A stretch of 64,000 nucleotides of DNA, taken from a bacterium (GTDB lineage Bacteria > UBA8248 > JACPRG01 > G963555815). The stretch is from NCBI GenBank assembly GCA_965261595.1, contig CBDHDG010000006.1, positions 1,024,001 to 1,088,000 on the forward strand, written 5' to 3'. The position numbers and the translations under genes were made by a program. This document shows, piece after piece, positions 1 through 64,000 of the stretch (its first letter is position 1; the number at the start of each line of letters is the position of its first letter). A model generated the notes under the pieces. It worked only from the letters and a program-made list of their open reading frames with translations, was not told where the DNA came from and searched no databases.

Positions 1-247
1 CCAGGTGCTTCGCTCCCGAGGCCACGGCCACGCCCGTTCGCTGCGCTCCGTCGCAGACCGCCTCCTCAATGTCGCCTGCGCCATGCTTCGCGACCAGACA
101 CTGTTCGACCCGCAGCACGCCAGCGCTGCAGCAGGTTCACACCGCGAAGCGGTCAATGGAATCTCAATTGAATCATCTGTTGTTGGTCCTGTGGAGCTTG
201 TGGGCGAGAGGGGCGAGAGTGTGGGCAACGCGGTGGGCAACGCGTAA
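1..247 (+). CDS. IS110-family transposase, C-terminal end (runs off window start)
   Basis: LRSRGHGHARSLRSVADRLLNVACAMLRDQTLFDP resembles the IS110 C-terminal helix motif; a non-coding structured end follows to about 352. Confidence 0.7.
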   Translation, partial: QVLRSRGHGHARSLRSVADRLLNVACAMLRDQTLFDPQHASAAAGSHREAVNGISIESSVVGPVELVGERGESVGNAVGNA

Positions 248-752
248 GCGTTGTCCACGGACTTGTCCATACGGCCCGCAGGGCTCGCGCCGGTCCTCAG
301 GACTCGTCCACAAATCCATAGGACTACCCCCTTGCAAGTTGGTGAGGAGTCCGCTTGCCGGGCCGGCGCCCGAGACCCGCGTCTCAATCCCGGAACCGCA
401 CAGGGCGTCCGGGACAGTGGCTAACAATATCCCTCTCGACGTGATGGCCCATTGTCCCACACGTGCTCGCTGCGCCAACCCCGCCTCCGGCGGGGTCCTC
501 CTCTTCGTTCCGGCCCTGGCTCGCAAGGCTACGGCGCTGAAGCGCCTAGGCGCGGCAAGAAACGCGACCGAGGCTCCGCGCTCCCTGCGGTCGCTTGTGC
601 GCCCGCGCCACTCGCGCCCCTCGCCGCGCCAGGCCTTGCGGCCACGGTGGCTTTGCTGCGCGCGCGTGGGCCACTCAACCATCACGTTCGGAGACTCTCT
701 CCGCACAACGAACCGTAACGGTTCTCAACCCTCTACCCGGAAGGAGAGCATC

Positions 753-1676
753 ATGCACGATATCGACAACATCTCAGAACAGAACCAGTCCGTCACCGCC
801 ACCGTCTGCGAGCAGGCGGCTCTCTTCGGAGCAACCCCAGAGCGCGACGAATTCGACAACCGGGAGGTCTGGGATCCGGAGAACGCCCTCTCCGCCGTCA
901 CGGAAGCCTTCCGCATCATGGCACACGGCGTCGCCCCCGACGGAACGCAACTCGCCGACGAGCGCGAGAGCCTGCTCTGGGGATTCGTCAACATGCTCGA
1001 CGCCCAGACGCAACGCCTCGACCGCGCGGCCGACAGGCTCCTCCCCGACATGCGCGACCTCCAGCGCGAGCAGGACGGCTCGGAGATCCGGTCCCGAGAA
1101 CTCGAACTCGTCACCGACCGAACCAAGAACCTCACGGACCGGCGGGACGCCTTCGAGCAACTCCGCGATACAGCGGCCGAGGCCTACCGGGTCGAGACCG
1201 GAGACCTCTGGCGGCCCCGGCGCGGGTCCCACACCTCCCAGACCGGCAAGCTCACTTCGGCCATGATCGATGCCCGCGACTTCCAGCGTGCCCGCAGGGA
1301 CCGCGAGAACAAGGCCCTCCTGCCCCAGGGAACGCTCGTCGCGGTGGCAGGCGGCAAGCACGCCGGCGACGCAGGCGCCATCATCCGCACCCTCGAGAAG
1401 CTTAAGGCCAAGTACGACGACGTGGTCCTGGTCCACGGCGGTGGTCCGGGCGTCGAGAAGATCGCGGCCAAGTGGGCGGACCGCAACGGTGTCCACCAGA
1501 TCGTCTGCAAGCCCAACTGGGACGCGCACGGACGCGCGGCGCCCTTCCGGCGCAATGACGAACTGCTCGATCTCCTCCCCAAGGGCGTCATCGCGTTCCC
1601 GGGTTCGGGCATCACCGACAATCTGGTCGACAAGGCGCGCAAGCTCGGTATCCCGGTCCAGTGCGTCGCCGCCTGA
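753..1676 (+). CDS. DUF2493 / YspA-like SLOG-domain protein typical of plasmids and ICEs
   Basis: AAGGAGAG RBS before ATG 753; C-terminal VAVAGG..LVHGG.PGVEKIAAKWA..AAPFRRND..IAFPGSGIT motif. Confidence 0.8.
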   Translation: MHDIDNISEQNQSVTATVCEQAALFGATPERDEFDNREVWDPENALSAVTEAFRIMAHGVAPDGTQLADERESLLWGFVNMLDAQTQRLDRAADRLLPDMRDLQREQDGSEIRSRELELVTDRTKNLTDRRDAFEQLRDTAAEAYRVETGDLWRPRRGSHTSQTGKLTSAMIDARDFQRARRDRENKALLPQGTLVAVAGGKHAGDAGAIIRTLEKLKAKYDDVVLVHGGGPGVEKIAAKWADRNGVHQIVCKPNWDAHGRAAPFRRNDELLDLLPKGVIAFPGSGITDNLVDKARKLGIPVQCVAA

Positions 1677-2358
1677 GCCCAACGACCTCGCGGGTCGCGT
1701 CGCCACCCGGCGGCGCGGCCCGTTCCTCTTCCGCGTTGCCCACTGCCGCACCGCCCGCCGCACTTCGCACCGCACCGGTGCGGACCCCGCTGCTCGCACC
1801 GCCCCGCACTGCCCCATGCACCATGCTCCGCACGGCCGCCCGCTCAATCGCCGCGGCGGCTCCCCCGCGCGTCACGCGCCCGCGGAGATCTTCCCTTCGT
1901 TCCTTTTACTGATTTTGGTCTGTCGGACGCCGGTCGGCGCTTTTACTCTCACACCTGACGCAGCAGGCTGCATGTGTACTCCATGCGCGCGCTTGTCCTA
2001 CATTCTTGTCCGCAATCAACGACCTGCGGTATCTCTGTGATGCCGGATAAAGTCCTACCAATCTGGTAGCTCGTAGGTATGCGGCGCTATCTCACTGATA
2101 TTCTTGCATTTATTCAAGTGCGCATCGCGCCCGGAGTTCGAGTGAGATCTCAAGCGGCATACGGCCGATACCAGACTGGTCGCGCGCGGATCCGCGCTGC
2201 GCTATGATGACTACCAATTTGGTTGTTCGGCCTCCGGCATCATTCGGAAGTTTTCTCCGGTCCGGGACGAGGGTGTGCGGTGTCCAGGACAAGGGCTAAA
2301 TCGGTCGTTTCCTGGACCGAGATGGACTGAAGTCTTCACAAAAGGATCGGCAAAGCTG

Positions 2359-2700
2359 ATGGTTCAGACACTGCAAAAGAACATTCGGGTCACGCCCGGG
2401 CAATGGAAGAGGATCGAAAAAGAGGCGGAGGAGCGGGGGATTTCGGCGAATCAGCTCGTGGTCGAGCTTGCTATGGAGGCGCTCGACCACAGGGAGTGGC
2501 CCCGAACGGAGCACGAAATCCAGCTCCTGCGGTCGGCGATGTTCGCGGCCCAGGCCATTGCGCGGGACATGGAGAGGGCCGGACGAGGGGATGAGGTCGA
2601 GGACATCAGCAGGAATATCTCCCAAATCGCACCGGAATTGCCTTACCATCCGATGAACGAATCGTCCGATGCCTCGCGGTTCGACGACACCGGGGAGTGA
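2359..2700 (+). CDS. Small ribbon-helix-helix-like DNA-binding protein
   Basis: N-terminal KNIRVTPGQWKRIEKEAEERGISANQLVVELAMEAL fits the RHH beta-alpha-alpha pattern; AAAGGA upstream. Confidence 0.55.
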   Translation: MVQTLQKNIRVTPGQWKRIEKEAEERGISANQLVVELAMEALDHREWPRTEHEIQLLRSAMFAAQAIARDMERAGRGDEVEDISRNISQIAPELPYHPMNESSDASRFDDTGE

Positions 2701-2776
2701 ATTGGCACTCCGTTTGGGTACCGCTCCGCCGACAGACGGCGGGCAGACCGCCGGCCGCCCCGACCAATGGGGCGAC

Positions 2777-3227
2777 GTGCGCGAACTGCTCGGCGAGCTC
2801 TACCGCATTGTCCATCGCTTAGAAGCCCTCTTTCCCGGCCGGAAATTCACCCCTGACGGCCATCTGGTGCGCAGCATCAGTAAGGTCCTTGCCGCCCACA
2901 CGTTCGCCCTCGACCTCCTGCCGGGCTCCTTTCCCAATCACGATGCCTTGGCCGCCGACGGGCGCAAGGTCCAGATCAGTTTCACCCAGGGCACCAGAAG
3001 CGTCGCGCTCAGGGTTGAGCCGGACCGTCTTATCGTCCTCCGCCTGACCTCCGACCGCTCCATCGAGGTCGACTCCCACGGGAAGGGCACATGCCCTCGT
3101 CCCATCGGGCAACGTACAGCGAAATGGTCAGGGGCAGATTTCTCTCTCACGTCTCCGTGCCATCGATAATGCCGTTCTCCGTCGCGAGCCCCTTCCTCTA
3201 CGGGACGCGATCAGCAACGCCCTGTAG
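2777..3227 (+). pseudogene. DUF6998-like (restriction-endonuclease-fold) protein, frameshifted
   Basis: LEALFPGRKFTPDGHLV..HDALAADGRKVQI..TQG motif; the expected tail GNVQRNGQGQISLSRLRA continues in another frame after about 3100. Confidence 0.6.
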
Positions 3228-3488
3228 ATTCAACAATGAAATCTTTGTGTCATGCACGCATCCCCGGCTGTCCGCCAAACCGTCTTCGTGCCAGCAGCCG
3301 AGTCGCCGCAACGCATTCGTCGAGGGAGACGAACACAGCCAAGTCCGGGGACGTTGCTTCCAACGAGTACGGCCAAGTGTCGGCCGCTCCGTAGCCGAGT
3401 AGCGCAAGGCGTAGAACCAATGTCCCCCGCTCTAGGGTTTTGTTGGACACTCGATTGATCCATGATTCATGGAGAAAGGGGTGTCGCG

Positions 3489-3875
3489 ATGAACGAACAA
3501 AAGCAAGAGGGGGCTTTGGCGGAGGGCGCCCGTAGGGCGAACGGAGCCAAGGCCCCAGGGCATCGCAGTGAGCGGGGTCGGTTCTCCTGCCAGCGCAAGC
3601 GGGAGGCGGTCCTGCGTCTTTTGCGGGGCGAGAGCCTGGAGACGCTCTGCCGCGAGTTGGGCACGACAGCGGCTCGGCTTTCCGCCTGGCGCGAGGCGTT
3701 CCTTCGCGGGGGCGAGGCGGCGCTCAAAGCCCGCCCGGCGGATGAGCGGGACGAGGAGAACGCCCGGCTCAAGGCCAAGGTGGGCGAACTCACGATGGAG
3801 GGCGAGGTCCTGCGGGAGAAGATCGACCGCCTGGAGGCCGGCCGCCCTTTAGCCGGCAGGAGGTGGAGGCGATGA
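3489..3875 (+). CDS. IS3-family transposase OrfA (HTH), copy 1
   Basis: RKREAVLRLLRGESLETLCRELG HTH plus coiled coil; C-CCT-TTA slippery heptamer at 3845-3851 leads into the -1 OrfB frame. Confidence 0.9.
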   Translation: MNEQKQEGALAEGARRANGAKAPGHRSERGRFSCQRKREAVLRLLRGESLETLCRELGTTAARLSAWREAFLRGGEAALKARPADERDEENARLKAKVGELTMEGEVLREKIDRLEAGRPLAGRRWRR

Positions 3876-4780
3876 GTCAGGCCCGCTTCACCTCCACGGG
3901 CAGAGCCTACGGCCTGAAGCGGGTGTGCGCCCTTTGGGGCTTGGCGCGCTCCACGGTCTACGCGCAACGGCGGCGAGAGGCGGTCCCCGTTCATGAACGC
4001 CCCACGCCCAATAAGCGCGGCCCTGTGGGCCCGTGCACCGATGCGGAACTCCTCGGCCACATCCGGCAGGTCCTGGAGGACTCTCCCTTCCATGGCGAGG
4101 GCTACCGCAAGGTGTGGGCGAGGCTGCGCTTCGCGGGCATCCGCACCAGCAAGGAGCGGGTGCGTCGCCTGATGCGGGAGGCGGGGCTTCAGGCCCCCCA
4201 CCGGGTGGGCAAACCCCGAGGTCCCAAGGCCCACAACGGGACCATCCGCACCGAGCGGCCCGACCGAATGTGGGGCACGCACATGACGACGACGGTGACC
4301 ACCGAGGAGGGGATGGCCTCGGTGTTCGTGGCGGTGGATCACTGCTCGGTGGACTGCGTGGGGATCCATGCGGCCAAGAGCGGCAACCGCTTCGAGGCCC
4401 TGGAGCCGATCCGGCAGGGGGTCGCCGAGCGCTTCGCCGGCTTGGAGGCGGACGTCGCCGAGGGGCTTAAAGTTCGTCACGACCACGGCCCCGCCTATCT
4501 GTCCGATGACTTTCAGCGGGAGATCGCCTACCTGGGCATGACCAGTTCGCCCAGCTTCGTGCGGGCGCCCGAGGGAAATGGCTACTGTGAGTGGTTCATC
4601 CGCATCTTGAAGGAGAATCTCCTGTGGGTGCGCTCTTTCGCCACCGTAGAGGAACTGCGGTGGGCGCTGCTTGAGTTCAAGAACCTGTACAACCATCATT
4701 GGATTCTCGAGGGCTACGGCTACCGAACGCCGGCCCAGGCAAGGCAGGAAAAACTCGCTCAAGTTGCGGAGGCCGCATGA
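3863..4780 (+). CDS. IS3-family transposase OrfB (rve DDE), copy 1; first catalytic Asp changed to His
   Basis: WGTHMT (WGTDMT in the other copies), RHDHG, NGYCEWFIR. Confidence 0.9.
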   Translation: MEAMSQARFTSTGRAYGLKRVCALWGLARSTVYAQRRREAVPVHERPTPNKRGPVGPCTDAELLGHIRQVLEDSPFHGEGYRKVWARLRFAGIRTSKERVRRLMREAGLQAPHRVGKPRGPKAHNGTIRTERPDRMWGTHMTTTVTTEEGMASVFVAVDHCSVDCVGIHAAKSGNRFEALEPIRQGVAERFAGLEADVAEGLKVRHDHGPAYLSDDFQREIAYLGMTSSPSFVRAPEGNGYCEWFIRILKENLLWVRSFATVEELRWALLEFKNLYNHHWILEGYGYRTPAQARQEKLAQVAEAA

Positions 4781-4827
4781 GGTCGAATACCCTCACCCGA
4801 GTGTCCAATAACCCAGGGGCGGTCCAA

Positions 4828-5718
4828 ATGACCGGAAGATACAAGGTCACCGGAATCGATCCCGGTGACATCTGGTTCCAGCTCGGCAACTGCCTCACGA
4901 TGCGCAAGTCCCGCGACCTCGTGAACACGCCCGGCATGTACGCAAAGACCCGCGACTCGGTCATGGGCTGGATGAATGCCCCAGGATCAATCGACAAGCT
5001 GGTGTTCTTTAACGAGCTGTTTGCGTCCGACGTCGTTTTGGACCATGTGGTTCCGGAACCACAGCAGCAGGGCGACGCAATGGAAGGCGCCGTTCTGATA
5101 GCAGCGCTCCTGATCGCCTTTCCGGACGCTCAATTCGGGTTCGGCTTGCCAGGCGGAGAGGACTCCCTCGGATCAGCATACTATTATCGTTCCCTCGGCA
5201 AAGACTCCGTTGACCTGCAGGATTGCAGCAACACCCGTGATCTACTCACACGATTGTTCAACTACCTGCAGAGTAACTCCTACTGGGTGGATGACGATCT
5301 GGTCCATATGCTGGCCCTATTGTCCGCCCTCTGCCAGGATCGCCACCGCACGACACCTGTCCAGGTGCTGTCTCTCTCGACCTCTGGAAATCACCAGGTC
5401 GATGCCGGACTGTTTCACGCCTACCAATTGGTCGAGGCCCTCTTGGAGATCCGCGACGGGGAACCGTTGCGCGCCGCCGTCGCCCGATGGAATGCCTCTT
5501 ACCCACATCAATTGGACGCCGCTCAAATCGATTTCATCAGAAACGCGCGAGACATATCCCTTCACTTCAAGGCACCGCGGGCCGCGAAGCGCCTGAAGGA
5601 CAGCCAGGTCGTGCTGGGGTTCGACCAAGACGGATCGCGGCAGAATGAATTTCGGAGGAACGGCATGCAAAGATTGCTGCGGGAGGCTGCGCAGGCTTAT
5701 TTTCTCGCCCGCCTGTAA
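4828..5718 (+). CDS. Hypothetical protein, possible HEPN domain
   Basis: ATG lies inside the IS target duplication; helical C-terminus with RDISLH (Rx4H); the longer ORF call from 4699 is IS read-in. Confidence 0.55.
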   Translation: MTGRYKVTGIDPGDIWFQLGNCLTMRKSRDLVNTPGMYAKTRDSVMGWMNAPGSIDKLVFFNELFASDVVLDHVVPEPQQQGDAMEGAVLIAALLIAFPDAQFGFGLPGGEDSLGSAYYYRSLGKDSVDLQDCSNTRDLLTRLFNYLQSNSYWVDDDLVHMLALLSALCQDRHRTTPVQVLSLSTSGNHQVDAGLFHAYQLVEALLEIRDGEPLRAAVARWNASYPHQLDAAQIDFIRNARDISLHFKAPRAAKRLKDSQVVLGFDQDGSRQNEFRRNGMQRLLREAAQAYFLARL

Positions 5719-5836
5719 ACCGTCTTCTCAGCATGAAATCAGGCTGCTTCGCACCGCGAAGGCCCGATCTCATCGCTGACTCTCAACGCACTGGATAGCC
5801 CGCGATCGGCCCGTATGCAACGTCCTGACGACTCTG

Positions 5837-7084
5837 TCAGGCGATATCGTCCGAGGGATCCTCTGAAGACGCCTTTCCGCGCCAGACCAAGCGTATTCCT
5901 GATTCGGCGTCTCCTACTGGGCGGATGCTGAGTTTGGGGGGCCGATCCGGGTCGGCCACCGCTTCGTCGAGCTGTTCCTGAGTGATCCGAACGGCATTGT
6001 CTTCCGCCTCATGTTTTCCGGCTCGGTCTATCCAATACACCCGTCCATGCAACTCGGCCCCAGTCAGGTTCGCGGCACCGAGGTCCGCGCCGGTCAGATC
6101 AGTGTTGGGAAATACCGCCTCCGTCATGTCGGCCTCCTCAAGGTCGGCGTCGACCATTTTCGCCGGCATTGTGGCGCCTCGGAACTTGCACTTGCGAGCC
6201 TGCACCCCGGAAAAGTCCGCATCGCTCATCTCGGCACCGGACAGATCGGCGTCTTCGAGAAGGGCCTGACGGCAGTTGGCCCATTGCAACTGGGCACCCG
6301 TCAGGTCCCTGTGCGCCAGATTGGCAAACATCAGGTTTGCATTCTGCAGGTTCACTCCTTGGAGCGGCATATTCAGCTCGACGCCACATAGCTGAGCGTC
6401 GTGGAGATCCAGCCAGACGGGTTCCCGTTTGTTCTGAATGGCGTCGATGCGCCGCATCTCCGCGATCGCCGTCATTGCCACCTGAACGTCCTTACTGGTC
6501 GCGGGTCTTTCGAGCTGCAGCCACCCGTCCCACACCTTGGGTTGAGGATAATTCAATTCCGGCGGGGTACGGACAAATTCGACGAGAAGCTTGATAGCTT
6601 CGAGTCGGAACTGGTCCGGGTGGTCCTCGGCCACACGTTCGAGGGCGTATATGCCGGCCAGACGGACCGGGAGCTCATTGTCCCCCAGCATGCTTGCTGC
6701 CTGCCGATATCTCTCGTACAGGTAAACCCGTTCACCGATCTCCGACTGCCGTTTTGCAGCTGTGGCTTGCCGCTCCGCCGCAAGACTGCGCCAGAGAGCA
6801 ATGAGGATCGCCACCATACCTCCGACCACGAGTGAGATGTTGCGAACTGCGGCGGCATTGCCCGTGTGTTCCGTCCCGCCCTGCAGCCAGTCCCAATATG
6901 CGACGGACAGGACGACTCCCAGCGAAATAACGACGACCACCGAAACGCCGAACCAGAACCCAAGTGACTTGACAGCGCGTAACAGCATCGTGCTCGCCCA
7001 ACAAACTGTTGAACGCGCGCCTGCCAAACTCCATGAAAAACGCGTCAAAAGGTGTCCCATGATCCTGCTCGGCACCGTGGACAT
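5837..7084 (-). CDS. Membrane-anchored pentapeptide-repeat protein (start uncertain)
   Basis: Two TM segments, ERYRQAASMLG..VRLAGIYALERVA motif, A(D/N)L pentapeptide repeats. Confidence 0.85.
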   Translation of the reverse strand: MSTVPSRIMGHLLTRFSWSLAGARSTVCWASTMLLRAVKSLGFWFGVSVVVVISLGVVLSVAYWDWLQGGTEHTGNAAAVRNISLVVGGMVAILIALWRSLAAERQATAAKRQSEIGERVYLYERYRQAASMLGDNELPVRLAGIYALERVAEDHPDQFRLEAIKLLVEFVRTPPELNYPQPKVWDGWLQLERPATSKDVQVAMTAIAEMRRIDAIQNKREPVWLDLHDAQLCGVELNMPLQGVNLQNANLMFANLAHRDLTGAQLQWANCRQALLEDADLSGAEMSDADFSGVQARKCKFRGATMPAKMVDADLEEADMTEAVFPNTDLTGADLGAANLTGAELHGRVYWIDRAGKHEAEDNAVRITQEQLDEAVADPDRPPKLSIRPVGDAESGIRLVWRGKASSEDPSDDIA

Positions 7085-7164
7085 CGAGCATGCCCTCGCT
7101 TAGTCCCCAAGAAAGATCTGGACCGCCCCTGGGTTATTGGACACTCGGGTGAGGGTATTCGACC

Positions 7165-8082
7165 TCATGCGGCCTCCGCAACTTGAGCGAGTTTTTCCTG
7201 CCTTGCCTGGGCCGGCGTTCGGTAGCCGTAGCCCTCGAGAATCCAATGATGGTTGTACAGGTTCTTGAACTCAAGCAGCGCCCACCGCAGTTCCTCTACG
7301 GTGGCGAAAGAGCGCACCCACAGGAGATTCTCCTTCAAGATGCGGATAAACCACTCACAGTAGCCATTTCCCTCGGGCGCCCGCACGAAGCTGGGCGAAC
7401 TGGTCATGCCCAGGTAGGCGATCTCCCGCTGAAAGTCATCGGACAGATAGGCGGGGCCGTGGTCGTGACGAACTTTAAGCCCCTCGGCGACGTCCGCCTC
7501 CAAGCCGGCGAAGCGCTCGGCGACCCCCTGCCGGATCGGCTCCAGGGCCTCGAAGCGGTTGCCGCTCTTGGCCGCATGGATCCCCACGCAGTCCACCGAG
7601 CAGTGATCCACCGCCACGAACACCGAGGCCACCCCCTCCTCGGTGGTCACCGTCGTCGTCATGTCCGTGCCCCACATTCGGTCGGGCCGCTCGGTGCGGA
7701 TGGTCCCGTTGTGGGCCTTGGGACCTCGGGGTTTGCCCACCCGGTGGGGGGCCTGAAGCCCCGCCTCCCGCATCAGGCGACGCATCCGCTCCTTGCTGGT
7801 GCGGATGCCCGCGAAGCGCAGCCTCGCCCACACCTTGCGGTAGCCCTCGCCATGGAAGGGAGAGTCCTCCAGGACCTGCCGGATGTGGCCGAGGAGTTCC
7901 GCATCGGTGCACGGGCCCACAGGGCCGCGCTTATTGGGCGTGGGGCGTTCATGAACGGGGACCGCCTCTCGCCGCCGTTGCGCGTAGACCGTGGAGCGCG
8001 CCAAGCCCCAAAGGGCGCACACCCGCTTCAGGCCGTAGGCTCTGCCCGTGGAGGTGAAGCGGGCCTGACTCATCGCCTCCAC
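7165..8082 (-). CDS. IS3 transposase OrfB, copy 2
   Basis: Intact DDE motifs; near-identical to copy 1. Confidence 0.9.
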   Translation of the reverse strand: MEAMSQARFTSTGRAYGLKRVCALWGLARSTVYAQRRREAVPVHERPTPNKRGPVGPCTDAELLGHIRQVLEDSPFHGEGYRKVWARLRFAGIRTSKERMRRLMREAGLQAPHRVGKPRGPKAHNGTIRTERPDRMWGTDMTTTVTTEEGVASVFVAVDHCSVDCVGIHAAKSGNRFEALEPIRQGVAERFAGLEADVAEGLKVRHDHGPAYLSDDFQREIAYLGMTSSPSFVRAPEGNGYCEWFIRILKENLLWVRSFATVEELRWALLEFKNLYNHHWILEGYGYRTPAQARQEKLAQVAEAA

Positions 8083-8456
8083 CTCCTGCCGGCTAAAGGG
8101 CGGCCGGCCTCCAGGCGGTCGATCTTCTCCCGCAGGACCTCGCCCTCCATCGTGAGTTCGCCCACCTTGGCCTTGAGCCGGGCGTTCTCCTCGTCCCGCT
8201 CATCCGCCGGGCGGGCTTTGAGCGCCGCCTCGCCCCCGCGAAGGAACGCCTCGCGCCAGGCGGAAAGCCGAGCCGCTGTCGTGCCCAACTCGCGGCAGAG
8301 CGTCTCCAGGCTCTCGCCCCGCAAAAGACGCAGGACCGCCTCCCGCTTGCGCTGGCAGGAGAACCGACCCCGCTCACTGCGATGCCCTGGGGCCTTGGCT
8401 CCGTTCGCCCTACGGGCGCCCTCCGCCAAAGCCCCCTCTTGCTTTTGTTCGTTCAT
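8070..8456 (-). CDS. IS3 transposase OrfA, copy 2
   Basis: Protein identical to copy 1 OrfA. Confidence 0.9.
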   Translation of the reverse strand: MNEQKQEGALAEGARRANGAKAPGHRSERGRFSCQRKREAVLRLLRGESLETLCRELGTTAARLSAWREAFLRGGEAALKARPADERDEENARLKAKVGELTMEGEVLREKIDRLEAGRPLAGRRWRR

Positions 8457-9032
8457 CGCGACACCCCTTTCTCCATGAATCATGGATCAATCGAGTGTCC
8501 AACAAAACCCTAGAGCGGGGGAGATCCTCCGCAGTTCGGCCAGGGCGTCACGCTGCAGCCTCACAAATTCGTCCATATCCATCGTCGTGGACGGCTTCGG
8601 GTGCCCGATGGATTTTCTGTAACCGCGGTGCCGTTGATGGAATGTCTGCTTGTGCCTTTTCAAGCGCGTTTATATACTTGACGCAGTAAACCACAAGATA
8701 TAGGGGCCATTTTGACCCACTACATGTTGTGGTTACTCGAAATTGAACGTCATCTGACATTCTACCAATACCAGCCGACCCGAAAGCTTTGGGGGTCCCC
8801 CCACCAGTGTTCCGCGAATATAGAGAGGTGTGCGCTCAGGGGTTTTATCGGTTCGGATGGAAAAACGACCGGCAAGAAACGCAACTCCCATTTTGAAGAA
8901 ATCAACAACTTGGGACGCCGCTTCGGTGATGCCCCAATTCCACTAGTCAACAGCTTCGCAACGTGTGTTCATCTTGGGACTCCTTGTGGAGCGCCCCTGG
9001 GTTATTGGACACTCGGGTGAGGGTATTCGACC

Positions 9033-9950
9033 TCATGCGGCCTCCGCAACTTGAGCGAGTTTTTCCTGCCTTGCCTGGGCCGGCGTTCGGTAGCCGTAGC
9101 CCTCGAGAATCCAATGATGGTTATACAGGTTCTTGAACTCAAGCAGCGCCCACCGCAGTTCCTCTACGGTGGCGAAAGAGCGCACCCACAGGAGATTCTC
9201 CTTCAAGGTGCGGATGAACCACTCACAGTAGCCATTTCCCTCGGGCGCCCGCACGAAGCTGGGCGAACTGGTCATGCCCAGGTAGGCGATCTCCCGCTGA
9301 AAGTCATCGGACAGATAGGCGGGGCCGTGGTCGTGACGAACTTTAAGCCCCTCGGCGACGTCCGCCTCCAAGCCGGCGAAGCGCTCGGCGACCCCCTGCC
9401 GGATCGGCTCCAGGGCCTCGAAGCGGTTGCCGCTCTTGGCCGCATGGATCCCCACGCAGTCCACCGAGCAGTGATCCACCGCCACGAACACCGAGGCCAT
9501 CCCCTCCTCGGTGGTCACCGTCGTCGTCATGTCCGTGCCCCACATTCGGTCGGGCCGCTCGGTGCGGATGGTCCCGTTGTGGGCCTTGGGACCTCGGGGT
9601 TTGCCCACCCGGTGGGGGGCCTGAAGCCCCGCCTCCCGCATCAGGCGACGCACCCGCTCCTTGCTGGTGCGGATGCCCGCGAAGCGCAGCCTCGCCCACA
9701 CCTTGCGGTAGCCCTCGCCATGGAAGGGAGAGTCCTCCAGGACCTGCCGGATGTGGCCGAGGAGTTCCGCATCGGTGCACGGGCCCACAGGGCCGCGCTT
9801 ATTGGGCGTGGGGCGTTCATGAACGGGGACCGCCTCTCGCCGCCGTTGCGCGTAGACCGTGGAGCGCGCCAAGCCCCAAAGGGCGCACACCCGCTTCAGG
9901 CCGTAGGCTCTGCCCGTGGAGGTGAAGCGGGCCTGACTCATCGCCTCCAC
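9033..9950 (-). CDS. IS3 transposase OrfB, copy 3
   Basis: Intact DDE motifs. Confidence 0.9.
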   Translation of the reverse strand: MEAMSQARFTSTGRAYGLKRVCALWGLARSTVYAQRRREAVPVHERPTPNKRGPVGPCTDAELLGHIRQVLEDSPFHGEGYRKVWARLRFAGIRTSKERVRRLMREAGLQAPHRVGKPRGPKAHNGTIRTERPDRMWGTDMTTTVTTEEGMASVFVAVDHCSVDCVGIHAAKSGNRFEALEPIRQGVAERFAGLEADVAEGLKVRHDHGPAYLSDDFQREIAYLGMTSSPSFVRAPEGNGYCEWFIRTLKENLLWVRSFATVEELRWALLEFKNLYNHHWILEGYGYRTPAQARQEKLAQVAEAA

Positions 9951-10324
9951 CTCCTGCCGGCTAAAGGGCGGCCGGCCTCCAGGCGGTCGATCTTCTCCCG
10001 CAGGACCTCGCCCTCCATCGTGAGTTCGCCCACCTTGGCCTTGAGCCGGGCGTTCTCCTCGTCCCGCTCATCCGCCGGGCGGGCTTTGAGCGCCGCCTCG
10101 CCCCCGCGAAGGAACGCCTCGCGCCAGGCGGAAAGCCGAGCCGCTGTCGTGCCCAACTCGCGGCAGAGCGTCTCCAGGCTCTCGCCCCGCAAAAGACGCA
10201 GGACCACCTCCCGCTTGCGCTGGCAGGAGAACCGACCCCGCTCACTGCGATGCCCTGGGGCCTTGGCTCCGTTCGCCCTACGGGCGCCCTCCGCCAAAGC
10301 CCCCTCTTGCTTTTGTTCGTTCAT
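9938..10324 (-). CDS. IS3 transposase OrfA, copy 3
   Basis: One A-to-V change relative to copy 1. Confidence 0.9.
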   Translation of the reverse strand: MNEQKQEGALAEGARRANGAKAPGHRSERGRFSCQRKREVVLRLLRGESLETLCRELGTTAARLSAWREAFLRGGEAALKARPADERDEENARLKAKVGELTMEGEVLREKIDRLEAGRPLAGRRWRR

Positions 10325-10390
10325 CGCGACACCCCTTTCTCCATGAATCATGGATCAATCGAGTGTCCAACAAAACCCTAGAGCGGGGGA

Positions 10391-11382
10391 ACGGCAAGGT
10401 CCACAGCGCTGATGACTGGCGGTCTGTATTGGAGCCGGTGGTAGCTCGCTACCGGGATGCGAAGGTCTGTCGGTTTTTTCGAGGCGACGCGGCATTTGCC
10501 AAGCCGGAGGTGTACCGATACCTTGAGGCGGAGGGCTACTCCTATGCGATTCGGCTTCCGGCCAACGCCATCTTGTACAGGGACATCGAATACCTTCTGA
10601 CCCGGCCGGTTGGCCGACCGCCCAAAAGGCCCATTATCTTCTACCACAGCGTCTCCTATCAGGCGGCTAGTTGGGAGAAGCCTCGCCGGGTGGTGGTGGC
10701 GGTCGAGTGGCACCAGGGCGAGTTGTTTCCAAGAGTCAGCTTCATCGTGACCAACCTGCACTGGCGGGAAGAGAACGTCGTGAGGTTCTACAACCAGCGT
10801 GGGACGGCGGAGCAGTGGATCAAGGAGGGCAAGTACGCCCTGAACTGGACGCGCCTGTCCTGCCACGGCTTTGAAGAGAGCCAGGTTCGCTTGCAACTAT
10901 TTGCCTTGGCGTACAACCTGGCAAACTTCCTGCGGCGGCTGGCGTTGCCCAGAGCGGTGAAGCACTGGTCGCTGACGACGTTACGCGAGAAGCTGATTAA
11001 GATTGGGGCCAAGGTGGTCACCCACGCCCAGTACACCACCTTCCAGATGGCCGAGGTGGCCGTGCCGCGTCAACTGTTCAGGGCAATCCTTGAACGAATT
11101 CGACGGTTGTGGTTACCGCCTCCCGTACCAGATACCGGATGACGGAGCAGATGGCCCGGAAGCTTAGTGACATGGTGGAGACGGGGGATCAGTCTGTGCC
11201 GAACTCCCCTGAGTGTGCCGGTAGAGCTGGGTTTTCAAGGGATTGCGGCTTTAGGACGGCCGTTGCCCCTCGATTGAGCAGAGGGTTCTGCAAAGAGACC
11301 CTGAATCTGTAGTAAAATGGGGTACTTTGATGACACAGGAGGACCGCAGGATGGCTAAGAGTGGTCATCTGGGAAATCCCGG
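10391..11382 (+). mobile_element. IS1380-family element, 5'-truncated (transposase C-terminal part 10391-11142 plus right IR)
   Basis: VHSADDW..FRGDAAFA..FYNQRGTAEQWIKEGK..WSLTTLREKLIKIGAKVV motifs; right end CATCTGGGAAATCCCGG. Confidence 0.9.
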
Positions 11383-11619
11383 TTTAAATCAAGACAACTC
11401 TTGTATTGACCACCCGTTGCTCTTTAACTCAATTAGAGCCCTCTTTACCGGGGCTGTCAACACCATTTCGGGCGCCTGAAACCCTGATCGGAGCGGTATC
11501 CGCCATTGGAAAACCATGTCAGCGCCGGCGTGTAAACGGGCTTGACCACCAGGTTTGGAGTCTTCGTCATTTTGCCCTTGTGTGGACTCCGCTTAGGGTC
11601 GCTAGACAGGCACCGGGCA

Positions 11620-11991
11620 TCATCGCTTGATTCTCTCCAAGATAAGGGCAAATGTCTTCCTGGATACACCGACCTCGGCCAACTGGAAGGTGATGTGGCG
11701 GGCGTACCGCACGAGCCGGCCGCCCATTTTGAGGAGCTTAAGCTGAAGGCCGCGTAACGACCAGTGCTTGATCCCTCTCGGCAGGCCAGCAATCCCGCAT
11801 CCGAAGTCATTCTGGTTCCGTGAAACTCAAGCCTCAGCCGACGCTCAAAACGGACCTTCAACGCCCACTTTTTCGCTTCACCCATTGGATTACCCCGCGA
11901 GAGGATGGCTCGGGGAGGCTCATGCATTGATTTTACTCCAGAAAATGTCCTCCGGTCCGACAAAAGTTATGATCCATATGGGATATCTGGG
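11620..11991 (-). pseudogene. Internally deleted IS1380-family remnant
   Basis: N-terminal MGEAKKWALKVRFERRLRLEFHGTRMTSDAGLLACRE joined out of frame to C-terminal LPRGIKHWSLRGLQLKLLKMGGRLVRYARHITFQLAEV; IR-like CCCAGATATCCCATATG near 11990. Confidence 0.8.
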
Positions 11992-12055
11992 AACTATACC
12001 ATTTGTCCGTCGGATAGCGCTCTCTCGGGACATTGATGGGTGCGGAAAGCCCTAA

Positions 12056-12317
12056 CAGGTTGCGGACCCCCCCCCAAGATGGGTATCCCCGCAACGGATT
12101 TCCAAGACATCCCGCTTTCAAGATGTAGGGGAGTCCCTTGGGGCTCCCGCGGGGGCTCGATGGGTCATCGATGGAAGGACCAATGAATCCATGAGTTATA
12201 CTCCTCTCGTGAGAGGCGGGAGGGCGCAAGGCCCTCCCCTACAACGATCGCAATCGAGAAGAATTCGCACCCGAAAAGGTACGATGGACCATGCCGAAAT
12301 CGTTTTTCCGCAACCTG
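12056..12317. mobile_element. 262-bp MITE with IS5-like ends and an internal GTAG-REP pair, copy A
   Basis: TIR CAGGTTGCGG/CCGCAACCTG; TSD CTAA; homologous to 55622-55883. Confidence 0.85.
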
Positions 12318-12481
12318 CTAAGGGAACCCCGCCGGTGGGGTTGTTTTCAGACGCGCCGGGTGATCGGCGCACCCGGGGGATCGGCCGGACATTCGATTCC
12401 TGTTGACTTCCAATTTTCATTGGGTTAGAAATTTTCTCCACTTGGGATCCCCGATCCCCCACGAATTGCAGTCGCCCTCAC

Positions 12482-14026
12482 TTGGACGGCCCGATGCCTC
12501 CAATTCTCCGGATGAGCAAGGTCTGCAAGCGCTTCGGGCCCGTTATCGCCAACGATAATGTCGATCTCGAATGCGAGGCGGGAGAGATCCACGCCCTTCT
12601 TGGTGAGAACGGCGCCGGGAAAACCACGTTGATGAACATCCTCTATGGCCTCTACCAGCGGGACAGCGGGGAGATTCTATTCCGGGACCGGGCGTTGGAT
12701 TTCGACTCGCCGCGCGACGCCATCCGGGCGAGGATCGGAATGGTCCACCAGCACTTCATGCTGGTCCCTCCGCTCTCGGTCACCGAGAACATCATTCTTG
12801 GGGAGAAATCTCCCGGGCCTCTTCTGGGTCTTCGGAACGCCGAGGCGCGCATCCGGGAAATCTCCGAACGCCAGCATCTGGCCGTTGACCCCAAGGCGAA
12901 GGTGTGGCAGCTTTCAGTCGGGGAAGAGCAGCGCGTCGAGATCATCAAGGCGCTCTATCGCGGGGCGACGCTGCTGATTCTCGACGAGCCCACCGGCGTC
13001 CTGACGCCCGGTGAGGTGGAAGAGCTCTTCCGCGTCTTGCGCTCGCTTGCGGCCCGGGGCCACTCGGTGATCTTCATCTCCCACAAGCTGGAAGAGGTGA
13101 TGGCCATCAGCGATCGGCTCACCGTTCTTCGGGAGGGACGGAAGGTGGCCACCGTCTCCACGGCGGACACCCACCCCCGGGAGCTGGCCCGGATGATGGT
13201 GGGGCGAGAGGTGATCTTCGACGTGGAGAAGGAAATCGTCCCTCGGGGCGAGCCGGTGCTGGAGGTTCGCGGCCTCGGGGCGCGAAACGACCGCAAGATT
13301 GAAGCCCTCAAGTCGGTGGACCTGGAGGTTCACGCGGGGGAGATTGTAGGGATCGCCGGCGTGGACGGCAACGGCCAGAGCGAGCTGGCCCAGATCCTGA
13401 CCGGTTTGCGCAAGACCGACCGGGGGGACGTGCGGATCCTCGGGAACAACGTCACCCACCGCTCTCCCCGGGACCTCATTCGCATGGGGACGGCTCACAT
13501 CCCCGAGGACCGCCAGCGGGTCGGTCTCATCCTGGACATGACCGTGGCAGAAAACGCGGTGCTGGAAGTCCACGGGGAGCCTCCCTATTCCCGTATGGGG
13601 TTCCTCGATCATGAGGCCATCTCCCGGTTCGCCGAGGAGCTCATCTCCCGGTACGACGTGAAGACCCGGGGACCCGACGCCCCGGCCGGCGCCCTCTCCG
13701 GGGGCAACCAGCAAAAGCTCATCCTGGCCCGGGAGATGTCCAGGGACCCGAGGCTGCTGGTGGCCGTGCATCCCAGCCGGGGGTTGGACGTGGGGGCGAC
13801 CGAGTTCGTCCATCGCCAACTCCTGGCCCGCCGCAAGGCCGGCGGCGCAGTCCTCCTCATCTCCACGGAGCTGGAGGAGATCTTCCTTTTGAGCGACCGG
13901 ATCGCGGTGATGTACGAGGGGGAGATCCTGGGGGTGTTCCGGACTTCCGAGGTCACCCGGGAAACGGTGGGACTGTTGATGGCAGGCTCCCGCGTCGGGG
14001 GACATACCGGGGACCCGGCCGAATGA
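12482..14026 (+). CDS. ABC transporter ATP-binding protein (two NBDs, CUT2/nucleoside type)
   Basis: GENGAGKTT, LSVGEEQR, ILDEPT, LSGGNQQK; alternative start ATG 12494. Confidence 0.95.
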   Translation: MDGPMPPILRMSKVCKRFGPVIANDNVDLECEAGEIHALLGENGAGKTTLMNILYGLYQRDSGEILFRDRALDFDSPRDAIRARIGMVHQHFMLVPPLSVTENIILGEKSPGPLLGLRNAEARIREISERQHLAVDPKAKVWQLSVGEEQRVEIIKALYRGATLLILDEPTGVLTPGEVEELFRVLRSLAARGHSVIFISHKLEEVMAISDRLTVLREGRKVATVSTADTHPRELARMMVGREVIFDVEKEIVPRGEPVLEVRGLGARNDRKIEALKSVDLEVHAGEIVGIAGVDGNGQSELAQILTGLRKTDRGDVRILGNNVTHRSPRDLIRMGTAHIPEDRQRVGLILDMTVAENAVLEVHGEPPYSRMGFLDHEAISRFAEELISRYDVKTRGPDAPAGALSGGNQQKLILAREMSRDPRLLVAVHPSRGLDVGATEFVHRQLLARRKAGGAVLLISTELEEIFLLSDRIAVMYEGEILGVFRTSEVTRETVGLLMAGSRVGGHTGDPAE

Positions 14027-15090
14027 GCGCCGCCCGGCAACCGGGCGCTCCGGTAGAGAGGTCAGGCGTTTGGAGGAGAAGGCTCGGCGGCCTCCTTCTT
14101 CCGGCGGCCTCGGTCCTGGCGGCCTTCATCGTCGCCGGTGTGTTGATGGCCCTCACCGGCGTCAACCCCATCCGGGCGTACGCCTACCTCTTCCTGCATT
14201 CCCTCGCGGACCGGAACAGCCTGGCGGAGATCGCCGTCCGCGCATCGCCTCTTCTGCTGACGGGACTGGGAGTGGCAGTGGCGTTTCAGTGCGGGATGTG
14301 GAACATCGGCGCCGAAGGCCAGCTCTACGTCGGGGCCATCGTGACCACCGGAATTGGAATCACCTTCGTCGATTTCCCCCCCCTCGTCCTGCTTCCTGTG
14401 ATCATCCTGGCCAGCATGGCGGCCGGGGGGCTCTACGGGGCGTTGCCCGCCTGGCTCAAGGTCCGATTCGGGGCCAACGAGATCATCGTCACCATCATGC
14501 TCAACTACGTGGCCATCCTCGGGTCCAGCTACCTTTTGAGCAACCCATGGAAGGAGCCCTCCGGCCTCGTGCCGCGCTCGGCCAACATCGCGGAGGCGGC
14601 CCAGCTCCCCCGGCTGGTCGCCGGCACGCGCATCCACGCCGGGATTCTCCTGGCGCTGGCGGCCGCGGCCATCCTCTACGTCCTGCTCCGGAAAACCGTC
14701 CTGGGCTATCGCCTGCGCGCCGTGGGCCGGAACCCTCAGGCGGCCCACTACGGGGGGATCCGGGTGGGTCGGACGCTGATCACCGGGATGGTCATCAGCG
14801 GGGGCCTGGCCGGTCTTGCGGGTATGGGCGAAATCTCGGGAATCCACCATCACCTGCTGGACAATTTTTCGCCCGGCTACGGGTTCACGGGGATCATCGT
14901 GGCCCTGCTGGGAAATCTCCATCCCGTCGGCGTGGCCGTGGCGGCCGTACTGTTCGCCGCGCTTCAGGTCGGGGCGGAATCCATGCAACGCACCTTCCGC
15001 ATCGCCACCTCCCTGGTGTGGATTCTCCAGGGACTTGTGGTGCTCTTCGCCTTGGGCAGCCGCTTTCTGAAGCGCTACGTCGGGGAGTAG
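14023..15090 (+). CDS. ABC transporter permease (BPD_transp_2)
   Basis: WNIGAEGQ, GANEIIVTIMLNY, GYGFTGIIVALLG; ATGA overlap with the ATPase gene. Confidence 0.95.
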   Translation: MSAARQPGAPVERSGVWRRRLGGLLLPAASVLAAFIVAGVLMALTGVNPIRAYAYLFLHSLADRNSLAEIAVRASPLLLTGLGVAVAFQCGMWNIGAEGQLYVGAIVTTGIGITFVDFPPLVLLPVIILASMAAGGLYGALPAWLKVRFGANEIIVTIMLNYVAILGSSYLLSNPWKEPSGLVPRSANIAEAAQLPRLVAGTRIHAGILLALAAAAILYVLLRKTVLGYRLRAVGRNPQAAHYGGIRVGRTLITGMVISGGLAGLAGMGEISGIHHHLLDNFSPGYGFTGIIVALLGNLHPVGVAVAAVLFAALQVGAESMQRTFRIATSLVWILQGLVVLFALGSRFLKRYVGE

Positions 15091-15096
15091 ATCCGG

Positions 15097-16062
15097 ATGG
15101 AATGGGACATCCTCATGGACCGGTTCTTCTGGATCAGCGTCTTTGCGGCCATGGTCCGGATCGCCGCCCCCATCCTGATGGCGGCCCTGGGGGAGGTGTT
15201 CGCCGAGCAGTCCGGCGTCCTGAACATCGGGCTGGAAGGGGTGATGCTCATGGGCGCGTTCAGCGGCTTCATGGGGGCGTACGTCACCGGCAGCAATTGG
15301 GTCGGCGTCCTGGCGGGGATGCTCGGGGGCGGCGCGCTGAGCCTCATCCTGGCGTACATGAGCCTGAACCGTGGGGTGGACCAGGTGGTCACGGGGATCG
15401 CCATCAACATCCTCGCCCTGGGCGTCACCAGCTACCTCTTCAGCCGGGCCTTCGCCATCTCTTTCGAGCCGCCGCGGATTCACGCCTTCAAGGCCTGGCC
15501 CATCCCCATCCTCAGCGACCTGCCGTGGCTGGGACGGATCCTGTTCAAACAGACACCGCTGGTCTACATCGCCCTGCTCCTGACGCCCGTCTGCGCCTTT
15601 GTCCTCTACTGGACGAAGTTCGGCCTGAAGATCCGGGCCGTCGGGGAGCACCCCCTGGCCGCGGACACCGCGGGCGTTCACGTGTACGGCGTGCGGCTGG
15701 CGTGCATCCTCCTGAGCGGGGTGATGGCCGGCTTCGGCGGGGCCATCCTGAGCGTGGGCCAGGTGGACGTCTTCCTGGAGAACATGACGGCGGGCCGCGG
15801 GTTCATCGCCCTGGCCGTCGTGGTGTTCGGGAAGTGGAACCCGTTCCGGGTGCTGGGGGCGGCGTTGCTGTTCGGGCTGGCCGACGCCTTCCAGCTTCGG
15901 CTTCAAGCCCTCGGTTTCGTCATTCCCTTCCAGTTCCTTCTGATGGCGCCTTACATATTGACCATCGTGGTCCTCGTCGGCATCGCGGGCAGGGCGACGT
16001 ACCCCGCCGCCACGGGTATCCCTTACATTGTGGAAAAGCGCCGCAAGCGGCGGAACCTTTGA
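15097..16062 (+). CDS. ABC transporter permease (BPD_transp_2)
   Basis: EQSGVLNIGLEG, RAVGEHP.AADTAG, AGRGFIALA. Confidence 0.95.
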   Translation: MEWDILMDRFFWISVFAAMVRIAAPILMAALGEVFAEQSGVLNIGLEGVMLMGAFSGFMGAYVTGSNWVGVLAGMLGGGALSLILAYMSLNRGVDQVVTGIAINILALGVTSYLFSRAFAISFEPPRIHAFKAWPIPILSDLPWLGRILFKQTPLVYIALLLTPVCAFVLYWTKFGLKIRAVGEHPLAADTAGVHVYGVRLACILLSGVMAGFGGAILSVGQVDVFLENMTAGRGFIALAVVVFGKWNPFRVLGAALLFGLADAFQLRLQALGFVIPFQFLLMAPYILTIVVLVGIAGRATYPAATGIPYIVEKRRKRRNL

Positions 16063-16093
16063 AGGAACGGAGAAATGGCAGGTTCGAGACCGA

Positions 16094-16122
16094 TTGACAC
16101 GTGCGCGGGACTGTATCAAGAT
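16094..16122 (+). promoter_or_regulatory. Putative sigma70-type promoter for the BMP binding-protein gene
   Basis: TTGACA-17 nt-CAAGAT. Confidence 0.4.
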
Positions 16123-16245
16123 AGGTTCCCGACCGATAAAGCCAAGAGGCGATCAGGGTGCGTCGAAAGTTGCCGGGGCGAATTTCCGTTAAGAAGACCT
16201 AGTGATTTCTTCGGACCTGGGTGAAGCCCGCGAAAGGAGGGAGTC

Positions 16246-17271
16246 ATGAAAAAACTGATCCTGTTCGTTCTGGCGGGAATACTCGCGCTGGGAACGTCGG
16301 GGCCGGCGCTGGCGAAGCATAAGCAAACGCGGGTGGCGGCCGCGCTTCCGGGCACGGTCAGCGACGCCTCCTGGAACGCGGCCGCGGTGAAAGGACTCAA
16401 TCTTGCGAAGAAACGCTACGGCATCGAGTACACCTTTGTGGAGAGCGTCAAGCTGGCCGATCTGGAAGGCCTCTACCGGGATTTCGCGGCCAAGGGGTAC
16501 AATCTTATTATCGGCCATTCGTTTGAGTATGGGGACGCCGCCCTCAAGGCAGCAAAGGATTTTCCCAAGGCGAACTTTGCCGTTACCGCCTCCTCGGTGA
16601 AAGCGTCCAATGTTGCCTCCTTCGATATACGCCAACAGGAGACCCCCTTTGTCGCCGGCGTTCTTGCGGGCTTGATGACCAAGACCAACCGGATCGGGGC
16701 CATCGGCGGGTTCGGCTTCCCGGCCATCATCCGGCAGATGGAGGGGTTCCGTCTCGGGGCCCGGTACGGCAATCCGAAGGTCCGGATGTATCACACCTAC
16801 ATCAATACCTGGTCGGACGTGGGCAAGGCCAAGGAGACCGCCCTCGGCCAGTTCGACCTGCGCGCCGACATCGTGTTCACCGCCCTGGCCGAGGCGGGCC
16901 ACGGGGTCATCAAGGCGGCGCAGGAAAATGGGAAGTTCGCCATTCCCGGCTACTCCCCGCAACATCACCTCGCCCCGAAGACCGTCCTCACCAGCGTTCT
17001 CCACGGCGTGCCCAATGTGATCTTCAACATGGTGAAGGAGCTCCACGAGGGCACTTTCAAAGGGAAGGTTTATCAGCTGGGCTTCCGGGACGGCGTCGGC
17101 GGCTTGCCGCCCTGGCACCCGGAGGCGAAGGAGATCATTCCGAAGAAGATTCGCGATCGGGTGGAGCGGGTTGCCGCCGCCATGAGGAGCGGAGAACTTG
17201 TGATTCCCGAAATCATCAAGGACGGCGACGCGAAGGATTATGACATTTCCAAGCTGCCTGTGATCCGGTAA
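16246..17271 (+). CDS. BMP family ABC substrate-binding protein (purine nucleoside-like)
   Basis: Signal peptide; DASWNAAAVKGL, IIGHSFEY, AGLMTKTNRIGAIGG; AAGGAGG RBS. Confidence 0.9.
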   Translation: MKKLILFVLAGILALGTSGPALAKHKQTRVAAALPGTVSDASWNAAAVKGLNLAKKRYGIEYTFVESVKLADLEGLYRDFAAKGYNLIIGHSFEYGDAALKAAKDFPKANFAVTASSVKASNVASFDIRQQETPFVAGVLAGLMTKTNRIGAIGGFGFPAIIRQMEGFRLGARYGNPKVRMYHTYINTWSDVGKAKETALGQFDLRADIVFTALAEAGHGVIKAAQENGKFAIPGYSPQHHLAPKTVLTSVLHGVPNVIFNMVKELHEGTFKGKVYQLGFRDGVGGLPPWHPEAKEIIPKKIRDRVERVAAAMRSGELVIPEIIKDGDAKDYDISKLPVIR

Positions 17272-17437
17272 GCCTCGAAAATCAACAGGCCCTTCTAGTC
17301 GGGGAGGATTGAATCAACGGGCGGCTGTCCCGAGGATTTTTCCTCACCTTTGGGGGAACCGTGGTTTGAGCAGCGCGGAAATCGCGGCTATCAAGATGCG
17401 CCCCGATCAGGCCTGTGTACTTTCTCGCCCGGCGAGA

Positions 17438-17465
17438 CCTGTCCCTTCGACAAGCTCAGGGCAGG
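17438..17465. repeat. Short palindromic repeat of the CCTTCGACAAGCTCAGG type
   Basis: Hairpin CCTGTCCCT-TCGACAAGCTC-AGGGCAGG; recognisable widespread bacterial repeat. Confidence 0.5.
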
Positions 17466-17486
17466 CTCCGAGCGAAGCCGACTTAG

Positions 17487-17815
17487 CCTCCATTTCTCAC
17501 AAACAGAATCTTCAAGCTCGGATGGGTCGGTGAATGGGTTGCCTTTCAATCCATTGCCCGATGCGAGCGAGTTGATTGGCTGAGACACCCCGTTCTCCGC
17601 GCGGGCGTGTGACGGGCCGGTACGGAGACCACCGAGGCGGTGGCACCGTCCGGCCCCTACGGGCACACCACGTTTTCCGTCGTAGGGGCGGGTCTCCGTA
17701 CCCGCCCGGAAAGACAACCTTTGTGCGTATCCGCCGGCCTCAATGGAACAAAGCCGCCGGTGGCGATTCCCTCGGCAAGCAAAGCGCGAGACCATGACTT
17801 GGTGAGAAATCCGAG
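17487..17815. mobile_element. 329-bp MITE with IS1380-like ends containing a head-to-head GTAG-REP pair
   Basis: Ends CCTCCATTTCTCAC and GTGAGAAATCCGAG; TSD TTAG (17483-86, 17816-19); internal ...CCCCTAC and GTAGGGGCGGGTCTCCGTACCCGCCC. Confidence 0.6.
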
Positions 17816-17992
17816 TTAGAGGAGTGATGTACCGTTTTCATGGAAGAAATTGGGCGGCCTGCATGTGGATTCTCCCGGACGCGCCCTTGCGCCTGCTCCC
17901 CTAATCTCCCCCGATCACAAGTCCCGGCTGCACCGCGCGTCCCGCCCCTCAGAGAAGACGATCGGTACGCTACGCCTCCCCCGCCGCGAACC

Positions 17993-18943
17993 TCAGGAGG
18001 TCAGGACCGCCTTGGGCAGCATGGCGTGGATGCCTTTGTTGCCGTCCACGAGCTGGGTGACGCGAAGGTCGGCCGCCAGACTACACAGGGCGTAGGCGTC
18101 TTCGGGTGACAGCCCCGCAATCTCTCCCAAGAGGGTGATCATCTCCCGCACAGCCTGTTTGGCCGCGTCGTCCAGGTCGGGGTCCATCCCCATGGTGAGG
18201 TAGTGAGTCGGGCTTTCGGCGCGGGGGAACCGGAGGGAGAGGTCTTTTCGGACGATGATCTCAAAGGTCCCCGTCATGGAGGTCTCGAGGGCCGTTACAT
18301 TGACCTCGCCGTCCCCCTGAACGGCGTGGCCGTCCCCTATCGAGAGAAGCGCCCCTTCGTTCCAGACGGGAAGGTAGAGGGTCGTTCCCGCCACGAGTTC
18401 TTTGTTGTCCAGATTACCCCCGTGTTCTCTCGGCTCGATGGTGGAGATCCGCCCGTAGCTCGGCGGCGGCGCGACGCCGATCACACCGAAGAACGGCTTC
18501 AAGGGCAAACGAAGGCCCCACGGCGGCTCGGCGACCATGGCCTTGCGGTCGATGGGGATGTGGATCAGGCGGGTCTGCGGAAAATCCTCGGGCAGCGTCC
18601 CCCACAGCGCCAGCATGATGTTCCAACCCCAATCCTCGCGCAGCGTGCAGTCGAGGATTCTGACCTCTAGGGTGTCGCCCACCTCGGCCCCGTTCACCCA
18701 GATGGGTCCCGTCATGACGTGGGGACCGGGGCCCCGCTCGCACTTGGCGAGGAGCTCCAGATGCTCCGGCAGCACCTCGAAAGGCTCCGGTGGCAGTTCG
18801 TCGTGACCGACGGGACCGACCGACAGACAGTGTGTCGTGACCCGGTCGCCCGAGTCCACCCGAAGGACCGGGGGGAGGGAAGAGTCGAAGAACCCCCAGT
18901 GAACCGTTTCGGGCGAGGCGTGAAGCTCGTGGTGGGTGGGCAT
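17993..18943 (-). CDS. Acetamidase/formamidase family protein
   Basis: HWGFFD, GPHVMTGPI.V.GAEVGD, PREHGGNLD, GDGHAVQGDGEV; AGGAGA RBS. Confidence 0.93.
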   Translation of the reverse strand: MPTHHELHASPETVHWGFFDSSLPPVLRVDSGDRVTTHCLSVGPVGHDELPPEPFEVLPEHLELLAKCERGPGPHVMTGPIWVNGAEVGDTLEVRILDCTLREDWGWNIMLALWGTLPEDFPQTRLIHIPIDRKAMVAEPPWGLRLPLKPFFGVIGVAPPPSYGRISTIEPREHGGNLDNKELVAGTTLYLPVWNEGALLSIGDGHAVQGDGEVNVTALETSMTGTFEIIVRKDLSLRFPRAESPTHYLTMGMDPDLDDAAKQAVREMITLLGEIAGLSPEDAYALCSLAADLRVTQLVDGNKGIHAMLPKAVLTS

Positions 18944-19042
18944 GATTTCTCTCCTATATTCTGTAAATGGCGGTGAAAAACTGCGGCGCTTGGCCATTGT
19001 CTACCCCGCTATGGGGTGGGTGTCAATCCCTCTGCCGATTGC

Positions 19043-19399
19043 GGTGATGTACCGTTTTGTGTGTAGAAGTGGTTTTTGGGCAAAAGAAGGGGGTGTACTC
19101 TCTCCTGGAGTGTTGAGTGTTGAACCCTTTGCAAGGAGGAGTACACCCATGCAGCCGAAGCTGCTCTTTGAGGATAAGGACTTGGGCCGGGCTTTCAACA
19201 GATGACAGAGGTGTTAGTGGACGAGCTGCCCACCGAGGCCGCCCTGAAGGGGTTTTTGGAAGGCTTGATGCGTGAGGAGCGGGCGGTCTACTTGGCCGCC
19301 ACCCCCCGCGAGCGCACCCCTTTGCGGCGGGATTGGGCCAACGGCCACTACACCCGGGACCTGGGCACCGAAAGGGGTCTCATCCGGGACCTTCGGGTA
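19043..19399 (+). pseudogene. IS256-family left end and frameshifted transposase N-terminus
   Basis: IR-like GGTGATGTACCGTTTTGTGTGTAGAAGTG; LEGLMREER..NGHYTRDLGT..LIRDLRV; cut by IS1595. Confidence 0.75.
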
Positions 19400-20284
19400 T
19401 AAAGGTTTTGACACCAATTGGGTGAGTTGTTGGACCACCAGGGGAAAGGGATCTTGGTGGCGGTGATTGTAGCGGAATTCCATCTCCTTCAGGTAGAGGG
19501 GGAATCGCTCCTTGGACACGCCATGATGTTTGATGAGTCTCTGCTTGGCGTAGGCCCAAAAGCCTTCCAGGCCGTTGATGTGCACTTTGCCCCGACTGAA
19601 GCGCCGATCATGATCCACCCGCAGGTGGCGATAGCCGCAGAACATCAGGGCGTCATAGACGCTGGTAGCGGTCGGTGTAGACCACGCTGCCCCGACGGAC
19701 CCGCTTGAGGGTGGAGGCCAAGAGGGTCTGGGCCTTGACATTGCCGACCGCCTCCACCTTCACCCGGCCACCCCGCTCCAAGACACCGAAAACAGGGACT
19801 TTACCCGCTGCGCCTCGGCCTCTCTTCCCCTTGCCCCTGCCCCCGAAGTAGGCCTCGTCCGCCTCCACCTCCCCTCGAAGAAGCTCCTGTCCCCCCGGCG
19901 TTCCGGCCACAAGACTGCGCCTGAGCGTCGTCACAGCCCTGAGCGCCGTCGGATAGCTCACGGCGAGTTGCTGGGCCATCTTGCGGGCCGAGACCTCCAG
20001 CTCAAAGAGCTTCACCACCCAAAGCCACTGCCGGGCCGAGGGGCGAAGCTGGCCCAGCCAGCGGCCCGTGAACGGCCCGAAGGTGTACCGACACCCAGCG
20101 CAGCGAAAGCGCCCTTTCGTGCCCAGAACGTAGCATTTTCGACCCTCACAACGAGGGCAGATTTTACGCCCGTTTTTCTGACACGCCCTGAGCAGATGGC
20201 GTATCGCTGTAGCTTCCGATTTTACAAGGACTTCAAAGCTATTCAGGTCCACGACACCGGCCTAATCCGGTGTCATAGCTTTTA
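19400..20284 (-). mobile_element. IS1595-family element with frameshifted transposase
   Basis: Zn ribbon CPRC..CAGC, VEADEAYFGG, YTD, HINGLEGFW, EMEFRYN; frameshift near 19660; IRs TAAAGGTTTTGACACC and GGTGTCATAGCTTTTA. Confidence 0.88.
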
Positions 20285-20559
20285 CAATCCCCCAAAAGAA
20301 AAAATGGGTAGGGCGAGGGGAGAACGTTCGTCTGAGCCGAGTTATGGGCGTTGAAGGGGGGCAATCATGGAGACATTCTGGATATGGGCGGGAACCGCGT
20401 GCGTGGCCGCCGTCTTAGGCGTATGGATAGCGCTATGGCGTGTCTATGGAAGGGCCTCACGGCTACGCATCTTGAGAATGATCCGAAAAAAGCGTCGGGA
20501 CTTAAAACCAGACTGGCTCAGCAGAACCAGGGACGGATGATTATCTGTGAGCCACGCTT

Positions 20560-20967
20560 TCATAGCCGTGATCCGGCTAGCGCCTCAACGAGACGCTGAC
20601 TCGGATTTTCCGAGCTATAGTTTCCGTCCTCCTGCCATGACTTCGTGTGAAGCCAATTGGTGTGCTTCTCGACCAAGCGAACCAGCGCTTCATGCTCGAT
20701 CAGGTACCACTCCTGGCCCATCGGAAATGCCATATGGAGCGATTTTCCAACATACTTTTTTGAGAGTGTGAGTCGCGCTTTCAACTGCACTTTCAGCGTA
20801 CTTTTGCCATCTTTGTGATACGCGAGAAAGTTTGCTCCCTGCCAGTCGTCCGCGAGCTTGATGCAGTTGTATCCGTATTCGGAGAGTTTTCCCGCAATTT
20901 TGTGAAAATTGAAGACCTCCTTCTGCTTGGAGCCCAAATCGGTGTATTCGATCCTCCTGAGTTTCAT
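20560..20967 (-). CDS. Hypothetical protein, PD-(D/E)xK-like nuclease fold
   Basis: E..NF.K..DDWQGANF..LKVQLK pattern; lower GC than the flanks. Confidence 0.6.
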   Translation of the reverse strand: MKLRRIEYTDLGSKQKEVFNFHKIAGKLSEYGYNCIKLADDWQGANFLAYHKDGKSTLKVQLKARLTLSKKYVGKSLHMAFPMGQEWYLIEHEALVRLVEKHTNWLHTKSWQEDGNYSSENPSQRLVEALAGSRL

Positions 20968-21038
20968 GATGGTCCCCCGCTCTAGGGTTTTGTTGGACAC
21001 TCGATTGATCCATGATTCATGGAGAAAGGGGTGTCGCG

Positions 21039-21425
21039 ATGAACGAACAAAAGCAAGAGGGGGCTTTGGCGGAGGGCGCCCGTAGGGCGAACGGAGCCAA
21101 GGCCCCAGGGCATCGCAGTGAGCGGGGTCGGTTCTCCTGCCAGCGCAAGCGGGAGGCGGTCCTGCGTCTTTTGCGGGGCGAGAGCCTGGAGACGCTCTGC
21201 CGCGAGTTGGGCACGACAGCGGCTCGGCTTTCCGCCTGGCGCGAGGCGTTCCTTCGCGGGGGCGAGGCGGCGCTCAAAGCCCGTCCGGCGGATGAGCGGG
21301 CCGAGGAGAACGCCCGGCTCAAGGCCAAGGTGGGCGAACTCACGATGGAGGGCGAGGTCCTGCGGGAGAAGATCGACCGCCTGGAGGCCGGCCGCCCTTT
21401 AGCCGGCAGGAGGTGGAGGCGATGA
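21039..21425 (+). CDS. IS3 transposase OrfA, copy 4
   Basis: D-to-A variant (ERAEEN). Confidence 0.9.
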   Translation: MNEQKQEGALAEGARRANGAKAPGHRSERGRFSCQRKREAVLRLLRGESLETLCRELGTTAARLSAWREAFLRGGEAALKARPADERAEENARLKAKVGELTMEGEVLREKIDRLEAGRPLAGRRWRR

Positions 21426-22330
21426 GTCAGGCCCGCTTCACCTCCACGGGCAGAGCCTACGGCCTGAAGCGGGTGTGCGCCCTTTGGGGCTTGGCGCGCT
21501 CCACGGTCTACGCGCAACGGCGGCGAGAGGCGGTCCCCGTTCATGAACGCCCCACGCCCAATAAGCGCGGCCCTGTGGGCCCGTGCACCGATGCGGAACT
21601 CCTCGGCCACATCCGGCAGGTCCTGGAGGACTCTCCCTTCCATGGCGAGGGCTACCGCAAGGTGTGGGCGAGGCTGCGCTTCGCGGGCATCCGCACCAGC
21701 AAGGAGCGGGTGCGTCGCCTGATGCGGGAGGCGGGGCTTCAGGCCCCCCACCGGGTGGGCAAACCCCGAGGTCCCAAGGCCCACAACGGGACCATCCGCA
21801 CCGAGCGGCCCGACCGAATGTGGGGCACGGACATGACGACGACGGTGACCACCGAGGAGGGGATGGCCTCGGTGTTCGTGGCGGTGGATCACTGCTCGGT
21901 GGACTGCGTGGGGATCCATGCGGCCAAGAGCGGCAACCGCTTCGAGGCCCTGGAGCCGATCCGGCAGGGGGTCGCCGAGCGCTTCGCCGGCTTGGAGGCG
22001 GACGTCGCCGAGGGGCTTAAAGTTCGTCACGACCACGGCCCCGCCTATCTGTCCGATGACTTTCAGCGGGAGATCGCCTACCTGGGCATGACCAGTTCGC
22101 CCAGCTTCGTGCGGGCGCCCGAGGGAAATGGCTACTGTGAGTGGTTCATCCGCACCTTGAAGGAGAATCTCCTGTGGGTGCGCTCTTTCGCCACCGTAGA
22201 GGAACTGCGGTGGGCGCTGCTTGAGTTCAAGAACCTGTACAACCATCATTGGATTCTCGAGGGCTACGGCTACCGAACGCCGGCCCAGGCAAGGCAGGAA
22301 AAACTCGCTCAAGTTGCGGAGGCCGCATGA
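21413..22330 (+). CDS. IS3 transposase OrfB, copy 4
   Basis: Intact DDE motifs. Confidence 0.9.
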   Translation: MEAMSQARFTSTGRAYGLKRVCALWGLARSTVYAQRRREAVPVHERPTPNKRGPVGPCTDAELLGHIRQVLEDSPFHGEGYRKVWARLRFAGIRTSKERVRRLMREAGLQAPHRVGKPRGPKAHNGTIRTERPDRMWGTDMTTTVTTEEGMASVFVAVDHCSVDCVGIHAAKSGNRFEALEPIRQGVAERFAGLEADVAEGLKVRHDHGPAYLSDDFQREIAYLGMTSSPSFVRAPEGNGYCEWFIRTLKENLLWVRSFATVEELRWALLEFKNLYNHHWILEGYGYRTPAQARQEKLAQVAEAA

Positions 22331-22847
22331 GGTCGAATACCCTCACCCGAGTGTCCAATAACCCAGGGGGTGGTCCAATGGGGTGTCCGCGTCTGTGGGC
22401 CTGGACCCGTCATTCCGCCCTGCGCGCCCCTCTGAAGGTCTTTTCTCTGTGCAGTCGGCCGCTATCAAAACCTTTACGACTTTCGATTTCGGGTCATTCA
22501 TGCCAATTCGATATCCAACCACCCTTGCCGCGTGATGGCATTCCTTCCTCGTCTCGAACTGGGCATTACCAGGTGGATAGTTAAACTCACAGGCAGGGTG
22601 CGTGAACACGGCCTATCCCTCCCTCTCGATTTCAGGACAAATACCAGGCAACTCCACAACGAGCGAATGCGAACCATAGGACTTTCCGTTGATTTCCCGC
22701 CCTGCGCGCGCCCCTGAAGAACTTTGGAAAACCTCAAAAGCCTCAATTTCTCAAAGGCGAGAGGCGAAAGCCGAGAGGCAAAAGTCAAAGGCGAAAGATT
22801 GAGGCGAAATCCCTGCGTCAGATATGGCTGGCCGCAGGTGGATCATC

Positions 22848-23398
22848 TTATGTTGGTTCATTTAACTTTTTGAGAATTTGAGAAATTCGGGCCGGCGTCA
22901 AGTCGAACGTTCGGGCGATCTTGATTTGCTTCATCCCGGCGTCTTTTGCGTCAAGTATTGCCAGGTTGCGCGGATGGTTTTTTTCCATTCGCACCTTGCC
23001 GCTGATTCTCCCCCGCGCCGCCTGCTTCCGAATCCACCCTTTTTTATGGAATCCCCTCGCCTCCCATTTCCGGCGATATATGGCCACTTTCTTAGCGGTC
23101 GCCCTTACCTCGCTTGTGTGAAGCGGAAATTGAAATGTGGCGTTAATCCATTGGGCTTCTACGAGAACGCTTTCGGCTTGATTGTCTTTTCGTCCGGCCC
23201 ATCTCATAAGGCCGGCGAACAGATCGCAGTTTCGGCCCACTCCCCCGGGTTTGGCCGTCGCTGTTTTCCAATTCGGCGGAAGCGCTGCGGAGACCGCCTC
23301 ATCAAGTTCCGACAATTCCCAGGGATGTTGACGTAACCACAAAACTTGAGTTCGCCATTGCGGTTTTGTGAGCGGATTCCTCGCCAATGCCCCGGAAA
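22848..23398 (-). pseudogene. ColE2/pAL5000-type plasmid replicase, C-terminal half (PriCT plus HTH)
   Basis: SGALARNP, GRNCDLF, N..F..PL..SEV.ATAK, QAARGRISG, C-terminal HTH; primase N-terminus missing. Confidence 0.75.
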
Positions 23399-23610
23399 TA
23401 AAGCGCTTTTATATCCTCTTTTACGACTCCGTTCCACACGATACGTTTGCCGCTCCGGCGAGTCAGTCCCGCGTACTTCTCGACCCCCATGGCCTCCAGG
23501 CGCTTCGCCATTGCCATGGCATAACAATGGGTGCAACCGGTTGTCAGAACGGAGCATCCTGCCACGGGATTCCAGGTTGCATCCGTCCACTCTATCCGGG
23601 TCTCCGACAT
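23399..23610 (-). pseudogene. DUF5131 (phage Gp37/Gp68-like) protein, N-terminal fragment
   Basis: T.IEWTDATWNPVAGCS..GCTHCYA motif; AAGGAG RBS; truncated at the junction with the rep fragment. Confidence 0.8.
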
Positions 23611-23664
23611 CTTATTCTCCTTGATGACTCGCCATAACGAACTGAACGCTGAGCACTCGCTTTT

Positions 23665-23945
23665 TCATCGCGCCGCGTTTTGAAGCGGGTTGAACGTTTC
23701 GACGCCGATGAAGTCCCTCTCATTGTCGGTCACGACGATACATTCATTGGCTTCCGCGGTCGCCGCGATGCTCGTGTCGAGCGCGCTGCGGGAACGGCCT
23801 TGCGCCTTGCCTATCCGCCATAAGTCTTGCCCAGACGAGACCGGCCTTCTCGTCGAAGGGGAGGACGCGACCGGCGAAAAGAGTCGATGGACTTTCAGGG
23901 CCCGCGAACCACGCTTCAAGTTGATCATGTTTGCGACCGGCACGC
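23665..23945 (-). pseudogene. VapC/PIN-domain toxin remnant (5'-truncated, frameshifted)
   Basis: LEAWFAGPES..LFAGRVLPFDEKAGLVWARLMAD, frameshift, then GKAQGRSRSALD.SIAATA..VVTDNERDF. Confidence 0.75.
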
Positions 23946-24001
23946 CACCTGCTCGCGTCGCAATCGGTTGGCCGGATAGGCCGATCATACGGCCGTCAGG
24001 T

Positions 24002-25552
24002 TCAGGCGATGGCATCAGCGAACACCTCGCGGTAAATCGTTTCAATCCGCGCGACCTCGTCATCGGTCAGCGCGGCAAATTCCTTTTCCTGGCCGCGCTG
24101 GGAAAGTCTACCGCCATTCTGGTGCAGGAATCGGAACAGAAGATCATACAGCCTCTCCGGCATATCGATCATCAGGTTCAGTTCCCTGCGAAATGCGTCG
24201 TACCGCTTCAGGAATGAGGCTTCTCCCGGCAGGTCGTGTTCGATGGTCTGCTGTACGCATCCATACAGAAATTCGGTGTGCGGCGTCGCATCGAAGAATC
24301 GGTAAAAATCGTCTGTATCATTCAACACCCGGACGTTGCCGCCATTCGTCGGCTCCCAGTCCACAACCGGCAGCAGTCGCCGTGAATAGTCTTCGAGCAC
24401 GAGGCGGTAGTCATCGATCCGTTCCAGAATGGCCGCTGATACAGGAAAGACGACGCCGGGCGGGTTGAAGCCCCGCTGGGCCAGGACATGGTGGACCAGA
24501 TAGCGGTGCAGCCGGCCGTTTCCGTCCTCGAAAGGGTGGATATAGACAAAGCCGAATGCGAGAACCGACGCCGCCACGACTGGATCGAGCTGTTGCGCGG
24601 CCTGCTGGTCGAAAGCGATCATGCCCTCTACGAGTCGGGTCAGATGTTCCGGTCTGGCGCTGATATGGCCTGGTATCGGCATGCCCGATTCGCGGTCTCG
24701 TTCGCCGACGAAACCGCCCTCGTTCCGCAGACCGAGATGGACGAACCGGGCATCGCCGATCACGATGCGCTGCAGGCGCAGCAGTTCGTCAAGACCGATC
24801 GGTTGTCGGCCGGCCTGGCCGATGGCGCGGCCCCACCGCTGGATGCGGTCCTGCGGCGGATATTCACCCTCAATGACGAAGCTGGATTTGGAATCTTTCA
24901 GCAACAGGAAGGCTGCCGTGCGCGCCAGGAGGTCGCGCGGGACTGCTGCAACGGCATCTTGTGCGCGCAGGTGCAACTCCATGGCGATGAAACGCTCCAG
25001 CGCCTCGGTGCGGAACACCAACGGACAGAAATCCGGCGTGCCTGGCAGGTTGTTCTTTACCCGGTGTCGTGACGATGTTTCCGAGCGAGCCGCATATTGC
25101 AGGTCCGGATCGACGATTTGCGCATAGGCTCCGCGATCGGAGTTCGGCAGATCGAGCCGCGTCCCGGTCAGCCATTCATAGAGGAACCAGATGCGTCTGG
25201 CGTAGGCGCCCGTCGGCCTGGTCTTGACGATGTTTTCGATGGGCGCGGGGCCGCTCGCGGCAAACAGGCGTTTGAGGACAGAGAGGTGAAGCCCCTCGTG
25301 CTTCAGCGCGAAGGTGAGATGGCCTTCAAGGCTCGCATTCGGTGTATAGCGAGGCGAATAGATGCGCCAGCCACCATCCTCGATGCGCCTGTGCCGCTCA
25401 CCCGTGGCGCTCAGAACACGAGGGAGCGGCACACGCAGACCATAGGTCCCGATAAGCGCGGCGTATCCGGCCGGGGTGGCTATCACTGGAAGCCGCCGTT
25501 CCTGAAAAACGGTAACCAGGCCTGAAAAACGATTCTGATCAGGGGCGTTCAT
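24002..25552 (-). CDS. Fic family protein
   Basis: Canonical HPFEDGNGRLHR motif; 516 aa. Confidence 0.92.
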   Translation of the reverse strand: MNAPDQNRFSGLVTVFQERRLPVIATPAGYAALIGTYGLRVPLPRVLSATGERHRRIEDGGWRIYSPRYTPNASLEGHLTFALKHEGLHLSVLKRLFAASGPAPIENIVKTRPTGAYARRIWFLYEWLTGTRLDLPNSDRGAYAQIVDPDLQYAARSETSSRHRVKNNLPGTPDFCPLVFRTEALERFIAMELHLRAQDAVAAVPRDLLARTAAFLLLKDSKSSFVIEGEYPPQDRIQRWGRAIGQAGRQPIGLDELLRLQRIVIGDARFVHLGLRNEGGFVGERDRESGMPIPGHISARPEHLTRLVEGMIAFDQQAAQQLDPVVAASVLAFGFVYIHPFEDGNGRLHRYLVHHVLAQRGFNPPGVVFPVSAAILERIDDYRLVLEDYSRRLLPVVDWEPTNGGNVRVLNDTDDFYRFFDATPHTEFLYGCVQQTIEHDLPGEASFLKRYDAFRRELNLMIDMPERLYDLLFRFLHQNGGRLSQRGQEKEFAALTDDEVARIETIYREVFADAIA

Positions 25553-25880
25553 TTTAAAACTGTTTCCTATCCGGCGCAGGTCGGACTAGTCGTCCTGTCC
25601 ATGAAAAACGATACTTATCTATGAATATTGATAACATATACGGGATTAAATGAAAAACTATTATTTCTTGGGCCGGAATTACACGCAGTCCGCTCCAGGG
25701 CGACTGCCTGGCGAAGACGCGCGTCAACAAGGAGGTGTTGCTCCCCCATGACTATCCGGCGCGGCGAAGCAACTCCCCGACATCGATCCACCACTTACTG
25801 CATCATCCGGCTTGTTACACGGCCGAGCACCGGCGCGCCCGGCTGTCATCCGCGGTTCGCCGCTCAACACGCAAAGCCGC

Positions 25881-27158
25881 TCACGGACTGTTCTCTGCGC
25901 GAGGAGTGATGTCTTGCCCGACCGCGTGGGATCCTGTCCGGGCCTGTGCCGCGTATTGCCCGAAAGCATGCCTCCAGTCTTCGCCCAGAATGTCGGTCGC
26001 GATGCTGTCCGCGACCCGCACCGCCGCCTCGTGCACCGAATCACGCGCGAGATGCGCGTAGCGCGCCGTGGTCTCGACCTGCGTGTGGCCAAGGAGCTTT
26101 CCGATCATCGGGAGAGACTCGCCCAGCGCCAGGGGCCTGGACGCGTAGCTGTGCCTGCAGTCGTGGATACGCATGTCCGTGAGTCCCGCGCGCTCGCAGA
26201 CGATCTCCCAGGGGTCGTTCAGGTTGCGCATCGGCCTGCCCTTGACCTTGCCCGGAATGACGAACGGATTATCTTGAACGCGCGGGATAGCCGCCAGCAC
26301 CCCGGCGGCTTCCGGCGAGAGCGGGATCCTCCGCGGGCCGGTCTTGGTGTCAGGCAATCTGAGCTCGTTCGCCTCGAGGTCCACCTCGTCCCAGCGAAGC
26401 GAGAGGATCTCGTTCTTCCGGCATCCGGTCAGGAGAAGCAGGCGGATAGCCGCCACCGCGTGAACCGAAACCCCCTTGCAGGTCTCCGCCTCGTCCAGCA
26501 CCCGGCCGAGACGCCGGAACTCCTCCCCGGTCAGGAACCGGTCGCGGGCGCGCTCACGGTATTTGACCACCAGCCGGCACGGGTTGGCGGCCTCGGGGAT
26601 CAGCCCCCGGTCCCCGGCCGCGTTGTATATCCGCGAGAGCACGTCCACCACGCGGTTCGCCATGAACGGCGTCTCCCGGAGCTTGTGGTGCAACCCGCTC
26701 ACATGGGCGCGTTCGACCGCAAGCGCGGGCATTTTGCCGAGTGCGGGCAGGATGTGTTTCCGGACGGCCTGGCCGTACATCTCCGCCGTCTTCGGCTTGC
26801 ACCGCACCGCGACGTGTTCTTCGAGATACGCCCGGGCAAGCTCCGCCACCGTCGGTCCACCGGCCAGCCTGGCCGACATGGGTTCGGGGACCGGCTCCTC
26901 GCCCGCCTTGATCCGCGCGATGATAAGCGCCGCCCGCCTGCGCGCCTCCTCGGCCGTAACGACGCCGTGGCGTCCCACCGTCACCCGCTTCGCCGCCCGG
27001 CCGCCCGCGCGGGTCTGCACCACGTAGTACTTGCTCCCCGACGGATAGACCCGTACCCCGAAACCGCTCAGTTCGCTGTCCCAGAACACCGTGTCCTTCT
27101 CGACCTGAAGCGCCTCTACCGTGCGCCTCGAGATCGTCTTCGTCTCAAACCTCGCCAT
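25881..27158 (-). CDS. Tyrosine recombinase/integrase with N-terminal arm-binding (DUF4102) domain
   Basis: WDSELSGFGVRVYPSG; TGCRKNEI, HDCRH, LLGH..TTARY catalytic residues. Confidence 0.93.
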   Translation of the reverse strand: MARFETKTISRRTVEALQVEKDTVFWDSELSGFGVRVYPSGSKYYVVQTRAGGRAAKRVTVGRHGVVTAEEARRRAALIIARIKAGEEPVPEPMSARLAGGPTVAELARAYLEEHVAVRCKPKTAEMYGQAVRKHILPALGKMPALAVERAHVSGLHHKLRETPFMANRVVDVLSRIYNAAGDRGLIPEAANPCRLVVKYRERARDRFLTGEEFRRLGRVLDEAETCKGVSVHAVAAIRLLLLTGCRKNEILSLRWDEVDLEANELRLPDTKTGPRRIPLSPEAAGVLAAIPRVQDNPFVIPGKVKGRPMRNLNDPWEIVCERAGLTDMRIHDCRHSYASRPLALGESLPMIGKLLGHTQVETTARYAHLARDSVHEAAVRVADSIATDILGEDWRHAFGQYAAQARTGSHAVGQDITPRAENSP

Positions 27159-27170
27159 ACCCCTTCTCCC

Positions 27171-27251
27171 TTACGCGCCGCCGTTCAGAACGTCCGCCCC
27201 GATGCTGCCGCCGACCTTCGCGGCGGACGCCTTCTCCGTATCACGCGCGAG
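27171..27251 (-). pseudogene. C-terminal tail of a second, upstream tyrosine integrase
   Basis: LARDTEKASAAKVGGSIGADVLNGGA* parallels LARDSVHEAAVRVADSIATDILG of the intact integrase; cut by IS3. Confidence 0.7.
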
Positions 27252-27256
27252 TGGAG

Positions 27257-28345
27257 TTACCCCGTTTCAGTGGACAGTTTAGGGCTGTCGTCCCCAGCCC
27301 TGAGGTGGGCGACAGCCGGTGGACGTACAGTCTTCTCCCTATCCGATAGATAGGGTGCCCCCGGGGGGTATGTCTTGACCTTTGGCTCGCTGCTCCGGGA
27401 AGCACCGGGGACGGCTCGAGTCGGACGATGAGCGTTGCGCACTGCACGTGGCGTTTCCTTCGCCGCGGACCGTTCGAAGTCGTTGGGGCTGAGGTAACCC
27501 AGGGCCGAATGACGACGGCGTGGGTTGTACCAGCCTTCGATGAATTGGAAGATCGCCAGGCGCGCTTCGGCCTGGGTACGGAACGAGCGCCGGTCGATGA
27601 GCTCGCACTCCAGCGTGGCAAAGAAGCTCTCGGCCATGGCGTTGTCGAAGCAATCCCCGGCCGACCCGGTCGAGGGAACCACCCCCATCTCCCGGCACCG
27701 CCTGCCGAAGGCGAGCGAAGTGTACTGCGATCCCCTGTCGGAGTGATGCACGACCCCGTCGGGGCGGCGCTGTCCCAACGCCATGTTCAGCGCCCCGAGC
27801 ACCAGTTCGGTGCGAAGATGGTGGGTCATGGACCATCCCACCACCCGGCGGCTGAACACGTCGAGCACGATGGCCAGGTACACGAACCCCGTCCAGGTCG
27901 GCACGTAGGTCACGTCGGCCACCCAAAGCCGATCCGGCGCATCGGCCTGGAACTGGCGTTCGACCCGGTCCGGGACCACACAATGGCTCTGGTCCACGCG
28001 CGTAGTGCGCATGCCTCGGCGTCGGCTCACCCCGGCCAAGCCTGCCTCGCGCATCAGACGAGCCACCCGATTGCGGCTCACCCGGCAGCCGCCGGCCATC
28101 AGCTCGGCATGGACCCGAGGCGCCCCGTAGGTGCCACCAGATACCTCGTGGATGGCCCGGATCGTGCCCCGCAACGCCTCCTCGCGCTTCGCACGAAGAG
28201 AACGCCCACGGCTTCGCCACGCGTAGTATCCGCTGGGGGAGACACCCAGCCGACGGCACATCGTGGCCACCCGATGGCAGGCCTGATTCGCCTTCACGAG
28301 CTCGAAGACTTCGCCCGGACCGAGCCGGTCTCCCGAGCGAACCAA
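27257..28345 (-). CDS. IS3 transposase OrfB
   Basis: WVADVTY, HHSDRGSQY, DNAMAESFF. Confidence 0.9.
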   Translation of the reverse strand: MVRSGDRLGPGEVFELVKANQACHRVATMCRRLGVSPSGYYAWRSRGRSLRAKREEALRGTIRAIHEVSGGTYGAPRVHAELMAGGCRVSRNRVARLMREAGLAGVSRRRGMRTTRVDQSHCVVPDRVERQFQADAPDRLWVADVTYVPTWTGFVYLAIVLDVFSRRVVGWSMTHHLRTELVLGALNMALGQRRPDGVVHHSDRGSQYTSLAFGRRCREMGVVPSTGSAGDCFDNAMAESFFATLECELIDRRSFRTQAEARLAIFQFIEGWYNPRRRHSALGYLSPNDFERSAAKETPRAVRNAHRPTRAVPGASRSSEPKVKTYPPGAPYLSDREKTVRPPAVAHLRAGDDSPKLSTETG

Positions 28346-28608
28346 GCCGTAGCTTTTGCCAGTATCTCGCGTTCTTCGCGAAGCTGACGATTCTCCCGAC
28401 GAAGCCGCCGTAGCTCCTCGAGCTCTGAGCTTGTCAGACCGTCCTCACGACGGCCCTCGTCGCGGTCGGCCTGGCGCACCCAGTTGCGAATCGCCAAAGC
28501 GGAACACTCGAACTCCCGGGCCAGCTCCCCGGGCGTACGGCCCGAGCGAACCAACTCGACCATCTGGCGCCGGTACTCCGGCGCGTAGGGCGAATGAGTC
28601 TTTCGCAT
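28294..28608 (-). CDS. IS3 transposase OrfA
   Basis: [37 protein letters not shown]. Confidence 0.9.
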   Translation of the reverse strand: MRKTHSPYAPEYRRQMVELVRSGRTPGELAREFECSALAIRNWVRQADRDEGRREDGLTSSELEELRRLRRENRQLREEREILAKATAWFARETGSVRAKSSSS

Positions 28609-28662
28609 CTGAACACCTCCTGCGCACAGTCTGAAGGTGTCCACGAAAACGGGTCAACTCCA

Positions 28663-28822
28663 CCGATCCGTCCGGCCGCGCACCGTGCAGTTGAAAGCCT
28701 TGTTTCGCCAAATCAATGCCGATGATGTTCACTTGTTCCATGGACGCTTCCTCCTTCAGGGGTTGAACACGACACCACCTTGCCACAGCGTGATGCCGTC
28801 GGGAGGGGCGTCCACCCCATCG
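28663..28822 (-). pseudogene. IS110/IS1111 left end and first 27 codons of the transposase
   Basis: MEQVNIIGIDLAKQGFQLHG (ATG 28741); GGACGCCCCTCC / GGAGGAAGCGTCC inverted motif of IS1111-type left ends. Confidence 0.8.
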
Positions 28823-29559
28823 ATACGGGTACCGCAGGATCACGGCGATGCTTCGCCTTAGAGGGGTGGAAGGTGAACCCCAAGCGCGTGGAAAGGCTTT
28901 GGAGACAGGAGGGGCTGAAGGTCCCGTCTAGACAGCCGAAACGAAGGAGACTGTGGCTCCATGACGGCTGTTGCGTACGCCTGAGACCGACTCATCGGAA
29001 CCATGTCTGGAGCTATGACTTCATGCATGAGCGCACCCAAGAAGGGAGGGCTTTCCGGCTGTTAACCATTTTGGATGAGCACAGCCTTTGAATGTTGTTC
29101 CATTGATGCCCCAAGGCAGATGAATCACCAGGATGTGCTGGAGCGGTTGGCAGAGCTGTTTGTGGGCCGGGGCGTCCCTGAATGCCTCCGGTCAGATAAC
29201 GGATCGGAGTTCACGGCCAGGGTGGTCAGGGACTGGCTCAAGGCGGTTGGCGTGAGGACGTTGTACATCGAGCCAGGGAGTCCCTGGGAGAACGGATATG
29301 TGGAGAGTTTCAATGGGAAGCTGAGGGATGAGCTCCTGGACGTGGAGGTGTTTGAGACGCTGAAGGAAGCCCGGGTGCTGGTGGAGAGGTGGAGGCGGGA
29401 GTACAACCAGCGACGGCCTCACAGCGCCTTGGCCTACCGGCCGCCTGCGCCAGAGGCCAGATTCCCAAGAACCCAAGCCCTGGCGCCGGTCCCCCGGGGT
29501 GGACTTCAAATGGTCCCGTGTCTAACGTAACAGGTGGTCTCGTTGGGGGGGGCAGGTCA
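28823..29559 (+). pseudogene. IS3-family (IS407 group) orfB remnant, frameshifted, with right end
   Basis: YGYRRIT, VWSYDF, RSDNGSEF, IEPGSPWENGYVESFNGKLRDE; ends GGGGCAGGTCA. Confidence 0.85.
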
Positions 29560-29840
29560 TCGAACCCGGTAGTCCCTGGGACAATGGGTATTGTGAGAGT
29601 TTCAATGGGAAGCTGAGAGACGAATGCCTGAATGGTGAGGTTTCTATTCGGGAGGAGGCCCAGATTGTGATTGAGCCATGGCGGGAGGAATATAACACCC
29701 GGAAACCCCACTCGGCGCTGAATGATAGGCCCCCGGCGCCGGAGGTCTGCACTCCATTCCTTCCCCCCAAACCGGTTTCACAGCCTCAGGCTGTCATGTA
29801 AACTCTCTCCCAAAAAGTGGTACAAAAACTCGTCTGGTCA
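29560..29840 (+). pseudogene. Second IS407-group 3' remnant
   Basis: EPGSPWDNGYCESFNGKLRDECLN..YNTRKPHSAL; ends CTGGTCA. Confidence 0.8.
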
Positions 29841-30061
29841 GCCTGACGGAACGCTTACCGGAACAGTTACGGGGCATCCAGGGGGCGGCCGTCATTCGCA
29901 TCCATGTCACGCCGCAATAGTGCGCAAATCCGATTGCGAAATGCTTACGCAACTCTCTGAAGCGCAATCGGGTGCGCTGCGAAAAATAAAGCTAGCATTT
30001 TATTGTATAATGAAAATATCGGAGATACAACCGTAGGGCAGTTCATATATGTTCCACAAGA

Positions 30062-30115
30062 GTGGCCCTTGTGCAACGCGCGCATGACCTCGAAGCCCTT
30101 GATCGTCCCGTAGGC
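30062..30115 (-). pseudogene. Tiny IS6-family transposase C-terminal fragment
   Basis: AYGTIKGFEVMRALHKG resembles IS26/IS6100 AYATIKG.EVMRALRKG. Confidence 0.65.
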
Positions 30116-30124
30116 CAGAATCAT

Positions 30125-30787
30125 CTAGTCGTCCCCGGTGGCCCCAAACTCGGGGTGCAGGGGACCCACCAGCAGACCGTCCTCCTTATTGAAGAACATC
30201 CGTCGATTCGCCCGCTTGGCGAGCAGCCGGGGCCGGTCGATCACCGTGCTCTCGATCTGCACGATGACCGCGCCGATAAGCGCTACTACTAGGTTGGAAT
30301 CTCTGTCACTCGAGTTCCATACGACCCTCACGTCGCCGGTCCAGAGTGTCGTGCCCGAAGGGACGTCGACCAGCCGTCCCTTGACCGACACCACCGTCTT
30401 GGAATTCACCACTTGGTATTTCTGACCCCAGTCGACGATCGTGATGTACAGAACCGCATCCGCACCGATGATCTCGTCGATCTTGTTCAACGAGACGCCG
30501 TGCATCTCGCCGGCGGTCGGTAGCCCGTTGTCCTTCATGTATTCCTCAACGACCGACACCGGAAAAATGTAGTACCCGCGTTCGGCAACAGGCTTCGTGA
30601 CTGTGGTCAGGTAGGAGTAGGGTGCACTCACCTCCACCGATTCGTTGAGCGGCGGCAGCACGAGAATCGAACGCGGCATGTGTTCCCGGTAGGTGGAGTA
30701 GTCGTACGACGGCTCAGATACGGGTCCCGTGCACCCCATCACTCCCGACAGCAGGAACCCCGAGAAGAGGATGCGTTTCGAGCTCAC
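30125..30787 (-). CDS. DUF799 / GNA1162-family lipoprotein
   Basis: Lipobox VMGC; PRSILVLPPLNES, AERGYYIFPV, GADAVLYITI. Confidence 0.85.
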   Translation of the reverse strand: MSSKRILFSGFLLSGVMGCTGPVSEPSYDYSTYREHMPRSILVLPPLNESVEVSAPYSYLTTVTKPVAERGYYIFPVSVVEEYMKDNGLPTAGEMHGVSLNKIDEIIGADAVLYITIVDWGQKYQVVNSKTVVSVKGRLVDVPSGTTLWTGDVRVVWNSSDRDSNLVVALIGAVIVQIESTVIDRPRLLAKRANRRMFFNKEDGLLVGPLHPEFGATGDD

Positions 30788-31149
30788 TGCGATTTCCGCC
30801 TTATGCGGGAGAGGAGGCGGTTGATGAAGGTTGCCGATTCCGGAAAGAGCTCCCGCTCGCGCTCGAAGTGAGCACGTGCAGATTCCAAGTCGCCCAATTT
30901 GTAGTGGAGAAAGCCCAGATGGGCGTGGACACCCGGTGGCACCCGCTTGTCCTCGGCCTGGGTGCGTGCGATGTCTTCGCCGAGGCGTTGCGCCTGAGTG
31001 GCCGGATCGGCCTCACCCGGCTTGGCATACGAGAGGTACATGAGGTCCTCGTAGATGCCCCACCGGTACACGGTGGTTTCTGGTGGTGATGCGCACCCCG
31101 CGAGAACCACGATGCATGCGCTGACGCCCACGAGGAGACGACGGCTCAT
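30784..31149 (-). CDS. DUF4810 lipoprotein
   Basis: Lipobox LAGC; Y.WG.Y, VPPGVHAHLGFL, ERELFPES; coupled by ATGA/GTGA overlaps. Confidence 0.85.
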   Translation of the reverse strand: MSRRLLVGVSACIVVLAGCASPPETTVYRWGIYEDLMYLSYAKPGEADPATQAQRLGEDIARTQAEDKRVPPGVHAHLGFLHYKLGDLESARAHFERERELFPESATFINRLLSRIRRKSQ

Positions 31150-31868
31150 CGTTCCGGAGTCGGCGACCACTCGCCTCGTTGGAGTCCATCGACCAGATTG
31201 TCCACGGCCTCGACAATCGCCAAGTTCAACACCTTGCCGTTCAGCGTGGAATCGTAGCCTGCTGTGCCTCCGAAGCCAGCAATCTCTCGGTTGGAGAGCG
31301 CGAACTCGCCGGCCCCCTGAGATGAGTACACGACTTCCGAGGTGCGCACGTCAACGACGTTGAGCGCGACCTTCGCATAGGCAACCTGTTGCTTGCCTGC
31401 CCCCAGAATTCCGAATAGTTGGCGGTCGCCCGTAGTCTTGCGGCCGAATTCGGTGACGTCGCCGGTGATGGCGACCTGTGCGCCCTTCAGCGCCTGTTGC
31501 GTCCCGCCGATATCCGCCTCTTGCTGAAGCACGGCCATGTTGTCCCGGTCGACCACGACGAAGCGTCCAGTCTGCTGGAGATGAGTCTTGAGGATGGTCT
31601 TCGCCTGGCTGCCCAGCCGGTCGCCCCCTTCGGAGAAAATCCCCTGCATATAGGTCGAGCGATTCTCGAAGTTCCCGATCACGAGAGTATGGCGAGACCC
31701 GCCAAAGGCGGTATCCGCCGAACGGGTAGTCTGCGCCTCAAGTGTTCTGGACGACTCGGTCGCGCAGCCTGAGAGGTGCATCCAGAGAGCCGCCGCGAGG
31801 ATGCTCGCGGCGGTCCGCGAAACACGGAGCCGATTGGCCTTGCACCATATAAGTATATTCACTAACAT
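31146..31868 (-). CDS. CsgG/HfaB-family lipoprotein
   Basis: Lipobox LSGC; FENRS, LQQTGRFVVVDR, ITGDVTEFG, GGTAGYDSTLNGKVL; start uncertain. Confidence 0.85.
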   Translation of the reverse strand: MLVNILIWCKANRLRVSRTAASILAAALWMHLSGCATESSRTLEAQTTRSADTAFGGSRHTLVIGNFENRSTYMQGIFSEGGDRLGSQAKTILKTHLQQTGRFVVVDRDNMAVLQQEADIGGTQQALKGAQVAITGDVTEFGRKTTGDRQLFGILGAGKQQVAYAKVALNVVDVRTSEVVYSSQGAGEFALSNREIAGFGGTAGYDSTLNGKVLNLAIVEAVDNLVDGLQRGEWSPTPER

Positions 31869-32028
31869 CCTCGTCCCGTTATGTCCGCAGGATCCTCGCT
31901 TGCCTTCACCGACGCCCAGAACTCGCGCTGCGACAGTACTCTGTATCAGGCCCTTGAGCCCATCGGTGTACGATATACATAAGACTTATAGTGTATTTGA
32001 ATACCTGAAAAAAAAACAATCGGAGTCT

Positions 32029-32335
32029 TGTCCCATGAGACATGAGCCTGAACGGTAGGAGCGAATCCCACGAGAGATGAGCCTGAACAAGGGGATTTTG
32101 GGATCATCGGAGGATGATCTTGAAACTGGACATCGGACGGGTGCGGACCATAGACGAGGTTCGCGATTTCATGGCCGGCAGCGACGCGGTTGACTTTCAC
32201 CTCACCGACCGGCGGGGGGCGTACGACTTCGTGACGCGGACCCTGAGGCGGCTGAACTACGCCGGGTCGACCAAGGCGCGGACAAGGGGGTCGTGCGTCG
32301 CTTTGTGGCGAAGGTCACGGGGTTGTCGCGGGCAT
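32029..32335 (+). pseudogene. Left end and N-terminus of an IS481/ISNCY-like integrase-core transposase
   Basis: Repeated ATGAGCCTGAAC at the end; RTIDEVRDFMAG..LRRLNY then KGVVRRFVAKVTGLSR in a shifted frame. Confidence 0.55.
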
Positions 32336-32460
32336 CCAATGAGTGACAAGCAGAACTGTTGCATTCGGAAGCCCGTCTTTGGGCGAGGGACGGGTGTTCT
32401 CATTTCCCATTCTCGTGCTGCGCTTGCGCGAGAGAAACGGAATCCCGTCACGTTGCGGAG

Positions 32461-32690
32461 TGGAGTTGGCCCCATTTCGGTGGACACTTTCGCACTGTGC
32501 GCAGGAGGTGTTCAGATGACAAAGACTCATTCCCCTTACGCGCCGGCGTAACGGCGCCAGATGGTCGAGCGGGTCCGCGCGGGGCGCAAGCCCGGGGAGC
32601 TGGCTCGGGAGTTCGAGTGTTCCGCTTCGGCGATTCGCAACTGGGTGCGCCAGGCCGACCGCGACGAAGGCCGTCGTGAGGACGGTCTGT
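32461..32690 (+). pseudogene. IS3-family left end and orfA fragment (relative of 27252-28662)
   Basis: TGGAGTTGGCCCCATTTCGGTGGACA; MTKTHSPYAPA* premature stop; truncated. Confidence 0.8.
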
Positions 32691-32916
32691 GGAGTTCGGG
32701 GCGTGGAGGAGCTCGGGCGGATCGTTTTTCGTGAATGGAGCCGTGCGGCGGGCCGCGGTGCGGGGATGTCGGAATCAGGGTCCCGGGAGCGATAATCGAA
32801 AAGCGTAACCGTTCGGCCGGGCCGTGATGGGCACAGCGTTGGAAGCATCGTCTACATTGGATGGAATCTTCCCAAGACACTGGTAACGCGATTCGGCATG
32901 TGGTATTCATGTCGAC

Positions 32917-35045
32917 ATGACGATTCGCGCAGAAGTTGCTCAAGCGGAACTTTCGTTGGTCGAGAGGCCAGATGTCCGATGGCCTCTTCCCCCCAAGACG
33001 TCCTCATGCAGGGAGTCGGACTGGCGTTCGCTGTTCAAGCGCGAACGGGCGCGGGCGGAGGCGCGCTGCGAGGAGTTGCGGTGGGCGGAGGTGGATTCCC
33101 GCGCCCGGGCGGGTTCGCTGAAGTGGCGACTCGACGCCTGCCGGAGCAAGCTGAAGGCGGCCGTGGAGGAGACGAAGGAAGTCCGCCGAGCGGCGCAGGA
33201 CGCCCTTTCCTTGCAGGCGGAAGTGGCGCGGCTGGAGAAGCGCCTTTCGGAAGCCAGGGTCAAGTCGGCCGGGGGCCGCTCGGGCGCGTCGCCGTCGGGG
33301 GAGGCCGCCCGGCTGCGCAAGGAGGCGGTCCGGCTGACCAGGGAAGTCGCCCGGCTGGAGGACCGGCTGGCCCGGGAGACGCAGGCGTCGGAGACCGACA
33401 AGGAGACCATCAGGTGGCAGGGCCGCGAGGTCATTGGGCTCCATGCGGAGTTGAGGCGATTGCGCGACCAGGCGGAGGCGGTCAAGTCGTTGTCCGGGGA
33501 GGTCTACCGTCTGGGGGTCGCCCTGGAAGTCGCCGGATCCGCGAAGGAGCGGCTGAAGGCCCGGCTTTTGCGCGCGAGCGAGGCGGCGCGGTCGAGGTCG
33601 CCGTCGCGTGAGGACGCTGAACTGCGCAAGGCCCTGGGGAGGTCGCGCCGCCAGAAGACGGCGCTCAGGTCCCTATCCAGGGAGAACGCCCGGCTACGCA
33701 AAGCCGTGAATGCATCGCAGAGCCGGAACGAGACGCTGGAAGCGCAGCTTGCGAAGCTTCGTGCGAGCGGGGCGGTGCTGTCGAAGGCGCTGTTCGGGCG
33801 CAGGAGCGAACAGCAGGAGCGAACAGCAGGAGAGGCCGCGCTCTGAGCCGCCGGGCATGGCCGCACCCTGCGGCCCGCGCTCGAGGAGAGGACGGAAGAG
33901 CGCAATCCGCCGGCCGAGGCATGCGTCTGTGGCCGATGCGGGAAGCCCTACGTGGCCAACGGCGCCGAGGTCTCCACCATCGTCGAGATCGAAGTCTCGG
34001 CTCACAAACGCGTCATCCGCCGTCCGCGATGGCGCCGGAGGTGCGACTGCGCGTCCTCACCCACCGAAGTGTCGGCGCTCCCGGCACCGCGCCTGTTCGC
34101 AGGCACGCCCTGCGGGACCAGCGTGTGGGCGCGGTTCCTGTTCGAGCGCTATGCCTGCTTCCGTCCCCTGCGCCGGGTCGCCTCGTGGCTGTCCGCCATG
34201 GTGATGAGACTACCTGGCGCGTGCAGTCGCTTCGCGAGGAGAGCCGCTCGAGCCGGGCTTGGCTGTGGACCTCGGTCAGCGAGGACGCGGTCTACTTCCA
34301 CGTTGACCCCTCGCGCGGTGCGGAGGTCGCGAGGAAGCTGTTCGGAACGGCCGGCCTCCATACGGTCATCGTCTGCGACCGCTACAGCGCCTACAAGAAG
34401 ATGGCGCGCATTCCCGGGGGCCTGGTGACCCTCGCTTGGTGCTGGAGTCATATGCGGAGAGATTTTATCCACTGCGCGGCCGGCGAGGTGCGGCTGACGC
34501 GGTGGTGCCGGAGATGGATCGAGCGGATCGCACTGATCTATCGCCTGAACGAGGCTCGCCTGGCCCATTACGACCCCGGCCGCGACCGGCAGAGCGCGGC
34601 GTTCGACGCGGCGCAGGCCGCGCTGAAGAAAGCGCTCGACGGCCTGTTCGCGGAAGCCGGGCGGGAGTTGGCCTCCTTGCCGGAGAACGCGCGCGAGGGC
34701 AAGGCGTTGCGCTCGCTGCTGAACCATCGCGAGGGCTTGAGCGTCTTCGTCGACCGCCCGCAGACGCCGATGGACAACAACGCCGCCGAGCGCGCGCTGA
34801 GGGGACCGGTGATCGGGAGACGGCTCTCGTTCGGCTCCGACCGCGAGACCGGCGCCCGGTTCACGGCGATGATGTACTCGGTCCTCGGTACCCTCGCGCC
34901 GGGCGGCATCGACCCTCTCCGCTGGCTGGAGGCATGGCTGGCGGCATGTGCGGAGAGAGGCGGCCGGGCGCCTGAGGACCTCTCGCCGTGGCTGCCCTGG
35001 TCGATGGGCGCGGAGCGCAGGCGCGCCCTCATGGCGCCGGGATGA
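32917..35045 (+). pseudogene. IS66 TnpC transposase with long coiled-coil N-terminus, disrupted
   Basis: LFGRRSEQ, Zn finger CGRCG, HGDETTW, CDRYSAY, CWSHMRRDF, DNNAAERALR; 13-bp tandem duplication near 33800, further frameshifts and an internal deletion near 34200. Confidence 0.85.
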
Positions 35046-35049
35046 CGTC

Positions 35050-35922
35050 ATGATCGAGTGCCGCTATTACGGACGCGACTTCACCACCGAAGAGATGACG
35101 CTCCTGCGCGCGCTGATCGCCGGTCCTCCGGCGCTGAACCGCCACGCGCTCTCGAAGGAGTTCTGCCGGCGCATCGGCTGGCGCAAGCCCGACGGCGGGC
35201 TCAAGGACATGATGGCCAGGGTGACCATGCTGGCCATGCACAAAGACGGCCTGATCGCCCTGCCGCCGCCGAAGTGGCGGCAGAACCGGCCCGGGCTGAT
35301 CGTCTTCGGTCCGGAGACCGAACCACCACCGGTCCCGGCGCCGGCCACCCTGGAGGAGGTCCGCCCGCTCGACATGCAGATCGTCGTGCGCGGCACCGCC
35401 GGGGGCAAGCGGTGGAACGAGTTCGTCGCCCGTTACCACTATCTCGGCTACAGGACCCTCGTCGGCGCCCAGATGCGCTACGCCGTCCACGACCGCAACG
35501 GTTGCCCCATCGCCATGCTCGGCTTCTCCACCGCCGCGTGGAAGCTGGCCTCTCGAGACCGCTTCATCGGTTGGACGCCCGGGCTGCGCGAGAAGAACCT
35601 CCCCCTCGTGGTCGACAACCCGAGGTTCCTCATCCTGCCCTGGATCAAGATCCCCAACCTCGGTTCGCACATCCTCGCCATCGTCCGCCGTCGCCTGCCC
35701 CAGGACTGGGCCGAGCGCTACAACACCACCCCCGTGCTCATCGAAACCTTCGTCGAGACCCCCCGTTACACCGGCGCCGTCTACAGGGCATCGGGATGGA
35801 CCCACGTCGGAACCACCCAGGGACGCGGACGCTACGACAGGTACACGAGACGCGCCCAACCGAAAAAGGATATCTGGCTCCGCCCCCTCAAAAAAAATTG
35901 GAAACGAACCCTCAACAGCTAA
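35050..35922 (+). CDS. DUF4338 domain protein (DruA-like)
   Basis: YYGRDFT, YHYLGY..LVGAQMRY, RDRFIGW, RFLILPW..NLGSH, ETFVE..G.VYRASGW..G.TQGRG. Confidence 0.88.
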   Translation: MIECRYYGRDFTTEEMTLLRALIAGPPALNRHALSKEFCRRIGWRKPDGGLKDMMARVTMLAMHKDGLIALPPPKWRQNRPGLIVFGPETEPPPVPAPATLEEVRPLDMQIVVRGTAGGKRWNEFVARYHYLGYRTLVGAQMRYAVHDRNGCPIAMLGFSTAAWKLASRDRFIGWTPGLREKNLPLVVDNPRFLILPWIKIPNLGSHILAIVRRRLPQDWAERYNTTPVLIETFVETPRYTGAVYRASGWTHVGTTQGRGRYDRYTRRAQPKKDIWLRPLKKNWKRTLNS

Positions 35923-36126
35923 ATTACCCCCCCATCACGGCCCGTCCGAACGGTTACCGACAGGGACTCGCCGAGATGCGCAGGAGTTTTAACGAATCCG
36001 CTTTCATTTTGATTACGGACTGCAGAAGGCAGGTTCCGAATGAGATTGGAAATTATGTATATTCTCAATAATATCAATAGTATAATAGGATCTCACGGCT
36101 GGAAAGAACGGCTTTACGGATGAATC

Positions 36127-36532
36127 AAGATGCAAAACGTCGTGAAGAAGGTCCGAAAGCGCAACCAGGAGGCGGTGGTCTCGGGCGCACAAAGGATCTA
36201 CGAGGCCCACAGCCGCCGGGCGGCCATCGCCGCCTTTTGGCGATGGGCCAAGCAGTGGCGAGGGCGGGAGCCCAAGGCGGTGGCGTGCATCGAGAGCGAC
36301 CTCGAGACGTTGTTGGCCCACTTCCAAGAGCCCCCCGCCCTTCGGGTCACCCTGCGCACGATAAACCCCATTGAGCGGGTCTTTCGGGAGGTGAGACGAA
36401 GAACCAGACCCATGACCGTCATGAACAACAACGAGTCCCTGGAACGCGTCGCCTACAGCGTGTTCCACCGCATTAACACCTAGTGGGAGACAAACCCTCT
36501 CTGCACTTCTACACAAAACTCGTGACATTACC
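36127..36532 (+). pseudogene. IS256-family transposase C-terminus and right IR
   Basis: KMQNV..LRTINPIERVFREVRRRTR; IR CACTTCTACACAAAACTCGTGACATTACC. Confidence 0.85.
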
Positions 36533-36693
36533 CTGGGTGACGTGGGGCCCGCAATCCATCACGGCGGAGGCCGCGGACGGATCCGCTTTGCGCCGCGGGG
36601 CGCGACGAATTCGGTGGGCCGCCGATGCGGGAAGAATGTTCTCGGCGGGGCCGGGGCCGGGGGGGGGGGGGGGGGAGGCCCTCAGCGGTCTCT

Positions 36694-38091
36694 TCAGTGT
36701 TTCACGGGCCAGAAAATCTTACCGGGGTTCATGACGTTGCGGGGATCGAAGACCGCCTTGATTTGCTTTTGAAGCTCGATGATCTCGGGAGATTGCTCCA
36801 GGGGAAGAAACTCCGACTTGGTGATGCCGATGCCGTGCTCTCCCGAAAGCGTCCCATTCATCTCGACCGTCGCGACGAAGATGTCCCGGACCGCCTCCAG
36901 GGCGCTGGCCATCCGCGCGGGATCGCGTTCATCCGTCATTACATTGACGTGGAGGTTTCCGTCGCCCGCATGGCCGAAGGTGATGATCAGGTGGCCGCGC
37001 CGCTCGCCGATTTCCTGGAGCTTTCTCATCATTTCAGGGATGCGTGAGCGGGGGACGGTGATGTCTTCGTTGATTTTCGTGGGCTCGATTTGGAGGATGG
37101 CGTTGGCCAGACTGGTGCGCACCGCCATCAATGTCGCCGCTTCCTCGTCGTTTTCGGCGATGCGGATGGGATCGGCCCCCTTTTCGCGGCAGATGTCCCG
37201 AATGCGGTCGAGCTGCGGCGAAATGGATTCTCGGGGGCCGTCCACCTGGATGAGCAGGAGGGCCCGCGAATCCACCGGCAGGCCGGCGTGGAGTTGATTC
37301 TCCGCCGCCCGGATGCACTGCTGGTCCAGGAACTCCAACATCGAGGGGATGATGCGGGAGGCGATGATCCGCGAGACCGTCTCGGTGGCGGCCGCCGGGT
37401 CGGGGAAGGCCGCCGTCATCGTCCCCGTGGCTTCGGGTTTCGGGATGAGGCGCAGGGTTATCTCGGTGATGACGCCGAGGGTCCCCTCCGAGCCTACGAG
37501 GAGCTTGGTGAGGTCGTAGCCGACGACGCCCTTCATCGTCCGGACGCCCGTGCGGATGCGGCCGAAGGCCGGCGTGACGGCTTCCAATCCGATGATGTAG
37601 TCTTTCGTCACGCCGTACTTCACCCCCCGGGGTCCGCCGGCGCACATGGCCGCGTTTCCGCCCAGCGTGCATACCGCCCTGCTGGCCGGGTCCGGGGGAT
37701 AGAAGAGTCCGAGCTTCTCGACCGCGGCGTGGAACTGTCCCGTGACCACGCCGGGCTCGACAACGGCCACGAGGTTGTCCGTGTCGATTTCCTTGATCCG
37801 GTTCATCGCCGTGAGGTCGAGAACGATCCCCTTCTTCACGGGAATCGCCCCGCCCGTGGTGCTGGTCCCGGCGCCGCGCGGCGTGATGGGGACCTGATGC
37901 TCATGGGCGAGAGCGACGATGGCCTCCACCTCATCGGCGGAGATGGCCCGCACAACGACGTCCGGCACGGACTCCGCCCGCTGCGTGCCGTCCCGGGCGT
38001 ACGTGATGCGCTCCTCGAGGGCTTCGAGGACGCGGTCGGCGGGGAGGATATCCCGCAACCGGGCGGGCAGGTTTTCGGTCATCGCCATCAT
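36694..38091 (-). CDS. FAD-linked oxidase, GlcD/D-lactate dehydrogenase family
   Basis: PRGAGTS..GG, YPPDPAS, GYDLTKLLVGSEGTLG, GHAGDGNLH, SGEHGIG, MNPGKIF. Confidence 0.93.
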   Translation of the reverse strand: MMAMTENLPARLRDILPADRVLEALEERITYARDGTQRAESVPDVVVRAISADEVEAIVALAHEHQVPITPRGAGTSTTGGAIPVKKGIVLDLTAMNRIKEIDTDNLVAVVEPGVVTGQFHAAVEKLGLFYPPDPASRAVCTLGGNAAMCAGGPRGVKYGVTKDYIIGLEAVTPAFGRIRTGVRTMKGVVGYDLTKLLVGSEGTLGVITEITLRLIPKPEATGTMTAAFPDPAAATETVSRIIASRIIPSMLEFLDQQCIRAAENQLHAGLPVDSRALLLIQVDGPRESISPQLDRIRDICREKGADPIRIAENDEEAATLMAVRTSLANAILQIEPTKINEDITVPRSRIPEMMRKLQEIGERRGHLIITFGHAGDGNLHVNVMTDERDPARMASALEAVRDIFVATVEMNGTLSGEHGIGITKSEFLPLEQSPEIIELQKQIKAVFDPRNVMNPGKIFWPVKH

Positions 38092-38205
38092 CCCCCTTCC
38101 CCCCCCCTACGCTATCGCCGGATCAATGATTCAACCCGGTTGGACATGTTCGACAATTCCCTCCCCCCCCCCCCCTCTTTCAACCGGGTCCGAAATCGAC
38201 AAACC

Positions 38206-38784
38206 TCAAGCATTCCCCGGGAGATCCATCTCCTTCCCGTTGATCGTGATGACGCTTTTCAGTGGAACGGCCGTCCGGACCATACTCTCGGCGAAGCACC
38301 CGCCTTTGGCGTTTCGGACGAGGAGGCGAAGCCTCTCTTCGGGCGCGTCCGATTCAATTTCGAATCGTGTGCGGACCTGTCTGCATCCGGATTGCACGTC
38401 GCCCCGCAGGACGGAGCCGCTGCGGAAGTATTCCATCTCCACCCGCACCCGGGCGCTCCGCAACTCGATCTTCATCATGGAAGCGAACCGCTTCACTTGG
38501 GTCAGGAGTCAGGCGCCGATTCCGCCGGCGATATAGGTCAGGGGTTGCGGGTGCTTTCCCTCCCCGCCGAGGATCGGAGGCTCATCCACGTAGAACATCT
38601 GGTCTCCCCCGATCAGCTCGGGATCATCCCCGTCCGTTCCCTCGCCCGGGTATTCGTCCTCATTTTTCAGGATCTTCTGGTGACCCACGACGGTGTGGAC
38701 CAGCGTCTCGCCGGCCTCGCAGTCGGCGACGACAAAAGCCTCCAGTACATCCCGCCGCCCGCCGCGAGAGGATTTCAAAGGCAT
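38206..38784 (-). CDS. OsmC-like protein, probable selenoprotein (UGA at 38509-38511)
   Basis: DEPPILGGEG..PQPLTYIAGGIGA-UGA-LLTQ runs in frame into ..NAKGGCFAE; GAAGCG-GTT-CGCTTC hairpin with its loop 20 nt after the UGA. Confidence 0.8.
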
Positions 38785-38829
38785 CCGCGCTCCCCTTTCC
38801 AAGAACAAACAGGTTTCCCGCCCGCGATC

Positions 38830-39291
38830 CTATTTGTCGAGGGCGAACTGATAGGAGGCCGAGAGGATCCGCATGATCACGTCCAACTCCGCCGCGTCCC
38901 GCGGGCCGTAGACCAGAACCGTCTGCCTCGGGCTTTGTCCTCGAATGACGTTCGGGTGCATCTCCCCCCACCCCTTGTCCAGAAGCTCCCGCACGTCTTC
39001 TTCGGGGAGCGTCATGTGCATGCTCCCGTCGTAGAGCGGGTGGATGTGGGCGAACTCCCCGCCGAACATGAAGGCCTCCTGGCGGCGGTGCGCGCTCTCT
39101 TCGCTGAGCCAGAGCGCTTCGGCGCCCGGGACGGAGAGCTCGCTGGGGCGGCGCTCGACGTGCGGCAGGGCGAACGCCTGTTCCTTCAGTTTTGCGTAGA
39201 TCTCGGCGGGCGGGTTCTGGTCGAGCTGTTCGTGCGGCTGGTCCGGGGATGTCTTGGGTTTCTCTCCGGAGCGTTGGGGCAGCTTGAGCAT
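38830..39291 (-). CDS. Luciferase-domain (DUF5519-like) small protein
   Basis: LPQRSG.KP.T..PHEQLDQ, EFAHIH..DGSMHMTL, GWGEMHP, YGPRD..ELDV. Confidence 0.75.
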   Translation of the reverse strand: MLKLPQRSGEKPKTSPDQPHEQLDQNPPAEIYAKLKEQAFALPHVERRPSELSVPGAEALWLSEESAHRRQEAFMFGGEFAHIHPLYDGSMHMTLPEEDVRELLDKGWGEMHPNVIRGQSPRQTVLVYGPRDAAELDVIMRILSASYQFALDK

Positions 39292-39478
39292 CGAGACCTC
39301 TCACGGCGAGGGATGGACCATCGGCCGTCCGGTTTCTCTGATTGGCGGTTCATCGAACAGCGTAGCACAGGGGGGGGCCGCCATCGCCAAACCATTCGAG
39401 CGCGGGCGGATGGACCGTCTTCAAGGGCCTTCCCGAGTCAACCGGTCCGTGGGCGAAGGATGTCCCCTGAAGATTCTC

Positions 39479-39907
39479 CTAAATCCGTCCCAGCCATACG
39501 CCCAGGAAGAAAACGATGGCGATCAGGTGGATGTTGATGACCATCCAGCGTTTCCGGTTCTGTCTCATCGATTCCAGCGCCTTGACGGGCGCCAGGACGC
39601 CGAAGGCGATGAAGAAGATCCCCAGCGCGAGAATGACCTTGATCCCCAGGATGGAGTGATAGAGCGGCCGGGGGACGCCGGCTCCGGTGACCACAACGAG
39701 CATCCAGATGCCCGTCAGGACGAGCAGGGCGATGACTATCCAGATCATCCGGCCGAACCGGGGGATGACCCCGCCCATCAGCTTTTCGGCCGCCTCGGGG
39801 TCGATTCCCCCCATGGAGGGCATGAGCGCCCAGAGGGCGAACGCAACCCCGCCCATCACGATCCCCGCGGATGCGACGTGAAGAAACTTGATGATGACAA
39901 AATCCAC
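39479..39907 (-). CDS. Four-TM membrane protein, CopD/DUF4149-like
   Basis: KFLHVASAGIVMGG, LVLTG, LGIKVILAL; GGGAGG RBS before GTG. Confidence 0.65.
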   Translation of the reverse strand: MDFVIIKFLHVASAGIVMGGVAFALWALMPSMGGIDPEAAEKLMGGVIPRFGRMIWIVIALLVLTGIWMLVVVTGAGVPRPLYHSILGIKVILALGIFFIAFGVLAPVKALESMRQNRKRWMVINIHLIAIVFFLGVWLGRI

Positions 39908-40114
39908 GAGCCATCCTCCCCACTTCTGTGAATTCCAAGGCGCCTCTTTTGCCGAGGCGGCCGGGCGCCAAGCGTTTCCCGTCGCCGTCCACCAGTCTAA
40001 CAGGCCGCGCCCAATCGCGAAACGCGGGGCGGAAGCGGGTCGTGCCCTCATTTGAAACTTTCTGTTAAAGTTGCCTCAGAGATAGCGACTCCACAAAACG
40101 GGGGAGGAAACACA

Positions 40115-40411
40115 ATAGCGGAAGAACGGAAAAAACAGTACGGGCAGTTAATCGCCAAGGCGTGGACAGACGAGGAGTTCGAGGCCAGGCTCAAAGCCGA
40201 TCCCAAGGCCGCGTTGAAGGAAGTGGGGATCGATGTTCCTGAGGGCCATGCGGTTCATGTACACGAAGCGGCCTCGGATGAGCACCACCTGGTCATACCC
40301 CCCAAACCCGCCGGTGAGCTCTCGGACGAGGACCTGGATAAGATGGCGGGGGGAGCGGCGGCTTACGACCGCCTTCAGCGATTGCCCTGCGGACCGTTTT
40401 ATTTCAAATGA
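40115..40411 (+). CDS. NHLP (nitrile hydratase-like leader) RiPP precursor peptide with ATA start
   Basis: LIAKAWTDEEFEARLKADPKAALKE.G..P, HLVIPPKP, ELSDEDLDKMAGG cleavage motif; core AAAYDRLQRLPCGPFYFK. Confidence 0.85.
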   Translation: MAEERKKQYGQLIAKAWTDEEFEARLKADPKAALKEVGIDVPEGHAVHVHEAASDEHHLVIPPKPAGELSDEDLDKMAGGAAAYDRLQRLPCGPFYFK

Positions 40412-40990
40412 GGACACTACCGGGAAGCGGATGTTGGGCAAGATCCGAATTTTCTCTTGATTTGTCATCGGTTTCTATGTCTTAATGGTTGCGGAAGAAC
40501 TCTCGGAATTCTGAAAATCCAGTGTGTTACGGGTTTTTCCTCTTCCCCGCAACGGGGAAATTCCGGAGGCCCTTCAAGGCGATGAAAAAAACTCCTGTCC
40601 AGAATTCTCAGGCATGGGCGCAGCGCATCGGCCGCGTCACGCCGCGCAGGCTGATGAAGTTTCGTACGCGCGGCCGGCCATAGTCCAGCGGACAGGGGTT
40701 TCGACCCAAATCCCGCCACCACATTTTTGATTCGGCACCACCTCGAAATCCCTGATCTCGATGAATCGCGCCCGGCGGCTCCGCCGGCCTGATGGATTTG
40801 GTGTGTTCATTCAGCGTGCGGGATGAAGCCGCTTGTGAATGTTCGGCCGGTCCGGCGAGCGCTTGAGCAAGGGATCAACGAACGATGATCCATGAAACAG
40901 CCCGGCGAGGCCGTTTTCATTGAGGGTGTTCTCCCGGCCGGCCAACCGGCCGAAGTCCAGTCAGGGGGGGAGTCCTCTCACACGGAGTGA

Positions 40991-41374
40991 ATGGAAGCCA
41001 TGGCGACAAAACCCAGAAAGGTCAGACAACGGGCGACGGTGAAAGTCTTTCGCTACGACTCCGAGAACAACCCGGAGCCCTACTACGACACCTACGATGT
41101 TCCATTCGACCCCCAGAACAGCGTCCTGCAGGTTTTGACCGATATTCGGGAGGAACACGACCCGACCCTGGCGGTGCGCGAATCCTGCTGGGTGGGGTGT
41201 TGTCTCATCTGCACGTACCGGGTCAACGGAAAATCAAAGGTCACTTGCCGCACGCGGATGGATCAGGAGATGGTGATCGAGCCCCTGAAAAAGGAGCGCG
41301 TCGTCCGGGACCTGATCCAGCTCGAGCGGATGGACGTGGAAAACCGTGATGACGATGTCGGCGGGGAGGAATAG
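40991..41374 (+). CDS. 2Fe-2S protein homologous to the SdhB/FrdB N-terminal domain only
   Basis: VFRYD, DPTLAVRESCWVGCCLIC-x11-C, IEPL..VVRDL; stops before the 4Fe-4S/3Fe-4S domain. Confidence 0.85.
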   Translation: MEAMATKPRKVRQRATVKVFRYDSENNPEPYYDTYDVPFDPQNSVLQVLTDIREEHDPTLAVRESCWVGCCLICTYRVNGKSKVTCRTRMDQEMVIEPLKKERVVRDLIQLERMDVENRDDDVGGEE

Positions 41375-41404
41375 GCCCCGAGCCGTTTCACAAGGAGCTT
41401 CGAG

Positions 41405-43201
41405 ATGAAAATCAACGGAACCGAAGTGAAGGTGGTCGAAACGGACCTTCTCATCATTGGGACGGAGGCGACAGGCGGAAAGGCGGCCCTGGAGGCGGCG
41501 GACCTTTTTCCCGATTGCCGGATCACCGTCGTCAACAAGCAGATCATTGCCAGAAGCGCGGTCACCATCACCGCCGTGGCCACATACAACGCCGCCGTGA
41601 ACCCCTACGACCATCCCGACATCCACACGGCGGACACCATCAACGGCGGTGGGCACCTGGCGGACCAGACCCTGACGAAGATCATGTGCGACCTCGGCCC
41701 GCAGTGCGTCCATGAGATGGAGGCGTGGGGATGCAAGTTCGCCCGCCAGGAGAAGAACCGCGAGCTCTTTGACTGCTTCGAGTACCCGGGGCACTCCAAG
41801 GCGCGGGGGACGTACACCTTCCCCTATGGGACCACGGGCCGGAAGATGGTCCAGATCATGAAGCGGCAACTCTTCAAACGGCCCAACGTCCAGATCCTGA
41901 ACGACACCTACATCTCGGACATGCTGATGGCCGACGGCCGGTGCGTGGGCGCGCTGGGGGTGAGCCTGGTCAACACCCAACCCATCGTCATCCGGGCCAA
42001 AGCCGTCATCATCGGCGCGGGCGGGGGGATGGAGATCTTCAAGAACAGCGACGCCGCCCGGGACGCCACGGGCAACGGCTACGGCTGGGCCTATCGCGCC
42101 GGCAGCACGCTGATCGACATGGAGCTCGTCCAGTTCTTCCCCACCAACGTTGTGACGCCCAAAACGATGTACGCCCAGCAGCCCGTCGCGGTCATCCGGT
42201 ACGCCCTCGGCGCCCGGCTCTACAACAACAAGGGCGAGCGCTTCATGCACCGCTACGACCCGGTACGCGGAGAGTACAGCACGCGGGACCTGACCTCCCG
42301 GGCCATGTGGATGGAGATCCTCGCGGGACGCGGCGGCCCCAACGGCGGGGTCTATCTCTCTGTCGCGCATCTGCCCGACAACGTCATCGACAACTGGGTC
42401 GCCAAGAACAACCCGGGCTACAACTTCGGCGGCGTGAAGCTCGAGGAGGAGGGCGTCGACATCAAGCGCGACGGCCTCGAAGTCGCTCCGATGGCGCACT
42501 TCTACCTGGGCGGCATCCTGATCAACGAGCGGTGCGAGTCGGACATCCCCGGCATGTACGCCGCGGGCGAGGTCGCGGGCAACCTCCACGGCGCGAACCG
42601 CCTGGGCGGAAACGCCCTCACCGACTGCCAGGTCTTCGGCAAAATTGCGGGCGCCGAGGCCGCGAAATACGCCTCGACCCAAGAGGGGCTCGGGCCCGTC
42701 AACGAGGATCAGGTCCGGGACCTGGTCGGAAAGATCGACGCCATGTACAAGCGCGAGGAGGGAACCGCCCCCCATGTGACGCGCGACAAGGTCCGCGACG
42801 CCTTGTACGACGTCAGCCTGGTCAAGCACGCGGACTGGATCGAAAAGGCCATGGGCATCCTGAAAGATGTGAGGGAAAACGACCTCCCCGCGGTCAGCCT
42901 GACCGGAAAGGCCAAGTCCTTCAACAAGGAGCTGATGCTCGCCCTGGAGAACGAAGACCTGCTCCTGACGGCCGAGCTCCACCTGAAAGGCGCTCTCATG
43001 CGCGAAGAGACCCGGGGGGCCCAGTGCCGCACCGATTTCCCGGATACGGACAACGAAAACTGGTGCAAGAACATCCTCTACCGGAAGGACGGCGACGATG
43101 TGAAGATGTGGACCCGGGACGTGGATTTTCACTTCTACAAGCCGGATTGGGTCGTCGAGAAGGAGAAGGAAGCGGCCGGCGCGGCTCAGAACGGGCAATA
43201 A
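41405..43201 (+). CDS. SDH/fumarate reductase/NadB-family flavoprotein, divergent
   Basis: TGNGY..AYRAG..DMELVQF.PT, HFYLGG, YAAGEV, HGANRLGGNAL, REETRGAQ.R.DFP. Confidence 0.9.
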   Translation: MKINGTEVKVVETDLLIIGTEATGGKAALEAADLFPDCRITVVNKQIIARSAVTITAVATYNAAVNPYDHPDIHTADTINGGGHLADQTLTKIMCDLGPQCVHEMEAWGCKFARQEKNRELFDCFEYPGHSKARGTYTFPYGTTGRKMVQIMKRQLFKRPNVQILNDTYISDMLMADGRCVGALGVSLVNTQPIVIRAKAVIIGAGGGMEIFKNSDAARDATGNGYGWAYRAGSTLIDMELVQFFPTNVVTPKTMYAQQPVAVIRYALGARLYNNKGERFMHRYDPVRGEYSTRDLTSRAMWMEILAGRGGPNGGVYLSVAHLPDNVIDNWVAKNNPGYNFGGVKLEEEGVDIKRDGLEVAPMAHFYLGGILINERCESDIPGMYAAGEVAGNLHGANRLGGNALTDCQVFGKIAGAEAAKYASTQEGLGPVNEDQVRDLVGKIDAMYKREEGTAPHVTRDKVRDALYDVSLVKHADWIEKAMGILKDVRENDLPAVSLTGKAKSFNKELMLALENEDLLLTAELHLKGALMREETRGAQCRTDFPDTDNENWCKNILYRKDGDDVKMWTRDVDFHFYKPDWVVEKEKEAAGAAQNGQ

Positions 43202-43269
43202 GGCGCGGCGGGCACGGTGTCCGCCGCCCGCCCGGGGACCGTCCGATCACCCCGGGAGAAACGGCGCGG

Positions 43270-43299
43270 TTGACTTGTCTTTTGTCCGCCGTCTACGAT
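43270..43299 (+). promoter_or_regulatory. Putative sigma70-type promoter for the cysteine hydrolase gene
   Basis: TTGACT-18 nt-TACGAT. Confidence 0.4.
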
Positions 43300-43404
43300 G
43301 AAGGCGACACGTCGTTATCGTGGGAAGAAAGAAGCGCCCGTGCGGAATGAATCGGCCGGGCCGTAGGCCGGAAGCCGATTCTGACATAAAAAGGAGATGG
43401 ACCC

Positions 43405-44079
43405 ATGGCCCGTGACACGCTCGACACCCTGGCCAAAAAAGTGGACCCGAACAACGCGGCCCTTCTGGTCGTGGACGTCCAGAACGATTTCGCCGCCGAG
43501 GGCGGGATGATGGACCGCGAGGGGAACGACCTCAGCATGTCCCAGGCAATCATTCCCCGTCTGGAACAGTTGATCGACGAGGCGCGGGAGGCGGACGTTC
43601 CGGTCATTTTCATCCGGAACGTCTACAACACCGACGCCAACTGGTACCTCTCGGACGTCTGGCTGGAGCAGGCCGCCCGGGTGCGGCAGGGAAGCTACGT
43701 CATCCACTCCGTGTGCGCCCCCGACTCCTGGGCGGGAGACTTCTACAAGGTCCGCCCGACGGACAAGGACGTCATCGTCACCAAGCACCGGTTCAGCGCG
43801 TTTCAGGACACCGACCTGGACCTGATCCTGCGAAGCCGGGGCGTTCGCACGCTCATCATGACGGGCATCGCCACCAACGTCTGCGTGGAGAGCACCGCCC
43901 GGGACGGTTTCTTCCGGGATTACTACATCGCCTTCACGTCCGACTGCACGGCCACCTTTTCAAAGGAAGACCACGAAGGCACGTTGAAAAACATCCGCCG
44001 CTTTTTCGGGGAAGTCGTGAGCGCGGATGAAGTCGCGTCCTGCTGGAAGACGGCGGCGGTCAAGGCTGAGACGGTTTAG
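43405..44079 (+). CDS. Isochorismatase-family cysteine hydrolase (RutB-like)
   Basis: VVDVQNDF, KHRFSAF, GIATNVCVESTARD catalytic D-K-C triad. Confidence 0.92.
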   Translation: MARDTLDTLAKKVDPNNAALLVVDVQNDFAAEGGMMDREGNDLSMSQAIIPRLEQLIDEAREADVPVIFIRNVYNTDANWYLSDVWLEQAARVRQGSYVIHSVCAPDSWAGDFYKVRPTDKDVIVTKHRFSAFQDTDLDLILRSRGVRTLIMTGIATNVCVESTARDGFFRDYYIAFTSDCTATFSKEDHEGTLKNIRRFFGEVVSADEVASCWKTAAVKAETV

Positions 44080-44122
44080 AAGGACCCGGCCGCCGACCGG
44101 GGACCGGGAGGGAGAATTCTCG

Positions 44123-45629
44123 ATGAAAACGCCTGCCCGGTTTCGACTTCCGAGGGCCGCCGGGACGCTTGTTTGGGTTGCTCTTTCGGTTGCGGGGCTT
44201 TTTTGCCTGCCCTCCGCCGTGTGGTCTCATGGCCTCAACGCGGGGATCAACACGCCGATCTCCGAGCCCACGCTGGAGGCCTTTCGGGTTCCGGCGATTC
44301 TGTTCGGCGCGCTTCTCCTCGTCTGTCTCGTCGCCCTCCGGTTTTTGCGCGGCTCGGAATACCTCGAATCGGGTGCGCGGCTTCAGCCGGAGCGCCCGGC
44401 TTCTCCTGATGCGGGGTCCCTTCCTGGGCATCGGCCTCGGCGTCTGGAACCTTCTGTTCAACCTCTATCTCCTGGCGCTGGGCTTCGAGACCGCGTTCGT
44501 CGTCAAGATGATCGCCGTCAATTGGCTCCTGCACGGCCTGATGGTGATTCCCGCCGGGATGATCTCGGACCTGTTCGGACGGCGCAACACCTACTTGATC
44601 TTGTACGCCGCGAACGTCGTGTCCAAGGTTCTGTTGTTGATCACGCTGAACCCCGCGTGGCTGCTGGCGATCAACGCCTTCAACGGCGGGGCCGAGGGTT
44701 TTCACGCCATTGTGGGGCCCCCCTTCCTGACCGAGCAGAGCAAGCCCGAGGAGCGCGTTCACCTGTTCAGCCTGGATTCGGTTTTGAGAACCGGCTCCAG
44801 CTTCATGGGCACGCTCGTCGCGGGGGTTTTGCCGCTTATTGTGGTGTTGACCTTGGGGGTCAGCTCCGGCGGCGCGGGGGCCTTTCGAGGGGCGCTGCTC
44901 CTGTCCTTGCCGTTCATGGCGGCGGCCTGGATCCCCATCTTCATGATTCACGAGGATTGGCAGCGTCTGTCCCTGCAGAAGTGGTGGAGCGGTCTCCGGA
45001 GTTATCGCCATATCTCGATGCTGGCCCTGACCTCGGGGCTGATGAGCGTCGGCCTCGGGGCGACGGCGCCGTTCTACAACGTCTATTTCGCGTCCAAGTT
45101 GCACGCGACCACCGAGAGCATCGGATTGATCTTTTCCTTGGGCGCCCTGGCGGTGGCCGGGGCCACGTTCCTTACGCCGATGTTGGTTCAAAGGTGGGGC
45201 AAGGTGAACACGATTGTCTGGCTCAGGATGGCGGGCATCCCCTTCGTCCTCCTGATGGGCATGGCCGACAGTCTCCTTTTGGCGGCGGTTTCCTACTTTT
45301 TCGTTTTGGTCCTGATCGGCTCCATTTTCCCGACGCTGGGGATGGTGGACCCCGTGTACCAGCTTTTTCCGATGGAGCTCGTTGAGCCCGCCGAGCGGGG
45401 GACGACCAACGGCGTCATTCACGCCTTCAAGGAGTTCCCGATGGCCATCGGCTCGGCGGTGGCCGGGTTCTTTCTCGCCCAAAACCTGTGGCTCCCGACG
45501 TTTTGGATCGCGGCCATCTGTTATGCGGCGTCCTTCGTGATCTACCTGGTCTATTTCAAGCGCTTCGACGTTCGGGCCGGCGCGGCCGCGCCTTCCGTCG
45601 CCGTCTCGGAGCCGAAGGGGGCCGCGTAG
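44123..45629 (+). pseudogene. MFS transporter with N-terminal signal/TM extension; +1 frameshift near 44366
   Basis: GGAGGGAG RBS, ATG 44123 frame MKTPARF..SEYL switches to NRVRGFSRSARLLL..; MFS motif A G.ISDLFGRR. Confidence 0.8.
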
Positions 45630-45706
45630 GAGCGGAAGCGGGCAAGGGGTCGTCCGACCCGAACGCCCGGCTTGCCGGTTGGTGGAAAGCCGGTGTTTCT
45701 AAATAG

Positions 45707-45846
45707 GTAGGGCGGGCATCTTGCCCGCCTTCAGCGGCTATGGCCCGCGTCGCCCCGATCTAAGGGGAGTGCGGAGCCCCATGGACCGCGATTTCCGCTG
45801 ATGGGGCGGGCGTTCCGCCCGTCGCCGGGCTGGAAGCCCGGCCTAC
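45707..45846. repeat. Convergent GTAG-type REP doublet with an internal palindrome
   Basis: GTAGGGCGGGCATCTTGCCCGCC ... GGGCGGGCGTTCCGCCCG ... CCGGGCTGGAAGCCCGGCCTAC. Confidence 0.65.
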
Positions 45847-46251
45847 CGAATCACGGGCCAAAGATCTTTCCTCTTTTCCTGAAACCTTTTCCGGTTTCGT
45901 GTGTCTAATCCCACAAGAAGCAAAGGAGGCCGGTCCTGATTTGGACGGGCGTCCGAGGTTGAAAACATCGGGCGGACCCCCATGAAAGCAGGTGGCGAGG
46001 TCCCCCGTTGAGCTTCAGGCCCCAATGCCCGCGTGGCGGGGCCTACGAGAAGTTCTCCCTCCCGATCCGGGCGGCAACCCCTCCGTCGCCAGACACCCCC
46101 CCGCCCGGCTCGGGCTCCCCCTCCCCTTTTTTTGCCAAGCTTTCCCGCGCGGGGCTGCTCCCCCCTTCGCGATTTCGGTCGTGGGTCAGTTTGATTTTCC
46201 CGAGCGACAGATTCTCTGGAAAATCCGGTCAAGGTGTGCTAGCTTTAGGGC

Positions 46252-46503
46252 ATGCTTGAGCGGACCAGCAAGAGATGCCCTGCCGACTTGAACAAGCTGG
46301 CAGCCAGCATAGCCCATGCCGCGACCAAGGACGAGCCGGAAGTGTCACCAGGGGACGAGGGGAAGAACCCGCACGCGGTTGCACTGGGTCGGCTTGGTGG
46401 GTTGAAGGGCGGAAAGGCGCGTGCGGAGAAGCTGACGCCAGAGGAACGGAGCGAGATCGCACGAAGAGCGGCCAAGACCAGATGGGGGAAAAAGAAGGGC
46501 TGA
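46252..46503 (+). CDS. Small basic KGG-motif protein
   Basis: P.DLNKLA..I, KNPHAVALGRLGGLKGGKARAEKLTPEERSEIARRAAKTRW. Confidence 0.8.
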   Translation: MLERTSKRCPADLNKLAASIAHAATKDEPEVSPGDEGKNPHAVALGRLGGLKGGKARAEKLTPEERSEIARRAAKTRWGKKKG

Positions 46504-46745
46504 TTTTGTGGTATCATTCTTGCTCAGTTAGTGTTGAAATTGGGCGGAATGTAGGTATATTGAAAGGCGATACCCAAAACTGGGCGGAGGAGATCATGCA
46601 AGAGCGGGCACATATCTTGAGTCCGGAGGAGTCCCTTGAGGCGGGAGAGCGTGCCCTTTTAGGAGCGGCAACTGAAGGGATGTCCAGAGAAGACAGGCTT
46701 GAGGCCAGAGAAGTCTTACGCTCCAAGGGTGTTCCAGAAAAGACC

Positions 46746-47900
46746 TGGACCGCCCCTGGGTTATTGGACACTCGGGTGAGGGTATTCGACCTCATGCGGC
46801 CTCCGCAACTTGAGCGAGTTTTTCCTGCCTTGCCTGGGCCGGCGTTCGGTAGCCGTAGCCCTCGAGAATCCAATGATGGTTGTACAGGTTCTTGAACTCA
46901 AGCAGCGCCCACCGCAGTTCCTCTACGGTGGCGAAAGAGCGCACCCACAGGAGATTCTCCTTCAAGGTGCGGATAAACCACTCACAGTAGCCATTTCCCT
47001 CGGGCGCCCGCACGAAGCTGGGCGAACTGGTCATGCCCAGGTAGGCGATCTCCCGCTGAAAGTCATCGGACAGATAGGCGGGGCCGTGGTCGTGACGAAC
47101 TTTAAGCCCCTCGGCGACATCCGCCTCCAAGCCGGCGAAGCGCTCGGCGACCCCCTGCCGGATCGGCTCCAGGGCCTCGAAGCGGTTGCCGCTCTTGGCC
47201 GCATGGATCCCCACGCAGTCCACCGAGCAGTGATCCACCGCCACGAACACCGAGGCCATCCCCTCCTCGGTGGTCACCGTCGTCGTCATGTCCGTGCCCC
47301 ACATTCGGTCGGGCCGCTCGGTGCGGATGGTCCCGTTGTGGGCCTTGGGACCTCGGGGTTTGCCCACCCGGTGGGGGGCCTGAAGCCCCGCCTCCCGCAT
47401 CAGGCGACGCACCCGCTCCTTGCTGGTGCGGATGCCCGCGAAGCGCAGCCTCGCCCACACCTTGCGGTAGCCCTCGCCATGGAAGGGAGAGTCCTCCAGG
47501 ACCTGCCGGATGTGGCCGAGGAGTTCCGCATCGGTGCACGGGCCCACAGGGCCGCGCTTATTGGGCGTGGGGCGTTCATGAACGGGGACCGCCTCTCGCC
47601 GCCGTTGCGCGTAGACCGTGGAGCGCGCCAAGCCCCAAAGGGCGCACACCCGCTTCAGGCCGTAGGCTCTGCCCGTGGAGGTGAAGCGGGCCTGACTCAT
47701 CGCCTCCACCTCCTGCCGGCTAAAGGGCGGCCGGCCTCCAGGCGGTCGATCTTCTCCCGCAGGACCTCGCCCTCCATCGTGAGTTCGCCCACCTTGGCCT
47801 TGAGCCGGGCGTTCTCCTCGTCCCGCTCATCCGCCGGGCGGGCTTTGAGTGCCGCCTCGCCCCCGCGAAGGAACGCCTCGCGCCAGGCGGAAAGCCGAGC
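46746..47900 (-). mobile_element. IS3-family IS, copy 5, truncated within orfA by copy 6
   Basis: Right IR at 46746; sequence breaks at ...GCCGAGC directly into the copy 6 IR. Confidence 0.93.
46792..47709 (-). CDS. IS3 transposase OrfB, copy 5
   Basis: Intact DDE motifs. Confidence 0.88.
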   Translation of the reverse strand: MEAMSQARFTSTGRAYGLKRVCALWGLARSTVYAQRRREAVPVHERPTPNKRGPVGPCTDAELLGHIRQVLEDSPFHGEGYRKVWARLRFAGIRTSKERVRRLMREAGLQAPHRVGKPRGPKAHNGTIRTERPDRMWGTDMTTTVTTEEGMASVFVAVDHCSVDCVGIHAAKSGNRFEALEPIRQGVAERFAGLEADVAEGLKVRHDHGPAYLSDDFQREIAYLGMTSSPSFVRAPEGNGYCEWFIRTLKENLLWVRSFATVEELRWALLEFKNLYNHHWILEGYGYRTPAQARQEKLAQVAEAA

Positions 47901-47946
47901 TGGACCGCCCCTGGGTTATTGGACACTCGGGTGAGGGTATTCGACC

Positions 47947-48864
47947 TCATGCGGCCTCCGCAACTTGAGCGAGTTTTTCCTGCCTTGCCTGGGCCGGCGT
48001 TCGGTAGCCGTAGCCCTCGAGAATCCAATGATGGTTGTACAGGTTCTTGAACTCAAGCAGCGCCCACCGCAGTTCCTCTACGGTGGCGAAAGAGCGCACC
48101 CACAGGAGATTCTCCTTCAAGATGCGGATGAACCACTCACAGTAGCCATTTCCCTCGGGCGCCCGCACGAAGCTGGGCGAACTGGTCATGCCCAGGTAGG
48201 CGATCTCCCGCTGAAAGTCATCGGACAGATAGGCGGGGCCGTGGTCGTGACGAACTTTAAGCCCCTCGGCGACGTCCGCCTCCAAGCCGGCGAAGCGCTC
48301 GGCGACCCCCTGCCGGATCGGCTCCAGGGCCTCGAAGCGGTTGCCGCTCTTGGCCGCATGGATCCCCACGCAGTCCACCGAACAGTGATCCACCGCCACG
48401 AACACCGAGGCCATCCCCTCCTCGGTGGTCACCGTCGTCGTCATGTCCGTGCCCCACATTCGGTCGGGCCGCTCGGTGCGGATGGTCCCGTTGTGGGCCT
48501 TGGGACCTCGGGGTTTGCCCACCCGGTGGGGGGCCTGAAGCCCCGCCTCCCGCATCAGGCGACGCACCCGCTCCTTGCTGGTGCGGATGCCCGCGAAGCG
48601 CAGCCTCGCCCACACCTTGCGGTAGCCCTCGCCATGGAAGGGAGAGTCCTCCAGGACCTGCCGGATGTGACCGAGGAGTTCCGCATCGGTGCACGGGCCC
48701 ACAGGGCCGCGCTTATTGGGCGTGGGGCGTTCATGAACGGGGACCGCCTCTCGCCGCCGTTGCGCGTAGACCGTGGAGCGCGCCAAGCCCCAAAGGGCGC
48801 ACACCCGCTTCAGGCCGTAGGCTCTGCCCGTGGAGGTGAAGCGGGCCTGACTCATCGCCTCCAC
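47947..48864 (-). CDS. IS3 transposase OrfB, copy 6
   Basis: Intact DDE motifs. Confidence 0.9.
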   Translation of the reverse strand: MEAMSQARFTSTGRAYGLKRVCALWGLARSTVYAQRRREAVPVHERPTPNKRGPVGPCTDAELLGHIRQVLEDSPFHGEGYRKVWARLRFAGIRTSKERVRRLMREAGLQAPHRVGKPRGPKAHNGTIRTERPDRMWGTDMTTTVTTEEGMASVFVAVDHCSVDCVGIHAAKSGNRFEALEPIRQGVAERFAGLEADVAEGLKVRHDHGPAYLSDDFQREIAYLGMTSSPSFVRAPEGNGYCEWFIRILKENLLWVRSFATVEELRWALLEFKNLYNHHWILEGYGYRTPAQARQEKLAQVAEAA

Positions 48865-49238
48865 CTCCTGCCGGCTAAAGGGCGGCCGGCCTCCAGGCGG
48901 TCGATCTTCTCCCGCAGGACCTCGCCCTCCATCGTGAGTTCGCCCACCTTGGCCTTGAGCCGGGCGTTCTCCTCGGCCCGCTCATCCGCCGGGCGGGCTT
49001 TGAGCGCCGCCTCGCCCCCGCGAAGGAACGCCTCGCGCCAGGCGGAAAGCCGAGCCGCTGTCGTGCCCAACTCGCGGCAGAGCGTCTCCAGGCTCTCGCA
49101 CCGCAAAAGACGCAGGACCGCCTCCCGCTTGCGCTGGCAGGAGAACCGACCCCGCTCACTGCGATGCCCTGGGGCCTTGGCTCCGTTCGCCCTACGGGCG
49201 CCCTCCGCCAAAGCCCCCTCTTGCTTTTGTTCGTTCAT
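48852..49238 (-). CDS. IS3 transposase OrfA, copy 6
   Basis: G-to-C and D-to-A variants. Confidence 0.9.
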   Translation of the reverse strand: MNEQKQEGALAEGARRANGAKAPGHRSERGRFSCQRKREAVLRLLRCESLETLCRELGTTAARLSAWREAFLRGGEAALKARPADERAEENARLKAKVGELTMEGEVLREKIDRLEAGRPLAGRRWRR

Positions 49239-49304
49239 CGCGACACCCCTTTCTCCATGAATCATGGATCAATCGAGTGTCCAACAAAACCCTAGAGCGG
49301 GGGA

Positions 49305-50353
49305 GGGCGTCGCAAAGACGGGCTCACGAGCGATGAGCGGGAGGAGTTGCGCCGACTTCGCCGCGAGAACCGACAGCTCCGCCAGGAGCGGGAGATCTTA
49401 GCAAAAGCCGCGGCCTGGTTTGCTCGGGATACCGATTCGATCCCGTCCGGATCTACGGGTTCGTGAGGGCGAACCAGGCCATGTATCGGACCGCCACCAT
49501 GTGCCGGGTGCTGGGCGTCTCCTCCAGCGGCTACTACGCGTGGCGCAGGCGCGCGCCGTGTGCCCGCTCGTGTGCCGATCGGGCGCTCACCAAACGCATT
49601 CAGGCGATCCACGAGCGTTCTCGGGGGACTTACGGCGTGCCGCGCGTCCATGCCGAGTTGGAGGCTGAGGGAGTGCGTGTGGGCCGCAAGCGCGTCGCCA
49701 GGCTGATGCGTGGGGCGGGACTTGCGGGCGTCAGTCGGCGCAAGGGAGCGCGCACGACGCAGCGCCGGCAGGAGGCGCGGCCGGCCCCTGATCTGGTGGA
49801 CCGCAACTTCACGGCCGAGGCCCCCGACCGGCTGTGGGTGGCCGACATCACCTACGTTCCGACATGGGCGGGGTTTTTGTATCTGGCCGTGGCGCTCGAT
49901 GCGTTCAGCCGGCGCATCGTGGGGTGGTCGATGGCCACACACCTGCGGGCCGAGTTGGTGCTCGACGCGCTCGACATGGCGCTGTATAAGCGCCGTCCCC
50001 GGGCCGTCATCCACCACTCCGACCAGGGCACGCAGTACACCTCGGTCGCCTTTGGGCAGCGCTGCCGCCAGGCGGGCGGGCGTCCCTCCATGGGTTCGGT
50101 CGGGGACTGCTACGACAACGCGCTGTGTGAGAGCTTTTTCGCCACGCTGGAGTGCGAGCTCCTCGCTCGCCACAGTTTCCGCACCCGGGCCGAGGCGCGC
50201 ATGGAGGTGTTCGGGTTCATCGAGGGCTTCTACAACCCGCATCGTCGGCACTCCTCCATCGACAACCTGTCACCCGTTAACTACGAAAGGAGACAACAAC
50301 GCACACCCTGAAAACCCAAGTGCTTAACTCTCCACGAAACCGGGGTAAGTCCA
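49305..50353 (+). mobile_element. Third IS3-family element, 5'-truncated (orfA tail plus orfB 49463-50311)
   Basis: [17 protein letters not shown]..; WVADITY, HHSDQG, DNALCESFF; right end CCGGGGTAAGTCCA. Confidence 0.9.
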
Positions 50354-50773
50354 ACAACCGATGGTCACCGCTCCCATCTTCAGGCTGTTGAAGAAATCTT
50401 TGGGGCTGATATCGACTACGCTCAGTGGGTCAAGATCTACGGCCCTGAGCCTGAGGGTGAGTCGCGGTACAGCCCTGGGAAGTGCAACGGAGCGGAGAGA
50501 CACAAGATCCAGGGAAACCCGGACCCGGACCACATCAGCACAAGCTACGTGGAGCGACAGAACCTCAATATGAGGATGAGCATGCGGAGATTCACCCGGT
50601 TGACCAATGCGTTCTCAAAGAAGGTTGAGAACCTGGAGCACGCCCTTGCGCTCCATTTCATGAATTATAATTTTGTCAGGATTCACCAGACGCTCAAGGT
50701 GACCCCGGCCATGGAAGCCGAAGTGACGGACACCCTGTGGACGCCAGAGGACGTTGCGGCCCTTGCGAATTGA
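50354..50773 (+). pseudogene. IS1-family-like DDE transposase, C-terminal half
   Basis: TTDGH..AVEEIFGADIDYAQ.VKIYG..ISTSYVERQNLNMRMSMRRFTRLTNAFSKK..YNFVRIH.TL.VTPAM. Confidence 0.85.
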
Positions 50774-50965
50774 AACTGACCCACTAGCGCGAATTCCATC
50801 GCCTTTCAACCGGCCGTCTCTTTTGAGAGAATAGAAGCGAGCAACGGCGCTCCCGCTTGCGTGTTCACCCCGGCGTAGGGTTTGCTGTAGGATGAGCGGC
50901 TGCTCCTACGGGCCGGGTCGGAGGACACCGAAGCCCTTCATCCCTCAATGAGAGGAGGCGGATAG

Positions 50966-52360
50966 ATGGCCAAAATCCTGATCGGCAACGGCACAGTGAT
51001 CACGATGGACGCCAAGCGAAGGATCATCAAGAATGGCGCGGTCCTCATCGAAAACGACCGGATCGCCTGGGTGGGGAAGGCCGGCAGGTTGAACCCGAAG
51101 GCCGCCCGGGGGGCGAGAAAGATCGACGCCTCGGGCAAGATCATCATGCCCGGACTCATCGACTCCCACGTCCACCACGTCCAATCCCTCGCACGGGGAA
51201 TCGCCGACGAGATCGACCTCATCGGCTGGATGCATGAGCGGATCTTCCCGTATGAGACCGCCATGACGGAGGAAGACACCTACTGGAGCGCGATGATGAC
51301 CTGTGTGGAGATGGTCCGCACGGGGACGACCACGGTCGCGGACCCCGGCAGCTATTTGATGAACAGCGTGGGCCGCGCGTGGGAGACATTCGGCATGCGG
51401 GGCATCCTCTGCTGGGCCGGGGCCGACCAGTGGAGCGGGGACCGCGCGCTTCCAAAGGGATTTCGCGGCAGGTTGACGACGGACGAAACCATGCGGGCGG
51501 AAGAGGCCCTGGTCGAGCGCTGGCACGGGAAGGCCAAGGGAAGGATCCGCGTCTCCGCAGGGGTCCGCGTCGAGCCCAACTGCTCCCCCGAGCTCCTCCA
51601 GCGCTGCAACGCGCTGGCCGAGGAGAAAGACCTCATCGTCCAGTTCCACGCCTGTGTCAATCAGGAGCAGGTCAATTGGGTGAAGAAGAGATGGGGCAAG
51701 CCGACCATCGAGTGGATGGACTCCCTCGGGGTGCTCACCGACCGCTGGCTCCTGACGCACATGGCGGCCGTGACGAACCGAGACGTGGCGCTGATCAAAA
51801 AGCGCGGCACCAATGTTTGCCACAACCCCGGCGCGACGCTTCATGGGGCCTATGCGGCAATCTCCGGGGGAAAATTCCCGGAGATGCTCGACCGGGGTAT
51901 TACGGTGGTCATCGGATGCGACAGCACGGCGGCCAACAACAGCCTGGACATGTTCCGGACCTTGTACCAGGTGGCCACCTCCCACAAGGAAGCCCGGGTG
52001 ATCCCCGACCTCATCCCGCCGGAGAAAGCCCTGGAGATGGCGACGGTCGATGCGGCCAAGGCCCTTCACTGGGAGGAAATCGGGTCGCTGGAAAAGGGCA
52101 AGAAGGCGGACGTCATCGTCGTGGACTGCTCAAAGACGAACTGGACGCCCAATTATGAGTTTGCCCTGGTTCCGAACCTTGTCTACTCGGGGGACGGCCG
52201 CGATGTCGAGACGGTCCTCATCGACGGGAAGGTCGTCTACAAGGACCGCAAGTTCACGACGGTCGATGAGGCCGAGGTCAACCGGCAGGCCCAGCGCGCG
52301 GGCGATCGGATCATGAAGCGGCTCCCCTACAGGCTCAAGTCGCGCTGGCCTGTCGTGTAG
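50966..52360 (+). CDS. Amidohydrolase, MtaD/AtzA-like deaminase family
   Basis: MPGLIDSHVH, RTGTTT, QFH, LTHM, GCD, GSLEKGKKAD; GGAGG RBS. Confidence 0.92.
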   Translation: MAKILIGNGTVITMDAKRRIIKNGAVLIENDRIAWVGKAGRLNPKAARGARKIDASGKIIMPGLIDSHVHHVQSLARGIADEIDLIGWMHERIFPYETAMTEEDTYWSAMMTCVEMVRTGTTTVADPGSYLMNSVGRAWETFGMRGILCWAGADQWSGDRALPKGFRGRLTTDETMRAEEALVERWHGKAKGRIRVSAGVRVEPNCSPELLQRCNALAEEKDLIVQFHACVNQEQVNWVKKRWGKPTIEWMDSLGVLTDRWLLTHMAAVTNRDVALIKKRGTNVCHNPGATLHGAYAAISGGKFPEMLDRGITVVIGCDSTAANNSLDMFRTLYQVATSHKEARVIPDLIPPEKALEMATVDAAKALHWEEIGSLEKGKKADVIVVDCSKTNWTPNYEFALVPNLVYSGDGRDVETVLIDGKVVYKDRKFTTVDEAEVNRQAQRAGDRIMKRLPYRLKSRWPVV

Positions 52361-52412
52361 GCGGGTTCGAGACTACGCGCCCATTGGCGCAAAGCTTGGG
52401 CAATCCGGAAAG

Positions 52413-52446
52413 AAAAAAGCCCCGCACGGCGGATCGTGCGGGGCTT
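52413..52446 (-). terminator. Intrinsic terminator between convergent genes
   Basis: AAGCCCCGCACG-GCGGAT-CGTGCGGGGCTT stem with a T6 tract on the minus strand. Confidence 0.75.
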
Positions 52447-52470
52447 CCTCATTCCGCTATCGCGCGGCCT

Positions 52471-53481
52471 CTACTGCGGCGCGAACAGGTCCATGAGCCG
52501 TTGGGCCTGATGAGGCTGGGCGGGCCGGACGACGGGAAGGTTGACGCCCGCTTCCCGGTACTTCTCGATCCGGGCCTGCACCTGCTCCGGCGTGCCGGAG
52601 GCCGTCAGGTTCTCGACGTAAGATTCGGGCAACGTCTTGGCGAGGAGCTCCTTGCCGCCCTTCTCTTCGGCTTCTATGAATTTCGGGAAGTCTTCCTTGT
52701 TGAGATGGGGGTCGCCCACGCGGATTCGCTGGCCGGCGTTGAATTTGATCTGGATCCGGTCGAACTTGCTGGCGACCTCCCAGCGGATCTGCTCGATGGC
52801 CTCCTCGTGGGTGTCTTCCACCGAGGAGACGACGATGCAGGCGATCTCGAACTTGCTCCAATCCCGGCCGGCCGCCTCGCAGGATTCCTTGCAGATCTGG
52901 ATGGCGTTCTTCAGGTACTCGGGCGAGGTCACGGCGTTGAGCATGACGCCGTCGCCGATCTCGCCGGCGATCTTCAGACCGGTCTTGCTCGTGGCCGCGA
53001 TCCACATCGGGATCTCTTTTCGGTAAGGCTCCCAGGCCAGCTCCACCCGGTCCAGTTTGATGGTCTCGCCCTGCCAGACAATCTGTTTTTCGCCCGAAAC
53101 CATCCTTCGAATGGCGGTGATGTATTCCTTCAGGGAGACCACCGGGTCGTCCGGCTCGAGAGAGTTCCAGGCGGCGTGGGTCTTCGTGCAGGCGCCCGGG
53201 GCGAGGATGAGCCTGCCCTCGGAGAGCTCGTCAATCGTCGCGACGGTCTGGCCGTGGATGACCGGCGACCGCAGCCGGACAATCTGCGTGCATCCGATGT
53301 TGATCTTCTTCGTGGCCAGGGCGAAGGCCGTCATCGCGGACACGGAATCCCGCATGATCTCGATGGTTTCCGAGAAAAAGCCGAGCTCGTAGCCGCGCTC
53401 GTCCGCCTGCTTCACCCATTCGGCCATCTCCCGGACGTTCAGCTTCGGGGAGTAGCCCTGTGCGAATCCGATTCGAGTCAT
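52471..53481 (-). CDS. LLM-class flavin/F420-dependent oxidoreductase (Mer-like)
   Basis: A.ATKKINIG, ATIDELSEGRLIL..G, IPMWIAAT, AGEIGDGVMLN, GTPEQV. Confidence 0.88.
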   Translation of the reverse strand: MTRIGFAQGYSPKLNVREMAEWVKQADERGYELGFFSETIEIMRDSVSAMTAFALATKKINIGCTQIVRLRSPVIHGQTVATIDELSEGRLILAPGACTKTHAAWNSLEPDDPVVSLKEYITAIRRMVSGEKQIVWQGETIKLDRVELAWEPYRKEIPMWIAATSKTGLKIAGEIGDGVMLNAVTSPEYLKNAIQICKESCEAAGRDWSKFEIACIVVSSVEDTHEEAIEQIRWEVASKFDRIQIKFNAGQRIRVGDPHLNKEDFPKFIEAEEKGGKELLAKTLPESYVENLTASGTPEQVQARIEKYREAGVNLPVVRPAQPHQAQRLMDLFAPQ

Positions 53482-53813
53482 GGATCTGAATTCCCTTTTT
53501 TCAACCCCGGGGGCCGGGTTCCGGTGAGCGCGACAAAAGGTCCGACCCCGCAAACGCCGGGTGAGGACGCAACACTCCGCCCACCTTCGACCGGTTTGTC
53601 GGTATCGACGCAAGCTCCAGCAAGAAGACACTTTTTACCTTTCACGGGGTTGTTCTGTCAAGACGGCGGGTCGGGACGCGGATACGTCCGGATTCGGCCG
53701 GTCCCGCTTCAGCGGGCGCGTCCGCTCCCTGTTTCCGAACGCCTCGCAACCGGGTAAAATTACATCCTGCGCGAGATTGGAACCTCTCTTCCCCTTTTAC
53801 TTGAGGATGTGAC

Positions 53814-55403
53814 ATGGAGTCATACGACGGAATCATAATCGGCAGCGGGCATAACGGCCTCATCTGCGGAAGCTACCTGGCCCGCGCCGGCATGAAGGTC
53901 CTGGTCGTAGAGCGGAACAGCCGCGTCGGCGGCGGATTGCTGACCGAGGAGTCCACCGTCCCCGGTTTCAGACATAACCATCACGCGAATTTTTTCATGG
54001 GGGTCGAGCTGACACCCTACTACCGCGACCTGGACCTGACGCGCTACGGCTTCGAGATGATCTTCCCCGAAGTCCAACACGGCATCGCCTTCCCCGACGG
54101 GACCGGCATCTGCATCCACCAGGACCCCGAGAAGACAGCCGCCTCCATCGCCCGGTTTTCGAACAAGGACGCCGACAGCTATCGGGAGATCCACGCCAAA
54201 TTCACGCTGGGGATGCGGGAGTTCATCACGGAGACGATGTTCAACCGGCCTCTGCCCCCGGAGGAGATGGCGGCGCGCCTGAACGGCGACCTGGGGGAGG
54301 AGGTGAAGGCGTACAACGCGATGACCATGTACGAGGCCGTCGAGCGGAACTTCGAGGAGGCGCACGTCCGGACGCTCTTCAAGCTTTGGTTCCACATCCT
54401 TGCCCTCGAGGACGACCCCGGGACGGGTGCGTTCTTTCCCCGCGTCTTCAGCCGGATGGACCGGTTCTCCATCGTCAAAGGGGGCAGCATCCGCTTCGCT
54501 GAGGCCCTCGAGGAGTGCTTCCGGTCTTACGGGGGGGAGATTCTCCAGGACGCGCACGTCTCGGAGGTCACCCACAAAAACGGAAAAGCCACGGGCGTCC
54601 GCCTCGAGGACGGCCGGACGCTGAAGGTGAAACAGGTGGTCATCAGCACGGTGGACCCGCCCCAGACGCTGCGCATGGTGGGCGAAGACGCGTTCGGCCC
54701 GGAAATTTCCGAAAAGGTCCGCAACTTCAAGCCTTCCCCGCACGCCATCTGCACGATTCACCTGGCGCTCAACGAGGCCCCGCGCTACACCGCCGCCGAA
54801 TTCGATCCCGACCTGAACCGGGCCTTCAACATGTTCATCGGCGTGGCCGACGAAGCCCAGCTGGAAGAGAATTTCAACGCGACGATCCATGGGTCGTTCC
54901 CGCCTTTCCCGATGGGCAACGGGGCGTGCAACTCGCTCCACGAGCCTTCCTACGCGCCGCCCGGAAAGCACGCGGCGTTCTGGTGGCCGTTCGTCCCCTA
55001 TGACCTCACCGACGGCGGACCGGACGCCTGGGACGCGAGACGCGAGGAGTACACGAACCGCCTCCTGGAGGTCTGGCGGACCTATGCCCCCAACCTGGAC
55101 GAGAAGAACGTCCTGGGAACTTACCTCTTCACCCCGCGCGACACCGAACGGAGCTGCATCAACATGATCCACGGCAGCCACCACGTCGGCGCGTATACGC
55201 TGGACCAGGTTGGCTATAACCGCCCCACGCCGGAGCTCTCCCACTACCGGACCCCGGTCGAGGGTTTCTATATGGCGGGGTCGGGCAACCACGTGGGAGG
55301 CTCGATCAACGGCGCCGCCGGATACAACGCGGCGAACACGATCGCCGAAGACCTGGGGATCAAGAAGTGGTGGACGCCGGTGCCCGAACCGGTGTTGGGA
55401 TGA
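53814..55403 (+). CDS. Phytoene dehydrogenase-like NAD(P)/FAD oxidoreductase
   Basis: IIGSGHNGL..YLARAG, VERNSRVGG, YRTPVEGFYMAGSG.H.GG.INGAAGYNAA. Confidence 0.88.
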   Translation: MESYDGIIIGSGHNGLICGSYLARAGMKVLVVERNSRVGGGLLTEESTVPGFRHNHHANFFMGVELTPYYRDLDLTRYGFEMIFPEVQHGIAFPDGTGICIHQDPEKTAASIARFSNKDADSYREIHAKFTLGMREFITETMFNRPLPPEEMAARLNGDLGEEVKAYNAMTMYEAVERNFEEAHVRTLFKLWFHILALEDDPGTGAFFPRVFSRMDRFSIVKGGSIRFAEALEECFRSYGGEILQDAHVSEVTHKNGKATGVRLEDGRTLKVKQVVISTVDPPQTLRMVGEDAFGPEISEKVRNFKPSPHAICTIHLALNEAPRYTAAEFDPDLNRAFNMFIGVADEAQLEENFNATIHGSFPPFPMGNGACNSLHEPSYAPPGKHAAFWWPFVPYDLTDGGPDAWDARREEYTNRLLEVWRTYAPNLDEKNVLGTYLFTPRDTERSCINMIHGSHHVGAYTLDQVGYNRPTPELSHYRTPVEGFYMAGSGNHVGGSINGAAGYNAANTIAEDLGIKKWWTPVPEPVLG

Positions 55404-55621
55404 AACCTTGGGGGGGACATTTTGAAAACGGTCCCCCCCCCCCCCTCGAAAAATTTTCACGAGGCCCAATAGGACTTCTCAAAGGGGGGTCCTATTGCGC
55501 CTCTGCCTGAAAGGTCTTGAGGACTTTTCGGAAGTCGCCATGAGCAATTCCATCGATCTCTGACGTCCGGGGGACCTCTTTCCCCTTTTCAGGGCATCAG
55601 ATTGTGTGGGAAGATCCCTAG

Positions 55622-55883
55622 CAGGTTGCGGAAAAACCCCCAAGATGGGCATCCCCGCAACGGAATTCCAAAACGTTCCGCTGTCGGGTTGTAGGGGAGC
55701 CCCTTGCGGGCTCCCATGCAGGATCGACACACCATCGATGGAGGGATCAATGAATCAATGGGTTATCTTCCTCTCGTGAGAGGCGGGAGGGCGCAAGGCC
55801 CTCCCCTACAACAATCGCTACGGGAGGAACGGGTCTCAGAAAAGGTTCAATGACCCAGGCCGAAATCGTTTTTCCGCAACCTG
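55622..55883. mobile_element. 262-bp MITE with IS5-like ends and an internal GTAG-REP pair, copy B
   Basis: Perfect TIR CAGGTTGCGGAAAAA/TTTTTCCGCAACCTG; TSD CTAG. Confidence 0.88.
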
Positions 55884-55911
55884 CTAGTTGTACAGATAAA
55901 AGGAGAATTTC

Positions 55912-56316
55912 ATGACACGAACCGCGCTCAACCCCGCTTCCATCGGCGCGCCCGTCGCCCCTTACTCTCACGCCATCAAGACCACCGGCAGCGAGATCCT
56001 CTTCCTGGCGGGGCAGGTGCCCATCGACAAGGAGGGAGGCACGGTCGGCGTGGGCGACTTCGAGGCCCAGGCGCGCTGCGTTTTCGACTTGTTGGGCGAG
56101 GTGTTGAAAGACGCGGGGATGGGCTGGGACAACGTCGCGAAGCTCAACGTCTTCATGACCCGGCGCGAGGACCGCGGGAAGATCACCGCCCTGCGGGAGG
56201 AGCTGTTCTCCCAGTGGTTCCCGGACGGCGACTATCCCATCAGCACGCTGCTCTTCATCTCCGGTCTTTACCGGGAGGAGTTCCTGATCGAGATCGAGGC
56301 CATCGCGGTTCGGTGA
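55912..56316 (+). CDS. RidA/YjgF family protein
   Basis: PYSHA, LFLAGQV, STLLFISGL..LIEIEAIA; the catalytic Arg of RidA is apparently absent. Confidence 0.9.
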   Translation: MTRTALNPASIGAPVAPYSHAIKTTGSEILFLAGQVPIDKEGGTVGVGDFEAQARCVFDLLGEVLKDAGMGWDNVAKLNVFMTRREDRGKITALREELFSQWFPDGDYPISTLLFISGLYREEFLIEIEAIAVR

Positions 56317-56416
56317 GGTCGAGGGTGGATGTGTAGTCGGGATGAGTCAGAGGCCACCGGTCGTCACCTGCACAACCGGCGGCCTCTCTCATCTTGGAGA
56401 CGCTCTTCTCAGGGCT

Positions 56417-57439
56417 TCAAGGAGCCTTCGGGAAGAGCTTGGGCAGGAACTCGTTCGTGTAGAGATCGGCCGCCTTGACGTTGATCGTCTCCTCGGACGT
56501 CTGCTTGACGACCGCCAGGGTCCGCTCCCACTTCTCAAGGGTCATGTGGCCGATGCCGAGCTTTTTCGACTCCGGCGTCAACAGGTGCTCCACGGTGAGC
56601 CGCCAGACGGCCTCGGCGACTTTCCTGTTCGTCGTCGGCGCGTTTTTCAGGAAGATGTCGAGGGCCCCCTTCGGGTTCTCGACCGACCAGGCCAGGCCCT
56701 TCATCGAGGTTTTCATGAAGCGGTCCACCAGTCTCCGCCTCTCGCGGATCGTCTTCTCCCGGGCCACGATCCCGATGGGATAAACGTCCACGCCGAAATC
56801 GGCGTACGGAATGACGACGGGTTCCTTTCCGTGCTTTCCGACGGCCCCCTCCACGATGGGGTAGGATATGGTGAAGAGCGTGATTGCGTCCACCTTTCCG
56901 GCGGCCAAGCTGGGCACCATCGCCTGGGGCGACATCGGGACATGCACGATTTTGGCCATGTCCACGTTGTTGGCGGCCGCCAGGGCGGGCAGGTTGACGA
57001 AGACGGTCTCCCCGACCGGCGCGCCCAATCTCCGCCCTTCCAGGTCTTTGGGCTTCGTGATCCCGTTCCCCTTCAGGGAGTAGATGGCGTAGACGTTTTT
57101 GGCGTGAATCACACCCAGGGCCTTGAGGTCGCCCCCCTGGTTTCGGATCTTGATGACCGAGCGCGGATCGGCGTGACCCAGCTCAATCGTCCCGGCGGCC
57201 ACGTCTTTCGCCACCGCCGAGCCTCCGAAGCCCCGGACGATCTTGATGTCGAGACCCGCGGCCTTGTACCAGCCCAAGTCCCTTGCGACGAAAAAGCCCG
57301 CGTCCCGGGGCAGGGGGATCCATCCGGTCGCGTAGGTCGCGGAGTCGAGGGCGACGGCCTTGCTCGGCGCCCCGGGGAGTAAGCTGAGAATGGCCAGTGC
57401 GGCCAGAACCATCCGAAAGACCAGTTTTGCGGACATCAT
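56417..57439 (-). CDS. ABC substrate-binding protein, NMT1/THI5-SsuA family
   Basis: Signal peptide; FFVARDLGWYKAAGLDI..G.GG, ITKPKDLEGR, LYTNEFLP. Confidence 0.88.
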   Translation of the reverse strand: MMSAKLVFRMVLAALAILSLLPGAPSKAVALDSATYATGWIPLPRDAGFFVARDLGWYKAAGLDIKIVRGFGGSAVAKDVAAGTIELGHADPRSVIKIRNQGGDLKALGVIHAKNVYAIYSLKGNGITKPKDLEGRRLGAPVGETVFVNLPALAAANNVDMAKIVHVPMSPQAMVPSLAAGKVDAITLFTISYPIVEGAVGKHGKEPVVIPYADFGVDVYPIGIVAREKTIRERRRLVDRFMKTSMKGLAWSVENPKGALDIFLKNAPTTNRKVAEAVWRLTVEHLLTPESKKLGIGHMTLEKWERTLAVVKQTSEETINVKAADLYTNEFLPKLFPKAP

Positions 57440-57498
57440 TGAATTCTCCTTTTCCGGGACAGCATCGAAACTTCATCCAGGAGCTGCGATGACCTCTT

Positions 57499-58160
57499 CT
57501 ACGGCGGGATTTCTTCCTCCTCCGGGGACCCTGTCCAAAGGCGCCACTTGGGCCGGAGCATCTCGAAGATGTCCCCGCACCGGGTGCAGTTGTTCTTCGA
57601 GAGGCGGGCGATGGGACGGAGCCGTTTGACATCGACCGTCCCGTCCAGAAAGAGGTCCTCCCGGAGGTGGAACATGACCACTTGTCCGATGACCAGATTA
57701 TGGCTGCCCAGCTCGACGAACCGTTGGAGTCGGCACTCCAAAGCGCCCGGGCTTTCGGCGACGCGGGGGGGCTTCACCACGCGGCTGGGGAGGGTCGTCA
57801 ACCCGGCCTCTTCCAGCTCGTTGATTTCGGGGCCATACGAGCCAGCGCAGATGTTGATCGCCTCGGCGATATCCTCGGTGGCGATGTTGACCACGAACTC
57901 GCCCGTTTCCTCGATGTTGCGCAGCGTGTCCTTCTTTATCTTCTCTCCGGAGTAGCCCGGCCTCTCCGCACCCTGATAGGTAGGAGAGAATACACCAGCG
58001 GCGGTTTGTTGGCAATGGCGTTGAAATAGGCGAAGGGGGCCGCGTTCAGCAGGCCGTCCGCGCTGAGGGAGGTTACGAAGGCGATGGGCCGAGGGACCAC
58101 CATTCCGCTCAAGAGCTGATAGTTTTGGCGGCCTGTATGATCGCTGGGGTCAATTTCCAT
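57499..58160 (-). pseudogene. Flavin reductase family protein, 1-nt frameshift near 57990
   Basis: YQLLSGMVVPRPIAFVTS..NAAPF in one frame; FSP..KKDTLRNIEETGEFVVN..PPRVAESP.ALEC in the next. Confidence 0.85.
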
Positions 58161-58520
58161 TTGAGGTCTCTGGTCCCTGAGAGCATCCGGGCGGCGCCCT
58201 TAGGGGCCGCTCAGTCCATCCCGCAAAGAGAACTTCCCCCCCTCCCCCCATCCACCGCCTTAGGGAAAGAAGCGGATTCACGGCGCGTCCTGTCTTCCGT
58301 GTCCATAAAGGATGGTCCCACTGTCATTGCTTGGGTCCGAGGCTAGCAAAGGGCCCATCGGCTGTCGACGAGAAGCCGCGTCTCGTTCTTTGTCGTTGGG
58401 TCAGTCATCCGTCGGTTGCGGCGCGAAGGGGCGAACGATGAACCGCCGGGCGGGGTGCGCTCATTGGCGCAATTCGGGGAAAATGGCTCCAGACATTGAA
58501 CCGCCCGCCTCCTCCTCCGG

Positions 58521-58549
58521 TTGACACCCTTCAAAGTGATCTCCACACT
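58521..58549 (+). promoter_or_regulatory. Putative sigma70-type promoter
   Basis: TTGACA-17 nt-CACACT upstream of the small ORF. Confidence 0.4.
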
Positions 58550-58593
58550 GAGGATGTCGGGAGGATTGATTCTTTTTGCTGGGGAGAGCGTCG

Positions 58594-58851
58594 ATGATGC
58601 TGGACCCTCGTGTTCCCGGACGCGAGAGCAAGGAGGCTGCGGAGCGTTTGAGCCGGATTTTCACCGATGACGCTTCCGGCATCGATGGGGACATCCGTTA
58701 CCACTTCGCGAAGACGGGATTCCACCTCACCCGCCGGTCGGCGGCGGACCCGGCGGATTCGCTCTTTTTGTCTTTCGTCCAACTCCGTGAATTGAACGAC
58801 GACGAGATCCGCACCATCATCCAATCGGGCTTCCAGGATGAACCGTCCTAA
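58594..58851 (+). CDS. Small hypothetical protein (about 85 aa)
   Basis: GGGGAG RBS, upstream promoter, protein-like composition. Confidence 0.55.
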   Translation: MMLDPRVPGRESKEAAERLSRIFTDDASGIDGDIRYHFAKTGFHLTRRSAADPADSLFLSFVQLRELNDDEIRTIIQSGFQDEPS

Positions 58852-58880
58852 AGGGAGTTGACCCCGCCGCCGGTTTGCGC

Positions 58881-59936
58881 TCAACGCGGTGTCCGCTGTT
58901 TCCCGCCTCCCGAATCTTTTTTTCGCCGATAGGGTCTTTTTTCCTCTGCGGCCAGCGAGGGCCGGTCCGGCGTCGCGTTGCTCTCCGCGTAACGGCGATG
59001 AAGGCGCGCGGCTTCCCGGGCGATTTCGCCGCGCAGGGCCCCGGGGGACAGGATTTCCGCGCCCGCGCCCCATTGGAAGACCCACCACCCCACCTCCCTC
59101 GGCTCGGCGACGTCCACCTCCAGGATCAATCCCCCGTCCGGCTGGTCGGTGAGCGATTGGGATGAATGCCACAGGGATTCGCGGATGAAAGGCGCGATGG
59201 AAGGGTCGAATTTCACGCGAACCCGCGACGATTTTTCGCCGGGGAAAACGCTGAAGGCGCCGCCGTGGCGGCCGGAGAGCGAGTAGTCTTCGCGGACGGG
59301 GACGTGAATCGGCAGGATCTTCACCTCTTCGATCCGCCCGGCGCGGAACATTCGGAATTCCCGCGCTTCCAGGGCGTATCCATCCAGGTAAAAGGCCCTG
59401 CGGCGGAACAGGAGGGCGCAAGGATCCACCGTACAGGTCTTGACGCGCCCCTCCCGGATCGAACGGTGTTTCAGGATGACGCGACGATGCTCGGCGGTCG
59501 CCGTTTGCAGGGCTTCGAGGACTTCGGGCTTGCATCCAAACCCCTGCCGGAGGACCGCGTCCTCCAGGGATTGCCTGAGAAAATCGCGCTCCACGTCCGG
59601 CGATTGGCCGATGAGTTTCCTCACGGCCGAGAGCGCGTCCACGCCCAGGGTGTAATCCCCAAAGGTCAAAAATTGCCGAACGGCGAGAACCAGCGCCATC
59701 CGTTCGGGAAACGTCAGGTCTTGGGTGGGGAGGAACGGGTCGGTTGTGATCCGGAAGCCATGGTCCGCGCGCGAGAAGCGAAAATCGAACCCGAGGCGTT
59801 TCAGCGCCTCTTTGTCCTTATAGAACTGAGAGCGGGAAATCCCCAAATTCCGGCTGAGCGCCTGGGGGGTCGTTTTTGGGTTGGTCTTGATCTCCGTGGC
59901 CAACCGGATGAGCCGAATGGGCCAGCCCAGGGGCAT
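58881..59936 (-). CDS. WYL-domain transcriptional regulator (HTH-WYL-WCX)
   Basis: N-terminal HTH (LGISRSQFYKD); VDPCALLFRRRAFYLDGY..RMFRAGRI; WVFQWGAGAEILSP. Confidence 0.9.
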   Translation of the reverse strand: MPLGWPIRLIRLATEIKTNPKTTPQALSRNLGISRSQFYKDKEALKRLGFDFRFSRADHGFRITTDPFLPTQDLTFPERMALVLAVRQFLTFGDYTLGVDALSAVRKLIGQSPDVERDFLRQSLEDAVLRQGFGCKPEVLEALQTATAEHRRVILKHRSIREGRVKTCTVDPCALLFRRRAFYLDGYALEAREFRMFRAGRIEEVKILPIHVPVREDYSLSGRHGGAFSVFPGEKSSRVRVKFDPSIAPFIRESLWHSSQSLTDQPDGGLILEVDVAEPREVGWWVFQWGAGAEILSPGALRGEIAREAARLHRRYAESNATPDRPSLAAEEKRPYRRKKDSGGGKQRTPR

Positions 59937-60160
59937 GGAACCTCCTCCTCATTCGGGAGGTGGGCGTTAAAGGGTGGATGAAGACCGGTCGGGATCGCGA
60001 ACCGCCAAGCCGAACCTGAGACGCGATGAACCGTTTGATCAGCGGATTTCGCTGGATCCATTTCACCCTTGAGGATGGGATACTTATAGCACACGGAGAG
60101 GGGGGAAAGGCTGAACTCAATCCAGGCGTGGGTGGAGCCGGCTTCTATGAATGACGTCTC

Positions 60161-60277
60161 TTAATCCCGAGAATGGGAATTCCGCCCTTTCGTGGTGTTC
60201 GATTCCCGTATGTCCATACGGACCAGAAGCCAAACGGAAAGGAGAAGGGCGACGGCGACCGCGAGCAGGAAGAACAT
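60161..60277 (-). CDS. Possible 38-aa single-TM small protein
   Basis: GGGGAG RBS; MFFLLAVAVALLLSVWLLVR hydrophobic helix. Confidence 0.35.
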   Translation of the reverse strand: MFFLLAVAVALLLSVWLLVRMDIRESNTTKGRNSHSRD

Positions 60278-60585
60278 GAGAAATCTCCCCAGAGAGAACG
60301 GCGTATCCGGATTTGAAACCGGCCGGAGGCCTTCCGTGGCGAATCCGCCGGCCGATTTCTCCCGACTCGCACGAGCAAAAATGCACAAACCGTGCCAGTT
60401 CTCCGGCCGCCGGTTCTATCCATTTCATCGGCCATCGCCTTGGACGCATAAGAAAAAATGATGGGGGGCTGGGTAAATCCGGGAAAACGCGGCGTCCGCG
60501 GCGCCGCCTTCAGGTGCCGGTGATCCACCCGCGCGAATCAACGGACTGCCGGTCCCGCGCGAACCTCCGCCGGGGTTTCAGGGGT

Positions 60586-61911
60586 TCATTTGAGTTGGGT
60601 GAACCAAAGACGTTTCTGGAAAATTCCTCCGGGAAGATTCATCCCCGCGCTCAATGGGCCTCTCGCCGCGCCCCCCCGGACTTGGGCCAGCAGATCCCGG
60701 ATCCCGGGCAGGATGTCCCGCCGGTATCGGAAAGGTTCGTCCGAAAACAAGACATGGGCGGACGCCCATGAGGTGGAGGAGGAAAGCCGGTTGGGGATCG
60801 CGTACCGCCGGCCCGCCACCGTCCGCTCGCTGAGGTCCGCGCCCCTCTTCGGGAAGATCACGTGCGCCTCGCCCCCGCTGTCCAGCCGCAAGACCAGGAT
60901 GTAAATCGGTTGGACGGTGAGAAAGCTGACCAGGTAGGAATCCGCCGTGGTCAGGACCGTTCCATCCAGCCCCTTGCGCCGCCGACCTCCGGCCTGGATG
61001 ACCTCGTACCAGACACTCAAGGGGTTCCAGGTCCAATCCTGGGGCGCCTTGGGGAGGAGGCTCCGCTTGCGAGCGGGGATTCGGGCGATGATTTCCAAGA
61101 GAGACAGAGCGCTCAGGGGCATCGAGACCCTTGCGCGCGCAATGATCAGGATGCCGCCCGGAAGGGCCGGAACCAGGCGCTTCAGCTCGGCGCTCAGGAT
61201 CACCTTCTTCCGGGTGGTTCGGTAACGGCTATCGAGAACCGTGTCCGCGGCCCCCAGGGTCGCCGCACGGTGACTGGTCTGGTGGGTGTAGGACCGGAAT
61301 CCAAGATCGCCGGGTGTCTTCTCCAAGGCCAAGTCCTGTTCCCATTTGACCATCATGTTCCTGGGAAGGACCGGTAAACGGCTCACCTGGACCAGTCTTC
61401 GGACCAGGAGGTTCTCCAGCCGCTGAGAGAGCAGGGTTCTTTGGCTCTGAGGGTTTAAGACCGCCCCCACGGCCAGCCGACCCAAGGGGGGGAGGATCCG
61501 GCGAAATTTTCCCGGCTTGAACTTCTTCTGTTCGCGCCACAGGGTTTCCACCAGGAGGGAGATCGCCCGGCCGGGGTCCGGGGCCGTCCCGGGGATGTCA
61601 ATCCAGGCTTCCTGTTTGAGGACCGGTTTCGCGGCGCAGGAGGAAAGAAAAATGAGCCCCATGGCCAGGAAAGCCGTTCGGACCCCATCGAGGCCAAACA
61701 CCTTCTTGGTTCGTGTCGGCCCAACGCTTTTCCGCCGAAGGCTCAACCGTCTGTTTCTCCGGCGATCTGTTTGGGTCCGGGTGAGAAGCCGAGGACCGTT
61801 TTCACCGAGCTCCCCGGCGGGAAATAGGGTTCGCGGCCCGTCTCCGCCGCGCGCCCGTCGGCCGAGGGGCGCTGCGACCACGGGAAAATCCCAACTCGAA
61901 AAAGTGCGCAT
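60586..61911 (-). CDS. Putative lipoprotein with FlgO-like and C-terminal DUF4384-like domains (start probably later)
   Basis: Lipobox LSSC; YILVLRLDSGG...IFP...AGRRYAIP. Confidence 0.55.
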   Translation of the reverse strand: MRTFSSWDFPVVAAPLGRRARGGDGPRTLFPAGELGENGPRLLTRTQTDRRRNRRLSLRRKSVGPTRTKKVFGLDGVRTAFLAMGLIFLSSCAAKPVLKQEAWIDIPGTAPDPGRAISLLVETLWREQKKFKPGKFRRILPPLGRLAVGAVLNPQSQRTLLSQRLENLLVRRLVQVSRLPVLPRNMMVKWEQDLALEKTPGDLGFRSYTHQTSHRAATLGAADTVLDSRYRTTRKKVILSAELKRLVPALPGGILIIARARVSMPLSALSLLEIIARIPARKRSLLPKAPQDWTWNPLSVWYEVIQAGGRRRKGLDGTVLTTADSYLVSFLTVQPIYILVLRLDSGGEAHVIFPKRGADLSERTVAGRRYAIPNRLSSSTSWASAHVLFSDEPFRYRRDILPGIRDLLAQVRGGAARGPLSAGMNLPGGIFQKRLWFTQLK

Positions 61912-62055
61912 CCGTGATTTCCCGTGTGAAGATGTCCTTGACTGAGCTTGGCAAACTCTTTAAATTCGAGTGCGGGCCGAGGTTCAAGCGTCGTTGCTTT
62001 TCCCAGCGAAACCCGAGGGCCTCCGCAAGGGAGGCTCCGATCATCATAACATTCC

Positions 62056-62721
62056 GTGTCCTCAATTCCGGAACTCGAGGGCCTCTATCGGGAGGTTCCA
62101 GCCATCAATACCGAAGGCATCGTCAAAATCTATTCCCGGTATTCGTGTTTCTACGACCTGCTGTTCAAGAACATATTCTCTGAAGGGCGGGAAGTCGCCA
62201 TCGAGCTTCTCGCCATTCGTCCGGATGAGCGGGTCTTGGACGTGGGCGCGGGTACGGGGCTATCATTGCCCCTCTTTCCGAGTTGGTGCCAAGTGGCCGC
62301 CATGGATATTTCCGAGAAGATGCTGGCCCAGGCCGCCAAGAAGATCCAAAAATTCGGATTGAGCAACGTGGGCATCGTGGCGGAGGACGCGAGCGCCATG
62401 AGTTTCCCCGACGACAGCTTCGATTGCGTCTCAGCCGCCTATGTGGCCAGCGTGGTGCCGGATCCCAACCAGTGCGTTCAGGAGATCAAGCGCGTCTGCC
62501 GACCCGGGGGCCGGATTGTCTTCCTCAATCACTTCAAGAGCCAAAATCCGCTTTTGGCCCGTCTGGAAGAGCTGTCCAACGGCCTGTGGAACAAGATGGG
62601 CTGGAACTCCAACCTGGACCTTTGGACCTTGATGGAAGAGAACGACCTCAGGATTCAAAGCGTGGAGCGGGTCAACCTCTTCGGGTACTGGAAAAGCGTC
62701 CTCTGCATCAACGAAAAGTAG
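62056..62721 (+). CDS. pmtA: Class I SAM methyltransferase, phosphatidylethanolamine N-methyltransferase-like
   Basis: Y..YDLLF..GREVA, VLDVGAGTGLSL, YVASVVPDP, PGGRIVFLNHF. Confidence 0.75.
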   Translation: MSSIPELEGLYREVPAINTEGIVKIYSRYSCFYDLLFKNIFSEGREVAIELLAIRPDERVLDVGAGTGLSLPLFPSWCQVAAMDISEKMLAQAAKKIQKFGLSNVGIVAEDASAMSFPDDSFDCVSAAYVASVVPDPNQCVQEIKRVCRPGGRIVFLNHFKSQNPLLARLEELSNGLWNKMGWNSNLDLWTLMEENDLRIQSVERVNLFGYWKSVLCINEK

Positions 62722-62786
62722 CCGCTCCCTCCCCGGCGGGAGATCCACCCGCAACCGCCCGCCTGCCCGCCTTCTGAGGTCGGGCC

Positions 62787-63734
62787 ATGCCCCCGCGCCA
62801 CCTTCTCATCGATTGCGACCCCGGCGTAGACGACGCCCTGGCGTTGATCCTGGCCTTCGCCGGCGCCGACGTACGGGCGGCGGCCGTGACCACCGTGGCC
62901 GGAAATGCTCCTGTCCACATTTGCACCCGAAACGCCCTGCGGGTCCTGGCGATCGCGTGTCCGAAGGACGCGCCTCCGGTCCATCAGGGCGCCGCCGGAC
63001 CCCTCAGCGGGATCGAGCGGGAGCGCGCCCTTCACGTCCACGGAGAGGATGGGCTGGGCAACCTGGATCCCCGCCGTTACCCCGATCCTTCCGCCGCCGC
63101 GGTCCCTCCGCCGGCGCCCGAGGCCATCGTACATTGGGCGCGCCGGCGCCCGGGCGAAGTCACGCTGGTGGCCACCGGGCCCCTGACGAATGTCGCGGCC
63201 GCCGTCCGTTCGGACCCGGAGGGGATGCGGAAGCTGCGGGAAATCATCGTCATGGGCGGCGCCGTTCGGGTTCCGGGAAACGTCACGCCCCACGCCGAGT
63301 TCAATATCTGGTCGGATCCGGAGGCGCTGGAGGTCCTGCTCGCCGAAGGCATTCCGCTGGTGCTCGTTCCCCTGGACGTGACGCACCAGGTCGTTTTGAC
63401 AAGCCGCCACCTGGACCGCCTGGGGGGGGGCGATCCCCGCACCCGTCTCATCCACGATTGCACCCGCGGATACCTGGAGCTCCATCGGGCGTCCCGGGGT
63501 CTCGACGGTTGTTACCTTCACGACCCTTTGGCCCTGGGGGTCGCGCTGGACCCGTCCTTTGTCCAAATGGAAGAGCTTGAGCTTCAGGTGGTCACCGGGG
63601 ACGCCGAAGACCGGGGGAAAACGCTGGAGGCCGCACCCGGCAGGTCCGGACGCCCCCGCGGCCGGGTCCGCGTCTGCACCGCCGTGGACGCGGAGAGGTT
63701 TATCGAATTCTTCCTCTCCCGGATCGGGGGCTGA
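62787..63734 (+). CDS. Inosine-uridine-preferring nucleoside hydrolase
   Basis: DCDPGVDD, VHGEDGLG, TGPLTNVA, AEFNIWSDPEA, LHDPLA. Confidence 0.93.
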   Translation: MPPRHLLIDCDPGVDDALALILAFAGADVRAAAVTTVAGNAPVHICTRNALRVLAIACPKDAPPVHQGAAGPLSGIERERALHVHGEDGLGNLDPRRYPDPSAAAVPPPAPEAIVHWARRRPGEVTLVATGPLTNVAAAVRSDPEGMRKLREIIVMGGAVRVPGNVTPHAEFNIWSDPEALEVLLAEGIPLVLVPLDVTHQVVLTSRHLDRLGGGDPRTRLIHDCTRGYLELHRASRGLDGCYLHDPLALGVALDPSFVQMEELELQVVTGDAEDRGKTLEAAPGRSGRPRGRVRVCTAVDAERFIEFFLSRIGG

Positions 63735-63756
63735 AGACGCTCATCGGGATCAGCGA

Positions 63757-64000
63757 ATGCATTCCCTACGCATCAACCGGTCTCCGGAAATCGTTATCGT
63801 CGGGAGCGCCAACGAAGACCTGGTCGTCCGCGCCGCCCGATTGCCGCGGCCGGGTGAAACCGTTCTGGGGGGCGGCCTGCGGGAATTCTTCGGCGGTAAA
63901 GGGGCCAACCAGGCCATCGCCGCGCACCGGGCCGGCGGCGGGTTGGGCGTGGCGTTTGTGGGAATGCTTGGGTCGGACGGTCGGGGGGACAAGTACGCCG
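63757..64000 (+). CDS. rbsK: Ribokinase, partial (runs off window end)
   Basis: VGSANEDLV..LPRPGETV..GGKGANQAIAA.RAG..VG.LGSD; not in the supplied ORF track. Confidence 0.85.
   Translation, partial: MHSLRINRSPEIVIVGSANEDLVVRAARLPRPGETVLGGGLREFFGGKGANQAIAAHRAGGGLGVAFVGMLGSDGRGDKYA

Follow-up and report, generated by a model that had tools for sequence, protein, structure and literature searches.

The window, by which we mean the whole 64-kb stretch of bacterial DNA that was analysed, carries on its minus strand two ORFs, 38509-38808 (99 aa) and 38206-38496 (96 aa), which the preliminary description took for one OsmC-like gene read through a UGA codon. Translation bears this out, coordinates and frame included. 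Both ORFs lie in the same frame, which runs for 192 codons from 38784 to 38206 with a single internal TGA at 38511-38509 when TGA is translated as selenocysteine (Sec, U). In the read-through translation of 38808-38206, this codon stands in the context PQPLTYIAGGIGA-U-LLTQVKRF. Listing 38206-38808 as two ORFs is an annotation artefact, brought about by the recoded UGA. The features discussed below are:

38206..38784, minus strand: whole coding sequence of the predicted OsmC-like selenoprotein (translation with TGA as U, NF041052, PF02566, AlphaFold model)
38782..38800, minus strand: start ATG (38784-38782) with the Shine-Dalgarno-like sequence GGAAAGGGGAG (38800-38790), by direct reading
38602..38670, minus strand: acidic loop, residues 39-61 (LKNEDEYPGEGTDGDDPELIGGD), with low pLDDT, between N-terminal strands
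38509..38511, minus strand: in-frame UGA, predicted Sec92, in the motif G-I-G-A-U-L-L-T (UxxT); relatives have TGA or Cys in the same column
38476..38499, minus strand: SECIS-type hairpin (fold, SECIS criteria, covariation, RNAalifold)
38296..38298, minus strand: TGC codon of Cys163 (GGCFAE), the second conserved redox Cys, invariant in alignment A4 and aligned with solved structures
36694..38091, minus strand: GlcD-type FAD-linked oxidase, the downstream neighbour, outside the selenoprotein gene (Pfam FAD_binding_4, FAD-oxidase_C)

The start codon is likely the ATG at 38784, because GGAAAGGGGAG lies 5 nt upstream of it and the N-terminus that it gives agrees with that of the closest relative (locus L001). 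From this ATG the read-through product has the 192 aa proposed earlier, with U92 and three cysteines, C22, C134 and C163. The last of these, in NAKGGC163FAE, is the second Cys singled out in the preliminary description, and it is invariant in our alignment of 46 sequences (A4). The terminator of the gene, at 38208-38206, is likewise TGA.

We also scanned all six frames of the window for further in-frame TGA codons. This crude scan, which required at least 45 codons of coding-like composition on each side and so misses Sec codons near gene ends, returned a single site in the 64 kb, that at 38511-38509, and no other candidate. No stop codon is used more often in the window than TGA, which ends 23 of the 42 Pfam-supported ORFs, and this excludes its genome-wide reassignment (codes 4 or 25).

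Codon 92 and the hairpin downstream of it

The preliminary description placed the UGA at the position of the catalytic Cys of OsmC/Ohr proteins, and proposed that homologues be aligned there for Cys or UGA. When 1.84 billion cluster representatives were searched in full with HMMER, 696 matched at E <=0.001, and the best 150 of these were classed by BLASTP against the query. Among these 150, Cys occupies column 92 of at least one domain in 113, Ser, Gly or Ala in seven, and Trp in none. The others are fragments: 26 are C-terminal pieces of 72-117 aa that start within 20 residues after column 92 (four of them at residue 93), one (P0008, 94 aa, 64% identical) is an N-terminal piece that ends exactly at residue 91, and three are fragments of other kinds. 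The fragments at column 92 are gene-caller output from UGA-containing relatives. In all, 27 of the best 150 representatives are cut at or just after this column, as had been foreseen for annotation pipelines.

Related loci were collected, from one genome per species, with the pattern [ALQ][LV][VI]R[NL]AK[GRQ]GC, which was built on nine closer sequences and sits in the C-terminal half of the protein. The 39 confirmed loci hold 41 gene copies and come from MAGs labelled Nitrospinota, Tectomicrobia, Binatia, Betaproteobacteria, Acidimicrobiia, Myxococcota and unclassified bacteria. The column 92 codon is TGA in 40 of the 41 copies and TGT in one (L005), a proportion that describes the subclade and not the whole OsmC family, since the pattern was drawn from close relatives. 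In A4 the invariant columns are D67, E68, G74, U/C92, G123 and C163. Two Tectomicrobia loci, L017 (1262, 1868) and L019 (5082, 5670), account for the additional copies, each with two predicted Sec-containing OsmC-like genes in tandem and a hairpin for each gene. At a further locus, L039 (5217), the halves of the gene lie in different frames, and a single base, in a run of A directly after the hairpin, sets it apart from L012; this break is a frameshift or an assembly error.

In bacterial Sec decoding, a SECIS hairpin recruits SelB carrying Sec-tRNA(Sec). The stem-loop to which the preliminary description assigned this part, GAAGCG-GUU-CGCUUC, lies where it was described, at 38494-38480 on the minus strand. 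The G of the loop comes 21st after the UGA, which makes the spacing 20 nt; a lower extension (CAAG-U-...-CAUG) contains a bulged U. According to the legend of Fig. 2 in PMC13188914, a bacterial SECIS element has an apical loop of 3-9 nt, an upper stem of 4-16 bp, a G within the first two loop positions, a spacing of 16-37 nt from the UGA and an MFE of -7.5 kcal/mol or lower. Here, the apical loop is GUU, or GGUUC with a G/C closing pair (the N1-G-[G/U]-N-N2 pattern), the upper stem has 6 bp, a G stands in the first two loop positions, the spacing falls inside the published range, and the MFE is -7.8 kcal/mol. Stability alone is not significant (z -0.45; 60 of 200 shuffles fold as well). Since the folding energy is unremarkable, the case for a real hairpin rests on its conservation and covariation in relatives.

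For this comparison we aligned the 48 nt from the UGA in the window and the 40 TGA-bearing copies, gap-free, leaving out L005, which has no UGA. Helix columns 18-23 with 27-32 form standard pairs in 91.9% of cells (77.4 +/- 1.5% in shuffles), both sides change at four of the six pairs (34 cells), and the covariation score is 0.373 (0.144 in shuffles); none of 500 shuffles reaches any of the three values, although kinship among the sequences, the coding nature of the region and the choice of a helix first read in the window may have inflated the counts. With the register shifted by 1-3 columns, pairing is at most 69% and covariation at most 0.122. RNAalifold, with the alignment as its sole input, returns the same helix (18-22 with 28-32). 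Some of the covarying columns couple the synonymous third position of codon 6 to the second position of codon 11 (Ser, His, Gln), a covariation for which protein constraint alone would be a poor explanation. The closest relative, L001, has the TGA and a hairpin identical to that of the window, and L005, the sole Cys-bearing relative among the 41 copies and thus one case, is without the helix. An Rfam scan of 38200-38800 at E <=10 returned no SECIS family, the hits being sroD, DnaX and ceN40 at chance level (E >5). Taken as a prediction from sequence, the hairpin fits the bacterial SECIS model and is both conserved and covarying, in agreement with the SECIS-type element suggested earlier just 3' of the UGA.

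Readings of the internal UGA

We compared the gene with that of L001 (73% identical) on either side of the UGA. dN/dS is 0.17 downstream of the UGA (95 codons) and 0.09 upstream of it (76 codons), and the low downstream value indicates that this half is translated and under constraint, which argues against a pseudogene or two unrelated ORFs. A dead or dying gene, in which a Cys codon (TGC or TGT) had mutated to TGA, would require a change of one base, in surroundings rich in IS elements and gene fragments, and L039 offers a relative that looks frameshift-broken. We nevertheless hold this to be very unlikely. Besides the constraint just described, the same TGA recurs in nearly all related copies across several phyla, every invariant residue is kept after it, and the hairpin is preserved through compensatory changes.

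The UGA might instead be read through as Cys or Trp, by near-cognate suppression or after loss of the Sec machinery. Cys is evidently functional at column 92, being the residue of 113 of the best 150 representatives, and we did not see Sec machinery in the 64-kb window: ARAGORN found no tRNA gene there, tRNA-Sec included, and a Pfam scan found no SelA, SelB or SelD among its 52 coding-like ORFs, absences that are uninformative in so short a piece of a genome. Around the 39 related loci, ARAGORN found three flanking tRNAs (two Leu, one Ser) and no tRNA-Sec. Against such a reading, general suppression is unlikely with TGA as the principal stop codon of the window, a conserved hairpin of SECIS type would be purposeless without SelB, and Trp stands at column 92 in no homologue among the best 150. 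We regard decoding as Cys or Trp as highly improbable.

That the third base of a Cys codon was misread or misassembled, the true residue being Cys92, has hardly any probability in our estimate. The long homopolymer runs and many repeats of the window can trouble assemblies, and a close relative, L005, does use TGT; but the TGA site lies outside any homopolymer, the codon is followed by the hairpin of TGA-bearing relatives that the TGT-bearing one lacks, and L001 has the same TGA with an identical hairpin. As for two separate genes that together make a split OsmC (a 91-aa N-terminal product and a C-terminal product from GTG or ATG), table-11 ORF calling yields exactly these two ORFs and databases contain such fragments, yet the probability is next to nil, as the start codons of the second ORF fall inside the central helix of the fold, the four codons between TGA and GTG (LLTQ) are conserved and contain the family motif, and no Shine-Dalgarno-like sequence is apparent in the 12 nt between TGA and GTG.

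We therefore favour, with high confidence, a single 192-residue gene product of the OsmC/Ohr fold with Sec as its first conserved redox residue. By the same evidence from sequence, the organism very probably decodes selenocysteine. During translation, the hairpin 20 nt downstream of UGA-92 would recruit SelB with Sec-tRNA(Sec), and UGA-92 would then be decoded as Sec instead of stop, whereas the terminal UGA at 38208-38206, without such a hairpin, would bring about termination.

Family, fold and proposed chemistry

The OsmC-like identity given in the preliminary description is supported by profiles and by a structural model. NCBIfam NF041052, "OsmC-related (seleno)protein", matches at 145.6-145.8 bits (curated cut-off 95) over residues 63-183 only (profile positions 24-144 of 144), and it is also matched by all 46 aligned relatives. 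Pfam OsmC (PF02566) matches residues 82-184 when the read-through is taken in its longer form, with the TTG at 38808 as its first codon (4e-14; 53.3 bits against a gathering threshold of 27.5). We rejected identity as an Ohr orthologue, the Ohr equivalog NF052637 scoring 21.3 bits, far under its cut-off of 240.

An AlphaFold2 model, for which the 46-sequence alignment was the input, has a mean pLDDT of 87.1 and a pTM of 0.79, and the PDB matches listed for it all belong to the OsmC or Ohr family. U92 is modelled within a long central helix (81-103) and C163 where helices 149-162 and 164-170 meet. By sequence and profile alignment, U92 corresponds to the first conserved Cys in 3cje, 2opl, 1vla, 2onf and 9wo1, and C163 to the second Cys in 3cje, 1vla and 2onf. 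The two redox residues of the OsmC/Ohr superfamily, the second some 65-70 residues after the first, are thus both present as the A4-invariant U92 and C163, and the UxxT motif appears as U92-L-L-T95. At the level of sequence, the predicted protein has every character of the OsmC-like selenoprotein family.

The best PDB match of the model is 2opl (GSU2788 of Geobacter sulfurreducens; E 8e-11), which has the same fold over about 173 columns with a TM score of 0.67-0.70. Both 2opl and 3cje (Jann_2040) carry the first Cys in the same helix as U92; unlike the query, they have Cys for Sec, and their identity to it is about 17-20%. The second Cys of 3cje lies in the context K-G-C-F, whereas 2opl lacks a second Cys. 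The Ohr and OsmC proteins (Xylella Ohr, 1zb8/4xx2; E. coli OsmC, 1qwi; Thermotoga OsmC, 1vla) share the superfamily, the fold and two Cys on equivalent elements, but the sequence relation to the Ohr/OsmC reductases is weak, as the NF052637 score indicates, and the query falls in the COG1765/YhfA-type branch. This branch assignment follows tables in the literature (PMC1088965, PMC9312934).

The gene is real and its kind is already known. OsmC-like selenoproteins (COG1765/PF02566, with UxxT and a predicted SECIS) appear in the Sargasso Sea study of 2005 by Zhang, Fomenko and Gladyshev (PMC1088965), and the OsmC-like UxxT family is listed in the GOS study of 2008 (PMC2398784) and in reviews of 2022 (PMC9312934) and 2026 (PMC13188914). 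With a description from 2005 and an NCBI model, NF041052, the label of a "hidden" selenoprotein holds for the gene callers, which split relatives of this kind, and does not hold for the family. The parts of the selenoprotein literature of 2005, 2008, 2022 and 2026 available to us contain no biochemically characterised OsmC-like selenoprotein. Like the family of NF041052 and of Zhang and colleagues, the protein described here has a UGA at the first conserved Cys column, the UxxT motif and a second Cys, and the UGA is immediately followed by a SECIS-type hairpin whose small apical loop contains a G; the protein scores above the cut-off of the family model. It departs from the family in its divergent N-terminal strands, in DCE for DTE, and in an acidic loop of 20-odd residues. 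For the field, the gene adds one further member to a catalogued selenoprotein family. Any member, the one described here included, is a fair target for asking what a Sec-containing OsmC reduces, and why this clade prefers Sec, as it does in 40 of the 41 copies found.

The chemistry that we propose, Sec/Cys peroxidase chemistry, is borrowed from OsmC and Ohr, and it applies to the Sec92/Cys163 protein by analogy only. Sec92, in the central helix, would attack a hydroperoxide or another oxidised substrate and become a selenenic acid. Cys163, presumed to be the resolving residue, would convert this selenenic acid to a selenenylsulfide, and a thiol reductant of the lipoyl or thioredoxin type might then regenerate the enzyme.

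The acidic loop, the downstream oxidase and the surroundings of the gene

The preliminary description drew attention to an unusual acidic insert. Such a segment, at about residues 39-61, is indeed missing from most family members, which have a short turn instead in the 46-sequence alignment. As a structural element it is less distinct: the model places it, at low confidence (block pLDDT 57-66), as a loop that joins strands 29-38 and 62-67 in the N-terminal sheet, with no secondary structure except a 2-residue bridge. Neither is it peculiar to this protein, since its first part, KNEDEYPG, is identical in the two closest relatives, L001 and P0008, the remainder being variable. In A4, the protein also has a DCE motif, which contains Cys22, where the main group has DTE. 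The DCE and acidic-loop features are common to L001 and P0008 and, in part, to L002, L003, L005 and L010.

Downstream of the selenoprotein gene, the oxidase at 36694-38091 (minus strand) scores 462.5 bits with TIGR00387, under the cut-off of 567.9. The order of selenoprotein and oxidase genes is kept in L001, where the oxidase is 82% identical, and in none of the 38 other loci. When nine window neighbours were compared with the 39 loci, this GlcD-like gene in L001 was the sole one shared; SdhA-like matches in L011, L014 and L016 were short and weak. Upstream of the selenoprotein gene lie genes for a luciferase-domain protein and a CopD-like membrane protein, neither of which is found in any of the 39 loci.

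The subclade is marked by a Cys-bearing DCE motif in the first strand, by the KNEDEYPG loop and, in two genomes, by the downstream GlcD-type oxidase gene. We consider it unlikely that the proteins of the subclade with L001 and P0008 form a dedicated Sec-dependent peroxidase or reductase that partners the GlcD-type oxidase, with the loop or Cys22 as a partner-docking or third redox element. Such an enzyme could, for example, remove peroxide arising from 2-hydroxy-acid oxidation. If this were true, the subclade would represent a functional variant of a kind not yet reported among OsmC-like selenoproteins.

Several other elements of the window were recorded. G/C homopolymer runs of 13-17 nt occur at 36659-36675, 38163-38175 and 55433-55445, where 1.3 ten-mers would be expected by chance. 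Two of the runs bracket the GlcD-like gene, and one of these separates it from the selenoprotein gene; the runs could be slippage-prone tracts or assembly trouble spots. An insertion sequence of about 1.4 kb, with two overlapping ORFs (a transposase HTH domain; HTH_21/rve_3 domains), is present in five full copies that are 99-100% identical: 3420-4829 (plus strand), 7116-8525 (minus), 8987-10390 (minus), 20973-22390 (plus) and 47887-49304 (minus). A partial copy of 1155 nt (46746-47900) abuts the last full one. These copies suggest very recent transposition of this element.

The selenoprotein gene lies just past the edge of a stretch rich in mobile elements, 19214-36483. This stretch contains a split IS1595 transposase (19214-20252), a Fic protein (24002-25552), a tyrosine integrase (25881-27158), IS3-type fragments (27257-29530), an IS66 transposase (33921-35045), a DruA-like (Druantia) protein (34948-35922) and a Mutator transposase fragment (36130-36483). 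Within the same interval, at 30125-31868 on the minus strand, adjacent CsgG-like, DUF4810 and GNA1162-like lipoprotein genes look like a conserved trio.

On the other side of the selenoprotein gene, 40052-40411 (plus strand) encodes a 119-aa RiPP precursor of the NHLP leader-peptide family (TIGR03793, 75.2 bits; cut-off 50.9), in which a Gly-Gly site precedes a Cys-containing tail of 18 residues; its neighbourhood showed no obvious maturase. A 127-aa SdhB-like ORF at 40991-41374 (plus strand) has the 2Fe-2S domain only and stands beside a full flavoprotein subunit. Farther along, a flavin-reductase ORF at 57499-57894 (minus strand) aligns, from the second residue on, only to positions 59-137 of a 153-position profile, indicating that it is N-terminally truncated.
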